Origin: a virus
IMG/VR virus record: IMGVR_UViG_3300017420_000001
Location: 1-51,042 of that record
Strand: one strand, 5' to 3'
Length of the DNA: 51,042 nt
The translations under genes were made by a program, and so were the position numbers. Under the pieces are notes generated by a model. It was given only the letters and a program-made list of their open reading frames with translations, was not told the DNA's origin and made no database searches. Below are positions 1 through 51,042 of the stretch, in pieces; positions within the stretch are counted from its first letter, which is position 1, and each line of letters opens with the position of its first letter.

Positions 1-123
1 ATGCGAAGCTGCGCGCCCGAGTTTTCCGCCGTGTAAATGTTGTTCCGGCGGATATATTCAAGCACGTTCAACGTACCGTCGCCCGCGCCCTGCGACTGCG
101 TGGCCCACCGGCGCATCAGGCGA
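1..123. repeat. Terminal direct repeat, copy 1 (identical to 50920..51042)
   Basis: Read directly: nt 1..123 (atgcgaagctgcgcgcccgag...gcatcaggcga) match nt 50920..51042 base for base. Confidence 0.97.
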
Positions 124-725
124 GGCGGGAGCGCGATCGTGTCGGCGGTCTCGACCTCGGCCGAGTTCGTGCGAACCGCATCGAGCGCATCGTTGACCAT
201 CGCCGCCGCCTGCGCAGGGGTGGCATCGGCGGAAGAAGCGTCCGCATCGAAACGCTGCACGGTCGGGTCGTTTACGAAGCCGGTCCAGCCCTTTTCGCTG
301 TTGCCGTCCTCGTCCTGGCCTTTCATGGCCTGCGCGTAGAGGAAGCGGTCAACGCCGTCGCCCGCTGCCAGTGCGAGCGTTGCCGAAAGCGGGATGCCAT
401 AGAGCGCGGCCTGATTGACCTCCTCCATGGTCCATTCCCAGCCGAGCATGACCTGCGCGAAGTCATGGCTGGCCTGATCGTGGCTGTGCGACACGAAGGG
501 AACGTCGGTCCCCTTGCCGGACACGAACTTGGCGCGCCCGGTGGTATCGGTCGTCATGAAGGTGGTGCCGATCGCCCACTCGTTGCCTTCGGTCACAACC
601 GGGACAATCGAGGCGTAATCGTAGCTGGGATACCGGCGCGCGTAAATCTGCGCTTCGATATTGCGACCCTGCGCGATAACGAACGGAAACGCCGTCTGCG
701 CGTCCTTGAAAGCCTGCATATTCAT
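1..725 (-). CDS. Major capsid protein, N-terminal part. The gene wraps the window junction and continues at 50919..50691.
   Basis: ATG at 725 (rc), MNMQAFKDAQTAFPFVIAQGRN..., open to the window edge. 725 nt + 229 nt = 954 nt in frame (317 aa). Sits after the scaffold and decoration genes. Resembles DUF2184-type HK97-fold capsids by eye. Confidence 0.8.
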   Translation of the reverse strand, partial: MNMQAFKDAQTAFPFVIAQGRNIEAQIYARRYPSYDYASIVPVVTEGNEWAIGTTFMTTDTTGRAKFVSGKGTDVPFVSHSHDQASHDFAQVMLGWEWTMEEVNQAALYGIPLSATLALAAGDGVDRFLYAQAMKGQDEDGNSEKGWTGFVNDPTVQRFDADASSADATPAQAAAMVNDALDAVRTNSAEVETADTIALPPRLMRRWATQSQGAGDGTLNVLEYIRRNNIYTAENSGAQLR

Positions 726-728
726 CCC

Positions 729-1199
729 TTATGCGCTCCGATGCTTGAGCGAGATTTCGACGATATCGCCATTGGCGCCGGTCGTGTCGAAGAACGCATC
801 CGGAATAACGGTGCCGCCCGTCGCGGTGTAGCGATTGGTCCCTGCATTGTAGGTCACGGCATCGCCGGGAGCGACCGCGCCGCCCGCCGTGACGAACATC
901 GTGCCATCGGTCATGAATGCGCCCGTGTAATTCTGCGGGTAGTAATCGGTCGCGCCGTTGACCGCATTGGCGGGCGGAACCGCCGGGGTCAGGACCGCGA
1001 GCCCGAGAAACTTGCTGCCCGTTGCGGCAATCTTGTGGTCGTTGCCCGCGCCAGCAACGCGGAAGCCCGGAGCGCCGAACCGGATGCCCTCGGCGTTCGA
1101 AACCGTGCGGCTGATCTGATTGTGCTTTTCCTCGTTCGCGATCTGGCCGGGGAAACCCTTGGCCGGACGGTCGCTATAGGTCGTCTGATAGGTAGCCAT
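729..1199 (-). CDS. Head decoration / cement-like protein (DUF2190-like)
   Basis: 156-aa G/A/T-rich protein between scaffold and capsid. Stop is 3 nt upstream of the capsid ATG. The family call rests on position and composition. Confidence 0.55.
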   Translation of the reverse strand: MATYQTTYSDRPAKGFPGQIANEEKHNQISRTVSNAEGIRFGAPGFRVAGAGNDHKIAATGSKFLGLAVLTPAVPPANAVNGATDYYPQNYTGAFMTDGTMFVTAGGAVAPGDAVTYNAGTNRYTATGGTVIPDAFFDTTGANGDIVEISLKHRSA

Positions 1200-1202
1200 C
1201 GG

Positions 1203-2315
1203 TTATGCGTCCGCCTTCAGGGGGTTGAACAGTCGATCAAGCATCGCGGTGCGGGCGTCGGACACGGCCTTGTCGGCTGCATCGTTAACCGGGGCGCTAT
1301 CGCGAAGCGCGTCGCGCAGCGGGTCCGCATCCTCGATCTTGGCGTCCTTGGTCAGGACCGCAAAGGCGAGCGCGAACTGGTCGGTGGTGTAGTCCTTCGC
1401 CGCATCGCCCATCTTGGCGGTCACGACGGCCTTGTGCGCGTCGGCTTCGGTCATTGCGTCGGTCACGGTTGCGCCCGCCGCCTTGGCCTTTGCCATCGTG
1501 GTGGCATACGAACGGGCGGCATCCGCCAGCTTGGCGGGCGTAATAGCCGCGTCGGCAAGAGCGGCATTCAGCCGCACAATTTCCGCGTCCTTCGCGACGA
1601 TCGCCGCGTCACGCTCGACAATGGTGGCGTCTCGCGCGACAACCTTGGCATCGGCATCGGCAAGCTGGCCCACAACCTTGTTAATCACGGCTTCCGCCGC
1701 GTCGGTGACTTCGACGGGGAGCCCGTCATAAGTGATAGTCTTGGTCCCCACTACGGGCTCCTTATCAGTGATGGGGGACCAATTGTCGCCCACACGGCAA
1801 CTATAGCCCGCCCGGCCCTTTTGCACTAGGGCGACATGATTTAGTGCCTGCGGACGCTGAATAGCATCGTATTCCTCGCCGCTATCGGTTACCCCCGCCG
1901 TCCATTCGATCTCGCAAGTATAGCCGCACGATACCTCGCGCTTGCCAGCCTCCAACTTGTCGATCACGGCTTGATCGGCAAACAGCAGCGGGACATAGAT
2001 AAGTCCGTTTGCCTCATCCTTGCGGATGCTGTCGCCCGTATAGCCCGCCGCCAAGTCTTTCCAGTTGGCGCTGTTGACATCGCTCGCGGGGTGGTCATCG
2101 GTGACGGGCTTGTGAGCGATCGAGCGCAGATAGCTGTCCGCAAACACCGCGTCGGGCGGGCGGTACATGCGAACCACGGGCATATCGGGTCGTCCGACCT
2201 CGCGGCCCGCGTAATCCTGAATGCCCGTGCGCGCGACCGGCACCTCTGCCACCTTGTAGCCATCGGCGGTGGTGCGGATTTCGCCCAGCTTGGCGTTGTC
2301 GAGAAAGCGCATCAT
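1203..2315 (-). CDS. Prohead scaffold/protease-like protein (DUF2213-like)
   Basis: 370 aa. The N-terminal globular domain (GIQDYAGREVG..., VSCGYTCE) is followed by an Ala/Asp/Lys-rich coiled-coil tail typical of scaffolds. Position is upstream of the capsid. Confidence 0.65.
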   Translation of the reverse strand: MMRFLDNAKLGEIRTTADGYKVAEVPVARTGIQDYAGREVGRPDMPVVRMYRPPDAVFADSYLRSIAHKPVTDDHPASDVNSANWKDLAAGYTGDSIRKDEANGLIYVPLLFADQAVIDKLEAGKREVSCGYTCEIEWTAGVTDSGEEYDAIQRPQALNHVALVQKGRAGYSCRVGDNWSPITDKEPVVGTKTITYDGLPVEVTDAAEAVINKVVGQLADADAKVVARDATIVERDAAIVAKDAEIVRLNAALADAAITPAKLADAARSYATTMAKAKAAGATVTDAMTEADAHKAVVTAKMGDAAKDYTTDQFALAFAVLTKDAKIEDADPLRDALRDSAPVNDAADKAVSDARTAMLDRLFNPLKADA

Positions 2316-2320
2316 ATCGC

Positions 2321-2349
2321 TTGCATGGTAGCGGGCGCGGGTGTATGGG
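2321..2349 (+). promoter_or_regulatory. Candidate sigma70-type promoter of the plus-strand PAPS-reductase moron
   Basis: TTGCAT (2321-2326), 17-nt spacer, TATGGG (2344-2349). Only 9 nt lie before the ATG at 2359, so the mRNA would be nearly leaderless. Confidence 0.3.
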
Positions 2350-2358
2350 GGTAGGGCT

Positions 2359-3165
2359 ATGCGATTTGTAATCTTTACCAGCTATGGCAACGATAGTTGC
2401 GCCCTCATTCAATGGTGCCATGAACAACAGCTAACCGATATTGCTTGTGTGTATTCCGATACCGGATGGGCGGCGGGCTGGTGGATGCAGCGCGTTGAGC
2501 GCATGGAGCGATGGGTTGCCGGCCTTGGCTTTACGCATCATCGCACTGAAAGCATCGGCTTTGTTGGTCTAGCGCGGCAAAAGAAAGCGTTTCCATCTAA
2601 TCGGTATCAGTGGTGCAGTGGCATCTTAAAGATTGAGCCGGGCGAGCGATGGCTTGAACAGAACGATCCCGACAAACGCGCCGTATGCCTTGTCGGCGTT
2701 CGCCGAGAAGAAAGCGAAGATCGTTCCGAGTTTCCGCGATTTCTGGCATCAAGCCCGTCGCACGGTGGGCGCGTCATGCTTGCACCTTGCGCTGATTGGA
2801 CGGAAGAAACGCGCAATGTGTTTTTAGAGCGCGCAAATATCGTTCCACTCAAACATAGAAGTATGGAATGCTCGCCTTGCATCAACGCTAGTCGCGGCGA
2901 TTTGATCGTTGCGGCGCAAGATGAGGAGCGCATCGCTGAAATTGAGGCACTAGAGATAGAATTAGGATTAGGTGGTGAATTAACCGCCAACGGCAAAACC
3001 AAGGGAGCCATGTTTCGCCCATCGAATAAGATGGGCGCCACGGGTATTCGCGAAGTGGTGGAATGGGCCAAGTCGGGGCGCGGCGGATATGGCAGCGGTC
3101 AAATGCGATTGTTTGATCCCGATCCTGGGCAAGCGGGGTGCTCGTCAGGGTGGTGTGGTATATAG
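2359..3165 (+). CDS. PAPS reductase / PP-loop ATPase family protein (DndC/CysH-like fold), paralogue 1
   Basis: The track ORF starts at GTG 2341; I prefer the ATG at 2359 (MRFVIFTSYGNDS). It has a degenerate PP-loop (SYGNDS), VGVRREES, and four C-terminal Cys (ECSPC, GCSSGWCG). It lies on the opposite strand to its neighbours and is visibly AT-richer. Confidence 0.75.
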   Translation: MRFVIFTSYGNDSCALIQWCHEQQLTDIACVYSDTGWAAGWWMQRVERMERWVAGLGFTHHRTESIGFVGLARQKKAFPSNRYQWCSGILKIEPGERWLEQNDPDKRAVCLVGVRREESEDRSEFPRFLASSPSHGGRVMLAPCADWTEETRNVFLERANIVPLKHRSMECSPCINASRGDLIVAAQDEERIAEIEALEIELGLGGELTANGKTKGAMFRPSNKMGATGIREVVEWAKSGRGGYGSGQMRLFDPDPGQAGCSSGWCGI

Positions 3166-3174
3166 GAGGATTGA

Positions 3175-3528
3175 ATGTTTATCAGCGAACCAGTTCAGAG
3201 TTACCCTGTCAGCATTTTTATTGGAGGACGTGCCAGCGACATTGAAGATCAATGCCGCACCTATTGCGACGAAGTTGGTTTGTGCGTTACATGTACGCCG
3301 ACTTGCTTTGTATATACCGATGGAGAGACGGAGGGGTATATTGTCGGATTGATTAACTATCCGCGCTTTCCTAGTACGCCAGAAGAGATTTGGGCGCACG
3401 CTGAAGCCTTGGCCGAACGGCTGCGGATCGAAGCCGACCAACAATCTTACACCATCCAGGCACCGGATAAGACGGTGTTTTATAGCCACAGAGAGCAAGA
3501 TAACGAAACGGCGACCACCCCGAAGTAG
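3175..3528 (+). CDS. Cys-rich hypothetical protein, partner of PAPS-reductase paralogue 1
   Basis: 117 aa, starting 10 nt after the upstream stop on the same strand. Carries a CRTYCDEVGLCVTCTPTC cluster. No family recognised. Confidence 0.6.
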   Translation: MFISEPVQSYPVSIFIGGRASDIEDQCRTYCDEVGLCVTCTPTCFVYTDGETEGYIVGLINYPRFPSTPEEIWAHAEALAERLRIEADQQSYTIQAPDKTVFYSHREQDNETATTPK

Positions 3529-3562
3529 CCGCCGCCTCAAACCTTACCATATCATGCTAACG

Positions 3563-3595
3563 GAAGCCCGCCCTAACCGGCGGGCTTTCCTATTC
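3563..3595. terminator. Bidirectional rho-independent terminator between convergent genes
   Basis: Stem gaagcccgcc (3563-3572) pairs with ggcgggcttt (3579-3588) around a 6-nt loop, and a T-rich tail follows on the plus strand. It lies between the stop at 3528 (+) and the stop at 3663 (-). Confidence 0.7.
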
Positions 3596-3662
3596 GGAAG
3601 TGTTGCGGATGGAGCGTCCTGGTTATTCGGATGCCCGTTCGCATGGTCGTTCTCCCGTGGTG

Positions 3663-4088
3663 TTACCCTAGTGCTTGCTCAAACGCACTGACAACCGATA
3701 CGGAACCCGCCGTCTGACGGATCGCAAAGTACCAGCCCGGCGGAATGGCAAGCGTGTAGCTGTTCGTCATGACCGTCGATAGCGATAGGCCCACCGTAAG
3801 CGCGCCGGTATTGGTGTTGGCATACTTGCCCATCACCGTGCCGCCCGTAGTTGCGATCGTCGCGGCGAGGCCAATCACGAGGTCCGCGCTGTTGGTCGCG
3901 CCGCCCGTTAGCGTTATGGTGGCCGTGCTGGTGAGCGTGACCGTAACCAACGCGCTCTTGCCCGTCACCGTAGGCCGGTAGGCCGTTCCAAGCGCCACCG
4001 TGCGGGCGGCAGGTTGCCCCACCAGCCCGTTGAAGCGGCTCGCCACAGTCTGCGCCAGTGAGCCGATGCGCTCGACTAGGCTAGCCAT
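3663..4088 (-). CDS. Fibre-like structural protein
   Basis: 141 aa, T/G/A/S-rich. The N-terminus MASLVERIGSLAQTVASRFNGL echoes the N-terminus of the upstream fibre gene. Its start abuts the upstream stop. Confidence 0.5.
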   Translation of the reverse strand: MASLVERIGSLAQTVASRFNGLVGQPAARTVALGTAYRPTVTGKSALVTVTLTSTATITLTGGATNSADLVIGLAATIATTGGTVMGKYANTNTGALTVGLSLSTVMTNSYTLAIPPGWYFAIRQTAGSVSVVSAFEQALG

Positions 4089-4619
4089 TTAGGCGAGCGC
4101 CGCGTTGAAGATGGCAACGAAGTCGGTATCCGGGTTGCCGATCTCCACCGAACCATAGGCGTCGATATTCGAGCGCGCGACCAGTCGCTGCGATGCGGTC
4201 AGGCTTTGTGCCGCGTCGAAGCGAACGCGGTTGCCAAGCGCGGCGGTCACGGTCGCGGCGTAGTTGGGATCATTGCCGAGGGCGTTTGCCAGTTCGGTCA
4301 GCGTGTCGAGCGCGCCCGGAGCCCCGTTCACTACGCCATCAACCGCCGCCTTGATGGCCGCATTGATCTTGGTGACGGAATAGGTCTGCGTGGTCGAGGT
4401 GGTCGTGCTATCGTTGATCGTGGCGCCGTTCGATGCCGTGGCAGCCGCGCCCACGGCAACGCCGCGCACCTCATTGACCGCGCCCACCAAGTCCTTGGCG
4501 GCGGTCAGCAGGGCGCTGTTATCGGCCGCATTGCCGTTGATGAGAACGTTCAGCGCCTTCGCCTTGGCGCCCATCCGGGTTGCAAGGTCGCTGATGCGGG
4601 TGACTAAAGTGACGGCCAT
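4089..4619 (-). CDS. Tail-fibre-repeat protein
   Basis: 176 aa containing GAPGALDTLTELANALGNDPNYAATV, a motif widely seen in phage tail-fibre and collar proteins. Confidence 0.7.
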   Translation of the reverse strand: MAVTLVTRISDLATRMGAKAKALNVLINGNAADNSALLTAAKDLVGAVNEVRGVAVGAAATASNGATINDSTTTSTTQTYSVTKINAAIKAAVDGVVNGAPGALDTLTELANALGNDPNYAATVTAALGNRVRFDAAQSLTASQRLVARSNIDAYGSVEIGNPDTDFVAIFNAALA

Positions 4620-4631
4620 TGCAATCCTTTC

Positions 4632-4961
4632 TTACGTGGCGGCGCTGTCGAATTGTAGGGCGAAGTCGGGCACGTCCGAAAGCGCGGTGTCGATCGCCGC
4701 CTGGATTTGTTCGGGGTCGGCGCCCAGCACCGGACGCCCCAATTCGCCGTCAAGGTAGCCCTTGGCATCGGCAGGGCTGGCGAACCCACTGCCATCGCGG
4801 CGGGCGTATCCGGTATATTCAAGTTGCGTCTGACGCACGCCACTAAGGGTCAGGATATGGATGCGGTCGCCATCCGCGATCGTGAACAGCGAGCGCGCCG
4901 GAAAGGGGCCAAGCCCGTCCATCTGGATTGCGTCGTTCTCGAACCATACCCGCGTTGTCAT
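4632..4961 (-). CDS. Hypothetical structural protein
   Basis: 109-aa ORF with a 4-nt overlap with the upstream gene, inside the fibre-like cluster. Confidence 0.55.
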   Translation of the reverse strand: MTTRVWFENDAIQMDGLGPFPARSLFTIADGDRIHILTLSGVRQTQLEYTGYARRDGSGFASPADAKGYLDGELGRPVLGADPEQIQAAIDTALSDVPDFALQFDSAAT

Positions 4962-5533
4962 GCCTCATACCCCTCGGGGCCAAACTCGGGGCTAAACTCG
5001 ATCAGGGTCATGGGCACGTTGGGCGTCAGGTAGAACGATGCCCCATCGCGCAGGAAGCCCGCGCGCACGGGGATTTGCAACAGGCTGGCAGTAAGCCGCT
5101 CTTCCTCGCCCGCGCTCACCAGCGCCTTGGTATCGGTAGCAATCTCGATCGTGGGCGTGCGCAGCGCCACATTGATGACCCCGCCCCGGATGTCGGCCTC
5201 GACGCGCATGTTGATGCGGATGCCGAACATATCGTACAGCGCGCGAGCGCGTACCAACTTGGTCGCGTTATCCCATGGGCGCCAATTCTCGAAAGGGCGG
5301 TTGAGGCGGGTGTTTGCGGCGCTGGCAGATAGGTCCAATTCGACCCGATGCGCAACGCCAGCGGCGAGGTAGGTCGTGATGCCAGCGGCAAAATTGTTAT
5401 CGGTGTAGTCGATGAACCCGCCGCCGTACTCGCTGAACTCGCGCGTCTGCGATGCGGTCAATTCGGCCGTGTCGGGCGCTTCCTGCGCGAAGCCCGCGCT
5501 ATCGCGAAACACCTTTAGGGGAGGAAGCGCCAT
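4958..5533 (-). CDS. Hypothetical structural protein (first gene of the fibre-like cluster)
   Basis: 191-aa ORF with coherent coding frame and no recognised motif. Confidence 0.55.
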   Translation of the reverse strand: MALPPLKVFRDSAGFAQEAPDTAELTASQTREFSEYGGGFIDYTDNNFAAGITTYLAAGVAHRVELDLSASAANTRLNRPFENWRPWDNATKLVRARALYDMFGIRINMRVEADIRGGVINVALRTPTIEIATDTKALVSAGEEERLTASLLQIPVRAGFLRDGASFYLTPNVPMTLIEFSPEFGPEGYEA

Positions 5534-5674
5534 GACCCAACAATAGCGGGCGGGAGCGGGTTTGTGGAGGGCGGATGGGGCCAGCTATAAGCTACTTAGT
5601 GCGGCACGTCGCGCCGCAAACCCCGGTACGCTACTTGTTACGGCTGAAAGGCTAAGTACCGCAACACAGCCCCC

Positions 5675-5797
5675 TTACATGCGCTTTTGCGGCTTGTCAA
5701 CAGGCTTAGGATTGGCCCGCTTCCATCCCTCAAACTCGGCTAGTGCGAGGGCTTGGGCGATATCGCGGCCCCAGAAGAAATTAAGTCCATTACTCAT
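5675..5797 (-). CDS. Small hypothetical protein (40 aa), below the ORF-track cutoff
   Basis: Its ATG at 5797 overlaps the TAA of the Mu F-like gene (TAATG). Translation: MSNGLNFFWGRDIAQALALAEFEGWKRANPKPVDKPQKRM. Confidence 0.35.
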   Translation of the reverse strand: MSNGLNFFWGRDIAQALALAEFEGWKRANPKPVDKPQKRM

Positions 5798-6696
5798 TAC
5801 GCAAATTCCTCCAAGATATCATCATCGTATTCGGACAGGTCTAGCACAGGCAAGCGCCTGCATCCACACCTAATTGGTATTCCTGGTCTGTCATCGGGCG
5901 GCACGTATTCCTCGCTTCCCGGCTTCGCCTTGTCGCTAAACGTCTTACCGTTTCGGGCTTTGTGCCAATCTCTGGGATGCTTCTTCCGACTATGCACCCA
6001 TTCGTATTTATTGCCCACGCCCGCTTGGTGAGACCGCTCGACACTAAGCGCCGTAGCGATTTTCTGCAATTCGACCGACGCGATCAACAGCGCCCGCTTG
6101 CGCCCGAAGCCCGTCACCTCGGCAAGTTGCTTGGCAACATCGCGCGCGGGCAGACGCTGGTTGAGCCCGTTGAACACCACTTGCGCCATCCGCTGCCGCT
6201 GTTGCGCGTTCACGTCCTTGATTAATTCTAGGTTTGCCAGGATGCGGCTTTGCACCGTCTCCGTTACATCGCCCGCGTAGAGCATCGTGTCGAGGTCAAC
6301 CCCCGTAGCGGATAGCACAGCGCCTCGCCACTTGCCGCGCTGCCACGCCTCGACCCCTAGCGCCCATGACGTAATGCCCGCCTCTAGCGTAATCACCAGC
6401 CGGTTGAACCAGCTAGTACCTTCCTCTAGGGTTGAGTTGATATCCTCCGCACTATCGGCTGCGCGAACACCTTTAATGCCGCGCGCCTCGTATCCATCAT
6501 TTGCTTGTGCAGCCTGCAACGTCCGCTCGTACTCGGCTAGCAGCTTAGCCCGCATTCCCGCCCAATGGTTGACGACTTGCATATACACGCGCAGCAAGCG
6601 CACGCGGTCCATGTCGCGCGGCTCGGGGTTGCCGATCACGAACCGTTTGCGCTTGGTGCCGGTGCGGGCGACTAGGAGGGGAAGGGGGATTTTCAT
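5797..6696 (-). CDS. Head morphogenesis protein (Mu gpF / SPP1 gp7 family)
   Basis: 299 aa directly downstream of the portal. The C-terminal region (WVHSRKKHPRDWHKARNGKTF...CGCRRLP) is typical of Mu F-like minor head proteins. Confidence 0.75.
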   Translation of the reverse strand: MKIPLPLLVARTGTKRKRFVIGNPEPRDMDRVRLLRVYMQVVNHWAGMRAKLLAEYERTLQAAQANDGYEARGIKGVRAADSAEDINSTLEEGTSWFNRLVITLEAGITSWALGVEAWQRGKWRGAVLSATGVDLDTMLYAGDVTETVQSRILANLELIKDVNAQQRQRMAQVVFNGLNQRLPARDVAKQLAEVTGFGRKRALLIASVELQKIATALSVERSHQAGVGNKYEWVHSRKKHPRDWHKARNGKTFSDKAKPGSEEYVPPDDRPGIPIRCGCRRLPVLDLSEYDDDILEEFA

Positions 6697-6872
6697 TCAG
6701 GATCATCTGGCAATTCAGTCCAATGCGTCGGCTTTGCATAGCCCGGCAAGTTAGTTCTATCCCCATAACTTGGAGCGACAAACTTAACCCATCCAATCCA
6801 TTCATTTGGATGATTAAACGCCACTAAAATTGCTCGGCCAGTGCTATCCGCCGTAGAAATATCTTGCCACAT
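6693..6872 (-). CDS. Small DUF551-like protein (59 aa), below the ORF-track cutoff
   Basis: GGAGGA RBS, ATG at 6872, and a stop that overlaps the next ATG (ATGA at 6693-6696). MWQDISTADSTGRAILVAF...PTHWTELPDDPE follows the W...PTHW..LP pattern of DUF551. Confidence 0.55.
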   Translation of the reverse strand: MWQDISTADSTGRAILVAFNHPNEWIGWVKFVAPSYGDRTNLPGYAKPTHWTELPDDPE

Positions 6873-6881
6873 AAATTCCTC

Positions 6882-8237
6882 CTATTCCTCAACACCCTCC
6901 CCCGTAACGCCCTCAAGCTGCGCAGTCAAGCGGGCTTCTTCCGTAGCCGCTGCCTCAGCAAGCGAAGGCGCTTCCGCCAATTCCGCCGCAATCTGCGCAA
7001 GGCCCTTGTCCAGGCCAGGGAACAGCCCGCTTTCGCTCATGGCAACGCCAAGGCTGTTCAGCACCGGCTCGCTAGGCATACCCGCGTTGATCGCCGCGCC
7101 CGCCGTTTCGGCTACCGTCTTTAGCGATGCGCCCTTCACGCTATCGCTTTCCTCGTAGAACGAACCGAACTCCCACCATGCGTCCGTCGTCACGCCTGCC
7201 GATGCCTTCAGGATCGGGTCAAGGCGGTCTAGCGCCGGGCGCAACTCGCTTTCGCGCCATCCGTCGAGCGTGCGATACCAATTCTGCATATCGCCGTCGC
7301 CCGTGGCGTTCATACCGTCGGGGCTCTTGCCTAGCAGCACGGTGGCGGGCATTGAACAGGCGCCCGCCAACACGCCTAGATAGCTGGCGATGACCTCGGG
7401 CATGCCAGCGTAGCTGACCTGATGCTGTTCCCACGTCTCGCCCGCATCGCGGATGATTGCGCGGTGGGTTGACTTGGCGGTATTTGCCAGCGTGAGGCGG
7501 CGCATGAGGCGCTGTTCGTACTCGGCGTTGACAAGCGAGGAAAGCATGTCGGGGATGCCGTACACATCGATGCTCGCTTCTTCGATCAGCGTCGCAAAAC
7601 CGTTTTGCGCGCTATCGGCGTTCTGGATGGCGTCGCGCACGATTTCCAAGATCGACACGCCCCAGAAAGCGCTGTGATCGCCATTGAAGCGCGGGGTGTA
7701 TTCGCCGCAGAATGGGATGACCCGGCTCGGGTGAATATCCACGAACGCGCTATCGCCCGCGACCTGATAGTATTTCGGGCACCCGAAATTCTCGGACGCC
7801 GGATCGCGCTCGATCTCGCCCACGCCGATCTCATGGCGGCTCATGACGTGGAGATATTGCAGGCTGTTCGGCCCCAGCGCCTCCACATTAAGCGGCTGGT
7901 TCGGCGTGCCCTGGTTGACGCCAATGACCATGACCCCGCCGCCCATGCGGCCTAGGCGCAAGGCTTCCTCCAGCTTCGCCCACAGCCGCACCTTGCGTTC
8001 CAGTTCCTCTAGCGCTTCGATTGAGCCCTCCTTCGTCTGCCAATCGCGGGTGGGACGGGTCATCTCGGCGGCGGGCAAATCCACGATCTTGCGAGCGGCC
8101 CACGAGGACCGATACATGGCATCGATCTGTTGCCAATCGAGGTGCCGCGCGACGTAATGCTGGCCCATGCGCTTATCGGCGCTGGTTCCGGCGCCGGAAA
8201 CGACGTTAGCGAGGCCATCGTAGAGGGATAGGGTCAT
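6882..8237 (-). CDS. Portal protein (DUF1073-type)
   Basis: 451 aa between TerL and the Mu F-like gene. The N-terminus LANVVSGAGTSADKR...YRSSWAARKIVD is typical of DUF1073 portals. Confidence 0.8.
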   Translation of the reverse strand: MTLSLYDGLANVVSGAGTSADKRMGQHYVARHLDWQQIDAMYRSSWAARKIVDLPAAEMTRPTRDWQTKEGSIEALEELERKVRLWAKLEEALRLGRMGGGVMVIGVNQGTPNQPLNVEALGPNSLQYLHVMSRHEIGVGEIERDPASENFGCPKYYQVAGDSAFVDIHPSRVIPFCGEYTPRFNGDHSAFWGVSILEIVRDAIQNADSAQNGFATLIEEASIDVYGIPDMLSSLVNAEYEQRLMRRLTLANTAKSTHRAIIRDAGETWEQHQVSYAGMPEVIASYLGVLAGACSMPATVLLGKSPDGMNATGDGDMQNWYRTLDGWRESELRPALDRLDPILKASAGVTTDAWWEFGSFYEESDSVKGASLKTVAETAGAAINAGMPSEPVLNSLGVAMSESGLFPGLDKGLAQIAAELAEAPSLAEAAATEEARLTAQLEGVTGEGVEE

Positions 8238-8251
8238 GCCCGCACCCTAGC

Positions 8252-8285
8252 ACAAAAAAGCCCCCGCTGGTTAGAGCGGGGGCTT
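8252..8285 (-). terminator. Rho-independent terminator (minus strand)
   Basis: 10-bp GC stem agcccccgct / agcgggggct (8259-8268 / 8275-8284), followed on the minus strand by TTTTTT (8254-8259). Confidence 0.8.
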
Positions 8286-8395
8286 GCGATCAAAACCCGA
8301 TCAAAAGTGGCTGACTGTTTTTACCGCAGTCATTTAAGGGTCACGTATGGCCTAACACGATACTCCCCACACCACAAAATCAAAACACGATCAAA

Positions 8396-8590
8396 TCATG
8401 CAACCCACTCCCGCGCACGCTCGACGCTGACGCCGCGAGCATAAAGCCGCCCCGAAAGGTAAAGGCGAACCTGCGTACCGCGAGCCGTCTTCACACGACG
8501 GGCAGTGCGCTTGCCAGCCGGATAGATCACAATCGTTTCGGAAAGAATTCCCGAGTTGTAGGCGGCGATTGCTTTTTCACGATCAGTCAT
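8396..8590 (-). CDS. Small hypothetical protein (moron between TerL and portal)
   Basis: 64 aa with an AAGGAG RBS, its own promoter-like element upstream and a terminator downstream. Confidence 0.6.
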   Translation of the reverse strand: MTDREKAIAAYNSGILSETIVIYPAGKRTARRVKTARGTQVRLYLSGRLYARGVSVERAREWVA

Positions 8591-8613
8591 GGCGGCGTCT
8601 CCTTGTTAACATC

Positions 8614-8642
8614 CGTATGCCCACACATCGAAAGCCCGTCAA
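8614..8642 (-). promoter_or_regulatory. Promoter-like element P1
   Basis: On the minus strand: TTGACG (8642-8637), 17-nt spacer, CATACG (8619-8614). The 17-mer TTGACGGGCTTTCGATG is identical to the one at 10290-10274. Confidence 0.55.
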
Positions 8643-8672
8643 CAAAAAAAATGCACGCCTCGCAAAAATAAT

Positions 8673-10016
8673 TCAGTCGAGCCAATCGAGGCTGTACCCC
8701 GCCTGCCGCGCAGGCCAATATGCCATCACCACGCTATCGGCAAGGTTGGGCGAGCGCGCCCCGTCTGGTTGCTTGTCCACCATCACCTTGCCCGTGGCAC
8801 TCGGCTTCTGCTCGGGCTGCGATATTTCCTCGCATAGCTGTTGCAGGTAGGGCAAATCGGCTGGCAGGCTGATTAGCTGGTCGGCATCATACTCACGCCC
8901 CTGCGCGGCCTTGTGGGCGTTCTCGAACCGCTTGCGAAGCGCGAACCACGCCTGCGCCTTTAGGTTGTGGTACTGATCTTTGTTAAGCGGACTATGTGGG
9001 TTGAGCGGGTCAATCCGCTTGTCGGGGAAGAGCGGACTGGCGCCGCCGCTCCACGCGATCATGTCCGTCCGCCTCGGAGCCTCGCCCCGGCGCCCCATCT
9101 GCGCCCATTCGGCTGTCACCCCCTCGCCTACGCCCACGCTGTCGTAATAGCCCTCCGTAACCGCGTAGCGGGCCATGTTGGCGACCGCCTTGTGCGTGGT
9201 GATTGCCGTGTCAAGCCCGTTCCACTTGTCGAGGAATTGCAATTCGATCCCCTTGCGGATCGCTTGCGCGTTTTCGTCGCCACCTTCCTCGGCGCCCGCT
9301 ACGTCGAGTGCGCTGTATAGCTTGCCCGTTACCTCAAGCCCCAGCCGTTGCGCCAGCCCGATCGCGCTGCGCACCCAAGTCGAGGGAATGACCACCTTGC
9401 TACCAGCGCTTTCGAAACCGCCTAGCCATACGTGGTCATATTGGTCAGGATCGGTGGCTTTGCTTGCCTCGGCCTCATCGCGCAGTACGCCGGGTAGGAA
9501 CGGGTTGTCTAGGTAGTTGGCGACCACCAACGTCGCCCGCTTCGGATCGTGCCAGGGCAGGCGTTCTACGGCGTCCTGTGGCTTGCGCGGGTTCCAGCTT
9601 AGCCAAATCTCGCTACCGTCTTTGCGGATCGTGGGCACCAACATGCCCATTGAGCGCGCGGTAATTGACTGCGCTTCCTCGATCCAGCAAATGTCGATGC
9701 CTTCATAAGACTTGATGCTATCGGCGGTGTGATCGCGAAGGCCAGCAAACATGATCGAACCCCCGCCGGGCGTCCGTATTTCGGTTTGCAAGATTTCGAA
9801 CAAATGTCCGACGTTCATGCCGTCGCGACCGATCTTGTCCTCAAGAAGCTTCTTAGCGCTTTCCTTAAGGCTCTTTTGAACCTCGCGCGCGCAAAGAACG
9901 CGCAGACCCGGCCGCGCAATACACTCTTCTATGCACATTTCGGCAAAGTTGTGCGACTTGCCGCTACCTCGTCCGCCCTTTGCACCCTTAAAGCGCTTGG
10001 GGGTCAATAGCGGCAA
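8673..10016 (-). CDS. terL: Terminase large subunit
   Basis: 447 aa. Walker A is GAKGGRGSGKS, Walker B-like is DICWIEEA, and a C-terminal nuclease half is present. Overall PBSX/Terminase_3-like. Confidence 0.9.
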   Translation of the reverse strand: MPLLTPKRFKGAKGGRGSGKSHNFAEMCIEECIARPGLRVLCAREVQKSLKESAKKLLEDKIGRDGMNVGHLFEILQTEIRTPGGGSIMFAGLRDHTADSIKSYEGIDICWIEEAQSITARSMGMLVPTIRKDGSEIWLSWNPRKPQDAVERLPWHDPKRATLVVANYLDNPFLPGVLRDEAEASKATDPDQYDHVWLGGFESAGSKVVIPSTWVRSAIGLAQRLGLEVTGKLYSALDVAGAEEGGDENAQAIRKGIELQFLDKWNGLDTAITTHKAVANMARYAVTEGYYDSVGVGEGVTAEWAQMGRRGEAPRRTDMIAWSGGASPLFPDKRIDPLNPHSPLNKDQYHNLKAQAWFALRKRFENAHKAAQGREYDADQLISLPADLPYLQQLCEEISQPEQKPSATGKVMVDKQPDGARSPNLADSVVMAYWPARQAGYSLDWLD

Positions 10017-10048
10017 GAATACGCGCGGGGTCTGGATGGTTAGGGTGG

Positions 10049-10240
10049 TCAGGCTGGCACAAGCGCCTTGTCGCGAATTGTCGCGTTAATTACGCGACCG
10101 TGAGTGTTCCAGCCATTTTCCGATGCCTCCGCAACATACTTGTTCATTTTGCCAATGGCTTTGACTTCCGACTTGTAGATATAGGCTAAAGGGAAATAGC
10201 AAATTCCCACATCCGACCAAATCTCAACCACGTAGCTCAT
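10049..10240 (-). CDS. Small hypothetical protein (moron between TerS-like and TerL)
   Basis: I prefer the internal ATG at 10240 (MSYVVEIW...), preceded by GGAGGA at 10245-10250 and by promoter-like P2. Visibly AT-richer. Confidence 0.5.
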   Translation of the reverse strand: MSYVVEIWSDVGICYFPLAYIYKSEVKAIGKMNKYVAEASENGWNTHGRVINATIRDKALVPA

Positions 10241-10261
10241 ATCGTCCTCCGTTGCCCCACC

Positions 10262-10290
10262 CTTATGCGCGCGCATCGAAAGCCCGTCAA
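10262..10290 (-). promoter_or_regulatory. Promoter-like element P2 (near-duplicate of P1)
   Basis: On the minus strand: TTGACG (10290-10285), 17-nt spacer, CATAAG (10267-10262). It matches P1 at 22 of 27 positions (27-nt window 10264-10290 vs 8616-8642, ending at GCATA). Confidence 0.55.
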
Positions 10291-10293
10291 GCG

Positions 10294-10635
10294 CTATTTT
10301 GCAGGCTCGCGCACTTTTTTCTGTGCGGGCACCGGCACGTCAACAATCACCCGTTCTATGCGCTGTAGCGTTTGATCCGGCGTGTCATGCTCGGTCGGCT
10401 GAGCGGCGGCGGGCTGTCCAATCGCCCGGTTCATCACCTTCTCGCCCGCCTGGATGCGTGCGACATGCGGCGCGTTGGCGTCCTTCGCGATCTCTGCCCA
10501 CATATCGATAATCTCGAACACATGCGTCATCGCGTACTCACGCACGGTCATGCGGCGAGCCTCGGCGCGCTGGCCTACAGCGCCTTTGGGGCGCCCACGT
10601 GGGCGCTTGGGGGGAGGGGTATCTGGCTTAGGCAT
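10294..10635 (-). CDS. Putative terminase small subunit / DNA-binding protein
   Basis: 113 aa with an AT-hook-like PKRPRGRPKG N-terminus. It lies upstream of TerL, with the small moron 10049..10240 between them. No family confirmed. Confidence 0.4.
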   Translation of the reverse strand: MPKPDTPPPKRPRGRPKGAVGQRAEARRMTVREYAMTHVFEIIDMWAEIAKDANAPHVARIQAGEKVMNRAIGQPAAAQPTEHDTPDQTLQRIERVIVDVPVPAQKKVREPAK

Positions 10636-10688
10636 TATCTGTAATCGAAAAATCCGATCAATCGTCTTTAATTGGCAATTTCATTCGA

Positions 10689-10859
10689 TCAATACTCCCG
10701 CTCGGCAATCGCATTGGCCAGCTTTTCGTCCGTCATAGCCCCCGGAATGCCAAAGTTGCCCTTACCGGCCTTGGCAATTTCCTCGCGAGCAATGATGCGC
10801 ATCATTTCGATTACATCGCCGTCAAGTTCCAGCTTTAGCTTCAGCGTATCTTCAATCAT
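10689..10859 (-). CDS. Small hypothetical protein
   Basis: I prefer the ATG at 10859 (MIEDTLKL...), which overlaps the upstream stop as ATGA. The track ORF starts at 10886. Confidence 0.45.
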   Translation of the reverse strand: MIEDTLKLKLELDGDVIEMMRIIAREEIAKAGKGNFGIPGAMTDEKLANAIAEREY

Positions 10860-11380
10860 CACACAATCTCCCGCTCGATAACCCATTCGTCAACACCCTC
10901 ATGCATCGCCAGCCGCTTGAACATGTCCGCCTCGACATACCATTCGTCCATACCCTTGGCCTTGGCCCGCTCGATCACTTCCGCCCCGGTGCAACAGCGT
11001 GTGCCCACAAAATAGCGTCCATCGTCGCGTAATCCAACCCGCCAGCCCCCGTTTCGGTTTTCGCGGAGATAGGCGCAGGCTGCGGAGAGTTCGTCGGCAT
11101 CGACTTCGTCGCCGCAAGCGACCGGCTGCGCCAATCGCTTTGGCATCGCATCCTGTCGTTTCCGCTCACTAACATAATCCGCCCTAGCCTTTCGTAGTTC
11201 CGCCGTCCCGACTTCCGATGCCCACCGCTCCACTACCGTCCGGTGGGTGCGATAATGCTCGATACACCCAACCCGCCCCACCTCGACATACGTGGTCCAG
11301 AAGTCCGATGGCCGCTCCCGCAGCGCGCCCCCCTTGCGCTTCTCGGTCAATCCAGGTCCTCGGGGTCCATGTACGGGCAA
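10859..11380 (-). CDS. Hypothetical protein
   Basis: 173-aa ORF with a TTG start per the track. No motif recognised. Confidence 0.5.
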   Translation of the reverse strand: MPVHGPRGPGLTEKRKGGALRERPSDFWTTYVEVGRVGCIEHYRTHRTVVERWASEVGTAELRKARADYVSERKRQDAMPKRLAQPVACGDEVDADELSAACAYLRENRNGGWRVGLRDDGRYFVGTRCCTGAEVIERAKAKGMDEWYVEADMFKRLAMHEGVDEWVIEREIV

Positions 11381-11580
11381 TCGACAACGCTAGCTGGCAC
11401 CATGCGTTTCTCAAATCGATCGCGCAAGTCAATCACGTTATCGGCTTGCGCGATCAAGGCGTTGCGCTGTGGTTCATCCAAGTTCCGCATCAGCCGCGCA
11501 TGGTAGGCTTTGTCCATGCGCGGCACCTTACACGCTTTCGCGCCGCTTGGCAAGGTTAGCGGGGGTTGGCGCGTGTCCAT
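11347..11580 (-). CDS. Small hypothetical protein (start uncertain)
   Basis: Track ORF is 77 aa. An alternative ATG at 11517 (MDKAYHARL...) has an AAGGTG RBS. Confidence 0.45.
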   Translation of the reverse strand: MDTRQPPLTLPSGAKACKVPRMDKAYHARLMRNLDEPQRNALIAQADNVIDLRDRFEKRMVPASVVDCPYMDPEDLD

Positions 11581-11939
11581 GCGATGGCAAGTGTTACGGC
11601 CTCCCTCATGTGGTAGGAAGAACGAACAATGCGATTGACCGCCTCCTGATCAGTTTCCGGCTTAGGCGGCTCCGGCGGCACATAGCCCGATGCCAGCGCC
11701 GTTTCCTTGAACGCGCGCAGTTCGGCTAGTTCGCTGTCGTCTCGGATCAATTCAAGATTGCCAGAAATATAGCCCAGCCATGATCTTCCATTGTTCCACA
11801 CCCCTCCCCCATGCTCCTCGACATCACCGGCGACAACGCCTTCCCAGCCCAACGCATCGGGTGATAGGTGCTCGCCATCTTCAATCAGCGATTGTGCGCC
11901 CGTGTACCGCACCCGATCGCCCGCCTTAAACTCGGTCAT
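11556..11939 (-). CDS. Hypothetical protein, first gene of the packaging-side operon
   Basis: I prefer the ATG at 11939 (MTEFKAGDRV...), with a strong AGGAGGA RBS at 11947-11952. The track ORF starts at 12014. Confidence 0.55.
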   Translation of the reverse strand: MTEFKAGDRVRYTGAQSLIEDGEHLSPDALGWEGVVAGDVEEHGGGVWNNGRSWLGYISGNLELIRDDSELAELRAFKETALASGYVPPEPPKPETDQEAVNRIVRSSYHMREAVTLAIAWTRANPR

Positions 11940-11970
11940 GTCGCATTCCTCCTTCGTGTCTGCCCGCCCG

Positions 11971-11999
11971 CTATGGCACGGGCAGGGCTGGGGCGTCAA
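11971..11999 (-). promoter_or_regulatory. Promoter-like element P3
   Basis: On the minus strand: TTGACG (11999-11994), 17-nt spacer, CCATAG (11976-11971). Same architecture as P1 and P2. A 7-bp hairpin (11960-11966 / 11979-11985) overlaps it. Confidence 0.45.
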
Positions 12000-12190
12000 G
12001 CGGGCATTTTGCACTTTCTTGCATTAAAACTACCTATGGGAAGGGAAGGGGGAGGGGTATACACGCGCGCGCCCTCTACTACTACACACACCATACATAA
12101 AAGAGATAAATATAAGTATTATAATTCAGTTACTTAGCTACCCCTTTTCCCCTTTATCACAGGCTCATTCTGCCGATTTCACCCTCACAC

Positions 12191-12233
12191 TAGTGCACTA
12201 ATGGTGCACGTTTTGATGCGCCCTAGTGCACTA
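12191..12233. promoter_or_regulatory. Operator pair: two perfect 10-bp palindromes TAGTGCACTA
   Basis: TAGTGCACTA at 12191-12200 and 12224-12233, centres 33 bp apart, with a GGTGCAC half-site at 12203-12209. The pair lies directly upstream of the RHH gene. Confidence 0.7.
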
Positions 12234-12259
12234 GTGCCGTTTGTGATAAATAGGACCGC

Positions 12260-12595
12260 ATGGTTGATCGTATCGGTAAACGCGTCGTCGTATGGCTCCC
12301 ACAGGAATTGATTGACGCGATTGACGATCGCCGCGAATGGCGCACTACATCGGATTTCATCCGCAACACGCTGCTAGACAGCTTGATGGGCAAGGCAAAG
12401 CCTAAGGCCGCATCGGCACAACAACCGAAACCCGAACCGCTATCAGCGGCCGAGTTCTGGCGTATTGCATACATAATTGAAAGCGATGAAGTCTACTGGA
12501 AGCAAGCCCAACGCGGTTATGACGACGAACGGGCTTTCATCGACGCCATGTCATCCAACGCTGTTTTTATCGCGGCTCAAGCCGCCAACGCATAA
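12260..12595 (+). CDS. Ribbon-helix-helix (CopG/Arc/MetJ-type) DNA-binding protein
   Basis: The N-terminus KRVVVWLPQELIDAIDDRREWRTTSDFIRNTLL is a classic RHH beta-alpha-alpha. There is no SD, and TGTGATAAAT ends 8 nt before the ATG. Confidence 0.7.
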   Translation: MVDRIGKRVVVWLPQELIDAIDDRREWRTTSDFIRNTLLDSLMGKAKPKAASAQQPKPEPLSAAEFWRIAYIIESDEVYWKQAQRGYDDERAFIDAMSSNAVFIAAQAANA

Positions 12596-14835
12596 TACTT
12601 AACAACCGGCCTGCCCCGTCCGCTTTCCGCTGTCGTCTTGGTGTGACGAATAAGTCCGCTTTCTTCCAGATCATGCAATATGTCCTCACGCTCGCGCTTG
12701 GTCATTTGCTGGAACCGGCGCCCCAATTCCGATAGCCCGATGCCTTCCGATCCGGCCATCTCGATACGGGCGAGAATGCGCTTGACCTTGGCCTCCTGAT
12801 CGTTCTCGCTGATATTGCCAGCCGCCTTGACCATGAACTCGCGCACCGAACGCTCGCTTACCGCCCACCCCCATTCCATATCATGAGCGGTAAGAACGGG
12901 CTTGCCGGGGTTGTTCGTAACCGCCCGCACCAATGACAGCTTCATGGCGTTTTCGGCGCTACGGCGCACGAATGGGCGCATGTCGGGCTCGACCTCGCTT
13001 TCCATCCGATATTGCCGCATCCGCAATTCGTATTCCATATCGTCGGCGGCATCGTCGGCGTATGGCACCTCGTAGGGCTTCGGGCTAACCGAGGCTCCGT
13101 TACCCATCGGAAAGGCGATATGCCCATCAGCGCCCCGCATACACGCCTTCACGGCCTCGACCAAAGCATCCGGGTAAATGGCTCGCTTCAAACGCCGTGG
13201 CGGGGGCTTGTCCTCAATCGTGTCGGGCAGCAAGATAAAGCGTGGCAACAGCCCGTCGCTGATGCTGCTATGCGTCAGCTTCTCCCAAAACGCTTGCGGA
13301 TTGCTCACCCCGTAGAACCCCAGGCATGGGCGATTGATGATCGTAGTGGGCCGCTCTTTGCTGTTAGCATACATACCGCCCTTGAATATCGACTGCGAAG
13401 CCGAATACATCTTGAGCAGGACCGTAATGGCCTCTTTGAGATTGCCGCGCGGGTCTTGGATGGCCTGGATCAGCTTGCCGATTTCGTCGGCTGGGATGTA
13501 GAGCGTGGGCGATGCCTCGATCGCGGACATGATGCCTCGCGCCGATACGATATCGCCGCCCACCATGCGGGCGCCTTCTTCGCCCGCCAGCATCAACACC
13601 TGCCCTGGCGCATTGACGGGCAAGTCCTTACCCGATCCCGATGGGCTTAGCCCCACGATATAAAGGTTGCTCATCAGCCCCGATGGCGTCTGATAGCGCC
13701 TGCCCATCGCGGTGCCGAACAATGCCAGCGCGGCCCCCAACGCCAACTCCGGACGCGGGCTGGGGGCATAGGTCAGGATCGTCTCGACCATCAGCCGCAT
13801 CGGGCCGGATAGCCCTTCGCGCCAATCGGGCGTCGTAACCGGCGCAACCTCTTTTTGAGGCAATGCCAGCGCGGTCACATCGACCTCGGGAATGGGCACC
13901 TCCTCGCCCCTGGCGCCACCGATTGCCCGTTCGCACGCGCGGCGCGGATCGGCTTGATCGAGTAGGTGGGCGCTTACCTTGTTGGCCGGATTGAGCAACA
14001 GCCCCGCCATATCGCTATCGGACAGGTTGGCGCGCACCATCGCGCAGGCCGCGTGATAGACCCATTGCGAGCGATCGGACCCGGCAGGCTTCTCCACCGC
14101 GCGGCGTACGGGATGGAATGGGGTGAACGCGAAGTCGTCGCACGTTAGCAGCCGTACGTCGCCCACGGTAGCCGCAATGCGCTGCACCGCTTCGGCCGGT
14201 TCTTCGGGCTCGGGGAAGAATGCGGCCAGCGTGGCGGGTTCGTAGGTTTCGCCGGTATACTCCATCAAGATCGAAGCCATCGCGGGCTTGCGCCCCATAG
14301 CAGCCTTCTTCGCGGTCGGATGATTGACCCCGCCCGGCACGCGGAATAGCCGGTCGATGTTCCAGCACGCATCCGCCCCGAACATGGTTCGCACTTGCTG
14401 ATTGATGCGCTCGATCGCGGCTAGATTTTGGCTATCCTCGATCGCCCACAACGCTTGCAAGCCATTACCGCTGTCAATCACAATCGTGGGTGGATGATCG
14501 AGCCGTTCCATCGTTTCCATGACGCTGGCTTTATCAAACAGGCTGTTATCCTTGGGCGGGTCAATATCGACGTGAACCCAGCGCGCTGACGCGATATCCC
14601 GCTTAGCGGGCTTTTGGTTGAAGCCGTCGCGCACCCTATTGACCGTCCAGTACACGTTGCTGGTGCGGTTTTCTTCCATGGTCCATGCAACCGCCGCATC
14701 TACGTCGGCGCCGAAATAGCGGGTTCCTCGCACCACTTGAGCGGGGCTGATCGAGACAAGGTGTATCTGATCCAGATGCCCGAAGAAACGGGCGGCGCAA
14801 TCGGCGTCGAAGGCTTGTGCGTTTATGCGTGCCAT
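12577..14835 (-). CDS. Replication protein: RepB'-like primase N-domain fused to a P-loop (DUF3987/D5-like) helicase and a C-terminal wHTH
   Basis: 752 aa. Motifs seen: WVHVDIDPP and VIDSGNGLQALW (primase-like), Walker A GLSPSGSGKD, and a C-terminal winged-helix-like tail. The 3' end overlaps the RHH gene by 19 nt (convergent). Confidence 0.7.
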   Translation of the reverse strand: MARINAQAFDADCAARFFGHLDQIHLVSISPAQVVRGTRYFGADVDAAVAWTMEENRTSNVYWTVNRVRDGFNQKPAKRDIASARWVHVDIDPPKDNSLFDKASVMETMERLDHPPTIVIDSGNGLQALWAIEDSQNLAAIERINQQVRTMFGADACWNIDRLFRVPGGVNHPTAKKAAMGRKPAMASILMEYTGETYEPATLAAFFPEPEEPAEAVQRIAATVGDVRLLTCDDFAFTPFHPVRRAVEKPAGSDRSQWVYHAACAMVRANLSDSDMAGLLLNPANKVSAHLLDQADPRRACERAIGGARGEEVPIPEVDVTALALPQKEVAPVTTPDWREGLSGPMRLMVETILTYAPSPRPELALGAALALFGTAMGRRYQTPSGLMSNLYIVGLSPSGSGKDLPVNAPGQVLMLAGEEGARMVGGDIVSARGIMSAIEASPTLYIPADEIGKLIQAIQDPRGNLKEAITVLLKMYSASQSIFKGGMYANSKERPTTIINRPCLGFYGVSNPQAFWEKLTHSSISDGLLPRFILLPDTIEDKPPPRRLKRAIYPDALVEAVKACMRGADGHIAFPMGNGASVSPKPYEVPYADDAADDMEYELRMRQYRMESEVEPDMRPFVRRSAENAMKLSLVRAVTNNPGKPVLTAHDMEWGWAVSERSVREFMVKAAGNISENDQEAKVKRILARIEMAGSEGIGLSELGRRFQQMTKREREDILHDLEESGLIRHTKTTAESGRGRPVVKYYALAA

Positions 14836-15183
14836 TTACACGATCTCCCTAACTTCGACGCCCGCCGCCCGCGCGCGGCAAACCATATCAGCAGTTCCCC
14901 GCCCGCCTGGGAATGCCACTACGAGGTCAGGTCGCCCTTCGTCTAGCATGCGTTGGTTCCGGAGAGGACCGGCCGCTCTACCATACTTGCGCCAATCGGC
15001 GAGATGTGTTTCAATTTCCATCCCATGCTGGCACTCAGCCCATTTGCGGCACCACATGTCAGCTCCGGTAGCCCCGCCCTCAATCAACGTTGAAAACGAG
15101 GTGCGCTCACGTATACCGTCCATCGTCCGCCATATCGTACCGTGATCGGCATAATCCCGCCCTCCGCATATCAAAACTCGCAT
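14836..15183 (-). CDS. SLOG-superfamily protein (DUF2493 / YspA-like)
   Basis: I prefer the ATG at 15183 (MRVLICGGRDY...GGATGAD...AFPGGRGT), with a GGAGGA RBS. Its stop abuts the primase ATG. Confidence 0.7.
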   Translation of the reverse strand: MRVLICGGRDYADHGTIWRTMDGIRERTSFSTLIEGGATGADMWCRKWAECQHGMEIETHLADWRKYGRAAGPLRNQRMLDEGRPDLVVAFPGGRGTADMVCRARAAGVEVREIV

Positions 15184-15192
15184 CGCATCCTC

Positions 15193-15230
15193 CAAAAAAT
15201 AAACCCGCCACGCGCTTAGCACGGGCGGGC
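15193..15230 (-). terminator. Rho-independent terminator-like hairpin (minus strand)
   Basis: GC-rich hairpin at 15204-15229 (cccgcc...ggcggg with inner pairs), followed on the minus strand by TTTATTTTTT (15203-15194). Confidence 0.6.
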
Positions 15231-15253
15231 CGGTTAGTCGATAATGATCGTCG

Positions 15254-15406
15254 CTATTCCGCTTGCTTCAAGCGTTCACGCGCCTCGGGTCCGCAATCCG
15301 CGCACCATCGTTCGCGCCCATCGGGCAGGCGGATAGCGGTAAAACCGGTAAAGCCCTTGTCATCGGGCGGGGCCTCGCGAAAGCCGTCGTTGTCGTATTT
15401 AGTCAT
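15254..15406 (-). CDS. Small hypothetical protein (50 aa), below the ORF-track cutoff
   Basis: ATG at 15406. Translation: MTKYDNDGFREAPPDDKGFTGFTAIRLPDGRERWCADCGPEARERLKQAE. Fills the gap between 15414 and the terminator. Confidence 0.35.
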   Translation of the reverse strand: MTKYDNDGFREAPPDDKGFTGFTAIRLPDGRERWCADCGPEARERLKQAE

Positions 15407-15413
15407 GGGGCAC

Positions 15414-16346
15414 CTAGCGGGGCTGGAGGGCGACTCGGAGAGCGTCTAGGGGGGTAGCTCCCCGCCCTATGATCTCGCCCTTGACGCTGCCTCGCCGTAT
15501 CTCCCACCAGCCGTTCGGCTCAACGCCGTTGAACAGGATCAGGTTATCGAGTTCAGCAAGCTCGGCTAGCAGTTCAGCCGCCGCCCGCCCATCATCCGCG
15601 GCGGTGGGGTTGGCGCATGGGGTGGCGAGGACGGTGCGGGGCTGTAGAGCCGCAATGCTGGCCCATGCGAAAGCGGCGGATCGACCAGCCTGGACAGACG
15701 ATACGATCAGGGTGGTTTCGATCTGTTCGCTCTCGCCATCCGGATCGAGCGCAACGTCCGTAGGCGTGTCGACGTTGAGGTGCATGAACAGATGCCCCCA
15801 AGGGGTATCCCATTCCTCTTCCGGACAGCCGCAATCCGGGTCGGGCTGGCTTCGGATCAGAACACACCCGGCAGGCACTCCCTCCCCCGCTTGCGCACCC
15901 GTTCCCCCGTGGGTGGCGAGGGCGGCTTCACCAGCAGACAGCGCCTTTTCGCCGCCCCACATGCTGAAAAACGGGTCGTGAGCGAACGTCGTTGCATCGC
16001 GCCACGCCGTCGATCTGCTCATGTCGATCGCACGCCAGATGAAGGCGGCATCGTCAGCGTCGGTGCCCTTACGAAGGCCAGTGTGGATACCCTCGCCAAG
16101 CAGAGCCGCGCCGTCTTCCTTGAACATCCGGATGAACTCGACGCACAGGCGCAACGCCTTCTCCACCCCAGCGGCGTCGGGATCGGTGCGCTGGCGATGC
16201 GCGGCGATGTAGGCGGTGGTTAGCCGCTGAGCCTCGGCGTCGGGTAAGTGCTGCGCATAGTAATTGAAGACGATTGACCGCAACGATGGCTCGCGCGTTG
16301 CCGCGCCAAGGTCCGGTTCAAAGTCATCGGATGTATCATCAATCAT
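15414..16346 (-). CDS. Hypothetical protein downstream of the ECF sigma factor
   Basis: 310-aa acidic protein with no motif and no TM segment recognised. Confidence 0.55.
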   Translation of the reverse strand: MIDDTSDDFEPDLGAATREPSLRSIVFNYYAQHLPDAEAQRLTTAYIAAHRQRTDPDAAGVEKALRLCVEFIRMFKEDGAALLGEGIHTGLRKGTDADDAAFIWRAIDMSRSTAWRDATTFAHDPFFSMWGGEKALSAGEAALATHGGTGAQAGEGVPAGCVLIRSQPDPDCGCPEEEWDTPWGHLFMHLNVDTPTDVALDPDGESEQIETTLIVSSVQAGRSAAFAWASIAALQPRTVLATPCANPTAADDGRAAAELLAELAELDNLILFNGVEPNGWWEIRRGSVKGEIIGRGATPLDALRVALQPR

Positions 16347-16364
16347 ATCAGCTATCCTCCTATA

Positions 16365-16910
16365 TCAATCCGCTATACGCCAAGCGCGTCGGATAATCTC
16401 GACCCCCCGACTTAGCATCGTTTCCACCGTAGAGGTGGCCACGCCCCTTGCTTTCGCTATCTCGCTAGGAAAGTCAAGCGTTGTTGCGAGCCGCATGGTG
16501 TTTTTCATTGCATCCGATACCGGGCGCCCGCTAGGCTTTGTCATACTCTCAATTGCGCTCGATAATGCCGCCCGCATGACCGCACCCTCCTGACCGCCAT
16601 CGGCTTCGAGTTCGGGGGATGCGCTTTCTTCTACCTCGATCGGTCCCGGCATCCGCGCTTTGGCGCCATCCTGGCGAATATAGCGAACCGGGTTGCAGCG
16701 ATGCCACCACGATCGCTTTAGCGTGCGCACCAGCCACCCCCAAACGCCGAACGATAAGTCGATGCCCTCACGCCCACGCCACAACGCCAACCATGCATCC
16801 TGGGCTATATCTTCGGCGTCGGCGCTACCATTTGTCAATCGAGCGGAAACCGCAGCCAACGCGGACGCGTGGCGGCGGTAAGCGGCGTCAAAGGCAATTG
16901 CGTCGAGCAT
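16365..16910 (-). CDS. ECF-type sigma-70 family sigma factor
   Basis: 181 aa. Region 2 is DAEDIAQDAWLALWRG. Region 4.2 HTH is SEIAKARGVATSTVETMLSRGVEIIRRA. Confidence 0.8.
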   Translation of the reverse strand: MLDAIAFDAAYRRHASALAAVSARLTNGSADAEDIAQDAWLALWRGREGIDLSFGVWGWLVRTLKRSWWHRCNPVRYIRQDGAKARMPGPIEVEESASPELEADGGQEGAVMRAALSSAIESMTKPSGRPVSDAMKNTMRLATTLDFPSEIAKARGVATSTVETMLSRGVEIIRRAWRIAD

Positions 16911-17251
16911 TAGAACGGCACATCCCCGCCCACCACGGGCTTAGCATACTCGACCGCCACTTGATCGCAAATGGTGGTGTACGCCCATGACAGCCATTCG
17001 AGCAAATCCTCGTCGCTCGGCTGCGCTTCGAACATGGCTCGCGTGTCCGCAAGATGCGGGCGCATCGCGTTCTCGACCGCCTCCAATTCCGTTTGATTTA
17101 TAATCATATCGCCCTTCCGATCATGTATGGCGTCGAGGCATCGCATTGAGCAAGCAGGATGCATCGGACCTCGCGTTACGGGGTCTTGCCATCCGAACCC
17201 TCGCGGAGCGCGCCCGCAATGGCACATTACTTTAGATTGTTTAGATGCCAT
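16910..17251 (-). CDS. Cys-rich hypothetical protein upstream of the sigma factor
   Basis: 113 aa with CHCG...HPACSMRC, a possible Zn site. Its stop overlaps the sigma-factor ATG. Confidence 0.5.
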   Translation of the reverse strand: MASKQSKVMCHCGRAPRGFGWQDPVTRGPMHPACSMRCLDAIHDRKGDMIINQTELEAVENAMRPHLADTRAMFEAQPSDEDLLEWLSWAYTTICDQVAVEYAKPVVGGDVPF

Positions 17252-17589
17252 TGCTCAAACAAATCTAGCTTCTTGTCGGTTCGCTCGCGTATAGCAGGCG
17301 CATCGAGACAGCATTGCTGAATTACAAACTCAATGGCAGCGCTCAGGTCCGCAAGCTCTTTTTGCAATTCATCTTTGAGATTAGTACCATCCCAATGATC
17401 TACAACGCCGCTTGACCCTAGCAATTTTCCGCAGACTTGCGTAACCTCGCCAGCCTCTTCAATTAGCTTGGAAATACCCGGCCACATTCTAGAGCCAATT
17501 CCAAAATCACCCGAGCCAATGCGATCAGCTCCAGTTGCCTTGCGCAGTTCGTCAATCGTCATTCCGACGTATTTCAAGCCTTCGCTCAC
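17227..17589 (-). CDS. mazG: MazG-like all-alpha nucleoside triphosphate pyrophosphohydrolase
   Basis: 120 aa with LIEEAGEV and ELADL acidic motifs spaced as in MazG/dimeric dUTPase-like NTP-PPases. Visibly AT-richer. Confidence 0.65.
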   Translation of the reverse strand: MSEGLKYVGMTIDELRKATGADRIGSGDFGIGSRMWPGISKLIEEAGEVTQVCGKLLGSSGVVDHWDGTNLKDELQKELADLSAAIEFVIQQCCLDAPAIRERTDKKLDLFEQWHLNNLK

Positions 17590-19172
17590 GCCACTCTCCT
17601 CTCTCTATCCTCGAAATCATATCCGATCACGCGCACGTACTTGCCCTCGGGCCGCACCTGGATCGCGCTAGGCGTCCTTAGCATGGCCCGCCGCTCGAAT
17701 GCAAGCGCGGTCGTTGCGGGCAGCGGGTTTGGCCCGCGCGCCGTCCACCACGCTTCCGCCTTGCGCCGTGCGTAGCCTGTGTGGTCGAAACATATCCACT
17801 CGCTATGAAACACCATGCCGCAACGGTAGGTCGCTTTCAGGCTGTCGGGGGAACCCGCCTTGCGGTGGATGGTGTAGGTTGCTTCAGATACGGCAAGCCA
17901 TTGCGGTTCGATATCGGTTGACAGGATAGCACCCTTTCCCGCCACCGCCTGAAACGTGGGCGGGGTTTCGGGAAACGCGGCTCCGCAATCGGGACACGTT
18001 CGCGCGCTGGCGTGAACCTTGCTCCCACATTCCTCGCACGTCTTAACCGGCGCCTCGCCCGCGCCGCCTTGGCCTTTTGGCTTAGGCTTGATGAGGTCGA
18101 TCGGGCCATGCTCGTCCACATTACGGGCGAAGTCGAGCACCACGCCCACATCCTTGCCCGGTGATAGCCGCATGAGCCGCCCCAATTTCTGGACATGCAG
18201 TGCGGGTGATTTGGTGGGCGCCAAGTCGCCGATCATGCGCAACTCGGGAATGTCAACGCCTGTTGTCAATGTCCCGCAATTGGATAGGTAATCCAACCTT
18301 CCGGCACGTAATTCATTAATCCATCCATCGCGTTGCGTTTCTGGGGTATCGCCGTGGATGACTTTGCACGAATAGCCTTGCGCCTGTATTTCCTCCATAA
18401 TGTGAAATGCGTGCTGCACGCCCGTTGCGAATAGCAAACCGGGGCGCATGTCGAGCGAAACGATTTCATCGACGCACGCCCGCGTAACTTCATCGCGGTC
18501 AACTGCCCGCGCCAAGTCGCCCGCGATAAACTCGCCTCCCCGTACCTTCACGCCTGACGTGTCGAGTTCCTGTCCCGTGCGGCGGGTTGTGATCGGGCAC
18601 AGATAGCCACCCTCTAGCAACTCGGGAATGGTGGTTTCGTGGCAACAATCGGTAAACAGGCTTTCCGGCTGCCCGTAAATCATGCCGCTGTCAAGACGCC
18701 AAGGGCTCGCGGTCAACCCTGCCAGCCGCATATGCGGATTGATCGTCCGCATGTCGGCTAGGAACCGGCGGTAGCGCGTGGTGTCTTTGGGGCTGATAAG
18801 GTGGCATTCATCGATTAGAATGATATCGTTTGCTTGCCGTTTGTATGCGTGTTTCCAAATCGACTGAATGCCAGCGAACAGCACCTGCGCGCCGATCCGC
18901 TTTTGCCCGATGCTGGCGCTGTAGAACCCAATGGGCGCTTCGGGCCAAACCGCGCACAGCTTCTCCGCATTTTGCTTCAGCAGCTTGGCAACGTGCGTCA
19001 GCACGATCACCCGCGTATCGGGATAGGCTTGGCATAGTTCCTTGATGAAAACCGCCAGCACAAGGCTCTTGCCCGCGCCGGTAGGCAAGATTTCCACCGG
19101 GTTGCCGTCGCTGTTCTCGAAATAGGCAAACAGGTCATCGACGGCGCGGCGTTGGTAGGGTCTTAGCTGCAT
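17586..19172 (-). CDS. Superfamily-2 DEAD/DEAH-box helicase with a C-terminal zinc ribbon
   Basis: I prefer the ATG at 19172 (MQLRPYQRRAV). Motifs: motif I PTGAGKS, motif II DECH, and CEECGSKVHASARTCPDCG. Confidence 0.85.
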   Translation of the reverse strand: MQLRPYQRRAVDDLFAYFENSDGNPVEILPTGAGKSLVLAVFIKELCQAYPDTRVIVLTHVAKLLKQNAEKLCAVWPEAPIGFYSASIGQKRIGAQVLFAGIQSIWKHAYKRQANDIILIDECHLISPKDTTRYRRFLADMRTINPHMRLAGLTASPWRLDSGMIYGQPESLFTDCCHETTIPELLEGGYLCPITTRRTGQELDTSGVKVRGGEFIAGDLARAVDRDEVTRACVDEIVSLDMRPGLLFATGVQHAFHIMEEIQAQGYSCKVIHGDTPETQRDGWINELRAGRLDYLSNCGTLTTGVDIPELRMIGDLAPTKSPALHVQKLGRLMRLSPGKDVGVVLDFARNVDEHGPIDLIKPKPKGQGGAGEAPVKTCEECGSKVHASARTCPDCGAAFPETPPTFQAVAGKGAILSTDIEPQWLAVSEATYTIHRKAGSPDSLKATYRCGMVFHSEWICFDHTGYARRKAEAWWTARGPNPLPATTALAFERRAMLRTPSAIQVRPEGKYVRVIGYDFEDRERRVA

Positions 19173-19660
19173 GGTGCCACCCAAGGCATTATTGGCTCGA
19201 CATAGGCAAGCATCAGCGGATGACGGGGATGGCCGCACTTAGCAGGCGCGCCAATCGACAGCGGATGATGCCCCAGCGAGCCCGCCATGCAGGCAACGTG
19301 CCGCCAGCGATTGCGGAGTGCGCGGGGCTGTTTGGACACCGGCCCCCAGGCAAACACGACGCGATCGGCATCCTGCATGATGATGTTTAGGTGATGATCG
19401 GTCAGTGGACCTACTGGATCGACCGCCTTTGCGAGTTCGCGCACGTCGGTCGCGCGATAGGCGAACAGATTGCCGACGATAATGCGGCCCCAGCCGTTGC
19501 GGGCGCCAAAGCCACGCAGCTTACGAATTGTGGGATCATCTTGACCCGCATCGGCAGTTGACGGATTGACCATAATGACGGCGGTCGCCATGCTGTCGAA
19601 CATGTCGCCGCGCTCCAGCCGATAGCGGTAGAGCCCGCATTCGGAGATAATAGCGCTCAT
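19163..19660 (-). CDS. DUF1643 family protein
   Basis: I prefer the ATG at 19660 with a GGAGGGAG RBS. CGLYRYRL...MVNPSTAD...DPTIRK...GNLFAYRATD matches the DUF1643 pattern. Confidence 0.7.
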   Translation of the reverse strand: MSAIISECGLYRYRLERGDMFDSMATAVIMVNPSTADAGQDDPTIRKLRGFGARNGWGRIIVGNLFAYRATDVRELAKAVDPVGPLTDHHLNIIMQDADRVVFAWGPVSKQPRALRNRWRHVACMAGSLGHHPLSIGAPAKCGHPRHPLMLAYVEPIMPWVAPCS

Positions 19661-19741
19661 CGAAACTCCCTCCAAATTAAAACTACGTTGCCCACAAAGA
19701 ACAGCGCGCTTCCGACCGCAAAAAGTATTGCTGGCATTGCG

Positions 19742-20674
19742 CTACATAGCTTTCCCACAATCGACATACTCGCCTCCATTCTTCATCCGATAAACCACGG
19801 CGCCATCCGAGCGCACGTCGGTCTGTTGCATATTCAACATCGACGGGTTGTACCGATGTTCCTCGCACGGCACAAGCGGCTTTCCACGCTCGCATACCCA
19901 GCCTCGCCCATCGCGGTGCGGCGTAATATGGACGCACGATCGACACTCGCGGTTTGGCAGCGCCTCGCCGTGGCAGATATCCGCAAAGTCACAAAACCGG
20001 CACCCGAACGACGTGGGCGTGTCGGCAATGCGCGGCGGGGCGCTTTCGCTGAATATGATCCGTTCGGCCTTGGCCCGTAGCTTCATAGCGTACACAGGAT
20101 CGTAATCGGTGCGGCAGCTAGTCCACTCCCGCGCCCCAGGCGAGGCCGCTACCATGTAATGCCGGTCAAAGCCGGTGTAATGCATGTATAGCTGCGCCTG
20201 TCCGTAATAGACGGGGTTCCACTCTAGTAGGCCGTTCTTCTCGCCAACCTTGGCCACGGCCTTTCCGAGGTCCGCCCACTTCGCCGACGCTTTCACCTCG
20301 CCCACATGCCACTTGGTCGGCGCCTGGATCAAGCCTTGGCACAAGCCATCGTAGAAGCCCTTGAACATGCCGCCAAAGTCGCTGAACCCGTACTGCCAGT
20401 TCGTCTCGGGGTCTATGTCCAGCCACGTAATTGCCAACCGCAGCCGCCTGATGACCGCCGCCTCGACCGCGTGCCCGTCCTCAAAACGCTTTAGCGCAGC
20501 CGCATCGAACACGGGCATCCGAACGTGCCGCAGTTTGTACCACGATTGCCGCTCGCACGGGCCATTAACCCAACTAGCGCCCAAGCTGTTTGAATATCGA
20601 TTTTTTGCAGCAGCGACCAAAGCCGCATCCGCAGCGGCAAGGGTCAGGTCTCCCATGTCAGGCAGCTTTACCAT
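19742..20674 (-). CDS. PD-(D/E)xK exonuclease with a Cas4/AddB-type Fe-S cysteine cluster
   Basis: 310 aa with GEVK and an N-terminal Cys plus CRFCDFADIC (CxxCx5C). Sits in the recombination module. Confidence 0.7.
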   Translation of the reverse strand: MVKLPDMGDLTLAAADAALVAAAKNRYSNSLGASWVNGPCERQSWYKLRHVRMPVFDAAALKRFEDGHAVEAAVIRRLRLAITWLDIDPETNWQYGFSDFGGMFKGFYDGLCQGLIQAPTKWHVGEVKASAKWADLGKAVAKVGEKNGLLEWNPVYYGQAQLYMHYTGFDRHYMVAASPGAREWTSCRTDYDPVYAMKLRAKAERIIFSESAPPRIADTPTSFGCRFCDFADICHGEALPNRECRSCVHITPHRDGRGWVCERGKPLVPCEEHRYNPSMLNMQQTDVRSDGAVVYRMKNGGEYVDCGKAM

Positions 20675-20682
20675 ACAATCTC

Positions 20683-21291
20683 CTATAGCAGCCTACCGTT
20701 TTCTCTAGCCCAGTCAATAGGGTCTTTAGCGTGTTTTCTATGATTGCAGTCGGAACACAAAAGTTGAATGTTGCTAGGCCAGTTAGTCCCGCCTTTAGAA
20801 AGCGGCATAATATGGTCAACGTGATAGTTGGCAGCTATGTCAATTAGACAATTTGTGCATTTCCATTTTTGCAAACTGCCAATGCTCGCAACATCCTCTT
20901 TCGTAAAATGACCTTTAGCCATTCGCCTTTTGTTATTAGATGCGGCTTGCGTAGCTTTGCGTTTTGCTTTATTATTTTCCCTATATGCCTTAGCGTCATC
21001 GCGTCTTTTTTGTTTATTCTTTTGATATGCAATTTTCTTTTTAGATCGTATAGACTGTTTATTTTTCTGTTTGTATTCCAAACCATAAGCAGCTAACTTT
21101 TCTTTGTTCTGTTGCCTGTAAGAAACTATACGTTCTGTGTTGCATTGACTGCATTGCCCGTGAGGGGCATGTCGTTCGCTTATATGTCCTTGAGGGCAGA
21201 TAGCGCCATTAAAGTATCGTTTGAGGCCGTGCTTAATTGCATATTCCCTAGTGACAATAGGTCCGTCATACGATACATAAGGCTTAGCCAA
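20683..21291 (-). CDS. HNH endonuclease (homing-type insertion)
   Basis: 202 aa with HVDHIMPLSKGGTNWPSNIQLLCSDCNHRKH and a K/R/N-rich middle. Strikingly AT-rich compared with its flanks. Confidence 0.85.
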   Translation of the reverse strand: MAKPYVSYDGPIVTREYAIKHGLKRYFNGAICPQGHISERHAPHGQCSQCNTERIVSYRQQNKEKLAAYGLEYKQKNKQSIRSKKKIAYQKNKQKRRDDAKAYRENNKAKRKATQAASNNKRRMAKGHFTKEDVASIGSLQKWKCTNCLIDIAANYHVDHIMPLSKGGTNWPSNIQLLCSDCNHRKHAKDPIDWARENGRLL

Positions 21292-21383
21292 GGCGCACTC
21301 CTAATGCGTTGCGGTTAGGGCTGGTGTTGAGCGGATCGCCAAAAACGCTCCACCGGCCCGCACTTTATCGCACAAACAGGCGT

Positions 21384-21424
21384 AAAAAACAAGGGCCGCA
21401 ACCATAACTGGCGCGGCCCTTTTG
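21384..21424. terminator. Bidirectional rho-independent terminator
   Basis: 9-bp stem aagggccgc / gcggccctt (21391-21399 / 21413-21421), flanked by an A6 run (21384-21389) and a T run (21420-21423). Confidence 0.7.
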
Positions 21425-21443
21425 ATCGGGGCTAAACTATGTG

Positions 21444-22013
21444 CTACCCCTCGACCTTCTCGTAATCCTTCAGTTTAAAAAACTGGACCGGATCACCGTT
21501 TTCGTCACACCACTTTCCGGTTTCAGGGTCTTTATAAGCCTTAGGCTTGCCGCCACCCGATGATGGCGCGGGCGATGCGGGAGCGCCGCTATCAGCCTTG
21601 GCGAGCGTAGCGCCACCAGCCGCAGGCTTGTAGCCCGCAAGCTGGTTGCCCGGCCCATACTGCCCCTTGGCGGGTGTCACCTTCATCTTGCCGATGAAAG
21701 GCAGCATGTGGAGTTCTTCGCTATCAGCAATTGCCAGCTTGCCCACCGCCGTGCAAAGCTGCGCGAGGCTTCGCTGCGCGATCTCGACCGCCTGGGGGTT
21801 CTTATTGACTAGGTTGAACCGCTCCCAATGCTTGCGACCCGCGCTAGGGCCATCGGTAATGTCCATTTCCAGCACAAGCATCTGGCCGGTGCCATCATTG
21901 GTGGCCTTCATCTCCGAGCCTATGACGCGCATCGGATACTCACCCGCCGGGATGGGCGCGAAGTCGTTATCAGCAGGCGGCGCGTCGGCGCTGTTGAACG
22001 TCATTGCAACCAT
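21444..22013 (-). CDS. DUF669-type ssDNA-binding protein (partner of the Sak4-like ATPase)
   Basis: 189 aa with FAPIPAGEYPMRVIGSEMKATNDGTGQMLVLEMDITDGPSAGRKHWERFNL and a low-complexity acidic tail. Confidence 0.65.
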   Translation of the reverse strand: MVAMTFNSADAPPADNDFAPIPAGEYPMRVIGSEMKATNDGTGQMLVLEMDITDGPSAGRKHWERFNLVNKNPQAVEIAQRSLAQLCTAVGKLAIADSEELHMLPFIGKMKVTPAKGQYGPGNQLAGYKPAAGGATLAKADSGAPASPAPSSGGGKPKAYKDPETGKWCDENGDPVQFFKLKDYEKVEG

Positions 22014-22016
22014 GTG

Positions 22017-22199
22017 TTATGCTCCTTCAAAAATTGCAAAAGTTCGGTCAAATACTTTTAGTTCATGACGCCAGTAGGACAAATCAGCATCATTGTCGGG
22101 CAAGCCGGTAGGATTTTTGCTTTCTGCAATAATTACCATTCCCTCAATTGCACTTCGCCACGCCGATTTGTGGGTGATTAGGTCATTAAGATCAATCAT
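22017..22199 (-). CDS. Small hypothetical protein
   Basis: I prefer the ATG at 22199 (MIDLNDLITH...), which overlaps the Sak4-like stop as ATGA. Confidence 0.45.
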   Translation of the reverse strand: MIDLNDLITHKSAWRSAIEGMVIIAESKNPTGLPDNDADLSYWRHELKVFDRTFAIFEGA

Positions 22200-22948
22200 G
22201 CAAAATATCCTTCCGGAAACGCCGCTGCATACGGCTCCCAATCGAACGGCTTCTGCAACACAACCTTGGGCGGTAGGTCATGCCTATTCTTGGCGTCAAA
22301 GGCGGGGCGCTTTTCAGCATATACCGACCGAGTTCCGGCACCCTTGCCAATGACCCGCTTCTGCATGCCTTCCTTGAGTTCCGACGTGGCGGTATCAAAG
22401 TTAGCGAAAAGGATCATATCGGCCTTTTCCTCGAAAAACGATCGCGCACGCTTGTGCATTTTCATTTCCCATCGGTCATAGGCCGCGCCTTCGGGGTCCT
22501 CAAAGCGAACCTTGACGCTGTGAGCAGTCATTGCGACGACCATATCCATGTCATAGGCTGCGCTCTCAATGTATTCCCAAATCTCGCGCCATACGTTGTC
22601 GGCTTCGATATATCCTCGTCCATATCCAGGCTGTTCGATCGAGGACCAACCATTGCGGCGGCACGCTTCTGCCCATACAAGCGGTTCGGCGTGGTCCAGA
22701 CTATCCGCGAGGATGGTCTTAAACTTGCCACTTTCGACGGCAACGCCAAACGCCTCCTTCAATTCGGCAAAATTGTTGATGCGCCAGCTAGGCACTTCAT
22801 TCTTGCCCTTGCCGCGCTCGGTCTGTAGCATGACCGGGCTAGGCAACGATGCAAGCATGGTAGTCTTACCCACGCCGGGCGGACCATGAACGATCATTAC
22901 ATGGGCGGGATCGCCCGCGTGATTTAGACTGTCTAGGCTAATTGCCAT
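22196..22948 (-). CDS. Sak4-like RecA-fold ATPase (AAA_24), ssDNA annealing/recombination
   Basis: 250 aa with Walker A HGPPGVGKTT and synteny with the DUF669 gene. Confidence 0.75.
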   Translation of the reverse strand: MAISLDSLNHAGDPAHVMIVHGPPGVGKTTMLASLPSPVMLQTERGKGKNEVPSWRINNFAELKEAFGVAVESGKFKTILADSLDHAEPLVWAEACRRNGWSSIEQPGYGRGYIEADNVWREIWEYIESAAYDMDMVVAMTAHSVKVRFEDPEGAAYDRWEMKMHKRARSFFEEKADMILFANFDTATSELKEGMQKRVIGKGAGTRSVYAEKRPAFDAKNRHDLPPKVVLQKPFDWEPYAAAFPEGYFA

Positions 22949-23376
22949 TAAATCCTTCCTCCATCTTGTTTGCGAAACTCAAACTTTGGTTTTCCCATCT
23001 TGACCGTCCGCGCCGCGTCGAGCTGTTCGCGAATGCGATCGGGCGCGGCATTGTAGCGGCTTTCCGCAACCTTTGGCGTCCAATCCATCCACTCTAGCAG
23101 CGTGTCATCGCCCGCCATATCATTGAGGGCATCCGCGTCCCAAGATACAGTCTTGGGGACCGTCACCTTAACGTCGAACCCGCCGTCGTCGCGGTGGCTG
23201 GTGCCCGGCGCATTCTGCCCGCCATAGCGCGCTTCCAGCGCCTTGTCGAGTACCGTGCCGATCCGCTTGTGACGGGTGGTAAGCGCGGCATATTCCTCGA
23301 CTAGCGCTGCCAGCACCTCAACGGGCTGTGCTGCCACGTCGGTGGCCTTGGCGTCGTAAAGTTCTCCTAGGTTCAC
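22948..23376 (-). CDS. Hypothetical protein of the recombination module
   Basis: 142 aa with a GTG start and a GGAGG RBS 8 nt upstream. Its stop overlaps the Sak4-like ATG. Confidence 0.55.
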   Translation of the reverse strand: MNLGELYDAKATDVAAQPVEVLAALVEEYAALTTRHKRIGTVLDKALEARYGGQNAPGTSHRDDGGFDVKVTVPKTVSWDADALNDMAGDDTLLEWMDWTPKVAESRYNAAPDRIREQLDAARTVKMGKPKFEFRKQDGGRI

Positions 23377-23497
23377 TTATGTGACCTCCGATCAAGAGAA
23401 AGCACACAGATAACAACTGCGCCAGTTGTGTAAGCAGGCTCGCCGCTCCACACGCCAAGTGCGAAAAGGCAACCCCATCCAAGCCACGCTGAAAAAC

Positions 23498-23848
23498 TCA
23501 CTCCATTTCTCCTACTGTCACCACAACCTTCCCAGGCTTGCACGCATCCGCGTAGCTGTAGCTGGGAAGAAACCTTTTGTCATTGATACCAATGGCTTCG
23601 GCAATCCCATCGGCAATCGGCTTCACCCTGTTTGCAAAGTTTAGCCGGTCGCTGCGATTGTCGGGCGGCACGAAATGAAAGTGGATACGCACGTCGCCCG
23701 TGGGCGGCACCTCGCACCCGCCCGCCGCTTCCGTCGCCCGCTTCGCCCATCCTCGGAATTGCTTGGTGGTGGCAATCTTGCCCCACGTCCCATTTCCGTT
23801 GGCGTGGCCCGACAGGATGGCGGGCGGGAAGGGAAGTTCAATAATCAC
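23498..23848 (-). CDS. rusA: RusA-like Holliday junction resolvase
   Basis: 116 aa. LPFPPAILS..., VRIHFHFVPPDNRSDRLNF...PIADGIAEAIGINDKRF and VVVTVGEME align by eye with RusA. Spacing of the acidic residues is not perfectly conserved. Confidence 0.55.
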   Translation of the reverse strand: MIIELPFPPAILSGHANGNGTWGKIATTKQFRGWAKRATEAAGGCEVPPTGDVRIHFHFVPPDNRSDRLNFANRVKPIADGIAEAIGINDKRFLPSYSYADACKPGKVVVTVGEME

Positions 23849-24045
23849 TTGCCAGTTTCTACCTTAATTACGGCATAAAGCCAAGGCGGTAACGCAAGCC
23901 ATACAAAAATGAAAAATCCTCTTTCGAAGGGATGCCAAGCGGCAGGATCAAACCCCCAACTAATAAACGCCGTCCCTGCAAATACCATGGCCGTCCATGC
24001 TACAAAACACAAAACGACAATTTTGCCTTCAGTCATACCATCCAT
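23845..24045 (-). CDS. Small membrane protein (2 TM)
   Basis: 66 aa with two hydrophobic helices and 4-nt overlaps on both sides. Confidence 0.5.
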   Translation of the reverse strand: MDGMTEGKIVVLCFVAWTAMVFAGTAFISWGFDPAAWHPFERGFFIFVWLALPPWLYAVIKVETGK

Positions 24046-24623
24046 CCTTCCCGCCGAAAGCCCATGCGCTCGGCTTTACCGATCATTTCTGCCTCGCTTA
24101 GCACGGATCGCCCGACCTGCCAACCCGCGTCCCCATACACCTTGGCGCGGCTGAACACGTTCGGGAAACGCATGGACCGCAGGAACGCCGCAGCTTCGCC
24201 CGCGAGTGTACTATCACGCGGGGCCTCGGGCGCGCGCCAGAAAGCCGATAGCAACACGCCGCCCGCTAACGCTTGCTTGGGTTCGGGCTTGGCTTTCCAC
24301 GGGGCGGGCTTGCCAGCAACCACCGTAGCCGGACGAAACGGAGCAATTCCATGCTCCACCCGCAACCGACGCCACACGCTTTCCACGCTCCCGTGCTTAC
24401 GTTGCATCGCGTGATTGCTCAACACCCGCAAATCCGCAAGCTGTTCGGGCGTGGCCTCCATCGGCTTTGCTAGCCGCCTGATGCCAGCCGCACAACGGAT
24501 GCGGGTTACGGTGCCCTTGGCGAGCCCTAGCCGCTCGCCAATCTGCCAATCCGGCACGTTCTCGCGCGCCATGCTCGCTACCATCGCCCGCTGCTCGCCG
24601 GTAATGGGATTGCCCGCCGCCAT
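24033..24623 (-). CDS. HTH DNA-binding protein
   Basis: 196 aa. The N-terminus VPDWQIGERLGLAKGTVTRIR is a helix-turn-helix. Confidence 0.55.
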   Translation of the reverse strand: MAAGNPITGEQRAMVASMARENVPDWQIGERLGLAKGTVTRIRCAAGIRRLAKPMEATPEQLADLRVLSNHAMQRKHGSVESVWRRLRVEHGIAPFRPATVVAGKPAPWKAKPEPKQALAGGVLLSAFWRAPEAPRDSTLAGEAAAFLRSMRFPNVFSRAKVYGDAGWQVGRSVLSEAEMIGKAERMGFRREGWMV

Positions 24624-25072
24624 TACGAACGGGCCTCCACAATGCGCTGCGAAAAGAACAGCATCTTATCGGCGTCATAATCGGGATTGTAGTCCGCCTT
24701 CGCCTCGCCTTTGCGCGCAGCGCCGCGCCGCCAACATGCCTTGAACACGTTAAACTCGGACGGCGTCAAGCCAAGCGCCTCAGCAATATCAAGGCATTCA
24801 ATCATCGTGCCATCAGGGAGTGTCAGCTTGTAATAGTCGGATGATCCGCCGCCGGTTGGGACTTGGGCGGTGGGCGATGGCGTGACAATGGCATATTCAG
24901 TAATGTTTCGTGCGCCTTTATGCTGCCACCAATCTAATCCTTCCTTCCAATATTCGGCATTTTCCGTGCTGTCGTATTGCTCGCTTAGGCAGTCAACTTT
25001 GATAGCAACCTGAGTATCCCCCGGCACCGGCATCGGCCCGCCATCGTGCTTAATCCACTTTAGGTCGCTCAT
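24623..25072 (-). CDS. DUF3310-like phage protein
   Basis: I prefer the ATG at 25072 (MSDLKWIKHDGG), with a GGAGG RBS and an ATGA overlap. The C-terminal half SDYYKLTLPDGTMIECLDIAEALGL..FNVFKACWRRG resembles DUF3310. Confidence 0.5.
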   Translation of the reverse strand: MSDLKWIKHDGGPMPVPGDTQVAIKVDCLSEQYDSTENAEYWKEGLDWWQHKGARNITEYAIVTPSPTAQVPTGGGSSDYYKLTLPDGTMIECLDIAEALGLTPSEFNVFKACWRRGAARKGEAKADYNPDYDADKMLFFSQRIVEARS

Positions 25073-25263
25073 TTCCGCCTCCATTCGTTTTCGACTACCC
25101 GAGCCGCTTCGGTATCAGACCCAAGCGCCCTCTGCAACGAGAAAATAGCGCGGGGCGCATTGCCCGCCCGCATGGCTCGCACCGTTTCCCGCAAGTCCTC
25201 CTCGCGATGATGGCTTTCGTGATCGTCATCAACGCCGCGATGGGCGTAGCCTGTGTTTCCCAT
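25069..25263 (-). CDS. Small hypothetical protein
   Basis: I prefer the ATG at 25263 (MGNTGYAHRG...), with an AAGGAGGA RBS, 2 nt after the clamp stop. Confidence 0.5.
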   Translation of the reverse strand: MGNTGYAHRGVDDDHESHHREEDLRETVRAMRAGNAPRAIFSLQRALGSDTEAARVVENEWRRK

Positions 25264-25265
25264 GT

Positions 25266-26345
25266 TCAAATCCTCCTTGGCATGATGATTGCAAAGCGGT
25301 CCATGCCATCGCCCACGCGCGCTAAGATCGGCTTTACCGCTTCGGTAATCAGTAACGATAGCCGTTCGCCCGCGAACGCCTTGCACGTCCTCTCTAGGTA
25401 CGCGCTCGACAGCCCGAACGGCGGCAGGTTGCCCGTTACGTCGGCCGCGACCGTATCTACCGCCTCACCTTCTCCCGTGCGCGCCTGGATCGTCACACCG
25501 CTATCATCGGGGCTGATGGCGAGCGCGGCCCCAAACTTGCCCGCCGCATTGCCAAACCCTTTGGTGCCGCTCGCTGCGCTGGCGAGGTCATCGGCTTGCG
25601 CCGTAACCGCAATGGGCGGATCAATGGGCACCGCTTGCATGTAGGCCGGAAACTTGCCCTCGACCAACGGCGCCACCAACTCCCCCTCGGGCCATTGCAA
25701 CGCTACCTTGCGCTTGCCGATAAGCAGCGTGGTGCTATCGCCCATACCCAGCCGCTCCGCTTCTCTGGCGAACGTAACCGGCACGGTCACGGGCTCAATA
25801 TCAGGAGCCTCGCCGTATTCGATCATGGCAATAGCGTCGCCATCGGTAGCAGCGAGGCACAGTTTGCCGTCGCGCGATTGCAGATTGATCCCGCACATAT
25901 TGGCGCGTGTCTTGGCGTCGGTATCGGCGAACGGCCCGGCGAACGCGAAACATTCTACCAGCCGCTTCGCGTCGATTAGGAGGCAAGTGCCATCGAACCG
26001 TTCAAGCGCCGGAAAGGCATCGCCCGCCGATACTTGTAGCTTGCGCCGCGAGCCCTTCGCCTTGATCGTTAGCGCCGAGCCGTCAAGGTCGATATCAAGC
26101 GTATCGGCCTTCATTTTGCCCGCTGCATCGGCCAGCTTGTCGGCGGGCGCCAGCGTGGGCGCTAGATCGCCCTCGCACGGGCTATGCAGCGTAAGCCAAT
26201 ACTCGCCGTTCGATGCAGTGACGGTTAGTCGCCCATCGGTTGCCGATAGCAGTACGTTGCGGAAAGCGGGGACGGGGTTTTTGGCATCGGCAATGCGGGC
26301 GCACGCAGATGCCATGCGGGCAAAATCCTCGGTTGCGATTTTCAT
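25266..26345 (-). CDS. dnaN: DNA polymerase III beta sliding clamp homologue
   Basis: 359 aa. It has PAFRNVLLSATDGRLTVTASNGE, GKFPAYMQAVP and FAIIMPRRI, which are DnaN hallmarks in the three-domain order. Confidence 0.8.
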   Translation of the reverse strand: MKIATEDFARMASACARIADAKNPVPAFRNVLLSATDGRLTVTASNGEYWLTLHSPCEGDLAPTLAPADKLADAAGKMKADTLDIDLDGSALTIKAKGSRRKLQVSAGDAFPALERFDGTCLLIDAKRLVECFAFAGPFADTDAKTRANMCGINLQSRDGKLCLAATDGDAIAMIEYGEAPDIEPVTVPVTFAREAERLGMGDSTTLLIGKRKVALQWPEGELVAPLVEGKFPAYMQAVPIDPPIAVTAQADDLASAASGTKGFGNAAGKFGAALAISPDDSGVTIQARTGEGEAVDTVAADVTGNLPPFGLSSAYLERTCKAFAGERLSLLITEAVKPILARVGDGMDRFAIIMPRRI

Positions 26346-26491
26346 GCGCGCCCTCCTTGAGCCTTATGTTCAGCTTTCACGGTATCGAGAAAATCAGCAA
26401 TGCGCTTCAGGCTGATAGCAATCGACCGTTGCGCCGCCACCACCTCAAACTCCAATTGGTGCTCGCTGGCATCGTATGCGCCGTCCTCCAT
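26342..26491 (-). CDS. Small hypothetical protein (49 aa)
   Basis: Internal ATG at 26491 (MEDGAYDASEH...). It is translationally coupled on both sides. Confidence 0.4.
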   Translation of the reverse strand: MEDGAYDASEHQLEFEVVAAQRSIAISLKRIADFLDTVKAEHKAQGGRA

Positions 26492-26694
26492 CACACCTTC
26501 TCCAAAATGCCGCACCGGCCCATTGCGGGGCCTTCGCCCGCGAAGTCGGTCGGAACCCATCGCCCGCTCCGCACCTCGTCGGGATGCACCACCGCCATTA
26601 GCAGCGTAGTGCCCGGCTTATGCGGCGCTTGTTGATACCATCCCTGCCCGGCCGTGGGGCGAAACTTGCGGCCTGTCTTTGCGCATGTAAGCAT
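26491..26694 (-). CDS. Small hypothetical protein (67 aa)
   Basis: Its ATG at 26694 overlaps the PAPS-reductase stop (TAATG). Starts MLTCAKTGRKFRP... Confidence 0.45.
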   Translation of the reverse strand: MLTCAKTGRKFRPTAGQGWYQQAPHKPGTTLLMAVVHPDEVRSGRWVPTDFAGEGPAMGRCGILEKV

Positions 26695-27911
26695 TATGAT
26701 ACCTCCATATTTCCCGCCGCGCGGGCTTTCTTGATAACCAGATACTTGGCGTACGCTTCGGACTTGGGTTGCGTCAACCCGAGCCCCTTGCACCACCAAT
26801 CATTACGCAACAAAACCTTGCACATCCGCCGCCAGGATGGCGCCCATTGCTTATCCTCCAAAACTTTGGGCGCTTCATCGGGAATAGCATCATAGCCGCG
26901 CCCGCGCCAGCCCTTGATGAACGAGCGGAACCTCTTGATGTAGTGATCTCGCGTTTGCTTGGGCATACTCGATAGCAGCAGGTTTGTGAACGACTTCCAG
27001 CTATGCCCCTCGGGCTTGGTGATTTTTTGATACCCCATGACGTTGCCGCTTTCACCTACGTAAAGCGCGCCACTGTTCGCGCCGTTGACGCGGGCAATCA
27101 GCTTGAACCACGTTTCGGGCTCTAGGATGTGGTACAGCCACAGTCCCTTGCGCTGGTCGTCGCCGTAAGGCTGGCAAAGCCGCTGTTGACTAATCGGCAC
27201 CCCGGCCTTGTGCATAAGGTCATAGATCGCGTTGTGCGGCTTGTCGGGAAACGCAGCGTGGAAGCGCCAGATATCCTCGGTTCGCCAATCATAGATTGGA
27301 TAGACGTTGAACACGTCCGGCGCCACCTCGGTTGTCCACCGCTTGCCGCCGTGCATGGTTTTGTCGAATACCGCGATCGTCCGAAAACGGTTGATACTTT
27401 CATCCGCGCGGATACCCACAAAACCGCCCGTTAGATGCCCATCCGCGTACCACTCTCCAAACAGCACCACGAATTCCTCAAACTCCATACCGGGCTGGAA
27501 AAACGGATAGTGGGCAAGATCGGTCACAGCGTTGCGCGGAAACTCACGCACCCAAATGTCACGCTTGTCAGGCTCCCAACATTGCCAGCGCGGCTCGTAA
27601 TTCGTTACCGCGTTGCGGAGCGACATGGGCAGGCATACCCAATGCAAGTCGATCCACAGCGCATACATCGCGGTCATTTCCTCAATATGCGCGATGGTGG
27701 CGGCGTACTGCGCTTCCAGGTCCACGATAAGCACGCCCACACGCCGGCCGCGCCGCATTGCTTCCTCTAGGACTAGGTGCAGCATGACGCTGCTATCCTT
27801 GCCGCCAGAAAAGCTAACGTAAACGCGCTCCATATTGTCGAACACGTATGCAATCCGCTCGCGCGCCGCATCCAACACGTTCTGTTTGCGGTATTTCTTT
27901 AGCTTGCTCAT
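26694..27911 (-). CDS. PAPS reductase / PP-loop ATPase family protein, IbrA-like (paralogue 2)
   Basis: I prefer the ATG at 27911 (MSKLKKYRKQN). It has a canonical PP-loop (VSFSGGKDSSV) and a long C-terminal extension as in IbrA/DUF3440 proteins. 405 aa. Confidence 0.8.
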   Translation of the reverse strand: MSKLKKYRKQNVLDAARERIAYVFDNMERVYVSFSGGKDSSVMLHLVLEEAMRRGRRVGVLIVDLEAQYAATIAHIEEMTAMYALWIDLHWVCLPMSLRNAVTNYEPRWQCWEPDKRDIWVREFPRNAVTDLAHYPFFQPGMEFEEFVVLFGEWYADGHLTGGFVGIRADESINRFRTIAVFDKTMHGGKRWTTEVAPDVFNVYPIYDWRTEDIWRFHAAFPDKPHNAIYDLMHKAGVPISQQRLCQPYGDDQRKGLWLYHILEPETWFKLIARVNGANSGALYVGESGNVMGYQKITKPEGHSWKSFTNLLLSSMPKQTRDHYIKRFRSFIKGWRGRGYDAIPDEAPKVLEDKQWAPSWRRMCKVLLRNDWWCKGLGLTQPKSEAYAKYLVIKKARAAGNMEVS

Positions 27912-28339
27912 CAATAAAGGTCCGCTTCGGTTTTGCTCTGCGCTTCCTCCAGGCTTAGCGCGGGCTCGCCACGCGATGCAAGCCAAATGTTGAGGTAGCG
28001 CAACGCCGCCTCGTTAGCCGCCAGCTTCTCCCCTTCGTCAAGTTGATTGAACCCGCCGCGAAACTGCGATGGCACGCCCGTTGCGTAGCACATTGCCGCT
28101 TGCCCGAGCCAGGCAATCCGGTTCATACGCTCGTTGCTAAGGTAGTGCTCGCAACTGTTCGGCCAATCCCGCAACAGGCTTTCCATCGTTGCTTCAAATA
28201 GCGGAATGTTGCGTAGAAACTTGCCGTATAGGCGTCGGCATTCGTCTTCGTCTAGCGACTTGTCACGCGGCTTGCTATTGTAGAAACCCGCCGGAAAGCA
28301 CTCCCACCGATCCCATGTGTGATAAACTCGCTGCATCAC
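27911..28339 (-). CDS. Hypothetical protein inserted between the ParB-like and PAPS-reductase genes
   Basis: 142 aa with overlaps at both ends (ATGA and TGATG). W/C/Y-rich N-terminus (YHTWDRWECFPAGFY). No family recognised. Confidence 0.6.
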   Translation of the reverse strand: MMQRVYHTWDRWECFPAGFYNSKPRDKSLDEDECRRLYGKFLRNIPLFEATMESLLRDWPNSCEHYLSNERMNRIAWLGQAAMCYATGVPSQFRGGFNQLDEGEKLAANEAALRYLNIWLASRGEPALSLEEAQSKTEADLY

Positions 28340-29001
28340 GCATCCTCCGTAAGCGGTTCAATCTCGTCTTCGAAGTCATCAACATCCCAAGATGCGCTAA
28401 ACTCTTGATCCGCGAACAATTCCGCTAGTCCGCTAAGCTGGCAAAGGCGCAGCACTTCGTCCGCATCCATGCCTAGCTGTTTGGCAATCTTGGTATCAGA
28501 CCAATTTCGGCGCTTCAACTCGACCACAATATCGGACATAGCCTCTACCCGATGCTTACCGCGCGCTCGGTTGTGGCGAATGGTAGAGGCCATGCGATCG
28601 GTCGCGTCGCGCTGGCTGTTGCGGATTGCCACCAGCGGCAAGTGTCCGTGAACGCGGGCCTGGATATCGGCGCATTCCTTACCGACGCGGTGCCGGTGGA
28701 AGCCGTCGATAACCTGATAGCGCCCATCCTCGTCGGGCATAGACACGATCGGCTGTGTGTAGCCGTCCGCGTCGATCGACAAGCGCAACAATTCCATCTC
28801 GGGCGGGGCAACACTATTCGGATTGTAATCGTTGGCGTATACCGCGTCATTGCGCACCCACCGCACAAAATCGACCGGCTCCGATGCGAACGGGCTATAT
28901 TCGTGGATAAGCGCCCGCATATCGTTTATCATGGCGATAAGCGGCTCGCCTTGCAGCTTGCCTAGCGTTGCTCGCATAGCGGCGGTCAGTAGCGCGTCCA
29001 T
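28336..29001 (-). CDS. ParB/Srx-fold nuclease-domain protein, IbrB-like
   Basis: 221 aa. NPNSVAPPEMELLRLSIDADGYTQPIV...YQVIDGFHRHRV is the ParB N-terminal domain motif set. Confidence 0.8.
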   Translation of the reverse strand: MDALLTAAMRATLGKLQGEPLIAMINDMRALIHEYSPFASEPVDFVRWVRNDAVYANDYNPNSVAPPEMELLRLSIDADGYTQPIVSMPDEDGRYQVIDGFHRHRVGKECADIQARVHGHLPLVAIRNSQRDATDRMASTIRHNRARGKHRVEAMSDIVVELKRRNWSDTKIAKQLGMDADEVLRLCQLSGLAELFADQEFSASWDVDDFEDEIEPLTEDA

Positions 29002-29111
29002 CAGCCTTCCTCCGCGTTATCGGCATGATACCACGCCACATGCACCCATCGCAGTAACAGCGCCGCGAACGCGACGTACATCGCGACGATCATCCAGAAC
29101 CAGTAAGGCAA
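29001..29111 (-). CDS. Leader membrane peptide (36 aa), below the ORF-track cutoff
   Basis: GGAGGA (29121-29116), then a TTG start at 29111. Translation: (M)PYWFWMIVAMYVAFAALLLRWVHVAWYHADNAEEG. Its TGA overlaps the ParB-like ATG. Confidence 0.35.
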   Translation of the reverse strand: MPYWFWMIVAMYVAFAALLLRWVHVAWYHADNAEEG

Positions 29112-29212
29112 TGCGTCCTCCTATATGACGCACCCCCTATGCCGCGCATTTTTCTCGTTGACAAGCAAAATCGGTTCGGGCAATCCGTCGCTACCAACTA
29201 CAGGAGGCTTAC

Positions 29213-29380
29213 ATGATCCCCACGTTTCGCGAATGGCTTGCAGCCAACCGCCCCGACCCGATCGCCGCGCAGGTTGATCGCATCCACGCCGCCGCCCGTC
29301 AGCCGCTGTTCACGCCCACCGACAAGCGCCCCGGCGACCGCGTGCTGGGTTCGGGCGGTGTTTGGGGGACGGTGTTGTGA
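29213..29380 (+). CDS. Small hypothetical protein (55 aa), below the ORF-track cutoff
   Basis: AGGAGG RBS with ATG at 29213 (MIPTFREWLAANRPDP...). TTGACA sits at 29158-29163, 49 nt upstream. Confidence 0.45.
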   Translation: MIPTFREWLAANRPDPIAAQVDRIHAAARQPLFTPTDKRPGDRVLGSGGVWGTVL

Positions 29381-29646
29381 GTGCGTATCGCTACCTCGCA
29401 GGCAAGATCGTAGAGTTCAGTCGTGGTGAATACAGCGATTATACAACGTGCGGCCTGATGGTCACACTTCAAGACATCAAACTTGATACGCTAGCTCTTG
29501 CGTATCGGGAAGAATACAAGCCGAAAGGTGTATGGGACAAGCCGAGCCACGATGGCTTCATGGGCTGGCTGGTTGCAAAGCAATACATGGCTCCTATCGA
29601 TTACGATAGCATCCATCTTGGAAGCTATGACGATTGGGACATTTAA
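29377..29646 (+). CDS. Small hypothetical protein
   Basis: The GTG at 29377 overlaps the upstream TGA (GTGA). The track gives a TTG at 29362. Visibly AT-richer. Confidence 0.5.
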   Translation: MSAYRYLAGKIVEFSRGEYSDYTTCGLMVTLQDIKLDTLALAYREEYKPKGVWDKPSHDGFMGWLVAKQYMAPIDYDSIHLGSYDDWDI

Positions 29647-30086
29647 CCAACCAACTCCACAACCCCTAACACCCGCCGCAACTCGGCAACTTTTGCCTCC
29701 AACGCCTCACCAAACTGGCGTTGGAGGCATCCGTATTCATCGGCTTCACCCGTTTTCAGCATACGCTGCAAACGGTTTACGCAATGCTCCTCATACCGCA
29801 TGGCGTTGGATGCATCGTCAATGGGCGCGGCTTCGGGCTGGTACAGCGCGAGGCTTCGACCGTCGCCCACAGTATCCGCCCACCATGCGTGCGTCACGTC
29901 ATGTTCTAGCGTGTAGCGCCACCAATCATCGCCATAACCCGCCCACCGCGCCACGCGCCGCTGTTCGGCGTTATCCACGCCGCTGCGGTGCATCTCGTTG
30001 ACCGTGCCGTCATCGAATGTCGTAACGGCCATGTCGGCGTCCAGGCGAATCGAGCAACGGGCGAATGTCAGGGTTACGGTGCGCAT
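29643..30086 (-). CDS. Hypothetical protein
   Basis: 147-aa W-rich ORF, a lone minus-strand gene between plus-strand morons. Confidence 0.5.
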   Translation of the reverse strand: MRTVTLTFARCSIRLDADMAVTTFDDGTVNEMHRSGVDNAEQRRVARWAGYGDDWWRYTLEHDVTHAWWADTVGDGRSLALYQPEAAPIDDASNAMRYEEHCVNRLQRMLKTGEADEYGCLQRQFGEALEAKVAELRRVLGVVELVG

Positions 30087-30109
30087 CGCATTTTTTTATC
30101 AGAAAGTGC

Positions 30110-30137
30110 TTGACGTGTCCAATGCGTGCGGTAAGGT
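30110..30137 (+). promoter_or_regulatory. Candidate sigma70-type promoter
   Basis: TTGACG (30110-30115), 16-nt spacer, TAAGGT (30132-30137), preceded by a T7 run. GGAGGA RBS at 30155-30160. Confidence 0.5.
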
Positions 30138-30167
30138 GGCGGGGTCAACACGATGGAGGAATGAAAA

Positions 30168-30578
30168 ATGACCAAGGTTGTAGTTAATAAGTGCTATGGC
30201 GGCTTTGGCCTTAGCGATGCCGGAATGCGCGCTTATGCCAAAGCCAAAGGGATAACTTTGTATCCCGAGGATGGCCAATTTGGCATGGTGACGTATTTCA
30301 CGGTGCCCGTTAACGAGCGGTTGGGCGAAATTGATTTTTACAATGCTTCCATGCCCGAACGTAAAGCATACAATCAACGATATCGGCAAGAGCGTCTTTA
30401 CGATGGTGATCTAGAACGAGACGATCCCATCCTAATTGACGTGGTGGAGCGACTTGGCGATGCCGCTAACGGCAGGTATGCTCGCCTTGAAGTGACAGAA
30501 GTTCCCGACGATGTTGATTGGGAAATTGGCGAATATGACGGTCAGGAATGGGTGCAAGAAAAGCATAAAACTTGGTAA
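30168..30578 (+). CDS. Hypothetical protein (moron)
   Basis: 136 aa starting MTKVVVNKCYGGFGLS... It has its own promoter and terminator and is AT-richer. Confidence 0.65.
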   Translation: MTKVVVNKCYGGFGLSDAGMRAYAKAKGITLYPEDGQFGMVTYFTVPVNERLGEIDFYNASMPERKAYNQRYRQERLYDGDLERDDPILIDVVERLGDAANGRYARLEVTEVPDDVDWEIGEYDGQEWVQEKHKTW

Positions 30579-30583
30579 GCTAA

Positions 30584-30611
30584 ACGCCCGCCCTCACCCG
30601 GCGGGCGTTTT
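30584..30611 (+). terminator. Rho-independent terminator
   Basis: Stem acgcccgcc / ggcgggcgt (30584-30592 / 30600-30608) followed by TTTT. It overlaps the 3' end of the o-spanin gene. Confidence 0.75.
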
Positions 30612-30890
30612 CGTGCACGGCATCACCAGCGCCCGCAACTCTCGCCCCCACTGGCGAAGCTGTAGCGCGCTAGACGCGACTAGGTCGAGGTCATGCGCAG
30701 CTTGCCCGTTGAGCCGGTCGCCCACCTTGGCGGGTTCGGCGGGCACCGCGCCCGCATCCACGCAAGCAACGGGCGTAGGCACCTTGACTTCGACGCGCTC
30801 GACCCGAACGGCGGGCGGCTGGCTGGTCGCGCACGCCATGAGGATCGCGCACAGGCTTAGCGCCATGGCATTGTAGATACGCCGCATCAC
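30594..30890 (-). CDS. Outer-membrane spanin (o-spanin, Rz1-like lipoprotein)
   Basis: Signal peptide plus lipobox MALSLCAILMAC, with a Pro-rich mature part. Its ATG overlaps the i-spanin stop (ATGA). Confidence 0.7.
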   Translation of the reverse strand: MMRRIYNAMALSLCAILMACATSQPPAVRVERVEVKVPTPVACVDAGAVPAEPAKVGDRLNGQAAHDLDLVASSALQLRQWGRELRALVMPCTKTPAG

Positions 30891-31330
30891 AAGTCACCTT
30901 TGAGCGCTATGACCGCCTCGGACGTGCGCGATTGATCGCCGCCAGTCTTTGGGTTTGCTGATAGCCGCGAAGCCGCTTCCAGCGTTCGTGTTCCTTTGCG
31001 GACCTCTGCCAGGATCAGTGCCCGACCCTCTAGCAGGCGCCGCTCGCCTTCCGCCTGCGCGGCCATGACAGCGGCGTTTTGGCGGTCGATATCTGATTGC
31101 AGTCCCGCGATACTGGCGTTGCTCACCTCTAGCTTTGCCAGCGCATTTGCCCGCTCGGTGCGCGCCGCTTCTAATTTAGCGTCTAGCATCCGAAAGCCCA
31201 CAAACGCCGCTAGGATCAACGCCGCGCCTGCGATGTAGGGCCAAAAGCGGGCGAGTATCGCAGTCACTTGGCAGGCTCCACTACGGGCGTGCGTGGCGAG
31301 GAAAGCGATAAGGGTATGTTTGTCGGTCAC
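30887..31330 (-). CDS. Inner-membrane spanin (i-spanin, Rz-like)
   Basis: 147 aa with an N-terminal TM helix (FWPYIAGAALILAAFVGF) and then a coiled-coil region. Directly downstream of the endolysin. Confidence 0.7.
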   Translation of the reverse strand: MTDKHTLIAFLATHARSGACQVTAILARFWPYIAGAALILAAFVGFRMLDAKLEAARTERANALAKLEVSNASIAGLQSDIDRQNAAVMAAQAEGERRLLEGRALILAEVRKGTRTLEAASRLSANPKTGGDQSRTSEAVIALKGDL

Positions 31331-31905
31331 TCCACACCCCCGTCGCGCAACGCCCGTTCGAACGCCTGTGCGTAATCCTCGACTAGATCAGCCTTGTCCT
31401 GAATGTTCACCAGATAGCGGGCGTTGATGTATTGCGCCCGCGTGGCTGTGCCCTTGCTCGGAAGCCGATCGCGCATCCGCTTGCCCTGCGCGTCGTATCG
31501 GCCTTCCTCTAGGCCCTTGCGCAGCGCCAACGCGGCGATATCGGGCCGCATGGCAAGGTCGGGGTTGGCGAGGATATCGCCCAGCTTGGTCAAACCCGCC
31601 GCCGCGCTCGCGGCATCGAGCCATGCGTAATTTTTCTCCCACGTAATCTGAACGTAGCCGCGCCCATACCAAGGATAGTAGCGCAGATTGCGCTTGCGCC
31701 ATGCCTCCGACAGATTGAACGCCTCGCGCACCGGCTGCATGGTGGCAGCGGTTTCGTGCCATGCGGTTGCCAGCATGTACGCCTGCCACGATAGCGGCGC
31801 GCCGTCGATCGCCGCTAGGATCGTTTCGATGCCCCCAACCTGTGACGGGCTTAGCTTGCCGAGACGGGCGCGGACGGTGGCGTAAAACGGGGGCTTATTC
31901 AGCAT
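31327..31905 (-). CDS. Endolysin (glycoside hydrolase family 19-like)
   Basis: 192 aa. LATAWHETAATMQPVREA and YYPWYGRGYVQITWEKNY match GH19 chitinase/lysozyme motifs. Confidence 0.75.
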   Translation of the reverse strand: MLNKPPFYATVRARLGKLSPSQVGGIETILAAIDGAPLSWQAYMLATAWHETAATMQPVREAFNLSEAWRKRNLRYYPWYGRGYVQITWEKNYAWLDAASAAAGLTKLGDILANPDLAMRPDIAALALRKGLEEGRYDAQGKRMRDRLPSKGTATRAQYINARYLVNIQDKADLVEDYAQAFERALRDGGVE

Positions 31906-31985
31906 CGCGTTAGGTTAGCATTTTTTCTCTTGACAGGGCAGGGCGGGCGTGGGATGCGGGTGGGGTTAAACCGATGGAGGGTGGA

Positions 31986-32201
31986 ATGCACGTTACCCCA
32001 GCCAAAAAGCTGCTTGCCGGATATTATCGGCTAAGCGGCAATGATTATTACGCTAACATTAAAAAATCACGCGATGACGGAATGTGGCATGCCGAAATCC
32101 GCAACAATGATGGCAAGGTTGTGCAATTTGCTGGCATCTGGAAAACCAAGAAGGATGCCCACGAAGAGGCCGAAATGGTGCTTTCCCATTGGCAACGCTA
32201 A
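31986..32201 (+). CDS. Small hypothetical protein (moron)
   Basis: I prefer the ATG at 31986 after GGAGGGTGG. TTGACA at 31930-31935 follows a T6 run. AT-richer. Confidence 0.5.
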   Translation: MHVTPAKKLLAGYYRLSGNDYYANIKKSRDDGMWHAEIRNNDGKVVQFAGIWKTKKDAHEEAEMVLSHWQR

Positions 32202-33325
32202 CCCACCATCTCCGGCACCACCGTAATTGCCCCAACTTGTCCATACCGTTCATGATAGGTGTACGCGGTGATTTGCCGTTCACTGAACCACCCGCCACGG
32301 GCGGCGTAGGCATCGCGGGCGGCTAGGGTCGAGTGCTGACATACCGTCATGCCAGCGTGTTCCTTAACCTCCAGATGGTGCCTATGCCCGGTGTGGGCGT
32401 AACGCTTGGTCGTCGCGCCCCACATGGCCGGATATTGCGAGGCGAACAGCAACGGAAGCGATGCGTTCTTGCTTAGGTGCCCGTGGTGGAAGGCGAGCAT
32501 GGTCAATCCGTGCCGATAGACATAGTACGGCAACTCGCTGTCATTGACCGTGATGCGCGGTTCGTTTTCGTACAACGCCGCGAACATGAGGCGAAGCCAC
32601 ACGCTGCCGCTCAGATCGTGATTGCCTTCCGCTACCACCAGATGCACGCGGGCGTGCTTGGCGAGCGCGTAATCCACGATCCGCCGCAAGATACGGATGG
32701 CCGCGCCTACCATCTTGCTGTACCGCCCATCCTGGTCCACGATGTGCCCGCTAGTGGGCGTGACGGGCGCGAGGCTGTCGGAATGTAGCCAGTCGCCGCA
32801 TTGGTTAATGATTGCTGTCTCTGCCTGCGGGCTCGCCTCCACCATGCGCTCGAAACACCGCGTTAGCGTTTCCTCCGCGATCGACAAATCCCAATCGGCC
32901 CCGCCCTCGCGATGCCACGCCAGCATCCCGACGTGACAGTCAGTCAGTGTATAGAGGTTGCACAATGCGCTATCGGTATCGGCGGGCGGGCGCATCAACG
33001 TGCGGCGTGGCAATTCCTCACGCATCGCCTCCGCGCTGGCGCGCATGAAGTCGGATAGCCTCTCGCCTTCCGGCGACTGTCGCTCCCAAGTTCGTTCGAC
33101 CATACCATCCGCGCCACGCTGAACAGTGACTTTGCCCATGGCGTACCCCGGCGCCACGCCGCTTACGAAATGCCCCGGCGCGTGGCCTAAGCGGGCAATG
33201 CGGGCCATCGTGCGACTGACTGCGCTGTGATGGATGCCAAGCGCGCGGGCGGCGGGGCGTTGCCCGCCATGCTCCTTTACGGCTTCCATTACCTCGCGCT
33301 GGCGATCGGTCAAGTCGGCTTCCAT
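32198..33325 (-). CDS. HTH domain fused to a calcineurin-like (Mre11/SbcD-type) metallophosphoesterase
   Basis: I prefer the ATG at 33325 (MEADLTDRQREVMEAV...ARALGIHHSAVSRTMARI). The C-terminal motifs are GDWLHSD, EGNHD, FHHGH and GHRHH. Confidence 0.7.
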   Translation of the reverse strand: MEADLTDRQREVMEAVKEHGGQRPAARALGIHHSAVSRTMARIARLGHAPGHFVSGVAPGYAMGKVTVQRGADGMVERTWERQSPEGERLSDFMRASAEAMREELPRRTLMRPPADTDSALCNLYTLTDCHVGMLAWHREGGADWDLSIAEETLTRCFERMVEASPQAETAIINQCGDWLHSDSLAPVTPTSGHIVDQDGRYSKMVGAAIRILRRIVDYALAKHARVHLVVAEGNHDLSGSVWLRLMFAALYENEPRITVNDSELPYYVYRHGLTMLAFHHGHLSKNASLPLLFASQYPAMWGATTKRYAHTGHRHHLEVKEHAGMTVCQHSTLAARDAYAARGGWFSERQITAYTYHERYGQVGAITVVPEMVG

Positions 33326-33494
33326 GCATCCTCCGAAATTAGGTGTTGCGCGGCATAGCCGATTGTGCAATCAATGTCAAAGAGGCCCGCCGTGGGGCCG
33401 CTTCTAGTCTGGCCTAGATAAGCGACACGCCAGCGTCACAAGCAGGGTAGAGCCTTAGGCCGGAACAGCTAGACTCGTTGTCGCACACGGACAC

Positions 33495-33523
33495 TTGACA
33501 CGCATCCCAAACCGCACTAAAAG
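33495..33523 (+). promoter_or_regulatory. Candidate sigma70-type promoter upstream of the tRNA
   Basis: TTGACA (33495-33500), 17-nt spacer, TAAAAG (33518-33523). Confidence 0.5.
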
Positions 33524-33615
33524 CACATCTAGCAGCGGGCAACCGACTACGGCTTTAGCCGGAACGGCAAACGGGTCCATCCTCCACCTCCGCCCGGCCC
33601 GCTGCGTTAGTTTGC

Positions 33616-33689
33616 GTCGGTGTAGTGTAATGGTAGCACTACGGTCTCCAAAACCGTCAGTCTAGGTTCAAATCCTAGCACCCTCGCCA
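33616..33689 (+). tRNA. tRNA-Trp(CCA): tRNA-Trp (anticodon CCA) with two acceptor-stem mismatches and an encoded CCA end
   Basis: Manual cloverleaf: U8; D stem GUGU/GCAC; anticodon stem ACGGU/ACCGU with loop CUCCAAA; T arm CUAGG-UUCAAAU-CCUAG; discriminator G plus CCA. The acceptor GUCGGUG/CACCCUC has U2:U71 and C3:C70 mismatches. Confidence 0.7.
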
Positions 33690-33690
33690 A

Positions 33691-34002
33691 CTACTCCCCC
33701 CGATACCGCTTCCGAATGGCTTCGGTGACAATCTCACCCGCCAGCTTGAACAGCCCGAAGCCGAGCCATCCGGCCATGAGCCCGATGCCCAGAACCCAAA
33801 TGATCGACAGGTCATGTTCCGCCGCCACAGCGCCGCCTAGAGCGCCAAAGCCGGGCAACATGCTAGCCTCGATCAAAAGCTGCCCACGGCCCACCGTACC
33901 GCCGTTTTCCAGCTTGTAGCCAAGGCGCGCGACCTGCCCGCTGATAACGGCTAGCAGCGTGATGACGTAATATTGCCAGTCGGACCAATCGAAACGCATC
34001 AA
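33691..34002 (-). CDS. Membrane protein, holin candidate (about 3 TM with a charged C-terminus)
   Basis: 103 aa with three hydrophobic helices and a KRYRGE tail. Overlaps the upstream gene by 4 nt. Confidence 0.45.
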   Translation of the reverse strand: MMRFDWSDWQYYVITLLAVISGQVARLGYKLENGGTVGRGQLLIEASMLPGFGALGGAVAAEHDLSIIWVLGIGLMAGWLGFGLFKLAGEIVTEAIRKRYRGE

Positions 34003-34490
34003 GGGTGCATCGTGCCTGCGACGGCGCCGATCCCCGCGCCCGCAAAAATAAACGCCCCGCTAGTCCATGCGCTAAGCGTGCGGCGCGGGCTGATCGCGGC
34101 GCGCACGCAAGCGATACCGATGCAGTAAACGGGCGTCATGGTCCACCGCAGCCAATCGGCCGCAATCAGGTCGTATCCCACCATGCGGATGATGGAGCCC
34201 GCCGACGCGCCCGCAATGCCCGCTCCCATCAGCGCCGCGCCGACGTACAGCACAAGCGCACTGGCGGGCGTCGTGAGGGCCGATAGCAGCCTGATATACA
34301 CGCCATCGAGTTCGCGCGCGACGGGCTCGAAACACTTGCCCGGCGTGGCACTCTTGCACCACAGCGATCGCCACCCGGCCACCGCCGCGCGCCCGAGCGG
34401 CGCCCCTCCCGCCGTCGCCAGAATGCCGCCCGAACAAAGCGACAACCACAGCGCGGTCGTGTTGAACACGTAGGCCAAGTGGTCAGTCAC
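33999..34490 (-). CDS. Multi-pass membrane protein
   Basis: 163 aa, G/A-rich, with several hydrophobic helices. Has 4-nt overlaps on both sides. Confidence 0.5.
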   Translation of the reverse strand: MTDHLAYVFNTTALWLSLCSGGILATAGGAPLGRAAVAGWRSLWCKSATPGKCFEPVARELDGVYIRLLSALTTPASALVLYVGAALMGAGIAGASAGSIIRMVGYDLIAADWLRWTMTPVYCIGIACVRAAISPRRTLSAWTSGAFIFAGAGIGAVAGTMHP

Positions 34491-34969
34491 GGGTTTGCCT
34501 TGCCTCTCGCCAAGCCATAAAGCCGCAGAATACCGCGCCCGCTAGGCACAAGCATCCGATTGATACGATCAAGCCCATTCTTCGCGCCGTCACCCGTTAC
34601 GATACACAGTTGACACACGAACAGGATGTTGAGCGTCAGGCGGTAATAATAGCCTATTTGTACGCCTTGCGATAGTGCGAGTTGATGCACGACGTGGCAG
34701 GCGAGCATTACCAATGCAACAAGATAGATGTGGCGTTTCCAATCGGCGGGGCGATCTATCCACATCATAAAAAGGACATAGCATACAAACAAGTCGATCA
34801 AGGCGTTGCCTATCGGCAAGCTACGCTTGTCGAGGATGACCGATGCCATCCATCCGCAAAAGAAAGCGAGCGCCGCAATCTTTCGATCGTGACGCTCGCG
34901 CTTGTTCGATAAGGCCGCTATGCCTATGGCCGCTCCGCAGGCGAGCCCGTAGAGCGGCCATACGGTCAT
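34487..34969 (-). CDS. Multi-pass membrane protein
   Basis: 160 aa with about 5 TM helices. AT-richer than its neighbours. Confidence 0.5.
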   Translation of the reverse strand: MTVWPLYGLACGAAIGIAALSNKRERHDRKIAALAFFCGWMASVILDKRSLPIGNALIDLFVCYVLFMMWIDRPADWKRHIYLVALVMLACHVVHQLALSQGVQIGYYYRLTLNILFVCQLCIVTGDGAKNGLDRINRMLVPSGRGILRLYGLARGKANP

Positions 34970-34972
34970 GCG

Positions 34973-35164
34973 TTAGCCGTTAGGTGGGGGAACGTCATCG
35001 TCATCATGCTTATCCGTTCCGCCGCTAAACGTCGTAACCTGTCCATCGGTTGCGCCGTGCTTGCGGGCCAGCTTGGTGAGTAGCGCATGGTGCGCCTTAA
35101 CCGCTCGCTCGACGCGATGCAAGCTATCGGCGATCTTCTGGCCGTCTTCAACTGGAAAGTTCAA
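34973..35164 (-). CDS. Small acidic hypothetical protein
   Basis: 63-aa ORF with a C-terminal HDDDDVPPPNG. Confidence 0.4.
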   Translation of the reverse strand: MNFPVEDGQKIADSLHRVERAVKAHHALLTKLARKHGATDGQVTTFSGGTDKHDDDDVPPPNG

Positions 35165-35252
35165 TTATCTTCTCCTGCCCGGATACCGCCGGGCGTCGGA
35201 TTTTTATCTGGCCACCCCCGAGCGCATCCGCTCAAAGGGAAATTGTAAGCGG

Positions 35253-37712
35253 TCACAGCGGCGCGAACCGCAGGATTTCTACCTTGTCTCCGGTGGTCGA
35301 GATGGACGCTTGCAGCCGCAGCCCCAACTCGGCCGAGATCGCCACGTTGACGAGCACCACGCCATCGCGGCTGAAGGTCAGGCGGTTGGCCACCCGCGAC
35401 CACCGCTCGATCGTGCTGGTGTCGTAGCTGCCGACACCGAAAAGCTGGCTGTCGTTCGCCAGCGAATAGACCGACGACCCGTCCGGGCTGTAATCGATCA
35501 ACTGGAAGATTTTTCGAAACGACGTGCCGTAATAATCGGCGATCAGCCCGACAAATAGTCGGTTCGCCGGGATGATCGGCAAGCGATAGATCAGCTCGAA
35601 GTCGCCGACGTAGCGTTCGGTTGCGTAGAGGGCCGCGTCACCACTCGGCGACTCGCCCGCGTTCTTGGTGAAAGTGTTTGTCGGACCCTCGGCGACGTTG
35701 ACGAGGTTGCGCGTCCACGCCGCGGCGTTGATGACCGGCGCCGGGATCGCGGTGCCGTCGCGCCAATTGGCGAAGCTGCCCGGCCGATAAGACTTGTTGG
35801 TGCCAGGGTTCGCGCCGAGGTTCCTCGTCCTCTGTTCGGGTCCGCCCGTATAGACCGGGCCGCCACCTAGGGGGAGCATGCCGAGCGGTTCGGCTTCAGG
35901 CAGCATGTTGCGCTCGCAACGGACGGCGCCGCCCCGCGACACCAACTGGATCAGCGGCGACATGGCCGCGCTGGTCATCAAGAAGTCGTTGTCGGTCACG
36001 TCGATCGTCGACGGGTAGCCGGTCGGATCGCCGCCGCTGTCTGTGCGGACGGAGTATCGAACGCCGAACGCATCCGAGACGTTGCCGTTGCCCACCATCC
36101 GGTTGCGACGAACCGCAAGGTGGCCCATCCGACCTTGAGCGAACACGCCTCCATTATATCCCGCCACGTCCGCATCCTCGACAATCACATCACCGACGAT
36201 GCTGCGCTTGCGCGGGTCGGGATCATCTGGGTCCATTGCTGACAATGGCAGGTTCGCCGCGACGGTCATAAAGTCTACCTGATTGGTCGAAGCGGGGGAG
36301 CGCCGTGCGACGGGGGCCGTGACCCGCAGTTCGCCGTCGCACTCAGTCACAGCGAACGGATAATCGACGTTGGTCATCTCGATTGCGCCGATCGAGACAT
36401 TCTTGTTGACCGCGCGGAGGCCATAGAACGCGTACGCCGCGTCGAGCCTTACCCCGACCGGATGGTCCTTGATCTTGCCGCGCCCGATGTGGCTTTCCGT
36501 CGTGCCGAGGACGCGGAAAGCGTAGTGGCCCGCAGTCGGCTGGCTCGGGAGCGCCGCGTCATACCGAAAGTCGTAGTCGCGAACTTCCGTATCATCCGCC
36601 CCGAACAGCGACACCGCCGCCCCGTTCGATCGCCCGACGATGTCGTGGATCTCGATGCCGGTCGGCCGCACGACGGCCTGGTTCGGCTGCTTGTCCGCCA
36701 CCGCCTGGTGATGCAGCACGTAGATGCCGGTGGTGGTGCGGTCGAACTCGATTTCGCGGACGATGCCACCGCGCAGTTCGTCGGTGCCGAAGCCGTTTTT
36801 GTGGACCGCGATGATGCCGGGATTGTTGGCGGACTGTCCTTGTGCGATGCCGCTAATGCGCAGCTTCTCGATGATAAAGCCGCTGTCTGGCGCTTGGATG
36901 ATGCCAAAAAACGGATCGCCCGAGTTGCCGTTGAACGTGCCCGTGAAGTCGATGTGCGTTGCCGATCCGGCGCCGGTCAGCCGAACCCCGGCCTTCAGCA
37001 TCAGCGTCGGGTTGAGGTTTGCAGGCAAGCGGATGTCGTGGGCGGGAAGAAGCCACGTCGAGTTTGTCGGGAACAGCGCAGCGCCTGCCCGGAGGTAATC
37101 GCGCGCATCCGCCGTGTCGGTGGCGAGCCCGGTCCAGGAGAACCGCCAGATATTGTCGGGCACGATCCGCACCCAAGCCTTTTGGGTCGCGGAAACGCCG
37201 TTGATGGCGACGTAGCGGGTGCCGAATGTGTCCGCCGCGATCTGCGCGCTGTAGTCGCCCGCGCGGAGTTGCCAGACGCCTTCGCGGCCAGACTCGGAAA
37301 GAAACGCCAGCCGCCCGACCGGCGTATCCGCCGCGACGCTGCGAAGAACCGACAGCGCAGATGCCTCGATCGGCAACCGCGTGTCGGTCGGAACCTGGGA
37401 GATGGCCATCTCCACCGCCGCGCGGGCCGTGTCCGATACCGCCGCGTTGGCTTGCGCTACCTGCGCCCATCCCTTCGAACTACGCTCACCGCCAGCAGGC
37501 ACGGGGCCTTCCGCCCATCCGCGCGATGTATCGCGAGCTACTTCCGCACTCAATCGGGCCGCTTCCGCTCCACCACGGGCCACCACCGCCGCATCTCGCG
37601 CATTTTTAGCATCCGCAACATTGCTGCTTAATGTAGCTGTCGCTTCAGCGGTAAGCCCACCGCGCGCGCCCGTCACTACTAGCTTGACACGGCCGATAGG
37701 GGAAAGCGCCAT
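35253..37712 (-). CDS. Large tail fibre / tailspike protein
   Basis: 819 aa. The Ala/Arg-rich N-terminus (NARDAAVVARGGAEAARLSAEVARDTSRGWAEG) is typical of fibre anchors. The central region could be a beta-helix, but that is unverified. Confidence 0.65.
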   Translation of the reverse strand: MALSPIGRVKLVVTGARGGLTAEATATLSSNVADAKNARDAAVVARGGAEAARLSAEVARDTSRGWAEGPVPAGGERSSKGWAQVAQANAAVSDTARAAVEMAISQVPTDTRLPIEASALSVLRSVAADTPVGRLAFLSESGREGVWQLRAGDYSAQIAADTFGTRYVAINGVSATQKAWVRIVPDNIWRFSWTGLATDTADARDYLRAGAALFPTNSTWLLPAHDIRLPANLNPTLMLKAGVRLTGAGSATHIDFTGTFNGNSGDPFFGIIQAPDSGFIIEKLRISGIAQGQSANNPGIIAVHKNGFGTDELRGGIVREIEFDRTTTGIYVLHHQAVADKQPNQAVVRPTGIEIHDIVGRSNGAAVSLFGADDTEVRDYDFRYDAALPSQPTAGHYAFRVLGTTESHIGRGKIKDHPVGVRLDAAYAFYGLRAVNKNVSIGAIEMTNVDYPFAVTECDGELRVTAPVARRSPASTNQVDFMTVAANLPLSAMDPDDPDPRKRSIVGDVIVEDADVAGYNGGVFAQGRMGHLAVRRNRMVGNGNVSDAFGVRYSVRTDSGGDPTGYPSTIDVTDNDFLMTSAAMSPLIQLVSRGGAVRCERNMLPEAEPLGMLPLGGGPVYTGGPEQRTRNLGANPGTNKSYRPGSFANWRDGTAIPAPVINAAAWTRNLVNVAEGPTNTFTKNAGESPSGDAALYATERYVGDFELIYRLPIIPANRLFVGLIADYYGTSFRKIFQLIDYSPDGSSVYSLANDSQLFGVGSYDTSTIERWSRVANRLTFSRDGVVLVNVAISAELGLRLQASISTTGDKVEILRFAPL

Positions 37713-38062
37713 TAGTTAACTCCGGGGTTCAAAATGAGAGTTCCACGCGCCATGATAACCGGCCCATTCGTACCGTCATTGGCGATAAGATCGTAGGCGA
37801 GGTTTACTTCTTCCTTGGTATTTCCATCACTAGGAAAAGATGCGCCTAATAGGTTAATATCAAAAGAACCAAGCAATGGCGCGCTGACAACTGCATTGAA
37901 CGTTGCGATAGCCGCTTCACCTGCATTAGCGGCAACTTTCATCAAAATCGTATATCCAGAAATATCAATAGGTTCACCAGTGTTGTAGTCGAGCAACTGA
38001 AAACCAATCGGCACATTGGCGTTGCGTTGCACTTCAATGTCAATGGGATCACGCAGCCACAT
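37712..38062 (-). CDS. Hypothetical tail-associated protein
   Basis: I prefer the ATG at 38062 (MWLRDPIDIEVQ...). AT-richer. Its stop overlaps the tailspike ATG. Confidence 0.45.
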   Translation of the reverse strand: MWLRDPIDIEVQRNANVPIGFQLLDYNTGEPIDISGYTILMKVAANAGEAAIATFNAVVSAPLLGSFDINLLGASFPSDGNTKEEVNLAYDLIANDGTNGPVIMARGTLILNPGVN

Positions 38063-38741
38063 CGTCAATAGCCTCTTGAAACGTAATAGAAACTTCGCCG
38101 CGCCCATTGCTGTATTCCGGCGCAATGTCGGCACCCGGTGCAACCGTAGCGTCCACTAGCGCCCAATCGAAATTAAGCGACGTGTCGTTTTCGATTGCTT
38201 GACGTAGCGGCGGATCAATGCTGTATTGGCTACCTCCTAGCGCGCGGACAATGCGGTGAGCGCGATCTGTGCCATCGGCATAGCGAATACCGAAAATTTC
38301 CGAGCCCTTTGGATCAACCCCGCGCGTCACATTAATCGTGAGCGTCGTGGCGCGGAGATCAGCCGCCGATGCAGTCGCGACCACTAGCGCCGATGCGTAA
38401 TTGACCGCATCAGGAAAGTATGGATCGCCCGTAAACGCTAGTCCGCCGTAGCGCGCCGTTCTCCCGCCCTGAACGCCGCGAGGGGCATCAAGATTGGCAA
38501 TCATGGGCACCTTGACGCGCTGAACCCCGCCTGCCAGATAGCTATCCCACGCGCCCCAAATACGCCGCTGATCCGTCGTGCGTAGAATGATGCCGCCGTA
38601 AGTTACTTGCCACAGCCCGCCGCCATCGGTACGAATGGATTGCGTCACACCGCTAAGCGAAGGTGGCGACGAAATAACGCGGCCCGTAAGCGAACGCTTC
38701 ACCGACGCAGGGTGTAGAAGGTGGGCAGGAAAAACGGGCAT
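38049..38741 (-). CDS. Hypothetical tail/baseplate protein
   Basis: 230-aa ORF in the tail module. No motif recognised. Confidence 0.5.
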   Translation of the reverse strand: MPVFPAHLLHPASVKRSLTGRVISSPPSLSGVTQSIRTDGGGLWQVTYGGIILRTTDQRRIWGAWDSYLAGGVQRVKVPMIANLDAPRGVQGGRTARYGGLAFTGDPYFPDAVNYASALVVATASAADLRATTLTINVTRGVDPKGSEIFGIRYADGTDRAHRIVRALGGSQYSIDPPLRQAIENDTSLNFDWALVDATVAPGADIAPEYSNGRGEVSITFQEAIDDVAA

Positions 38742-38783
38742 TGTTGCGCTAGATTAGCCTATGGGGTGAGGGTTTGGGAAGGG

Positions 38784-39386
38784 CTAGCCTCCATATGCCA
38801 CTCGCGCCAAATAACTTTCCAATGTCAGCGTCTCGCCAGCGTTGGCGATCTGCCCGGTGATTGTGAGAGTGGTGGCCGCGGCGGTGTTGATGGTGGTCCG
38901 GGAAATTGCCGTAGCCTGCCCGACGCCCGACGCGACGCCCCCGACTGCGATCTGTGCACTCTGTGAGTTGGCGTTGTTGAAGCCTGTCATGGGCCGGAGG
39001 GCGATCGTCGCCGCCGAGGTAATTACGGTGCTGAATATCTCGCTTCCGTTCAGTCGGACGCGGACTGTCTTGGCATTGGTGCTGCCCGTCATCGTGAACA
39101 GCGGGATTACCTCGACAAAACCGTTCGGCCCGATCGCGCCGGCCGGAATATTGATCGTTGCTAGTGTCGTTTCGGTGGTCGAGCCCGTCAGACTGATTGG
39201 TGCGCCAGAACGTCCCAAAATATAGCTGCTGTTCTGGCGCACCTTGCCGATAATCCAGCTTGCCAAAACGCCCAGCGATAGGCGGCGGGAGGCGAAGCTG
39301 CTGCCAGACACTGACGCTGTCTCCAGCAGCCCGGTGTCAAGCGGGTCGGCTTCCTCGGGAAGTTCGCTGATCTTCAAATTACCCAT
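38784..39386 (-). CDS. Tail fibre protein
   Basis: 200 aa. The N-terminus MGNLKISELPEEADPLDTGLLE is a common fibre/tailspike N-terminal pattern. The C-terminal part is T/G/A/S-rich. Confidence 0.6.
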   Translation of the reverse strand: MGNLKISELPEEADPLDTGLLETASVSGSSFASRRLSLGVLASWIIGKVRQNSSYILGRSGAPISLTGSTTETTLATINIPAGAIGPNGFVEVIPLFTMTGSTNAKTVRVRLNGSEIFSTVITSAATIALRPMTGFNNANSQSAQIAVGGVASGVGQATAISRTTINTAAATTLTITGQIANAGETLTLESYLARVAYGG

Positions 39387-39705
39387 CGCTGATCCTTACG
39401 TCTTGGGCTTCGGTAATGCGAGTGTCACCGGCTTCCGTAACCCGCGTATTAAAGTTGCTGATTTGCTGCGGCGCACCCGATCCGTAATCGTTGATCGGGG
39501 TCACTCGCACAGTGTAATTCTCCCACGGCCCGCCAGCCGCCGCGATTTGCTCGGACGTAATCGTGGCAGCGGTGGTAATGACGACGAACGCGATGGCAGT
39601 GCCCGCCGCAGTGGGTGGCACATACCCCGGCTCGCCCGGTGTAGTTGGGGGATCATATCCCGGCCCACCGGGGTTTTCGGGGTCTTCTCCGATTGGCCTA
39701 GCCAT
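39379..39705 (-). CDS. Pro/Gly-rich tail-associated protein
   Basis: 108 aa with collagen-like PGGPGYDPPTTPGEPGYVPP and a C-terminal TEAGDTRITEAQDVRISDG. Confidence 0.5.
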   Translation of the reverse strand: MARPIGEDPENPGGPGYDPPTTPGEPGYVPPTAAGTAIAFVVITTAATITSEQIAAAGGPWENYTVRVTPINDYGSGAPQQISNFNTRVTEAGDTRITEAQDVRISDG

Positions 39706-41557
39706 TGGGAATTACCTCCACGAGGTAGCGCGTGGTGAAGCGGGAAACGTTCCAGTCGAGGAAAAGGTTAGAGCCGTCGCTGTTAAGGCTCAACCCGGTC
39801 AATGCTTCGGGTAGCACGTTGCCCGTATTGACGGTCTCCGTGCCCGGCGGGCTCTGGCGCCCATCGCCCACCTTGTAGAATACCTCGACCTCAACATCCG
39901 CGAGCGGTAAAAAGCCCGTTTGCAGCGTCACGGATGCGCCGGGGTCAACGTCGGGGTACTCTTGCACCAGCCAAGAAACTGTGCCCGTAGCGCGCGTCTG
40001 AACGTACCATGTCAGGTCTGCGCGATCGGGGCCGTCAACCGTAAGGGTTAGTTTAACGCCAGGGGTGTTGAACGCGGTATCCTGTCCGTATTCGCGCACG
40101 ACATTGGTAATCGTCGGCGCAACAAGCGGCTGAACCACCACACCACCGCCAACGGGCGCGGACACGCTTTCTTCCGCCGTTGACCACTCGTCAATAGCAG
40201 GATCGACCAGCAACCAATCAAACGACACCCCGCCCGTCGCAATCGCGCGCGATAGGGATGTAATCTCGACAATGGGCACCCCTAGCAACGGGTCGTATTC
40301 GCCCTCGCGCAAGTCAAGATAGACGTATCGCTGCCCGCGCGCCTTACGGCCTCCAAGGTTTGTCGTAACCGACCCTCGTTTAGCCGCGTTGATCTGGGCA
40401 AATCGCCGCTTTGCCAATCGACGGTTTTGCGAGAAGCTAGGCGTTTGCGGATTGATGCTATCAGTTCGTTCGGCACCATTCTCCCCGCCCCAAGGTGTTG
40501 CCTCGACCTCATTCCAATCATGCTCTTCGCTGATATAGCTGACCTTTAGCTGGTCAACGCGGCTTTCGTCCTCGACGTTCGCCTGTAGGCTATAGCTGTG
40601 GATTTCGTTCGGCCCGATCGTGACCGTGGGCGTATAGACCCGCCCCGCATACACGATGATCGCCCCATCGCCGCGCGGCGCAATCCAGCCGTCGAATGTC
40701 TCAACTAGCGAGCCAATAACCTCCTTCGGAAGCGCGGTTGCGGTATAGCTGACACACGAACGATAGCGCGGCTCGCTACCGCCGCTTGCCAGCGCAACGG
40801 GTTCTTCACAGATGTTGGCGGCGTCGATCCAGTATTGCACGGTCGGCTGGATGCGCGTGCTATAATCATAGCCTCGCCGCTCCGTCAGATAGTGGAGCAA
40901 ATGCAGCACAGGGTTCTCGGTCCAAGCGCGCTGCCCGTTACGGGGATCAAAGCACAACTGCCACCGCCCCACCAGCGACATAGAAACCGCATCGCCTTGC
41001 GGATAGACCTTGGCGAAGTCCTTCGACTTGACTGACGCTTTGGTCAGATAGCCCGTCACCACACCATCGCCGCGATGGGCGTTGGTCCAAATGCCGGGCA
41101 ACAGCGATACGATATTGTCGAACGCGGTGTTGACCGCCGCGCCTAGCGTCCAGCCCGCTTTGACATTGCCCCCGCCATACTTGCCATCGCCAATAGCTTG
41201 CACGGTGTTGCCGTTCACCGTGACCTTCTCGTCGTTCAGATAGACTTGCTCGATCGCGTCCGCTTGCCCATCCGCAAAAGCGTACACATCGACGCTAGTG
41301 CCGTTCTGCGCGGTGGCATAGAGGGCATAATAGGGGAACAGCCTACGTCGCCCATACGCAAATACGCGGGGCGGGATAGGTTGTTTCTGCGCACTTTCAG
41401 CGGTGGGCGGCTTGGGTGCGCGGCCAGGATTGACCACCGACAGCACCGCGAGCGTAGCCGTGAACGCCGCCTGCCCCGCCGCAATATTGCCGCCGGTTGC
41501 GACAACTACGCCGACCGCTACAGCCGCTGCAATAATGGTATTGAGGGCCTTACCCAA
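39698..41557 (-). CDS. Central tail hub / host-specificity (gpJ- or GTA g15-like) protein
   Basis: 619 aa, the largest tail-tip gene after the TMP block, with a hydrophobic N-terminal segment. The call rests on position. Confidence 0.55.
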   Translation of the reverse strand: MGKALNTIIAAAVAVGVVVATGGNIAAGQAAFTATLAVLSVVNPGRAPKPPTAESAQKQPIPPRVFAYGRRRLFPYYALYATAQNGTSVDVYAFADGQADAIEQVYLNDEKVTVNGNTVQAIGDGKYGGGNVKAGWTLGAAVNTAFDNIVSLLPGIWTNAHRGDGVVTGYLTKASVKSKDFAKVYPQGDAVSMSLVGRWQLCFDPRNGQRAWTENPVLHLLHYLTERRGYDYSTRIQPTVQYWIDAANICEEPVALASGGSEPRYRSCVSYTATALPKEVIGSLVETFDGWIAPRGDGAIIVYAGRVYTPTVTIGPNEIHSYSLQANVEDESRVDQLKVSYISEEHDWNEVEATPWGGENGAERTDSINPQTPSFSQNRRLAKRRFAQINAAKRGSVTTNLGGRKARGQRYVYLDLREGEYDPLLGVPIVEITSLSRAIATGGVSFDWLLVDPAIDEWSTAEESVSAPVGGGVVVQPLVAPTITNVVREYGQDTAFNTPGVKLTLTVDGPDRADLTWYVQTRATGTVSWLVQEYPDVDPGASVTLQTGFLPLADVEVEVFYKVGDGRQSPPGTETVNTGNVLPEALTGLSLNSDGSNLFLDWNVSRFTTRYLVEVIPNG

Positions 41558-41558
41558 A

Positions 41559-41999
41559 TCACGGTCGCCAAGTCATGTGAACGAATTGCTTGGCGATACT
41601 AGCACAGAACAGCCCGTTAGGGGAGCGCATGTGCCAGCGCTTGCCCCCATAGATCGCGCCCACTTCCTCAGGGCCATGCTCGCCTAGCACTGTCACGATG
41701 CCCACATCGCCTAGCCGGGGTTCGTCGCATTCGGGGATGACCGCCTCAATCATGCCGAGCGTCATCAGATCGATGATCCCCCCGCCATCCGCCATAAAAG
41801 CCCGCGCGCCCGCCTCGCAATCATACTCGCCGCGCCAACGGGCCATAGGGTCATCGTTACCCCGCCACACTGACCAATCGGCCACCAGCGTACAGCAATC
41901 GTTGAGGCCCCAGGTCCACGGCGTTGAGGCAGCCTCCATGAGGTATTGTTGCAAGGTGGCGGCGGTCATAAAATGGGCGGTGTCGGACGTGGCATCCAC
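41559..41999 (-). CDS. Putative papain-fold (NlpC/P60-like) tail-associated peptidase
   Basis: 146 aa with WGLNDCCTLVADW (candidate catalytic Cys). Its position matches lambda gpK / GTA g14. Confidence 0.4.
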   Translation of the reverse strand: MDATSDTAHFMTAATLQQYLMEAASTPWTWGLNDCCTLVADWSVWRGNDDPMARWRGEYDCEAGARAFMADGGGIIDLMTLGMIEAVIPECDEPRLGDVGIVTVLGEHGPEEVGAIYGGKRWHMRSPNGLFCASIAKQFVHMTWRP

Positions 42000-42181
42000 A
42001 TAACGGGCTTAAATGCAATGCGATCAGCGCATCCATCGGCACCCCATTGCTCGCCGCTTTCCCATGTATCCTTAGGGCCATCAAACGACCACTCGCGGCT
42101 AGCCAATTCCACTTCTTTTCCGTCCGTTAGCCAGACGGTATCATATGTTTCCGGCGCTGTCTCAATCGGTTGCCATTGCAT
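41966..42181 (-). CDS. DUF551-like small protein
   Basis: 71 aa. MQWQPIETAPE...KPVMWMPRPTPP follows the DUF551 pattern. Confidence 0.5.
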   Translation of the reverse strand: MQWQPIETAPETYDTVWLTDGKEVELASREWSFDGPKDTWESGEQWGADGCADRIAFKPVMWMPRPTPPIL

Positions 42182-42190
42182 CTTAACCTC

Positions 42191-42751
42191 CTACGATCTC
42201 GGCCCAAATGGCCTAGTAACCTGCGCACTAATCTTGCCGATGTTAGAAAAAAACGCATCATCAGGCGAACGTCGCCGTTGGTCTGCATCGGTGAAGAACC
42301 TTAGATCGGCCTTGCTCCGACCAGTATCACCAGCACCGATAGATAGGCTAACGCTACGGACCACGCTACCATCCTCGGATGCCTGACGGTCCACGCCCAC
42401 AACGTCCGCACGGCCCTCCCACTCCCAATCCACCGCCCCCACGGGCTGGTTCATGCTATCGAGCGCCAGCGTCCCGATCCGCACCAGCGAGCCTTGCACG
42501 CCCGGCGCTTCATCGGATGCAAGGGCCTGAATGCCCGTATCTACGCCACTGACTGCGACCTCGATCCGATCAGCCACGCCGTTGATTAGCTGTTTCAGTT
42601 CCGGCACGTCGAGAAGCTGACCCGCGCCCTTGTAGGTGGTCGCGCCCGCCAACGCGTCACCCGCAACGGGCAGCGGTCCGACGCCGCTCCACAGATAGGC
42701 AGGGGTCGGACTTTCTAGACGAAAGAGGATCACTTCGCGGAGTTCAGGCAT
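42191..42751 (-). CDS. Putative distal tail protein
   Basis: 186 aa downstream of the TMP, separated from it only by small ORFs (42744..42914). The call rests on position only. Confidence 0.4.
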   Translation of the reverse strand: MPELREVILFRLESPTPAYLWSGVGPLPVAGDALAGATTYKGAGQLLDVPELKQLINGVADRIEVAVSGVDTGIQALASDEAPGVQGSLVRIGTLALDSMNQPVGAVDWEWEGRADVVGVDRQASEDGSVVRSVSLSIGAGDTGRSKADLRFFTDADQRRRSPDDAFFSNIGKISAQVTRPFGPRS

Positions 42752-42914
42752 TGCGACGCGCCACTAGCGTTTTAACCACGCGATATACTTTGAAATCGTC
42801 GCACTGCGCTGCATAGTGCATGGCCTCCGCAAACGCTACAGCGTCATCGCTAGCGTGCCAACATCCGGCGAAATAGTCATCGCCGTCATGCACCTCGTAC
42901 TCAAATCCATCCAT
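42744..42914 (-). CDS. Small hypothetical protein (56 aa), below the ORF-track cutoff
   Basis: GGAGGTG RBS with ATG at 42914 (MDGFEYEVHDGDDYFAGCWHASDDAVAF...). It overlaps the next ATG by 8 nt. Confidence 0.4.
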   Translation of the reverse strand: MDGFEYEVHDGDDYFAGCWHASDDAVAFAEAMHYAAQCDDFKVYRVVKTLVARRNA

Positions 42915-43090
42915 CACCACACCTCCATAAATTACGACGTTGCTGCCCTTCCGCGCCTTCTATGACCAGCGTTTGCCCGAGCGCGGTTGACTACAGCAAT
43001 AGCAGGACAGCCCTCGCACCCGCCGTCGCTGTCGAGTGTTAGGAGTGCCGGGCAACGCATTGTGCCACCCTAGCGTCTCACGCGCCCACG

Positions 43091-45190
43091 TCAAGTCCCA
43101 AGCGTATTGTACGCCTGCACGCGCGTGGGCGATTGCTGGTAGGCCACCTTGCCCGCGCGCGCGGCTTCGGTCTTGGCGGTGGTGTTGACGTAGCGGAGCA
43201 ATTCGGGCGTGGTAATGCCCCCGCGCGCATCGAGGGTGAACGATTGTTGCACGATGGTGGTGTTGCCGCCCCCGCTTGCGCGCGCCTTTAACGAGCCGGT
43301 TGGATAAATTTTACCCGACTGCGATGGCACGAACAATTCGCCGCGATTGCTCAAATCATCATTGATGCTATACGGCTGCCCCGCGATCACATTTCCGCCG
43401 CCCGCGCGCTTGGTGGCCGTGCTGGCGATTACATTGCCGATCGCCGCAAAAATGCCACCGCTATTCGGTCCCGTTGCGCCGCTAATCGCCGCACTAAGCG
43501 ACTTGCCAACCGCAAGCTGCGCGAGAATGAGGGCGACTGCGCGAATGCCTTCTGCCTTGAATTGCTCGAAAATGCCCTTCGACCCGCGCGTGAACGCCGT
43601 TTCCCACAGACTGGCGAGCGTCTGGATATCTTGCTCCTGGCGACGGAACAGCATATCGTTGACTTCCTCGCGGGCTTTCGCGGCTTGCTCAATAGCCTTA
43701 TCGTTGTTCTCAACGCCCGCAAAGGGATTGTCGAAATCTTGACCCTCGCGCCCAAACACGACTTCGAAACGACGGCTCGCCGCCCGCTCGCGGTCCCGAT
43801 CGGTTTCAATCTGCCCGATGTTGCTGGTGTAATCCACAAGATCATTATTGACGGCACGCAACAATTCAGCGGCAGTAAGAGCCTTTTTTGATGTGCCATT
43901 CTTTAGTTTAGACTTTTTACCTTTCGGCTTGGGGCGAGGTGGAGTAGGCGCATCCGGTCGCCGCCTGATATTAGCTTCATCAGGCAAACCGTTGGGGAGC
44001 AAGGGTACGATATAGCCCTGCCCTTCCAGGCGGCGGACGGCGGCTTGCAAACGAATACGCTTGTCATTCTGTCGCGCATCACGCTCAAAGCGGCCCGCTA
44101 GATCAGTACCTTGCACACGTGCAACCCGGCCGCGCCCGGCATTGCCTAGAAAGCGTTGCTGAACAGCAGAACCAATATCGTTGATCGTGTTGGCGCCACC
44201 CGCCGCGAAGCCGGATACGTTGTCGATCAAGCGAAGGATGTTGCCTATGCTCTCGCGCGTGTAATCGACTTCTGACCTCACTCCGCTGAATACGCTCTGC
44301 GCGCCAGCTAGGATGGGATCAAATACATCTGCAAGCGCACCGAAAGTCGCACGAATACGTTGCCCCTCTTCGCGCGCGCTATCAGCTAGATCGGCAAAGC
44401 CTTTAGCCCCTCGACTGATAAAGCCCGCGAGCGCGTTAGTAAACTCGCCGCCTTCATCGAACGCGCCGAACGTGGTGATCGCGGCGTTTTCGACCTGTTG
44501 CATCGCGTCACCGAACGTGGGCGGGATTTGCTTGAATTCCGCATCAATACCAGCGGTAAACTTGCGATCGGTAAGCGCTTTGAAAAGAACGTCGCTGGTC
44601 AGCTTGCCTTCCGCCGCGAGCCCGCGCACCTCTCCTTGCGTCACGCCAATGGCATCAGCCACCAGCTTGAGAATGCGCGGGCTTGCCTCGGCGATTGAGT
44701 TAAACTCGTCGCCACGCAGCGCGCCCGATGCCAGCGCCTGCCCAAACTGTAGGGTGGCGGAAGCCGCTTGATTGGCATCAGCGCCACCAATCTTTAGCGC
44801 CTTGGAAAAAGTTTCGGTCGCGCGAGCGGCTTGCGCCTGTGTACCGCCTAGCTGTTGCGTGGCGCGCGTAAAGTTGCCGTAAAGGGAAGCCGTGGCGGAC
44901 AAACTTCCGCGCGTTTCGTTCGCGATCCGAGCAACATCGGTTTGCGCCTGCGCGAACGTCCCGAACGTGCGCGTAGCAAGCTGTAGCTGCGCGTTGATTT
45001 GCTTGGACGCATCGGCAAGTCGGATAAACTCGCGGGCCAATGCGACGGCGCTAACGCCCGCTAGCAGTCCTTTGAGAGCGCCCACGCCTCGATTGAGTTG
45101 AGTAGTTTCCTGACGCGCGCGCGCGAAGCCACGCTCCAAGTTTTCGGTGCGAGCAATGAGGTCGATTACGACCTGTTCGGCAACAGCCAT
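43091..45190 (-). CDS. Tail tape measure protein
   Basis: 699 aa, Ala/Gly/Gln-rich and helical. GDEFNSIAEASPRILKLVADAIGVTQGEVRGLAAEGKLTSDVLFKAL is the TP901-type TMP core. Confidence 0.85.
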   Translation of the reverse strand: MAVAEQVVIDLIARTENLERGFARARQETTQLNRGVGALKGLLAGVSAVALAREFIRLADASKQINAQLQLATRTFGTFAQAQTDVARIANETRGSLSATASLYGNFTRATQQLGGTQAQAARATETFSKALKIGGADANQAASATLQFGQALASGALRGDEFNSIAEASPRILKLVADAIGVTQGEVRGLAAEGKLTSDVLFKALTDRKFTAGIDAEFKQIPPTFGDAMQQVENAAITTFGAFDEGGEFTNALAGFISRGAKGFADLADSAREEGQRIRATFGALADVFDPILAGAQSVFSGVRSEVDYTRESIGNILRLIDNVSGFAAGGANTINDIGSAVQQRFLGNAGRGRVARVQGTDLAGRFERDARQNDKRIRLQAAVRRLEGQGYIVPLLPNGLPDEANIRRRPDAPTPPRPKPKGKKSKLKNGTSKKALTAAELLRAVNNDLVDYTSNIGQIETDRDRERAASRRFEVVFGREGQDFDNPFAGVENNDKAIEQAAKAREEVNDMLFRRQEQDIQTLASLWETAFTRGSKGIFEQFKAEGIRAVALILAQLAVGKSLSAAISGATGPNSGGIFAAIGNVIASTATKRAGGGNVIAGQPYSINDDLSNRGELFVPSQSGKIYPTGSLKARASGGGNTTIVQQSFTLDARGGITTPELLRYVNTTAKTEAARAGKVAYQQSPTRVQAYNTLGT

Positions 45191-45606
45191 TAGCGCAATC
45201 CTCGGCTGGCGTTACGAACGGCTTGTTTCACTGCCCGCTGTACAATCTTTTCGGCATTGCCGCGCTCTTTGTTAGCGGCGGGCGCCATGTATGGACGGGC
45301 GGCTAGACGGCTGGTACCAAATTCTTGCGCGGCGGCATATGGCGCGTTGCTTGACACCTCAACCTTTAGCTGGTTGATTTGGACCGTCTCAATGTTGTTC
45401 GCCAGTACGCCATTATCATTGTTAGGTGCATTGGGCGCTACGGATGGAACGTGCCCCGCTCCCGATATCGCGCCTTCGGTAATGCTGATTTGAGCCGCCG
45501 TCTCGACACGCTTCCCTGCTACGAACAGCGCCGGACCAACCACCCGCCCGATCGCATCGGGTGTTAGCCGCAAGAACCGCGCGAGGTCATTGAGGTCGCC
45601 CGCCAT
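45190..45606 (-). CDS. HK97 gp10-family tail-completion/neck protein
   Basis: 138 aa. HVPSVAPNAPNNDNGVLANNI...APYAAAQEFGTSRLAARPYMAPA matches the gp10-family pattern. Confidence 0.6.
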   Translation of the reverse strand: MAGDLNDLARFLRLTPDAIGRVVGPALFVAGKRVETAAQISITEGAISGAGHVPSVAPNAPNNDNGVLANNIETVQINQLKVEVSSNAPYAAAQEFGTSRLAARPYMAPAANKERGNAEKIVQRAVKQAVRNASRGLR

Positions 45607-45791
45607 CAGTTGAGCATCTTGGGATTGGCGGCGATCATGTCGAACGATGCCTGGACCGTATCCATGTCGGGCCGCTCCACCTCGTCGGCGGGCTTGTGGC
45701 GCTCGTTATAGACGGTCAACATCGCGGTGTATTCCCAATACGTCAAATCGCGCGCCATCGCACTGGCGCCCATCATGGCGCAATCGGTCAA
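45606..45791 (-). CDS. Tail assembly chaperone, -1 frame extension (gpT-like part of a G/GT pair)
   Basis: This frame is open continuously from the A9 slip site (45853) to 45606. Its own start would be only a TTG overlapping the upstream TGA. Confidence 0.6.
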   Translation of the reverse strand: MTDCAMMGASAMARDLTYWEYTAMLTVYNERHKPADEVERPDMDTVQASFDMIAANPKMLN

Positions 45792-46243
45792 ATATCCAGC
45801 GTAGTCGAACCATCCGTCGGTTCGCTCGCCTCGTTCACGTCCGCTTTTTTTTTAGGCGGATCGTATCCCTCGATCAACGCCGACAGGATCGACGCGGCAA
45901 GCGCCCATGACTGCGCGAGAGGGGCGTTGGCAACGTAGTTTTCCACCAGCCGGTTGGCGACAAGGCTTGTCACCTTGACCTCTTGCCCATCCGCCTCGCC
46001 TTGACCGCCGCCGATAAGCCCCTGACGGATGGTTTCGGTCAAGTCCACCAGCTTGTACGCCGCATCGGCGTGCGAGCCGTATTCGATGCCGTCCGCCGCC
46101 ACGAACCGGCCTTGCAGCACGCGCGCGAACAGTCCGCCGATGCCGATGCCGCACTTTTCCTGCATCTCGTTGATGCCGTGCGGTTTCAGCGCGAAGGTGT
46201 AGCGCCCATCGCCAAACTCTAGGTCAATGCTAGTCGTGGGCAT
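45788..46243 (-). CDS. Tail assembly chaperone (gpG-like, GTA g10-like)
   Basis: 151 aa between the tail tube and TMP blocks. DGRYTFALKPHGINEMQEKCGIGIGGLFARV resembles GTA-type chaperones. Confidence 0.7.
   Translation of the reverse strand: MPTTSIDLEFGDGRYTFALKPHGINEMQEKCGIGIGGLFARVLQGRFVAADGIEYGSHADAAYKLVDLTETIRQGLIGGGQGEADGQEVKVTSLVANRLVENYVANAPLAQSWALAASILSALIEGYDPPKKKADVNEASEPTDGSTTLDI
45845..45853 (-). other. Programmed -1 ribosomal frameshift slippery run (A9)
   Basis: The minus strand reads CCT AAA AAA AAA GCG with the three AAA codons in the zero frame. A -1 slip enters the open frame of 45606..45791. Confidence 0.65.
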
Positions 46244-46246
46244 AGC

Positions 46247-46690
46247 TTACGCCTCCACAAACTCCCACTCACCATCGGAAACGATCGTGATGTCAACCGA
46301 CGCCTTCGCATCCTGGTCGCCGCCGAACTGGAGGTTGGTCATCATGCCCGCTCCCGCCCAATAGCCGTTGTACGCGGACGAGGCGGCGGGGGCGCCGATC
46401 ACATAACGGTAATTCTTAATCTGACCCTGCGCGTCGATGATCGCTTCAAGGTTGTCGAGGTTGAGAAGTCCCGAGCCCGACAAGTCCCACTGGCGCCCAG
46501 TCGCGGTCACGTAGCGCGCGGGAATATCCTCGGGATCGGCGCAATCGGGAACGAAGTCGTCGGTGGTGTTGACCTGCGCGGTAAAGCCCTTTGCGGTCAG
46601 CCCGCAAATGGGCGAAAACACTTCCGGCGAAGCGCCATTGCCCATGAGGATGGTGACGTAGGTGCCCCGAATGATCGTCGGACGTGCCAT
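46247..46690 (-). CDS. Major tail (tube) protein
   Basis: 147 aa immediately upstream of the chaperone pair. Size and composition are typical of siphovirus tube proteins. Confidence 0.7.
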   Translation of the reverse strand: MARPTIIRGTYVTILMGNGASPEVFSPICGLTAKGFTAQVNTTDDFVPDCADPEDIPARYVTATGRQWDLSGSGLLNLDNLEAIIDAQGQIKNYRYVIGAPAASSAYNGYWAGAGMMTNLQFGGDQDAKASVDITIVSDGEWEFVEA

Positions 46691-46695
46691 GCAAC

Positions 46696-46740
46696 AAAAA
46701 TCCCGCGCTATGGTCCGAACGCCGAACCGTTACGCGGGAT
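46696..46740 (-). terminator. Terminator-like hairpin abutting the tail-tube start codon
   Basis: 8-bp stem atcccgcg / cgcgggat (46700-46707 / 46733-46740) with a 25-nt loop. On the minus strand it is followed by TTTTTGTTGC and then the ATG at 46690. Confidence 0.45.
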
Positions 46741-46778
46741 AGTCTAGCCGATGGTAACGGCGGGGGGTAGGGCTGGGA

Positions 46779-46868
46779 CTAGTTTCGGCTATCTAGCCAC
46801 TTTTCCCAAAAAGCATAAGCCGTGCAACACAGAACCAACGCCAAAACAATAACTGGACCATCAATCAT
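46779..46868 (-). CDS. Small membrane peptide (29 aa), below the ORF-track cutoff
   Basis: GGAGGG RBS with ATG at 46868. Translation: MIDGPVIVLALVLCCTAYAFWEKWLDSRN. Confidence 0.3.
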   Translation of the reverse strand: MIDGPVIVLALVLCCTAYAFWEKWLDSRN

Positions 46869-46877
46869 CACGCCCTC

Positions 46878-47285
46878 CTAAACAACAACCTCGACCGCGA
46901 CACGTACAATCACGTGCCACGCGCTCGCTTCCGCGCTGTCTCGCAAAAGCTGCGTTTGCTCCCATGACACTTCCGCATACCCGCTGTCAACCGGAAAAAT
47001 CAGTCCATCGAGCGCACGGCGCATGGCCGATCCGATCGCGCTCGCCGTGTCATCGCCTGGGCCTTTAGCAAACCCGTGAAGCGTCACGCTGCATTGCGCG
47101 CCATCCATACAGGTGGCACGGTACGGCGTTTCAATAGGGCTCGCGCAATACGCCCACGGCCATACGGGCGTGGCGGGCGGCTCCGGCCCATAAATGCGCG
47201 GCGCTGGCACGAGCGCGATCATGGGCACGTTCTCGCGAAGCGCCCTCACTATAGCTTCCCGTGTCAGCTTGCCTAAGTCAGCCAT
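46878..47285 (-). CDS. Tail completion protein (DUF3168-like)
   Basis: 135 aa upstream of the tube gene. LTREAIVRALRENVPMIALVPAPRIYG follows the DUF3168 pattern. Confidence 0.55.
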   Translation of the reverse strand: MADLGKLTREAIVRALRENVPMIALVPAPRIYGPEPPATPVWPWAYCASPIETPYRATCMDGAQCSVTLHGFAKGPGDDTASAIGSAMRRALDGLIFPVDSGYAEVSWEQTQLLRDSAEASAWHVIVRVAVEVVV

Positions 47286-47505
47286 TGTCGTCGGTGTTGA
47301 TGCGGTCCATCAGCAGCATGTCATTACGCTCTTCCGCTTCAGTCTTGCGCGCGGGCTTCTCGCACGCCTCAGCATCACCATCATGGATCAATGCACCGCC
47401 AATATGGTCAGGCACGTAAACCACATCACCGCGCTTGTACGCCGTCACCGCGCGCGACTTGTGCGTGTAATCGCGATCGTGCAAAATCTTGATCCAAGCC
47501 GCCAT
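47278..47505 (-). CDS. Small hypothetical protein
   Basis: I prefer the ATG at 47505 (MAAWIKILHDRDY...), 2 nt after the upstream stop. Confidence 0.45.
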   Translation of the reverse strand: MAAWIKILHDRDYTHKSRAVTAYKRGDVVYVPDHIGGALIHDGDAEACEKPARKTEAEERNDMLLMDRINTDDNG

Positions 47506-47507
47506 GT

Positions 47508-47858
47508 TCAAGCCCTTTCCGCCGTGCATTGCCAGTAACTGTTCGCCGGGTCCGCCTCAACCGCGCTGATCGCGTAACTCGCGCCGCCCACAGCAATGCT
47601 GTCATTGCTGTTCGGCTTGGCGTCGAGGCCCTTTTGCAGCACTAGCACGCGAACGGTCTTTTCGGTGTAACCCGGCGCCTGTCGCATGGCTTCGGTCGCG
47701 CTATCAACCTGCGCGCGACAAGCGTACTCGCTATCGGTCGCGGTCGGGGTTCCGCCGTCATTGTAGGTCAATGACCGAACATAAAGCGTGGCGGGCAGAT
47801 AGATGCCCGCAAAAGCCCGATGCATGATGTTGGCGATGCCGCCGTTAAGCAAGGACAC
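47508..47858 (-). CDS. Putative head-tail joining protein
   Basis: 116 aa. The call rests on position between the adaptor and tail-completion genes. Confidence 0.45.
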   Translation of the reverse strand: MSLLNGGIANIMHRAFAGIYLPATLYVRSLTYNDGGTPTATDSEYACRAQVDSATEAMRQAPGYTEKTVRVLVLQKGLDAKPNSNDSIAVGGASYAISAVEADPANSYWQCTAERA

Positions 47859-48054
47859 GGTAGGCCGCTACGTAGCAATCTTGCCAACCATCGCAATCGC
47901 GATGTTCCCACCAATTGTAATCGTCGTCGCCGCTCAAGTCGCGCATATCGCGCGCATCAGCATCCTGCTCTTCGCCATCGGCAAAGCGCACTCGAACCAT
48001 CGTGCCATCAGCAACCGGCTGCTTGCCGCCGCTCCACTCGATCCACTCGCCCAT
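47845..48054 (-). CDS. Small W-rich hypothetical protein
   Basis: I prefer the ATG at 48054 (MGEWIEWSGGKQPV...), preceded by a GGAGTGAGGA RBS. Confidence 0.45.
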   Translation of the reverse strand: MGEWIEWSGGKQPVADGTMVRVRFADGEEQDADARDMRDLSGDDDYNWWEHRDCDGWQDCYVAAYRVLA

Positions 48055-48065
48055 GATCCTCACTC

Positions 48066-48494
48066 CTACCAACCGAGCAAGCTGCTACGATAGCCGCCAT
48101 ACCCAACATCTACACTACCACTATCCGTAACCCTCATACCGCCCACGTTCTGGCGTGTCAAGGCGAGCAATTCGCGTCCGTAGGCGGTGGAGCCATAGCC
48201 GCCCGCGTTCGCCGCCTGGACCGTGCTCGCATCGAACGTAAGTGATAGCGCGCCAGACCGCAGCGATGTAACGCCCGCTGGCACCTCACTCCCGCCAGCC
48301 AATGCCGCGCCTTGCGCGAGCCCGTGGGCGACTAGGTACATAACCCCTAGCGCCCGATCAGCATCTAGCCAATCCTGCCCCGGCCCACGCGCGGCGGCAT
48401 CGTTCAGGAAATATTCCACGCGCTCGTCGGAGGTATCCGCGAATTCGGGAAAGCGGATGCGGAAGTCGGATAGCGTCGGTGGATCGTATGCCAT
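48066..48494 (-). CDS. Head-tail adaptor (DUF4054-like)
   Basis: I prefer the ATG at 48494 (MAYDPPTLSDFRIRFPEFADTSDERVEYFL), which matches DUF4054 N-termini. The track ORF extends to a GTG at 48566. Confidence 0.6.
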   Translation of the reverse strand: MAYDPPTLSDFRIRFPEFADTSDERVEYFLNDAAARGPGQDWLDADRALGVMYLVAHGLAQGAALAGGSEVPAGVTSLRSGALSLTFDASTVQAANAGGYGSTAYGRELLALTRQNVGGMRVTDSGSVDVGYGGYRSSLLGW

Positions 48495-48550
48495 GCCCAC
48501 GATTATAGCCCATCCGGGGCGGCGGGGGTAGCGCGGGTGGGCGGCGGCAT

Positions 48551-48566
48551 TTATCCACTTATCCAC
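48551..48566 (+). promoter_or_regulatory. Tandem DnaA-box-like octamers TTATCCAC TTATCCAC
   Basis: Read directly at 48551-48558 and 48559-48566. Each matches 8 of 9 positions of TTATCCACA. They sit next to an AT-rich tract containing (ATAC)4 at 48605-48620. Confidence 0.4.
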
Positions 48567-48779
48567 CCCCTATATAGGAAAAGGGAACTACGCGGGCGCG
48601 CCAAATACATACATACATACCCATAATTATATATGGATAAATCTATCTTATTGTTTTGTAATGGTATTTTTTGACATACCCCCATTTATCACTACGGCCG
48701 AAACGGACCTAGAGATTTATCCCTTGACAGGTGATAAATCGGTGGGCAGGGGTAAGTCGGTTAGCAAATGGAGGAATAT

Positions 48780-49046
48780 ATGGGCACGAATTGGACGCCG
48801 GGAGAGTGGCGGGTTGATGGTGGCGCGTTGGTTGAGGATGCGCAGGGAAACTGCATTTGCATGATGCCCACGCTTTCTTTTTCGGGAGCGGCACAAGTCG
48901 AGTTTGATTGGCGCCCCAACGCCCGCCTAATCGGCGCCGCGCCCGATCTGTATGAGGCGCTAGAAGCGTTGACCGAACGGTGCGAATATGATCATCTGCG
49001 GCGCCTAGCTTACACCGCTCTCGCCAAGGCGCGCGGGGATGTATGA
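48780..49046 (+). CDS. Small hypothetical protein
   Basis: I prefer the ATG at 48780 after GGAGGA (MGTNWTPGEWRV...). NARLIGAAPDLYEALEAL is a pattern common in small phage proteins. Confidence 0.55.
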   Translation: MGTNWTPGEWRVDGGALVEDAQGNCICMMPTLSFSGAAQVEFDWRPNARLIGAAPDLYEALEALTERCEYDHLRRLAYTALAKARGDV

Positions 49047-49177
49047 CCGACCCCGCCATTCCATGCCCCGAATGCGGCGGGACCGGAAAGATATGGCTTG
49101 ACTATGACGCGTGGATCGTGTCAAAGACGTGTGGTGAATGTGATGGCTATGGAGGATGGAATGACGACGGTGATTGA
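49043..49177 (+). CDS. Small zinc-finger protein (44 aa) with two CxxCxGxG motifs, below the ORF-track cutoff
   Basis: Its ATG overlaps the upstream TGA (ATGA). Translation: MTDPAIPCPECGGTGKIWLDYDAWIVSKTCGECDGYGGWNDDGD. Confidence 0.5.
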   Translation: MTDPAIPCPECGGTGKIWLDYDAWIVSKTCGECDGYGGWNDDGD

Positions 49178-49637
49178 TATCACCCGCCCGTTAGAGGCAG
49201 TTCGTAAGTCTGACGGCAAGATCGTGCCCATGACATACGCCAGCGGGCCTGATGCTAACGGCATGTTTAAAACAACTGATTGTCCGTGCGGTGCAACAAG
49301 CAATGAAAATTGGCATATGGACGGGAGAGATTGGTGTCTTAACAATGAATGGTTTATCCGCAACGCAGCCCCCGCCATCCGCACCGCCGCCGAACAGCTT
49401 GAGCGAATGGAGGCGTTTGTTCGAAAAGTGCATCGGCGCGAGTACGTAGGCCATTGGGGCGCTTGCGAACAAGAAGCTGACGCCATCGCCGCCCTGCTGC
49501 CCGAGCCGGTTGATCCTGATATTGCGGTAGCCGAGGCGCATCGCGACGAATATGCGCGCGGCGACAGCGGTGGTATCACTAATGCGTTTCTGTCCGCCTT
49601 AAAGCGCGGACGCCAGCTAGAGCGCGAAGGCAAGTGA
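49161..49637 (+). CDS. Hypothetical protein
   Basis: I prefer the ATG at 49161 after GGAGGA (MTTVIDITRPLEAV...). The track ORF starts at 49098. Confidence 0.55.
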   Translation: MTTVIDITRPLEAVRKSDGKIVPMTYASGPDANGMFKTTDCPCGATSNENWHMDGRDWCLNNEWFIRNAAPAIRTAAEQLERMEAFVRKVHRREYVGHWGACEQEADAIAALLPEPVDPDIAVAEAHRDEYARGDSGGITNAFLSALKRGRQLEREGK

Positions 49638-49738
49638 GATACGGCCTTCCCCACGCGTTATCGGCTTCGGGCGGGCGCGTGGGGCGCTTCTGGATATTCC
49701 TAATCGTGGTGGTGGTCGGATGGCTGTGCGCGAAGTAG
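49634..49738 (+). CDS. Possible small membrane peptide (34 aa)
   Basis: The GTG at 49634 overlaps the upstream TGA. The C-terminal half FWIFLIVVVVGWLCAK is hydrophobic. Evidence is weak. Confidence 0.2.
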   Translation: MRYGLPHALSASGGRVGRFWIFLIVVVVGWLCAK

Positions 49739-49801
49739 GCGGAACGCCGGGCGGCAATCGCATACCGGAATGGTATCTGCGCAAAATGGGGCTGCGCGAT
49801 C

Positions 49802-49844
49802 AGCAAAAAGAAAGCGCGCCAGACGGATTGCCCGACGCGCTTTC
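49802..49844 (-). terminator. Rho-independent terminator (minus strand)
   Basis: Stem gaaagcgcg / cgcgctttc (49810-49818 / 49836-49844), followed on the minus strand by TTTCTTTTTG. Confidence 0.6.
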
Positions 49845-49862
49845 CCGCTTCGTGGATACGCT

Positions 49863-50102
49863 TTAAAGCGCCTTGTGCTGCTCGATCAGCTTGTCGCGCT
49901 TGGTATTGTGGTGCGGGCGCTTGCCGGTCTTATCCTCGATCTCGTCGCGCAAGGTATCGTCGGACATGTCGGCGTAGGCATCGGGCTCCGCTGCGGGCTT
50001 GGCGGGCGCTTCCTGGCCCACCGTTTCGCCGGGCTTGACCCACACCAGCTTACCGCTCATGCGGACGCCCTGTAGTGCCTTGGTATCGTTCGTATACGCC
50101 AT
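49863..50102 (-). CDS. Small protein with a C-terminal HeH/SAP-like motif
   Basis: I prefer the ATG at 50102 (MAYTNDTKALQGV...). The C-terminus DDTLRDEIEDKTGKRPHHNTKRDKLIEQHKAL resembles Rho_N/HeH modules. Confidence 0.5.
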   Translation of the reverse strand: MAYTNDTKALQGVRMSGKLVWVKPGETVGQEAPAKPAAEPDAYADMSDDTLRDEIEDKTGKRPHHNTKRDKLIEQHKAL

Positions 50103-50129
50103 TGTTCGGGGCTCCGTGTAAAATAACGG

Positions 50130-50159
50130 TTGACTGTAACGCATCGTGGGCGCTATGGG
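50130..50159 (+). promoter_or_regulatory. Candidate sigma70-type promoter
   Basis: TTGACT (50130-50135), 17-nt spacer, CTATGG (50153-50158). AGGAGGA RBS precedes the ATG at 50183. Confidence 0.5.
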
Positions 50160-50182
50160 TAGCGCATGGATAGGAGGAAGGC

Positions 50183-50632
50183 ATGAGTGACATTGTTTGG
50201 GGACCGGAGATTGCGATTGAAGATGGCGAGCGCCCTTCATGGCTAATCGACAAAACTGGCGAATTGCGCGTTTGGTCGCGCTCTGAGGATGGATACACAG
50301 ACACCAACAAGTTGGCGCATCTTGCAGGCGATGATGGTTCGTCAAATTGGTTCACGCATGGCGGGCGTGAAGATGGAGATATTGTAGCTATTAGGCTTCC
50401 CGCCGATCACCCCTATTACGCCAGCATCGCGGATACGGTGACAATTGCGCGGATGACGATAAACGAGGTGTATCGAGCAGACTGGGCTGACGAAGACCCT
50501 GCGCTTGCGGTTCATATTTGCAGACATCTCGGCCTAATCAAGCCTGATCCCACGCCGCTTGACCGCTTCATGGCGGCTAACCCCGATGCCGATCGCGCTA
50601 CGGCGGAAAAGGCGCTGGTGTTCGAACGGTAA
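50183..50632 (+). CDS. Hypothetical protein (moron downstream of, and convergent with, the capsid gene)
   Basis: 149-aa ORF with an RBS, its own promoter and a shared terminator. No motif recognised. Confidence 0.6.
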   Translation: MSDIVWGPEIAIEDGERPSWLIDKTGELRVWSRSEDGYTDTNKLAHLAGDDGSSNWFTHGGREDGDIVAIRLPADHPYYASIADTVTIARMTINEVYRADWADEDPALAVHICRHLGLIKPDPTPLDRFMAANPDADRATAEKALVFER

Positions 50633-50667
50633 ACAAAAGGCCCCGCTAGCAACACACTAGCGGGGCC
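50631..50667. terminator. Strong hairpin terminator between the convergent capsid and moron genes
   Basis: 11-bp stem ggccccgctag / ctagcggggcc (50639-50649 / 50657-50667). On the minus strand it is followed by TTTTGTTT (50638-50631). Confidence 0.8.
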
Positions 50668-50690
50668 AATTGCTGGTTTAGATTATGCGC

Positions 50691-51042
50691 TTAGCCGAGC
50701 GGCACGTCGCAATATGCCATCGCGCCGGGGAGGCGGATTTCAACGCCGCCCGTGCGAGCCATGACCGCCTGCTCGAAGCCCTGGAGCGAAGCCTGACGGG
50801 CAGGGATCACGCGCTTGGGCATGGGCAGGTGGAAACGCAGTACCTCGCGATCGTAGCGGTATGCCACAATGCGATCCGCGCCGCCCGTGCCAGCGCCGTT
50901 CAGCGCGCGGGTCGAAACGATGCGAAGCTGCGCGCCCGAGTTTTCCGCCGTGTAAATGTTGTTCCGGCGGATATATTCAAGCACGTTCAACGTACCGTCG
51001 CCCGCGCCCTGCGACTGCGTGGCCCACCGGCGCATCAGGCGA
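50691..51042 (-). CDS. Major capsid protein, C-terminal part (same gene as 1..725)
   Basis: This frame is open from the window end to the stop at 50691. Nt 50920..51042 duplicate nt 1..123, and the frame is continuous with the ATG at 725. Confidence 0.8.
   Translation of the reverse strand, partial: RLMRRWATQSQGAGDGTLNVLEYIRRNNIYTAENSGAQLRIVSTRALNGAGTGGADRIVAYRYDREVLRFHLPMPKRVIPARQASLQGFEQAVMARTGGVEIRLPGAMAYCDVPLG
50920..51042. repeat. Terminal direct repeat, copy 2 (identical to 1..123)
   Basis: Read directly; see copy 1. Confidence 0.97.

Follow-up and report, generated by a model that had tools for sequence, protein, structure and literature searches.

An exchangeable two-gene phage cassette, carried opposite to the head genes, codes for a PAPS-reductase-fold protein and a small protein with a putative SAM-lyase-type fold

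The window analyzed here is a 51,042-nucleotide stretch of DNA from a virus (IMG/VR record IMGVR_UViG_3300017420_000001, positions 1 to 51,042). Two plus-strand ORFs, which we call gene 1 (268 aa) and gene 2 (117 aa), lie among genes of the opposite orientation (Table 1). Both had been described in an earlier note on this DNA, which also placed them within a head operon; the public record of the contig makes the same two calls, and every flanking gene is indeed a head gene on the minus strand. The divergent gap between the start of the protease gene (2315) and the ATG of gene 1 (2359) is only 43 bp. Genes 1 and 2 are separated by 9 bp, and the Shine-Dalgarno site at this junction, AGGAGG, would be consistent with a shared transcript on which their translation is coupled. 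The cassette is richer in A+T than its surroundings, as had been noticed: its GC content of 0.527 falls within the lowest 2.4% of equal-sized windows, and its GC3 is 0.53, vs 0.75-0.81 for the adjoining head genes. On the basis of this foreign base composition (GC3), the cassette was probably acquired horizontally. Positions 1-8000 gave no match to GenBank phages by megablast, and a pattern search via the protease gene for a relative with an empty site found no relatives. A second PAPS-family gene, reported elsewhere in the genome, is real and occupies 26694..27986; its product has both PAPS_reduct and DUF3440, and it adjoins a ParB_N gene. The phage also carries a tRNA-Trp gene.

Table 1. Features of the cassette and of its flanks in the window.
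Feature	Position	Strand	Basis or location
PAPS-reductase-fold protein of 268 aa (gene 1), akin to phage 186 Orf84 and lambda NinC	2359..3165	+	ORF, PF01507, phrog_424
117-aa PII-like protein (gene 2), predicted SAM-lyase-type fold (phrog_4848)	3175..3528	+	ORF, PHROGs, AF2, Foldseek
Shine-Dalgarno AGGAGG, overlapping the gene 1 stop, 5 nt 5' of the gene 2 ATG	3164..3169	+	sequence reading
Claimed promoter TTGCAT-N17-TATGGG (candidate)	2321..2349	+	letters present; fails sigma-70 scan
G+C-rich hairpin AAGCCCGCC-CTAACC-GGCGGGCTT, candidate terminator, between convergent genes	3564..3587	.	fold z = -2.4
Cassette 3' terminus, conserved: final 9 codons of gene 2 and ~130 bp downstream	3502..3655	+	blastn vs L029
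Portal	6882-8237	minus	flanking head gene
Mu-F-like	5797-6696	minus	flanking head gene
Fibre-like 176-aa gene	4089-4619	minus	flank
141-aa gene	3663-4088	minus	flank
DUF2213 protease/scaffold	1203-2315	minus	other flank
Cement protein	729-1199	minus	other flank, beyond the DUF2213 protease/scaffold

The promoter that had been proposed for the cassette is at most a candidate: the letters are there, but a sigma-70 consensus scan rejects them and finds 0 sites from 1900 to 4200, vs 1.6 expected by chance. The hairpin is real and is a candidate terminator. Its 9-bp stem is kept in a relative, L029, where a single base pair has changed in a compensatory manner from G-C to C-G; the terminator scan, in which the T-tail was weak on both strands, did not call it because the tail 3' of the hairpin is T-poor. 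It had further been argued that late transcription toward the scaffold and capsid genes has to cross the cassette in antisense; this is unsupported. A conserved hairpin separates the convergent genes, and the head genes may therefore simply be two transcription units.

L029 belongs to a phage related to that of the window (its Mu-F protein is 57% and its portal 53% identical). The cassette's site in L029 is occupied, with orientation unchanged, by a PAPS-like gene from a different clade together with a 50%-identical homologue of gene 2; blastn aligned window positions 3481-3655 with L029 at 78.7%. Versions of the cassette have been exchanged at one site in related phages, and phages of this group have a fixed, counter-oriented accessory slot within their head-gene block.

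Pfam, AF2, and Foldseek agree on the PAPS-reductase fold that had been assigned to the 268-aa protein. It matches PF01507 over residues 4-161 with 44.8 bits (cut-off 22.5; E = 1.8e-11), it belongs to phrog_424, and 310 homologues were found; the AF2 model has a pLDDT of 85.8, with low confidence in the tail (residues 251-268). Six cysteines are invariant across 28 homologues: C86, C110, C171-x2-C174, and C261-x4-C266. They include the C-terminal CSPC...CSSGWC cysteines to which the earlier note had drawn attention, and these four (C171, C174, C261, and C266) most likely hold an iron-sulfur cluster. The PP-loop, SYGNDS (residues 8-13), had been called degenerate. The variant is certainly present, with Tyr in place of the first Gly of SGGxDS and with Ser, Gly, Asp, and Ser retained, but it does not represent decay, since it is clade-specific and fixed (28/28 sequences); it may fail to sustain ATP pyrophosphatase chemistry.

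The generic PF01507 match and the customary database name "PAPS reductase" would make gene 1 an auxiliary metabolic CysH, i.e., an assimilatory PAPS/APS reductase boosting host sulfur assimilation, and CysH structures (6vpu/1sur) do head the Foldseek list, which also contains APS reductase (7lhr/2goy) and TtuA, at E = 1e-7 to 1e-5. However, identity to the CysH structures is only 12-18%, only the N-terminal 170-190 residues align, and a profile of the gene 1 family matches no PDB sequence. The NCBIfam equivalogs for CysH and APS reductase score well under their curated cut-offs (PRK02090, 28.4 vs 154; TIGR02057, 16.8 vs 254.2; TIGR02055, 26.3 vs 235.3). In addition, the C-terminal catalytic motif of CysH, ECG[LI]H, is absent from both the protein and its family, where the C-terminus reads G-C-x-x-G-W/Y-C-G/x (here GCSSGWCGI). 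Because scores fall short of the curated cut-offs and the motif is missing, we exclude a CysH-type metabolic enzyme, a placement that the earlier note had named as one part of what would overturn its proposal, and regard a role in sulfur assimilation as scarcely credible.

Little credence is also given to gene 1 as an RNA-directed PP-loop/Fe-S enzyme, that is, a TtuA/TtcA-like tRNA thiolase or a relative that would tune host or phage tRNA. The combination of a PP-loop with cysteines suits this class, the structural matches include TtuA, which has a [4Fe-4S] cluster (E ~1e-5, TM 0.5), and there is the phage's own tRNA-Trp gene; yet the TtuA alignments have an rmsd of ~9 A, and no TtuB-like carrier with a C-terminal GG accompanies gene 1, the C-termini of its partner being variable. 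The company kept by the clade of gene 1 also points away from RNA, as its commonest neighbor genes are DNA methyltransferases and the others include helicases and replication genes. Experimentally, phage PAPS domains have so far been tied only to a DNA defense system (10.1101/2021.05.05.442762).

No family had been recognized for the 117-aa protein, but it belongs to phrog_4848 (E = 6e-35), the only PHROGs match at E up to 10. There are 548 homologues, and the family comprises ~944 clusters at 50% identity. Searches with 30 members in Pfam, NCBIfam, and PADLOC gave nothing even at permissive thresholds; against PDB sequences, the family profile had only a weak match to ASCH/EOLA1, and at E = 0.2 that relationship was dropped. 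The dense cysteine cluster that had been noted in the protein is not a feature of the family: only C37 is invariant (190/190 sequences), C31 is present in 91%, C27 in 82%, and C40 in 12%, and C44 is rare. The substituents at C27 and C31 are A, L, V, or I, the pattern expected of buried residues. Conservation across the family led us to reject a metal- or Fe-S-binding cysteine cluster. The residues that are invariant are C37, T39, G54, G58, N61-Y-P-R-F65, Q89, and S91. A TusA/TtuB-like sulfur carrier was likewise rejected because no match to such a fold was obtained and the C-termini vary.

The AF2 model of the 117-aa protein (pLDDT 89.9) has the element order beta-alpha-beta-beta-alpha-beta of a PII-like ferredoxin fold. 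All 10 of its Foldseek PDB matches with E < 1e-3 are SAM or SAM-AMP lyases, aligned over the full length with TM values of 0.62-0.68; the top matches are the SAM lyase Svi3-3 (E = 2e-5, TM 0.66-0.68) and SAM-AMP lyase. By hhalign, the family matched the Svi3-3 family over 96 columns with Prob 48% and E = 1.9e-4. Alignment to the single Svi3-3 sequence was weak (Prob 4%) and had the same register as the later profile-profile runs; a direct profile comparison with T3 SAMase gave Prob 1%. The register places T39 on S50 of Svi3-3, Y47 on Y58, position 52 on E69, and Q89-x-S91 on Q104-E105-S106. In Svi3-3, Tyr58 stacks on the sulfonium, Ser50 binds adenosine, Gly56 packs against the ribose, E69, where the beta2-beta3 loop ends, is the catalytic Glu, and Q104 is the B-loop Gln (residue roles are from PMC7877911 and PMC12255297). 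Among 191 family sequences, position 47 is Tyr in 173 and Phe in 17, position 39 is Thr in 185 and Ser in 6, Q89 is found in 190 and S91 in 188, and position 90 is Q, E, or D. Column 52, aligned with the catalytic E69, is Glu in 147/191 (77%) and Thr in the window protein, where E51 and E53 flank Thr52; 19/191 sequences have no Glu at any of positions 51-53. Gly is not kept at the equivalent of Gly56, column 45 being Tyr or Phe. The 117-aa protein is thus predicted to be a PII-like protein with a SAM-lyase-type fold; this putative assignment rests on the fold and on a marginal profile alignment, and PII-like folds are common.

The earlier note had suggested examining the co-occurrence of the two genes across phage genomes, and their adjacency does recur. 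Among loci seeded by gene 2 homologues only, 49/84 (40/70 as distinct sequences) carry a PAPS-like gene, nearly always as the immediate neighbor and on the same strand. The isolated jumbo phage PTm5 carries the pair. Of 40 distinct partner-linked PAPS-like proteins, 39 have Cx(1-6)C at the C-terminus, and an internal CxxC is present in at least 30. The two genes might of course be independent accessory genes that gather, functionally unlinked, in the same variable "moron" or anti-defense hot spots. Each family is also found alone, PAPS-like genes reportedly concentrate in variable phage regions where anti-defense genes abound (PMC13551039), and partners are swapped between PAPS clades; an 86%-identical homologue of gene 2 sits beside a PAPS-like protein that the profile of the window's clade barely detects (E = 0.0018). 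Partner swapping means that the two genes have different histories. Nevertheless, we consider independent gathering quite improbable: immediate adjacency at 57% of loci is far above expectation for rare genes (out of 50,697 phage records, three PAPS-like queries matched 4, 24, and 155), gene order and strand hardly vary, and the junctions are tight, with a 4-bp overlap in locus L004 and a 0-bp gap in L029. Furthermore, the pair recurs in phages of both Proteobacteria and Bacteroidota, and its PAPS-like members fall into several small clades and two or more large ones.

Another reading is that the two proteins serve as subunits of, or successive steps in, a single new enzyme system, in which the small protein is not a free-standing SAM-depleting lyase; instead, delivery, sensing, or processing of an adenosyl or sulfur compound would fall to the PII-like protein, and the PP-loop/Fe-S enzyme would modify phage DNA or RNA. 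The tight same-strand adjacency, with overlapping or near-zero junctions in several PAPS clades, is in its favor, as is replacement of the pair as a unit at one site in L029. The full C27/C31/C37 triad is commoner where a PAPS-like neighbor is present (34/40) than where it is not (13/30), and the Glu aligned to the catalytic residue is not strict, as expected if lyase activity were beside the point. In addition, SAM binding has been reported for DndC (PMC10853773). We nevertheless hold such coupling to be rather unlikely, as the small protein occurs without any PAPS-like gene in complete genomes (DSS3phi2) and 30/70 distinct loci lack the neighbor, whereas in the window's own PAPS clade only 5/70 loci have a partner of the 117-aa type and 65/70 are without it. 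No fusion of the two families was found among the 150 best representatives, the ten longest of which are without any Pfam domain. The 117-aa protein is not a dedicated partner of PAPS-like proteins, and an obligate complex is unlikely because each gene is often found without the other.

We favor, with a probability of about 0.45 and thus at slightly less than even odds, a mobile counter-defense or DNA-epigenetic two-gene module. The cassette would be a horizontally acquired accessory unit, probably expressed as one. Gene 1 would supply the PAPS-reductase (adenine-nucleotide alpha-hydrolase) fold and the Fe-S architecture of DndC, SspD, and BrxP, enzymes that insert sulfur into the DNA backbone. 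The product of gene 2 is predicted to form a trimer, with SAM or a related adenosyl-sulfonium compound bound at the subunit interface, and would probably cleave the bound compound; in doing so, it would remove or handle the SAM that is needed by type I/III restriction, BREX, and, reportedly, DndC. The target of gene 1 would be either the sulfur chemistry of the DNA backbone or the host Dnd/Ssp/BREX-4 machinery, and phage DNA would thereby escape restriction. The Fe-S cluster, SAM cleavage, the gene 1 substrate, and the anti-defense role are all steps that we infer, and we know of no measured function for any member of either family. The earlier note had proposed nucleic-acid or nucleotide modification, or anti-defense, as the activity of the pair; comparative evidence upholds the general idea, but not the Cys-rich character that the note had given to the partner.

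A more specific possibility is an undescribed, self-contained phage system that either writes a SAM- or sulfur-dependent DNA mark or erases or mimics a phosphorothioate mark of the host. We think this unlikely, but if true, it would provide the first biochemical function for both the widespread NinC/Orf84 family and phrog_4848. We found no description of a PAPS-like plus SAM-lyase-like pair in the literature; most subscription journals were outside the scope of the search, and there may be an earlier description. PAPS-reductase-like genes are among the commonest "auxiliary" phage annotations and are usually taken to represent sulfur metabolism; one Vibrio-phage PAPS query alone matched 541 phage records, lambda NinC included. 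The partner family, at ~944 clusters, is large and entirely unannotated. Testable hypotheses arise from three results: the linkage of a mobile pair, an enzyme that is not CysH and resembles those of DNA phosphorothioation, and a partner with a SAM-lyase-type fold that appears to keep most of the ligand-binding residues of SAM lyases. If confirmed, they would add one more family to the phage enzymes that handle SAM, explain what NinC-type proteins do, and correct a routine metabolic-gene annotation.

Among known systems, DndC, SspD, and BrxP have in common with gene 1 the PAPS-reductase fold, an S-x-G-x-D-S-type nucleotide loop, and conserved cysteines that would suit a [4Fe-4S] cluster, and they are its only three PADLOC matches (BrxP, 4e-11; SspD, 2e-9; and DndC). 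These matches are, however, partial and far under the family thresholds: positions 1-119 of 277 in the SspD model and 135-284 of 779 in that of BrxP are covered, and TIGR03183 (DndC) gives 20 bits vs a cut-off of 290.4, with only residues 78-124 matched. Gene 1 is also much shorter than BrxP (268 residues vs ~779 profile positions), and none of the DndA/D/E, SspA/B/C, or BREX partner genes lies near the cassette, the flanks of which are head genes. BREX type 4 BrxP produces phosphorothioate (PMC12914056).

By profile alignment, the gene 1 product is homologous to phage 186 Orf84 from end to end (247 columns in hhalign, with Prob 97.7% and E = 1.6e-12); CxPC and the pair of cysteines at the C-terminus both fall within the match. 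Lambda NinC is a distant relative (Prob 33%, N-terminal 163 columns, with the CxxC included). All three are accessory proteins of ~270-335 aa encoded in variable phage regions, and the annotation lists Orf84 as nonessential, with unknown function. They differ in that Orf84 has SGGKDS where the window's clade has SYGNDS, and in that Orf84 and NinC belong to early or nin regions, whereas gene 1 lies among head genes and runs opposite to them; moreover, neither in phage 186 nor in lambda is a phrog_4848-type gene found beside them.

For the 117-aa protein, the comparison is with the SAM lyases (Svi3-3 and T3 SAMase) and the SAM-AMP lyases. The order of secondary-structure elements is the same, SAM lyases are likewise small stand-alone phage proteins, and in the profile alignment phrog_4848 retains Q-x-S of the B-loop as well as the Tyr and the Ser/Thr, and in most members the Glu. 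On the other hand, sequence searches with the family detect no similarity to SAM lyases, the beta2-beta3 loop of the 117-aa protein is only a tight turn, and phrog_4848 has its own invariant N-Y-P-R-F loop and Cys37.

The cassette as a whole can be compared with the Vibrio anti-Dnd cassette (p0018 + p0019; Piel et al. 2022). The p0018 protein is a PAPS-Dam fusion of 479 aa, whereas gene 1 has a single PF01507 and is without a methylase domain. Nevertheless, each is an exchangeable accessory cassette in which a PAPS-domain gene is adjacent to a small gene, and when a Vibrio phage PAPS-domain gene and its neighbor were moved into a sensitive phage, that phage infected a Dnd-carrying host (preprint 10.1101/2021.05.05.442762).

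The two plus-strand genes proposed earlier from the sequence, encoding a 268-aa PAPS-reductase-like protein (gene 1) and a 117-aa partner (gene 2), were confirmed in the window, and the same genes are called in the public record of the 51,060-bp metagenomic contig. Nearly all other genes of the window lie on the minus strand, including those of the surrounding head block, where three small proteins are also encoded on the portal side. The fibre-like 176-aa protein and the 141-aa protein, encoded between the Mu-F and protease genes inside this block, are possibly not tail parts but fibres or decoration proteins of the head. The base composition of the cassette is clearly foreign, in keeping with its earlier description as AT-richer than its flanks: its GC content of 0.527 falls in the lowest 2.4% of equal-sized windows, and GC3 is 0.53 in both genes versus 0.75-0.81 in the six nearest head genes. 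A consensus AGGAGG at 3164-3169 overlaps the gene 1 stop codon and lies 5 nt ahead of the gene 2 ATG, so that co-expression of the two genes is probable. The promoter suggested for them, TTGCAT-N17-TATGGG, is present but fails a sigma-70 consensus scan, which found no sites in 1900-4200. The suggested terminator is a real hairpin (3564-3587, G+C-rich 9-bp stem, z = -2.4) but is not called by a terminator scan because its T-tail is weak on both strands.

Features of the window and of related loci discussed in the text
Feature	Position	Strand	Remarks
Gene 1	2359..3165	plus	ORF, 268 aa
Gene 2	3175..3528	plus	ORF, 117 aa
Portal	6882-8237	minus	head block, one side of cassette
Mu-F-like protein	5797-6696	minus	head block, same side as portal
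Fibre-like 176-aa protein	4089-4619	minus	tail-fibre-like PHROG matches (phrog_4757 and many "tail fiber" families)
141-aa protein	3663-4088	minus	no match
DUF2213 protease/scaffold	1203-2315	minus	other side of cassette
Cement protein	729-1199	minus	other side of cassette
Replication block	12577-26345	minus	
DNA polymerase III beta clamp	25266-26345	minus	phage-encoded; replication block
430-aa protein	within 26694-29001	minus	PAPS_reduct + DUF3440, phrog_2302
221-aa protein	within 26694-29001	minus	ParB_N domain, phrog_2159; two genes upstream of 430-aa gene
tRNA-Trp (anticodon CCA)	33616-33689	plus	amid minus-strand genes; sole Rfam match in window
Further ORFs	30168-30876, 23932-24414, 49098-49637	plus	in otherwise minus-strand genome
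PAPS-like gene, loci L006/L007	5001-5876		near GpA-type terminase
PAPS-like gene, loci L008/L009	5001-5840		between portal and Mu-F genes
PAPS-like gene, Vibrio phage 14E30.1 (L167)	1549-2301		directly after large terminase subunit

The PAPS-reductase fold assigned to the gene 1 protein is borne out: it matches PF01507 above threshold, as well as phrog_424, and its AlphaFold model (pLDDT 85.8; 28 homologues) matches CysH, APS reductases, FAD synthase and TtuA over the N-terminal 170-190 residues, with E = 1e-7 to 1e-5 at 12-18% identity. By sequence, the protein falls outside the characterised families. Membership of the CysH, APS reductase or DndC families was rejected on curated NCBIfam scores far below the cut-offs, a search of PDB sequences with the gene 1 family profile gave no matches, and a defence-system library gave only BrxP, SspD and DndC, all partial. 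A role in CysH-type metabolism is hardly credible, and an RNA-directed thiolase, despite the TtuA match, is quite improbable. For the clade, 310 homologues could be detected; many come from contigs of phage size and some from rhizobial chromosomes. In 28 of these sequences, S-Y-G-N-D-S, C86, C110, C171-x2-C174 and C261-x4-C266 are invariant, and thus the four C-terminal cysteines remarked on earlier are retained throughout. The PP-loop had been called degenerate; it is indeed non-canonical, but its invariance marks it as a fixed variant and not a decaying motif. Profile comparison gave full-length homology to phage 186 Orf84 (Prob 97.7%, 247 columns), annotated as "unknown function; not essential", with which gene 1 has in common a CxPC motif and a C-terminal cysteine pair; lambda NinC is less similar, aligning in the N-terminal part. 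Genes of the NinC type are found in phages extremely often.

The window phage carries two distinct PAPS-like modules; the earlier note had already recognised a second PAPS-family gene. The second is a different system, in which the genes for the 430-aa and 221-aa proteins, separated by a 142-aa ORF without assignment, resemble the pair of IbrA/IbrB (YbdN/YbdM) type carried by E. coli prophages. The replication block encodes a primase-type 752-aa protein, an SNF2/DEAD helicase with a zinc ribbon, a Cas4-domain exonuclease, an HNH endonuclease, a DUF669 protein and an AAA_24 ATPase. The further plus-strand ORFs may likewise be counter-oriented accessory genes; Pfam gave no match for the 136-aa ORF at 30168-30578.

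The gene 2 protein, for which no family had been recognised, belongs to phrog_4848, a family with no assigned function; Pfam, NCBIfam and PADLOC gave no matches. In this large family, a word-indexed search gave 548 matches and an exhaustive HMMER search 944 clusters (50% identity), and almost all members stand alone as proteins of 105-145 aa. The dense cysteine cluster is present in the window protein but is not a family feature: over 191 distinct sequences only C37 is invariant, C31 occurs in 91%, C27 in 82% and C40 in 12%, and C44 is rare. Where C27 or C31 is absent, A, L, V or I takes its place, a pattern suggestive of buried helix positions. Also strongly conserved are T39, Y47, G54, G58, Q89-x-S91 and an invariant N-Y-P-R-F loop.

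The AlphaFold model of this protein (pLDDT 89.9) has a beta-alpha-beta-beta-alpha-beta ferredoxin-like fold, and the PDB gave ten matches with E < 1e-3, every one a phage SAM lyase or a SAM-AMP lyase, the best being Svi3-3 (E = 2e-5, TM 0.66-0.68 over the full length); CutA and PII proteins rank after them (E > 3e-3). The Svi3-3 sequence was taken from the eLife supplement, its family collected, and profiles aligned with the gene 2 family. The best alignment (Prob 48%, E = 1.9e-4, 96 columns) is marginal alone, but its register agrees with the fold match, and conserved gene 2 residues fall on functional Svi3-3 residues named in the literature (PMC7877911; PMC12255297): T39 matches S50, which binds adenosine; Y47 matches Y58, which stacks on the sulfonium; and Q89-x-S91 matches the B-loop Q104-E105-S106. 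Catalytic E69 aligns with column 52, where only 77% of the family have Glu and the window protein has Thr, flanked by E51 and E53, and the position equivalent to G56 is aromatic. Given these two misfits, we call the protein only SAM-lyase-like, in its predicted fold and most putative ligand-binding residues.

Pairing of the two genes was assessed in 80 IMG/VR loci baited by the gene 2 protein only, plus four loci (L002-L005), by searching all 84 with an iterated profile of PAPS-like proteins. A PAPS-like gene was found in 49 of the 84, corresponding to 40 of 70 distinct small-protein sequences, nearly always as the immediate same-strand neighbour, usually upstream and in a few loci downstream. 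The paired genes abut closely (overlapping by 4 bp in L004, with no gap in L029 and 9 bp apart in the window), and Tenacibaculum phage PTm5, a jumbo phage isolate with a Bacteroidota host, carries the pair as ORF-111 and ORF-112. The linked PAPS-like proteins are diverse (clades of 26 and 17 loci, both large, plus several small clades), with PP-loops SGGKDS, SGGRTS, SCGAAS or SYGNDS and a common cysteine design: a Cx(1-6)C end in 39/40 and an internal CxxC in at least 30/40. The linkage is not obligate. When the window's own PAPS clade served as bait, only 5 of 70 loci had a gene 2 homologue, always directly downstream; the closest homologues of gene 1 (78%, 69% and 56% identical) have none, and the complete N4-like genome of DSS3phi2 has a gene 2 homologue between helicase and DNA polymerase genes and no PAPS-like gene. 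The window gene 2 protein is 86% identical to one whose PAPS-like mate is barely detected by the window-clade profile (E = 0.0018). Gene 1 and gene 2 thus have different histories, and the two families have come together repeatedly and independently, which favours a functional link over common descent; that they are merely co-located and independent, as the unpaired homologues might suggest, is unlikely.

Where no PAPS-like gene is present (among loci L035-L086), the small-protein gene of large lytic phages has other recurrent immediate neighbours, namely a peptide-deformylase-like gene directly downstream in ~14 loci and an unnamed ~200-aa gene directly upstream in 15; in N4-like roseophages the genes on either side of it encode helicase and DNA polymerase. 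The full C27/C31/C37 triad occurs in 34 of 40 proteins with an adjacent PAPS-like gene versus 13 of 30 without (L010-L089; uncorrected for relatedness), which could hint at a cysteine-dependent interaction with a putative Fe-S enzyme.

In L029, a relative of the window phage (Mu-F 57% and portal 53% identical), a cassette occupies the same place in the same counter-orientation. Its PAPS-like gene (243 aa) is from a different clade and its small protein shares only 50% identity, yet the last nine codons of gene 2 (...DNETATTPK) and ~130 bp downstream are 80-90% identical, as though cassettes had been exchanged against a conserved 3' flank. The conserved stretch includes the hairpin, whose stem pairing is kept through a G-C to C-G double change and which lies exactly between the convergent gene 2 and 141-aa gene. 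The protease-capsid genes may be served by a promoter of their own, and late transcripts may not have to read antisense through the cassette as had been claimed. The more distant relative L008 has a 69%-identical PAPS-like gene, oriented as the head genes and lacking the partner. PAPS-like genes of this superfamily repeatedly adjoin packaging or head genes, so the head-module location is not unique.

DndC, SspD and BrxP are PP-loop enzymes of DNA phosphorothioation (PMC10853773; PMC12914056), and DndC has been reported to bind SAM (PMC10853773). A Vibrio-phage PAPS-domain gene, with a neighbouring gene of no known function, lets a phage infect a Dnd-carrying host (preprint 10.1101/2021.05.05.442762), an anti-defence role has been proposed for phage PAPS reductases (PMC13551039), and SAM lyases defeat type I restriction and BREX (PMC12255297). 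The commonest neighbours of the gene 1 clade are DNA methyltransferases, followed by helicases and replication genes; no DNA methyltransferase was found among the window genes scanned. From these neighbours and reports we tentatively propose, with a probability of about 0.45, that genes 1 and 2 would act as a mobile counter-defence or DNA-epigenetic pair. The main alternative, which we consider somewhat unlikely, is a single new modification enzyme composed of both proteins.

The original observation was thus largely right, as was its functional direction; the nature of the partner was misjudged, and transcriptional interference is unproven. Our literature search, incomplete in coverage, found no description of a PAPS-like and SAM-lyase-like gene pair, and an earlier one is possible. 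Both families are very common, and the functional hypotheses can now be put to direct test. Two known kinds of protein, PAPS-like of the NinC type and SAM-lyase-like in fold, are here joined as an exchangeable cassette.

Follow-up and report, generated by a model that had tools for sequence, protein, structure and literature searches.

The window analyzed here, a stretch of 51,042 nt of viral DNA, carries on its minus strand four ORFs with overlapping junctions: a hydrophobic upstream ORF, an IbrB-like protein, a protein designated X, and an IbrA-like enzyme (Table 1). All four had been listed at these positions in the initial annotation, which had also read TGATG correctly at 29001 and 27911. 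The IbrB/X junction GCGTGATGCAG, given there as ATGA at 28336-28339, reads GTGA if X starts at GTG and TGATG if it starts at ATG, the start chosen by gene callers; this is a minor slip. Each of the three large ORFs has hundreds to thousands of homologues; hence, they are real genes.

Table 1. Positions of the genes, domains, and motifs in the window
Feature	Position	Strand	Remark
Hydrophobic upstream ORF, 36 aa	29001..29111	(-)	TTG start, strong SD (AGGAGG) five nt upstream; stop overlaps IbrB start
IbrB-like protein, 221 aa	28336..29001	(-)	ParB/Srx N-terminal domain and HTH
Box NDYNPNxVAPPEM	28795-28833	(-)	IbrB, ParB/Srx N-terminal domain
Box DGFHR, residues 99-103	28693-28707	(-)	IbrB, ParB/Srx N-terminal domain
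Box IRHNRARGKH	28552-28581	(-)	IbrB, ParB/Srx N-terminal domain
Basic HTH	28429-28488	(-)	IbrB, segment pI 9.6
Conserved FSxxW	28387-28401	(-)	IbrB
Acidic tail	28339-28386	(-)	IbrB, C-terminal end
Protein X	27911..28339	(-)	141 aa from ATG at 28336; 142 aa from GTG at 28339
Motif W-x2-WEC-x3-GFY	28280-28315	(-)	X
Motif WPxSCEHxLxN	28133-28165	(-)	X
Motif NRIAWLGQA	28094-28123	(-)	X
IbrA-like enzyme, 405 aa	26694..27911	(-)	PP-loop PAPS_reduct and DUF3440
PAPS-reductase-type PP-loop domain	27252-27824	(-)	IbrA
SFSGGKDS, residues 33-40	27792-27815	(-)	IbrA PP-loop
R-x-C-x-P-x-G	27162-27182	(-)	Carries the sole invariant cysteine of IbrA (C246)
Basic DUF3440 region	from 27203 down	(-)	IbrA C-terminal half, pI 9.8
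Tail module	26775-26900	(-)	Within IbrA C-terminal half; duplicated on some X proteins
67-aa ORF	26491..26694	(-)	Context only, outside the module; ATG overlaps IbrA stop (TAATG)
Clamp gene	26345..25266		Downstream of the 67-aa ORF
Second PAPS reductase	2341..3165	(+)	Pfam 1.9e-11, phrog_424 7.9e-29
Partner ORF of second cassette	3175..3528		phrog_4848 5.7e-35

From the junctions, a four-gene operon made stoichiometrically had been proposed. Adjacent genes throughout the window often overlap (-1, -4, and -8 nt), and the coupled chain runs beyond 26694 toward the clamp gene; therefore, the overlaps do not support such a unit, and it was rejected. Two small genes come ahead of the clamp. The 67-aa ORF is also called in an identical contig (L122) and in two relatives (L095 and L096), and gave no match in a PHROG search. 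The surroundings of the module consist of replication and recombination genes, and the module opens the early/replication operon, beside a divergent intergenic region. Near the operon, parS-like repeats did not exceed shuffled expectation and no convincing promoter was found.

The 36-aa ORF had been counted as a membrane peptide of the module. Hydrophobic ORFs of 27-32 aa ending in (E/R)EG were found as counterparts in close relatives (L095, L096/L098); a tblastn search gave no match, and in less closely related triad loci no analogue precedes IbrB. It was therefore rejected as a core component. The peptide is a lineage-specific upstream ORF, which may have a role in translational coupling.

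For the 221-aa protein, the predicted ParB N-terminal (Srx-like) domain with DGFHR was recovered, with a match to phrog_2159 'ParB-like' of 2.8e-67; the match to Pfam ParB_N (E=4.8e-5, 23.8 bits) lies under Pfam's cut-off of 26.3. Among 97 non-redundant IbrB homologues, neither the three ParB boxes nor the HTH varies; in one relative (P0127), an intein-like insert interrupts the invariant DG(Y/F)|TQP box. The canonical PP-loop and the long C-terminal extension expected of the 405-aa protein were likewise found, with matches to PF01507 PAPS_reduct (3.8e-13, 50.3 bits, cut-off 22.5), PF11922 DUF3440 (2.1e-37, 129 bits, cut-off 25), and phrog_2302 (7.6e-84). In an alignment of 58 sequences, SFSGGKDS and C246 were invariant in IbrA of both the window type and the Escherichia coli type.

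The identification of the two proteins as an IbrB/IbrA pair holds: compared with their annotated counterparts in Escherichia phage PhiR5_2, the IbrB-like protein shows 49% identity (residues 4-207) and the IbrA-like protein 44% (94% of the protein). Pairs of this type are very common, with at least 7,000 homologues, and E. coli K-12 YbdNM belongs to this family. Domain architectures are the same in canonical and window-type pairs, and PP-loop, single cysteine, ParB boxes, and HTH are invariant over both. The canonical genes are adjacent and co-directional in the order A-to-B without X (loci L010 and L011), whereas here X separates the pair in the order ibrB-X-ibrA; because of this order and the presence of X, the locus was filed as a variant of IbrA/IbrB. 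An HMM of X found nothing in canonical IbrAB loci.

Protein X had been described as unassignable to any family, and this was confirmed for the window protein in Pfam, PHROGs, NCBIfam, and PADLOC, as well as in a PDB profile search, in which the best hit (E=0.16) provided no counterpart. Its AF2 model is all-alpha with a pLDDT of 95.3. Foldseek returned no structural neighbor from the PDB (best E=1.3, TM at most 0.31) and only a 116-aa homologue from BFVD. According to the model, the fold of X is a new, all-alpha one. X is no novelty of this phage but a member of a very large unannotated family of 1269 homologues, which form 539 clusters at 50% identity. The 78 members searched had no curated family in common and gave single-member noise such as NinB. 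The X-bearing form occurs in phage contigs and MAG contigs only; X was absent among 72,556 plasmids. Weak matches of X to Erv/ALR sulfhydryl oxidases recurred (E 2-5, TM about 0.3, probability at most 0.15); tempting as they look in view of the sulfur theme, they are noise, and the cysteines of X are not invariant; since there is no invariant cysteine, a sulfur carrier is unlikely, too. A DNA mimic was rejected because the pI within the family spans 4.2 to 10.5.

Conservation of X next to the pair, on which the initial annotation had staked its proposal, was found throughout. IbrB lies directly upstream and IbrA directly downstream of X in 80 of 80 IMG/VR loci; the same arrangement occurs in MAG contigs from very diverse phyla, in Microcystis phage Mwe-JY13, and in Pseudomonas phage Amjad_SA. 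As X adjoins the pair in every relative examined, 'expanded IbrB/IbrA module' is a fair description. The trio also persists when its order is permuted: phages Gaia and XCL1123 as well as loci L092 and L117 have IbrA-(cupin)-IbrB-X, and locus L119 has X~IbrA-GNAT-IbrB. Furthermore, X is fused to IbrB in four proteins (P0126, P0127, P0155, and P0192) and to IbrA in one ORF of 524 aa, and at least five cluster representatives carry a copy of the IbrA C-terminal tail on X (40% identity, E=2e-12). Judged by gene order and fusions, IbrB-X-IbrA is a self-contained three-gene phage module in which X is an integral subunit and not a passenger. We infer from synteny and fusions that the three proteins form one complex, and the natural fusions of X to either partner would be direct evidence of one working complex. 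Canonical IbrAB works without X; hence, X should not be needed for the core chemistry. The genes flanking the trio in relatives encode helicases, YqaJ, DUF2800 nucleases, C5 methylases, Mom, and terminase.

An accessory function in DNA segregation or packaging, with IbrB as a partition or terminase-associated ParB and the neighboring genes unrelated to it, might be read from the PHROG family name 'ParB-like partition protein', from the terminase large subunit, which accounts for 9 of 150 flanking neighbors, and from an X protein fused to a small-terminase domain (P0125). We regard this as extremely improbable. IbrB reaches 21 bits, whereas the cut-off of the ParABS model TIGR00180 is 58.45 bits; it has DGFHR instead of the GERRxR box and lacks the C-terminal dimerization domain, and the ParA partner of ParABS ParB is missing from the flanks. 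Moreover, partition offers no place for the obligate linkage to a PP-loop enzyme or for the fusions with it.

No solved structure was found for IbrA by sequence search, and the protein stays under every curated NCBIfam cut-off. The C-terminal half of its AF2 model is only moderately confident; for the N-terminal domain, CysH, CysD, and FMN adenylyltransferase are the top Foldseek matches and the nearest solved folds (E 2.6e-8 to 1e-5, TM about 0.5-0.64 on the target); they have the PP-loop in common with IbrA and only 17-18% identity to it. These three enzymes all act at the AMP-oxyanion bond. TtuA, TilS, LarE, and GMP synthase are also among the structural neighbors, and most characterized PP-loop enzymes modify tRNA or small molecules. 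The module might hence act on a substrate other than DNA, by thiolation or amination of tRNA or RNA, on a nucleotide or second-messenger pool in counter-defense, or in sulfur metabolism, possibly by Srx-like chemistry on oxidized sulfur. The ParB/Srx fold is also found in small-molecule kinases, IbrB matches SbnI weakly in the PDB, and in actinophages the module is accompanied by cupins of the cysteine-dioxygenase/ectoine-synthase type. However, IbrA scores far below the cut-offs for CysH (TIGR02057, 24.1 vs 254.2 bits; TIGR00434, 16.3 vs 165.1) and CysD (27 vs 195 bits), lacks the ECGLH terminus, carries about 170 extra C-terminal residues (DUF3440) in a strongly basic half, and has an HTH-bearing ParB protein as its obligate partner; the neighbors are DNA-metabolism genes, with no linked sulfur-assimilation genes among them. 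We consider a non-DNA substrate unlikely, and the label 'cysH auxiliary metabolic gene' is not justified for IbrA.

ParB-fold NTPases are known as partners of DNA-modifying enzymes in DpdB/DpdA and DndB/DndC (PMC12839542, PMC10853773), and DpdB, a ParB-like NTPase, is required for the separate enzyme DpdA to install a DNA modification (PMC12839542). In DndB/DndC, SspB/SspD, and BrxP of BREX type 4, a ParB-superfamily protein is combined with a PAPS-reductase-family PP-loop ATP pyrophosphatase acting on DNA, and the pairing is alike here; this scheme, in which a DNA-handling partner accompanies an adenylating enzyme, is the template for the mechanism proposed below. The likeness has limits. DndC possesses an Fe-S triad and a cysteine dyad, whereas IbrA has one invariant cysteine and thus is unable to hold a DndC-like Fe-S cluster; IbrA carries DUF3440 in place of the DndC C-terminus and scores 22.6 bits against the TIGR03183 cut-off of 290.4. 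X has no Dnd or Ssp counterpart. The partners DndA, DndD, DndE, and SspA/SspC were found neither among 150 flanking proteins of relatives nor among the scanned neighbors in the window, and the 150 flanking genes encode no cysteine desulfurase and no DndD/SspC-type ATPase. DpdB serves as the best-characterized precedent for the proposed role of IbrB; in that system, the catalytic partner is a TGT transglycosylase and not a PP-loop enzyme, the relation to IbrB is limited to the ParB fold, and an X-like subunit is absent.

We propose, with a probability of about 0.4, that IbrB-X-IbrA is an ATP-dependent, DNA-directed modification machine in which IbrB targets DNA, X bridges, and IbrA catalyzes. 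IbrB, with its ParB/Srx NTP-binding fold of the DGFHR type and its HTH, would bind DNA and open or mark the target by nucleotide binding or hydrolysis, possibly by nicking, in a role modeled on that of DpdB for DpdA and of DndB/SspB beside DndC/SspD. X would bridge the C-terminus of IbrB and IbrA, probably via the basic C-terminal tail of the latter. IbrA, a PP-loop enzyme of the PAPS-reductase clade, would spend ATP on adenylating an oxyanion or carbonyl of the nucleic acid, after which its single invariant cysteine may relay a group, most obviously sulfur. This covalent modification would shield replicating phage DNA from host nucleases. Module integrity, the fusions, and the invariant PP-loop, cysteine, and ParB boxes speak for DNA modification; the lack of a linked sulfur donor, the function of canonical IbrAB without X, and the transcriptional nature of the published phenotype speak against it. 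The basic C-terminal half of IbrA, the basic HTH of IbrB, and the DNA-metabolism neighbors point to a role on nucleic acid.

Marking of DNA could also serve phage-borne defense or superinfection exclusion of the Dnd/Ssp/BREX-4 type, in which the resident DNA is marked and unmarked competitors fall to an unlinked nuclease or to IbrB itself, acting as a ParB-type nuclease. ParB-fold proteins occur in many defense systems, e.g., GmrSD and DndB, and canonical IbrAB is found in moron-like positions of temperate phages, adjoining antirepressors. The only PADLOC matches of IbrA were DndC, limited to residues 165-243, and BrxP; yet none of the three proteins matched a PADLOC model over its full length, no restriction effector is consistently linked, the module lies here within an early replication operon, apparently a block of lytic-cycle genes, and the absence of X from plasmids is unusual for defense islands. 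Defense is thus highly unlikely.

To our knowledge, the sole published phenotype of IbrAB is transcriptional, namely the activation of eib expression; a literature search found no biochemical or genetic study beyond annotation. This phenotype, together with the invariant HTH and ParB fold of IbrB and the position of the operon, would suit a pure gene-regulatory module: IbrB would form a ParB/KorB-like NTP-gated DNA clamp, have IbrA and X as its cofactors, and activate or de-silence phage and prophage promoters while leaving the DNA chemically unaltered. In E. coli, the ybdNM genes are themselves subject to LysR/H-NS control (PMC9068703). On the other hand, a strictly invariant PP-loop and a catalytic-type cysteine are not required of a regulator, yet the 400-aa enzyme that carries them is conserved from Mycobacterium phages to archaeal-MAG contigs; in other lineages, the module is joined by accessory enzymes (cupin, GNAT), and repeated operator or parS-like sites are missing near the operon. 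The probability of regulation alone is therefore distinctly low. Under the proposed DNA modification, transcription of modified loci could be altered incidentally, and the activation of eib by IbrAB would thereby be explained.

A more specific version of DNA modification is put forward tentatively and is itself doubtful: IbrB-X-IbrA may be a widespread, phage-specific three-subunit nucleic-acid modification machine with an undescribed, adenylation-driven backbone or base DNA chemistry distinct from Dnd/Ssp phosphorothioation, and X its new-fold adaptor or specificity subunit. If so, the two-decade-old puzzle of IbrAB and E. coli YbdNM would be resolved, and thousands of viral 'cysH/PAPS reductase AMGs' would be reclassified; DNA modification as such would provide a new phage anti-restriction chemistry and an explanation of the transcriptional phenotype.

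IbrA/IbrB pairs in phage genomes and viromes are routinely mislabeled as partition proteins or sulfur-metabolism AMGs. The pair was already known; new is the previously unnamed third protein X accompanying it, predicted to be an obligatory new-fold subunit in a large phage clade and found in natural fusions with IbrB as well as with IbrA. The fusions IbrB~X and X~IbrA represent ready-made single-chain constructs for expression, structure, and activity work, and the presence or absence of X provides a clean genetic variable for the question of the target. Additionally, the second PAPS-reductase cassette reported elsewhere in the genome is real and comprises the reductase gene and its partner ORF (Table 1).

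Four consecutive ORFs were confirmed on the minus strand between 26694 and 29111, encoding a short hydrophobic peptide, the ParB/Srx-HTH protein IbrB, an unannotated protein termed X and the PP-loop protein IbrA. TGATG forms the junction at 29001 as well as at 27911, in line with the initial annotation; the middle one reads GTGATG (GTGA or TGATG) and not ATGA. Overlapping start and stop codons (1, 4 or 8 nt) are found throughout the 51-kb, almost unidirectional phage genome and the chain runs on past IbrA; therefore, the overlaps reflect general gene packing, delimit no four-gene unit and are no evidence for the stoichiometric synthesis claimed earlier. What remains of the expanded IbrB/IbrA-like module is the pair plus X, without leader peptide and stoichiometric four-gene operon. 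The stretch from IbrA to the clamp gene contains two small ORFs with translational coupling to both of these genes; the ORFs had no family match and are kept in the close relatives L095, L096 and L122. Downstream of the clamp gene, Sak4-like, SSB, Cas4-exonuclease and helicase genes are located. The window itself amounts to a single metagenomic contig, and an IbrA identical to its own was found on a 51,060-bp contig.

Location of features in the window and in related loci
Feature	Location	Strand	Remarks
Hydrophobic ORF, 36 aa	29111..29001	-	TTG start, AGGAGG 5 nt upstream
IbrB, 221 aa	29001..28336	-	DGFHR at residues 99-103
X, 141/142 aa	28336 or 28339..27911	-	
IbrA, 405 aa	27911..26694	-	SFSGGKDS at residues 33-40
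67-aa ORF	26694..26491	-	ATG overlapped by IbrA stop
Two small ORFs (67 aa, about 49-72 aa)	26342-26694	-	Between IbrA and clamp gene
Clamp gene	26345..25266	-	phrog_947, 9.9e-49
PAPS-reductase-family gene, 274 aa, with 117-aa partner	2341-3528	+	274-aa protein: Pfam 1.9e-11; phrog_424 7.9e-29
Short block of ORFs	29213-30578	+	Includes 29362-29646 and 30168-30578
ORF of this block	30168-30578	+	phrog_16527, 1.4e-28
X homologue, Microcystis phage Mwe-JY13	L001:7157-7582		XAI95148.1
Cupin before, or fused to, IbrB	L092:1424-1804, L008 (Gaia gp104), L009, L117:2817-3260		IbrA-first architecture
X~IbrA fusion (524 aa), 128-aa GNAT-like ORF, IbrB	L119:420-3092		Coxiellaceae-MAG contig; fusion at 420-1994

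Domain scans agreed with the ParB N-terminal domain and PP-loop of the initial annotation. IbrB matched the ParB domain weakly in Pfam (4.8e-5, under the gathering score) and phrog_2159 with 2.8e-67; IbrA matched PAPS_reduct (3.8e-13), DUF3440 (2.1e-37) and phrog_2302 (7.6e-84). By tblastn, 94% of IbrA aligned at 44% identity with the annotated IbrA of Escherichia phage PhiR5_2, and identity to IbrA of Streptococcus phage CHPC1230 was 40%; IbrB was 49-53% identical to the adjoining IbrB/ParB-like CDS of both phages. An alignment of 58 IbrA proteins, comprising the window clade (73-86% identity) and an enterobacterial clade (40-46%), revealed an invariant PP-loop and a single invariant cysteine, C246, in R-x-C-x-P-x-G, with C374 nearly invariant. 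The three ParB-type boxes NDYNPNxVAPPEM...DGYTQP, DGFHR and TIRHNRARGKH are invariant among 97 non-redundant IbrB sequences, which also share an HTH (LGMxxDExLRLCQxxG) and FSxxW before an acidic tail. Judged by these identities and motifs, the pair is a true IbrAB family member in sequence and architecture, as had been proposed. The C-terminal half of IbrA is strongly basic (pI 9.8; tail 10.1); in IbrB the HTH segment is basic (pI 9.6) and the terminal tail acidic (4.05).

The AlphaFold2 model of IbrA had a mean pLDDT of 78.6, with high values for the PP-loop domain and moderate ones for DUF3440. Its top structural matches were CysH PAPS reductase (E=2.6e-8), CysD ATP sulfurylase and FAD synthase/FMN adenylyltransferase, followed more remotely by TtuA, TilS and LarE; no solved structure for IbrA was detectable by sequence. 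A substrate other than DNA, under which the 'cysH AMG' interpretation falls, would agree with these matches and is considered rather unlikely. IbrA stayed under all curated NCBIfam thresholds (CysH 24 vs 254 bits, CysD 27 vs 195, DndC 22.6 vs 290). In PADLOC it gave only fragment matches to DndC, of the Dnd system, and BrxP.

X was found between its partners in all loci of the main sample, the 80 X-encoding viral contigs with the best matches (50-71% identity): IbrB lies directly upstream and IbrA directly downstream on the same strand in 80/80, so that conservation of the 142-aa ORF beside the pair, a point raised in the initial annotation, was established. The same synteny was observed in metagenome contigs retrieved by exact protein match, in 23 MAG contigs of widely differing lineages (bins including Polyangiaceae, Gemmatimonadaceae, Saccharibacteria, WWE3, Flavobacterium, Thorarchaeota and Nitrososphaerota) and in the cultured phages Mwe-JY13 and Pseudomonas phage Amjad_SA. 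Mycobacterium phages Gaia and Nebkiss, Pseudoalteromonas phage XCL1123 and the loci L092 and L117 have the order IbrA, small ectoine-synthase-like cupin (sometimes fused to ParB), IbrB, X; the cupin may add an enzymatic step to the module of this IbrA-first sub-clade. A third architecture carries X on the IbrA N-terminus (L119). Furthermore, four or more cluster representatives (P0126, P0127, P0155, P0192) have X fused to the IbrB C-terminus, and at least five have it joined to a copy of the IbrA C-terminal tail module (40% identity over 63 residues, E=2e-12). Canonical IbrAB differs in this respect, as an X HMM found nothing in the retrieved flanks of the PhiR5_2 and CHPC1230 loci. X occurred in 0 of 72,556 plasmids and in six cultured-phage records; by comparison, 43 cultured-phage records have an IbrA match of nearly full length. 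From synteny, fusions and distribution, X is predicted to be an obligate third subunit in a sub-clade that is large and confined to phages; it is not part of the ancestral two-gene core.

One IbrB~X fusion from a metagenome, P0127 (637 aa), harbors an intein-like insert of about 265 aa without a Pfam model match. It starts with Cys, ends with His-Asn followed by Thr, and sits exactly between DG(Y/F) and TQP in the invariant box of the ParB domain. Inteins are usually located at functionally critical sites.

A word-indexed search retrieved 1269 X homologues, and an exhaustive HMMER search yielded 539 clusters (50% identity), of which 145 lay below 1e-10. No Pfam domain was found in the homologues and no shared family in 78 diverse members, each scanned against Pfam and PHROGs; Pfam, PHROGs, NCBIfam and PADLOC likewise gave no match for X of the window, as the initial annotation had anticipated, or for the 36-aa peptide. 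W58 and N72 are invariant and E63, L66, A75, G78, Q79, A111 and W118 nearly invariant; the cysteines vary, and the cysteine richness flagged before is no family feature. AlphaFold2 modelling on the family alignment gave seven helices with pLDDT 95.3 and pTM 0.89. Against the PDB, Foldseek gave no neighbour (best E=1.3, TM ≤0.31), and against BFVD a 116-aa homologue as sole match. By this model, X is an all-alpha domain, well folded and unannotated. The Mwe-JY13 homologue, which has no ParB domain, is labelled 'ParB/sulfiredoxin' in GenBank, apparently a carry-over from the neighbouring gene. The literature searched, incomplete in coverage so that an earlier mention is possible, contained no description of X. 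New here is the conserved new-fold third subunit with natural fusions; the IbrAB module itself was already known. X brings the IbrAB question within experimental reach.

Short hydrophobic ORFs occupy the position of the 36-aa ORF in close relatives (IbrA identity 87-97%); they are preceded by a Shine-Dalgarno sequence, end in (E/R)EG and abut or overlap the IbrB start (MMHWCLSLSAWLSFVSVMLWRVHVSCMCEEEG in L095; MFWVFMYLAMVAAVVLWFWCASERREG in L096 and L098). The 36-aa ORF is thus probably a real, lineage-specific upstream ORF. More distant triad loci lack it ahead of IbrB, and the membrane peptide was dropped as a module component.

Among 150 proteins flanking the triad in relatives, SF2 helicases (16), the gpA terminase large subunit (9), YqaJ and DUF669 (7 each), DUF2800/PD-(D/E)XK proteins (5) and C5 DNA methylases (3) were present, as were clamp, RecT, endonuclease VII, Mom and UDG. 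The genomic surroundings of the module, a self-contained unit, are those of DNA metabolism. These 150 proteins included no cysteine desulfurase, DndD/DndE-like gene or recurrent restriction effector; phage-borne defence is regarded as very unlikely. A role as partition or packaging accessory would agree with the terminase neighbours and with P0125 (316 aa), in which a small-terminase domain (Terminase_2, 1.1e-8) is fused to a C-terminal piece of IbrB and full X. This fusion could be a real DNA-packaging link or an assembly or recombination artefact, and we judge such a role extremely improbable.

Sequence comparison indicated that strong purifying selection acts on the three-gene unit IbrB-X-IbrA and that the catalytic-type motifs of both IbrB and IbrA are intact; from the fusions and a synteny that withstands permutation, we conclude that X is in physical linkage with both partners. 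By analogy, the unit may constitute a DNA-modification machine, with a probability of about 0.4. IbrB would bind DNA via its HTH while its ParB/Srx nucleotide pocket gates access, possibly nicking; X would form a bridge from the IbrB C-terminus to the basic IbrA tail; IbrA would adenylate the target group and relay a substituent through C246. The PAPS-reductase clade acts on AMP-oxyanion bonds. DpdB/DpdA provides a precedent for the role of IbrB, as DpdA action on DNA needs DpdB (PMC12839542), and DndB/DndC and SspB/SspD represent the same protein pairing as IbrB/IbrA (PMC12839542, PMC10853773, PMC12707154). DGxHR-type pockets, the type of IbrB, bind ATP or GTP and not CTP in other members (PMC12704722); the association with PAPS reductase is not mentioned in a survey of ParB-CTPase folds from 2025. 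Actinophage early genes combine a cupin with a PAPS reductase, for which a DndC-like role was speculated, and M. abscessus prophages have a cysteine-dioxygenase-like gene near the PAPS reductase (PMC8092301). In E. coli, the IbrAB-type genes are described as the ybdNM operon, which is under H-NS/LysR control (PMC9068703). A pure gene regulator is unlikely in our estimate; DNA modification, if true, would also explain by what route IbrAB could change the expression of prophage genes.

The second PAPS-reductase cassette suggested by the initial annotation was recovered by Pfam and phrog_424. Its 274-aa protein, unrelated to IbrA, shares 55% identity with a protein of Rhizobium phage RHph_X2_30 and matched BrxP (3.4e-12) and SspD (2.4e-9) in PADLOC. 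A conserved 117-aa partner (phrog_4848, 5.7e-35) follows directly, and the pair lies moron-like inside the structural-gene block on the opposite strand. Two distinct PP-loop 'PAPS reductase' cassettes are thus present in this phage. The short block of plus-strand ORFs diverging from the IbrB operon has a GC3 of about 0.47, far lower than elsewhere in the genome and suggestive of recent acquisition.
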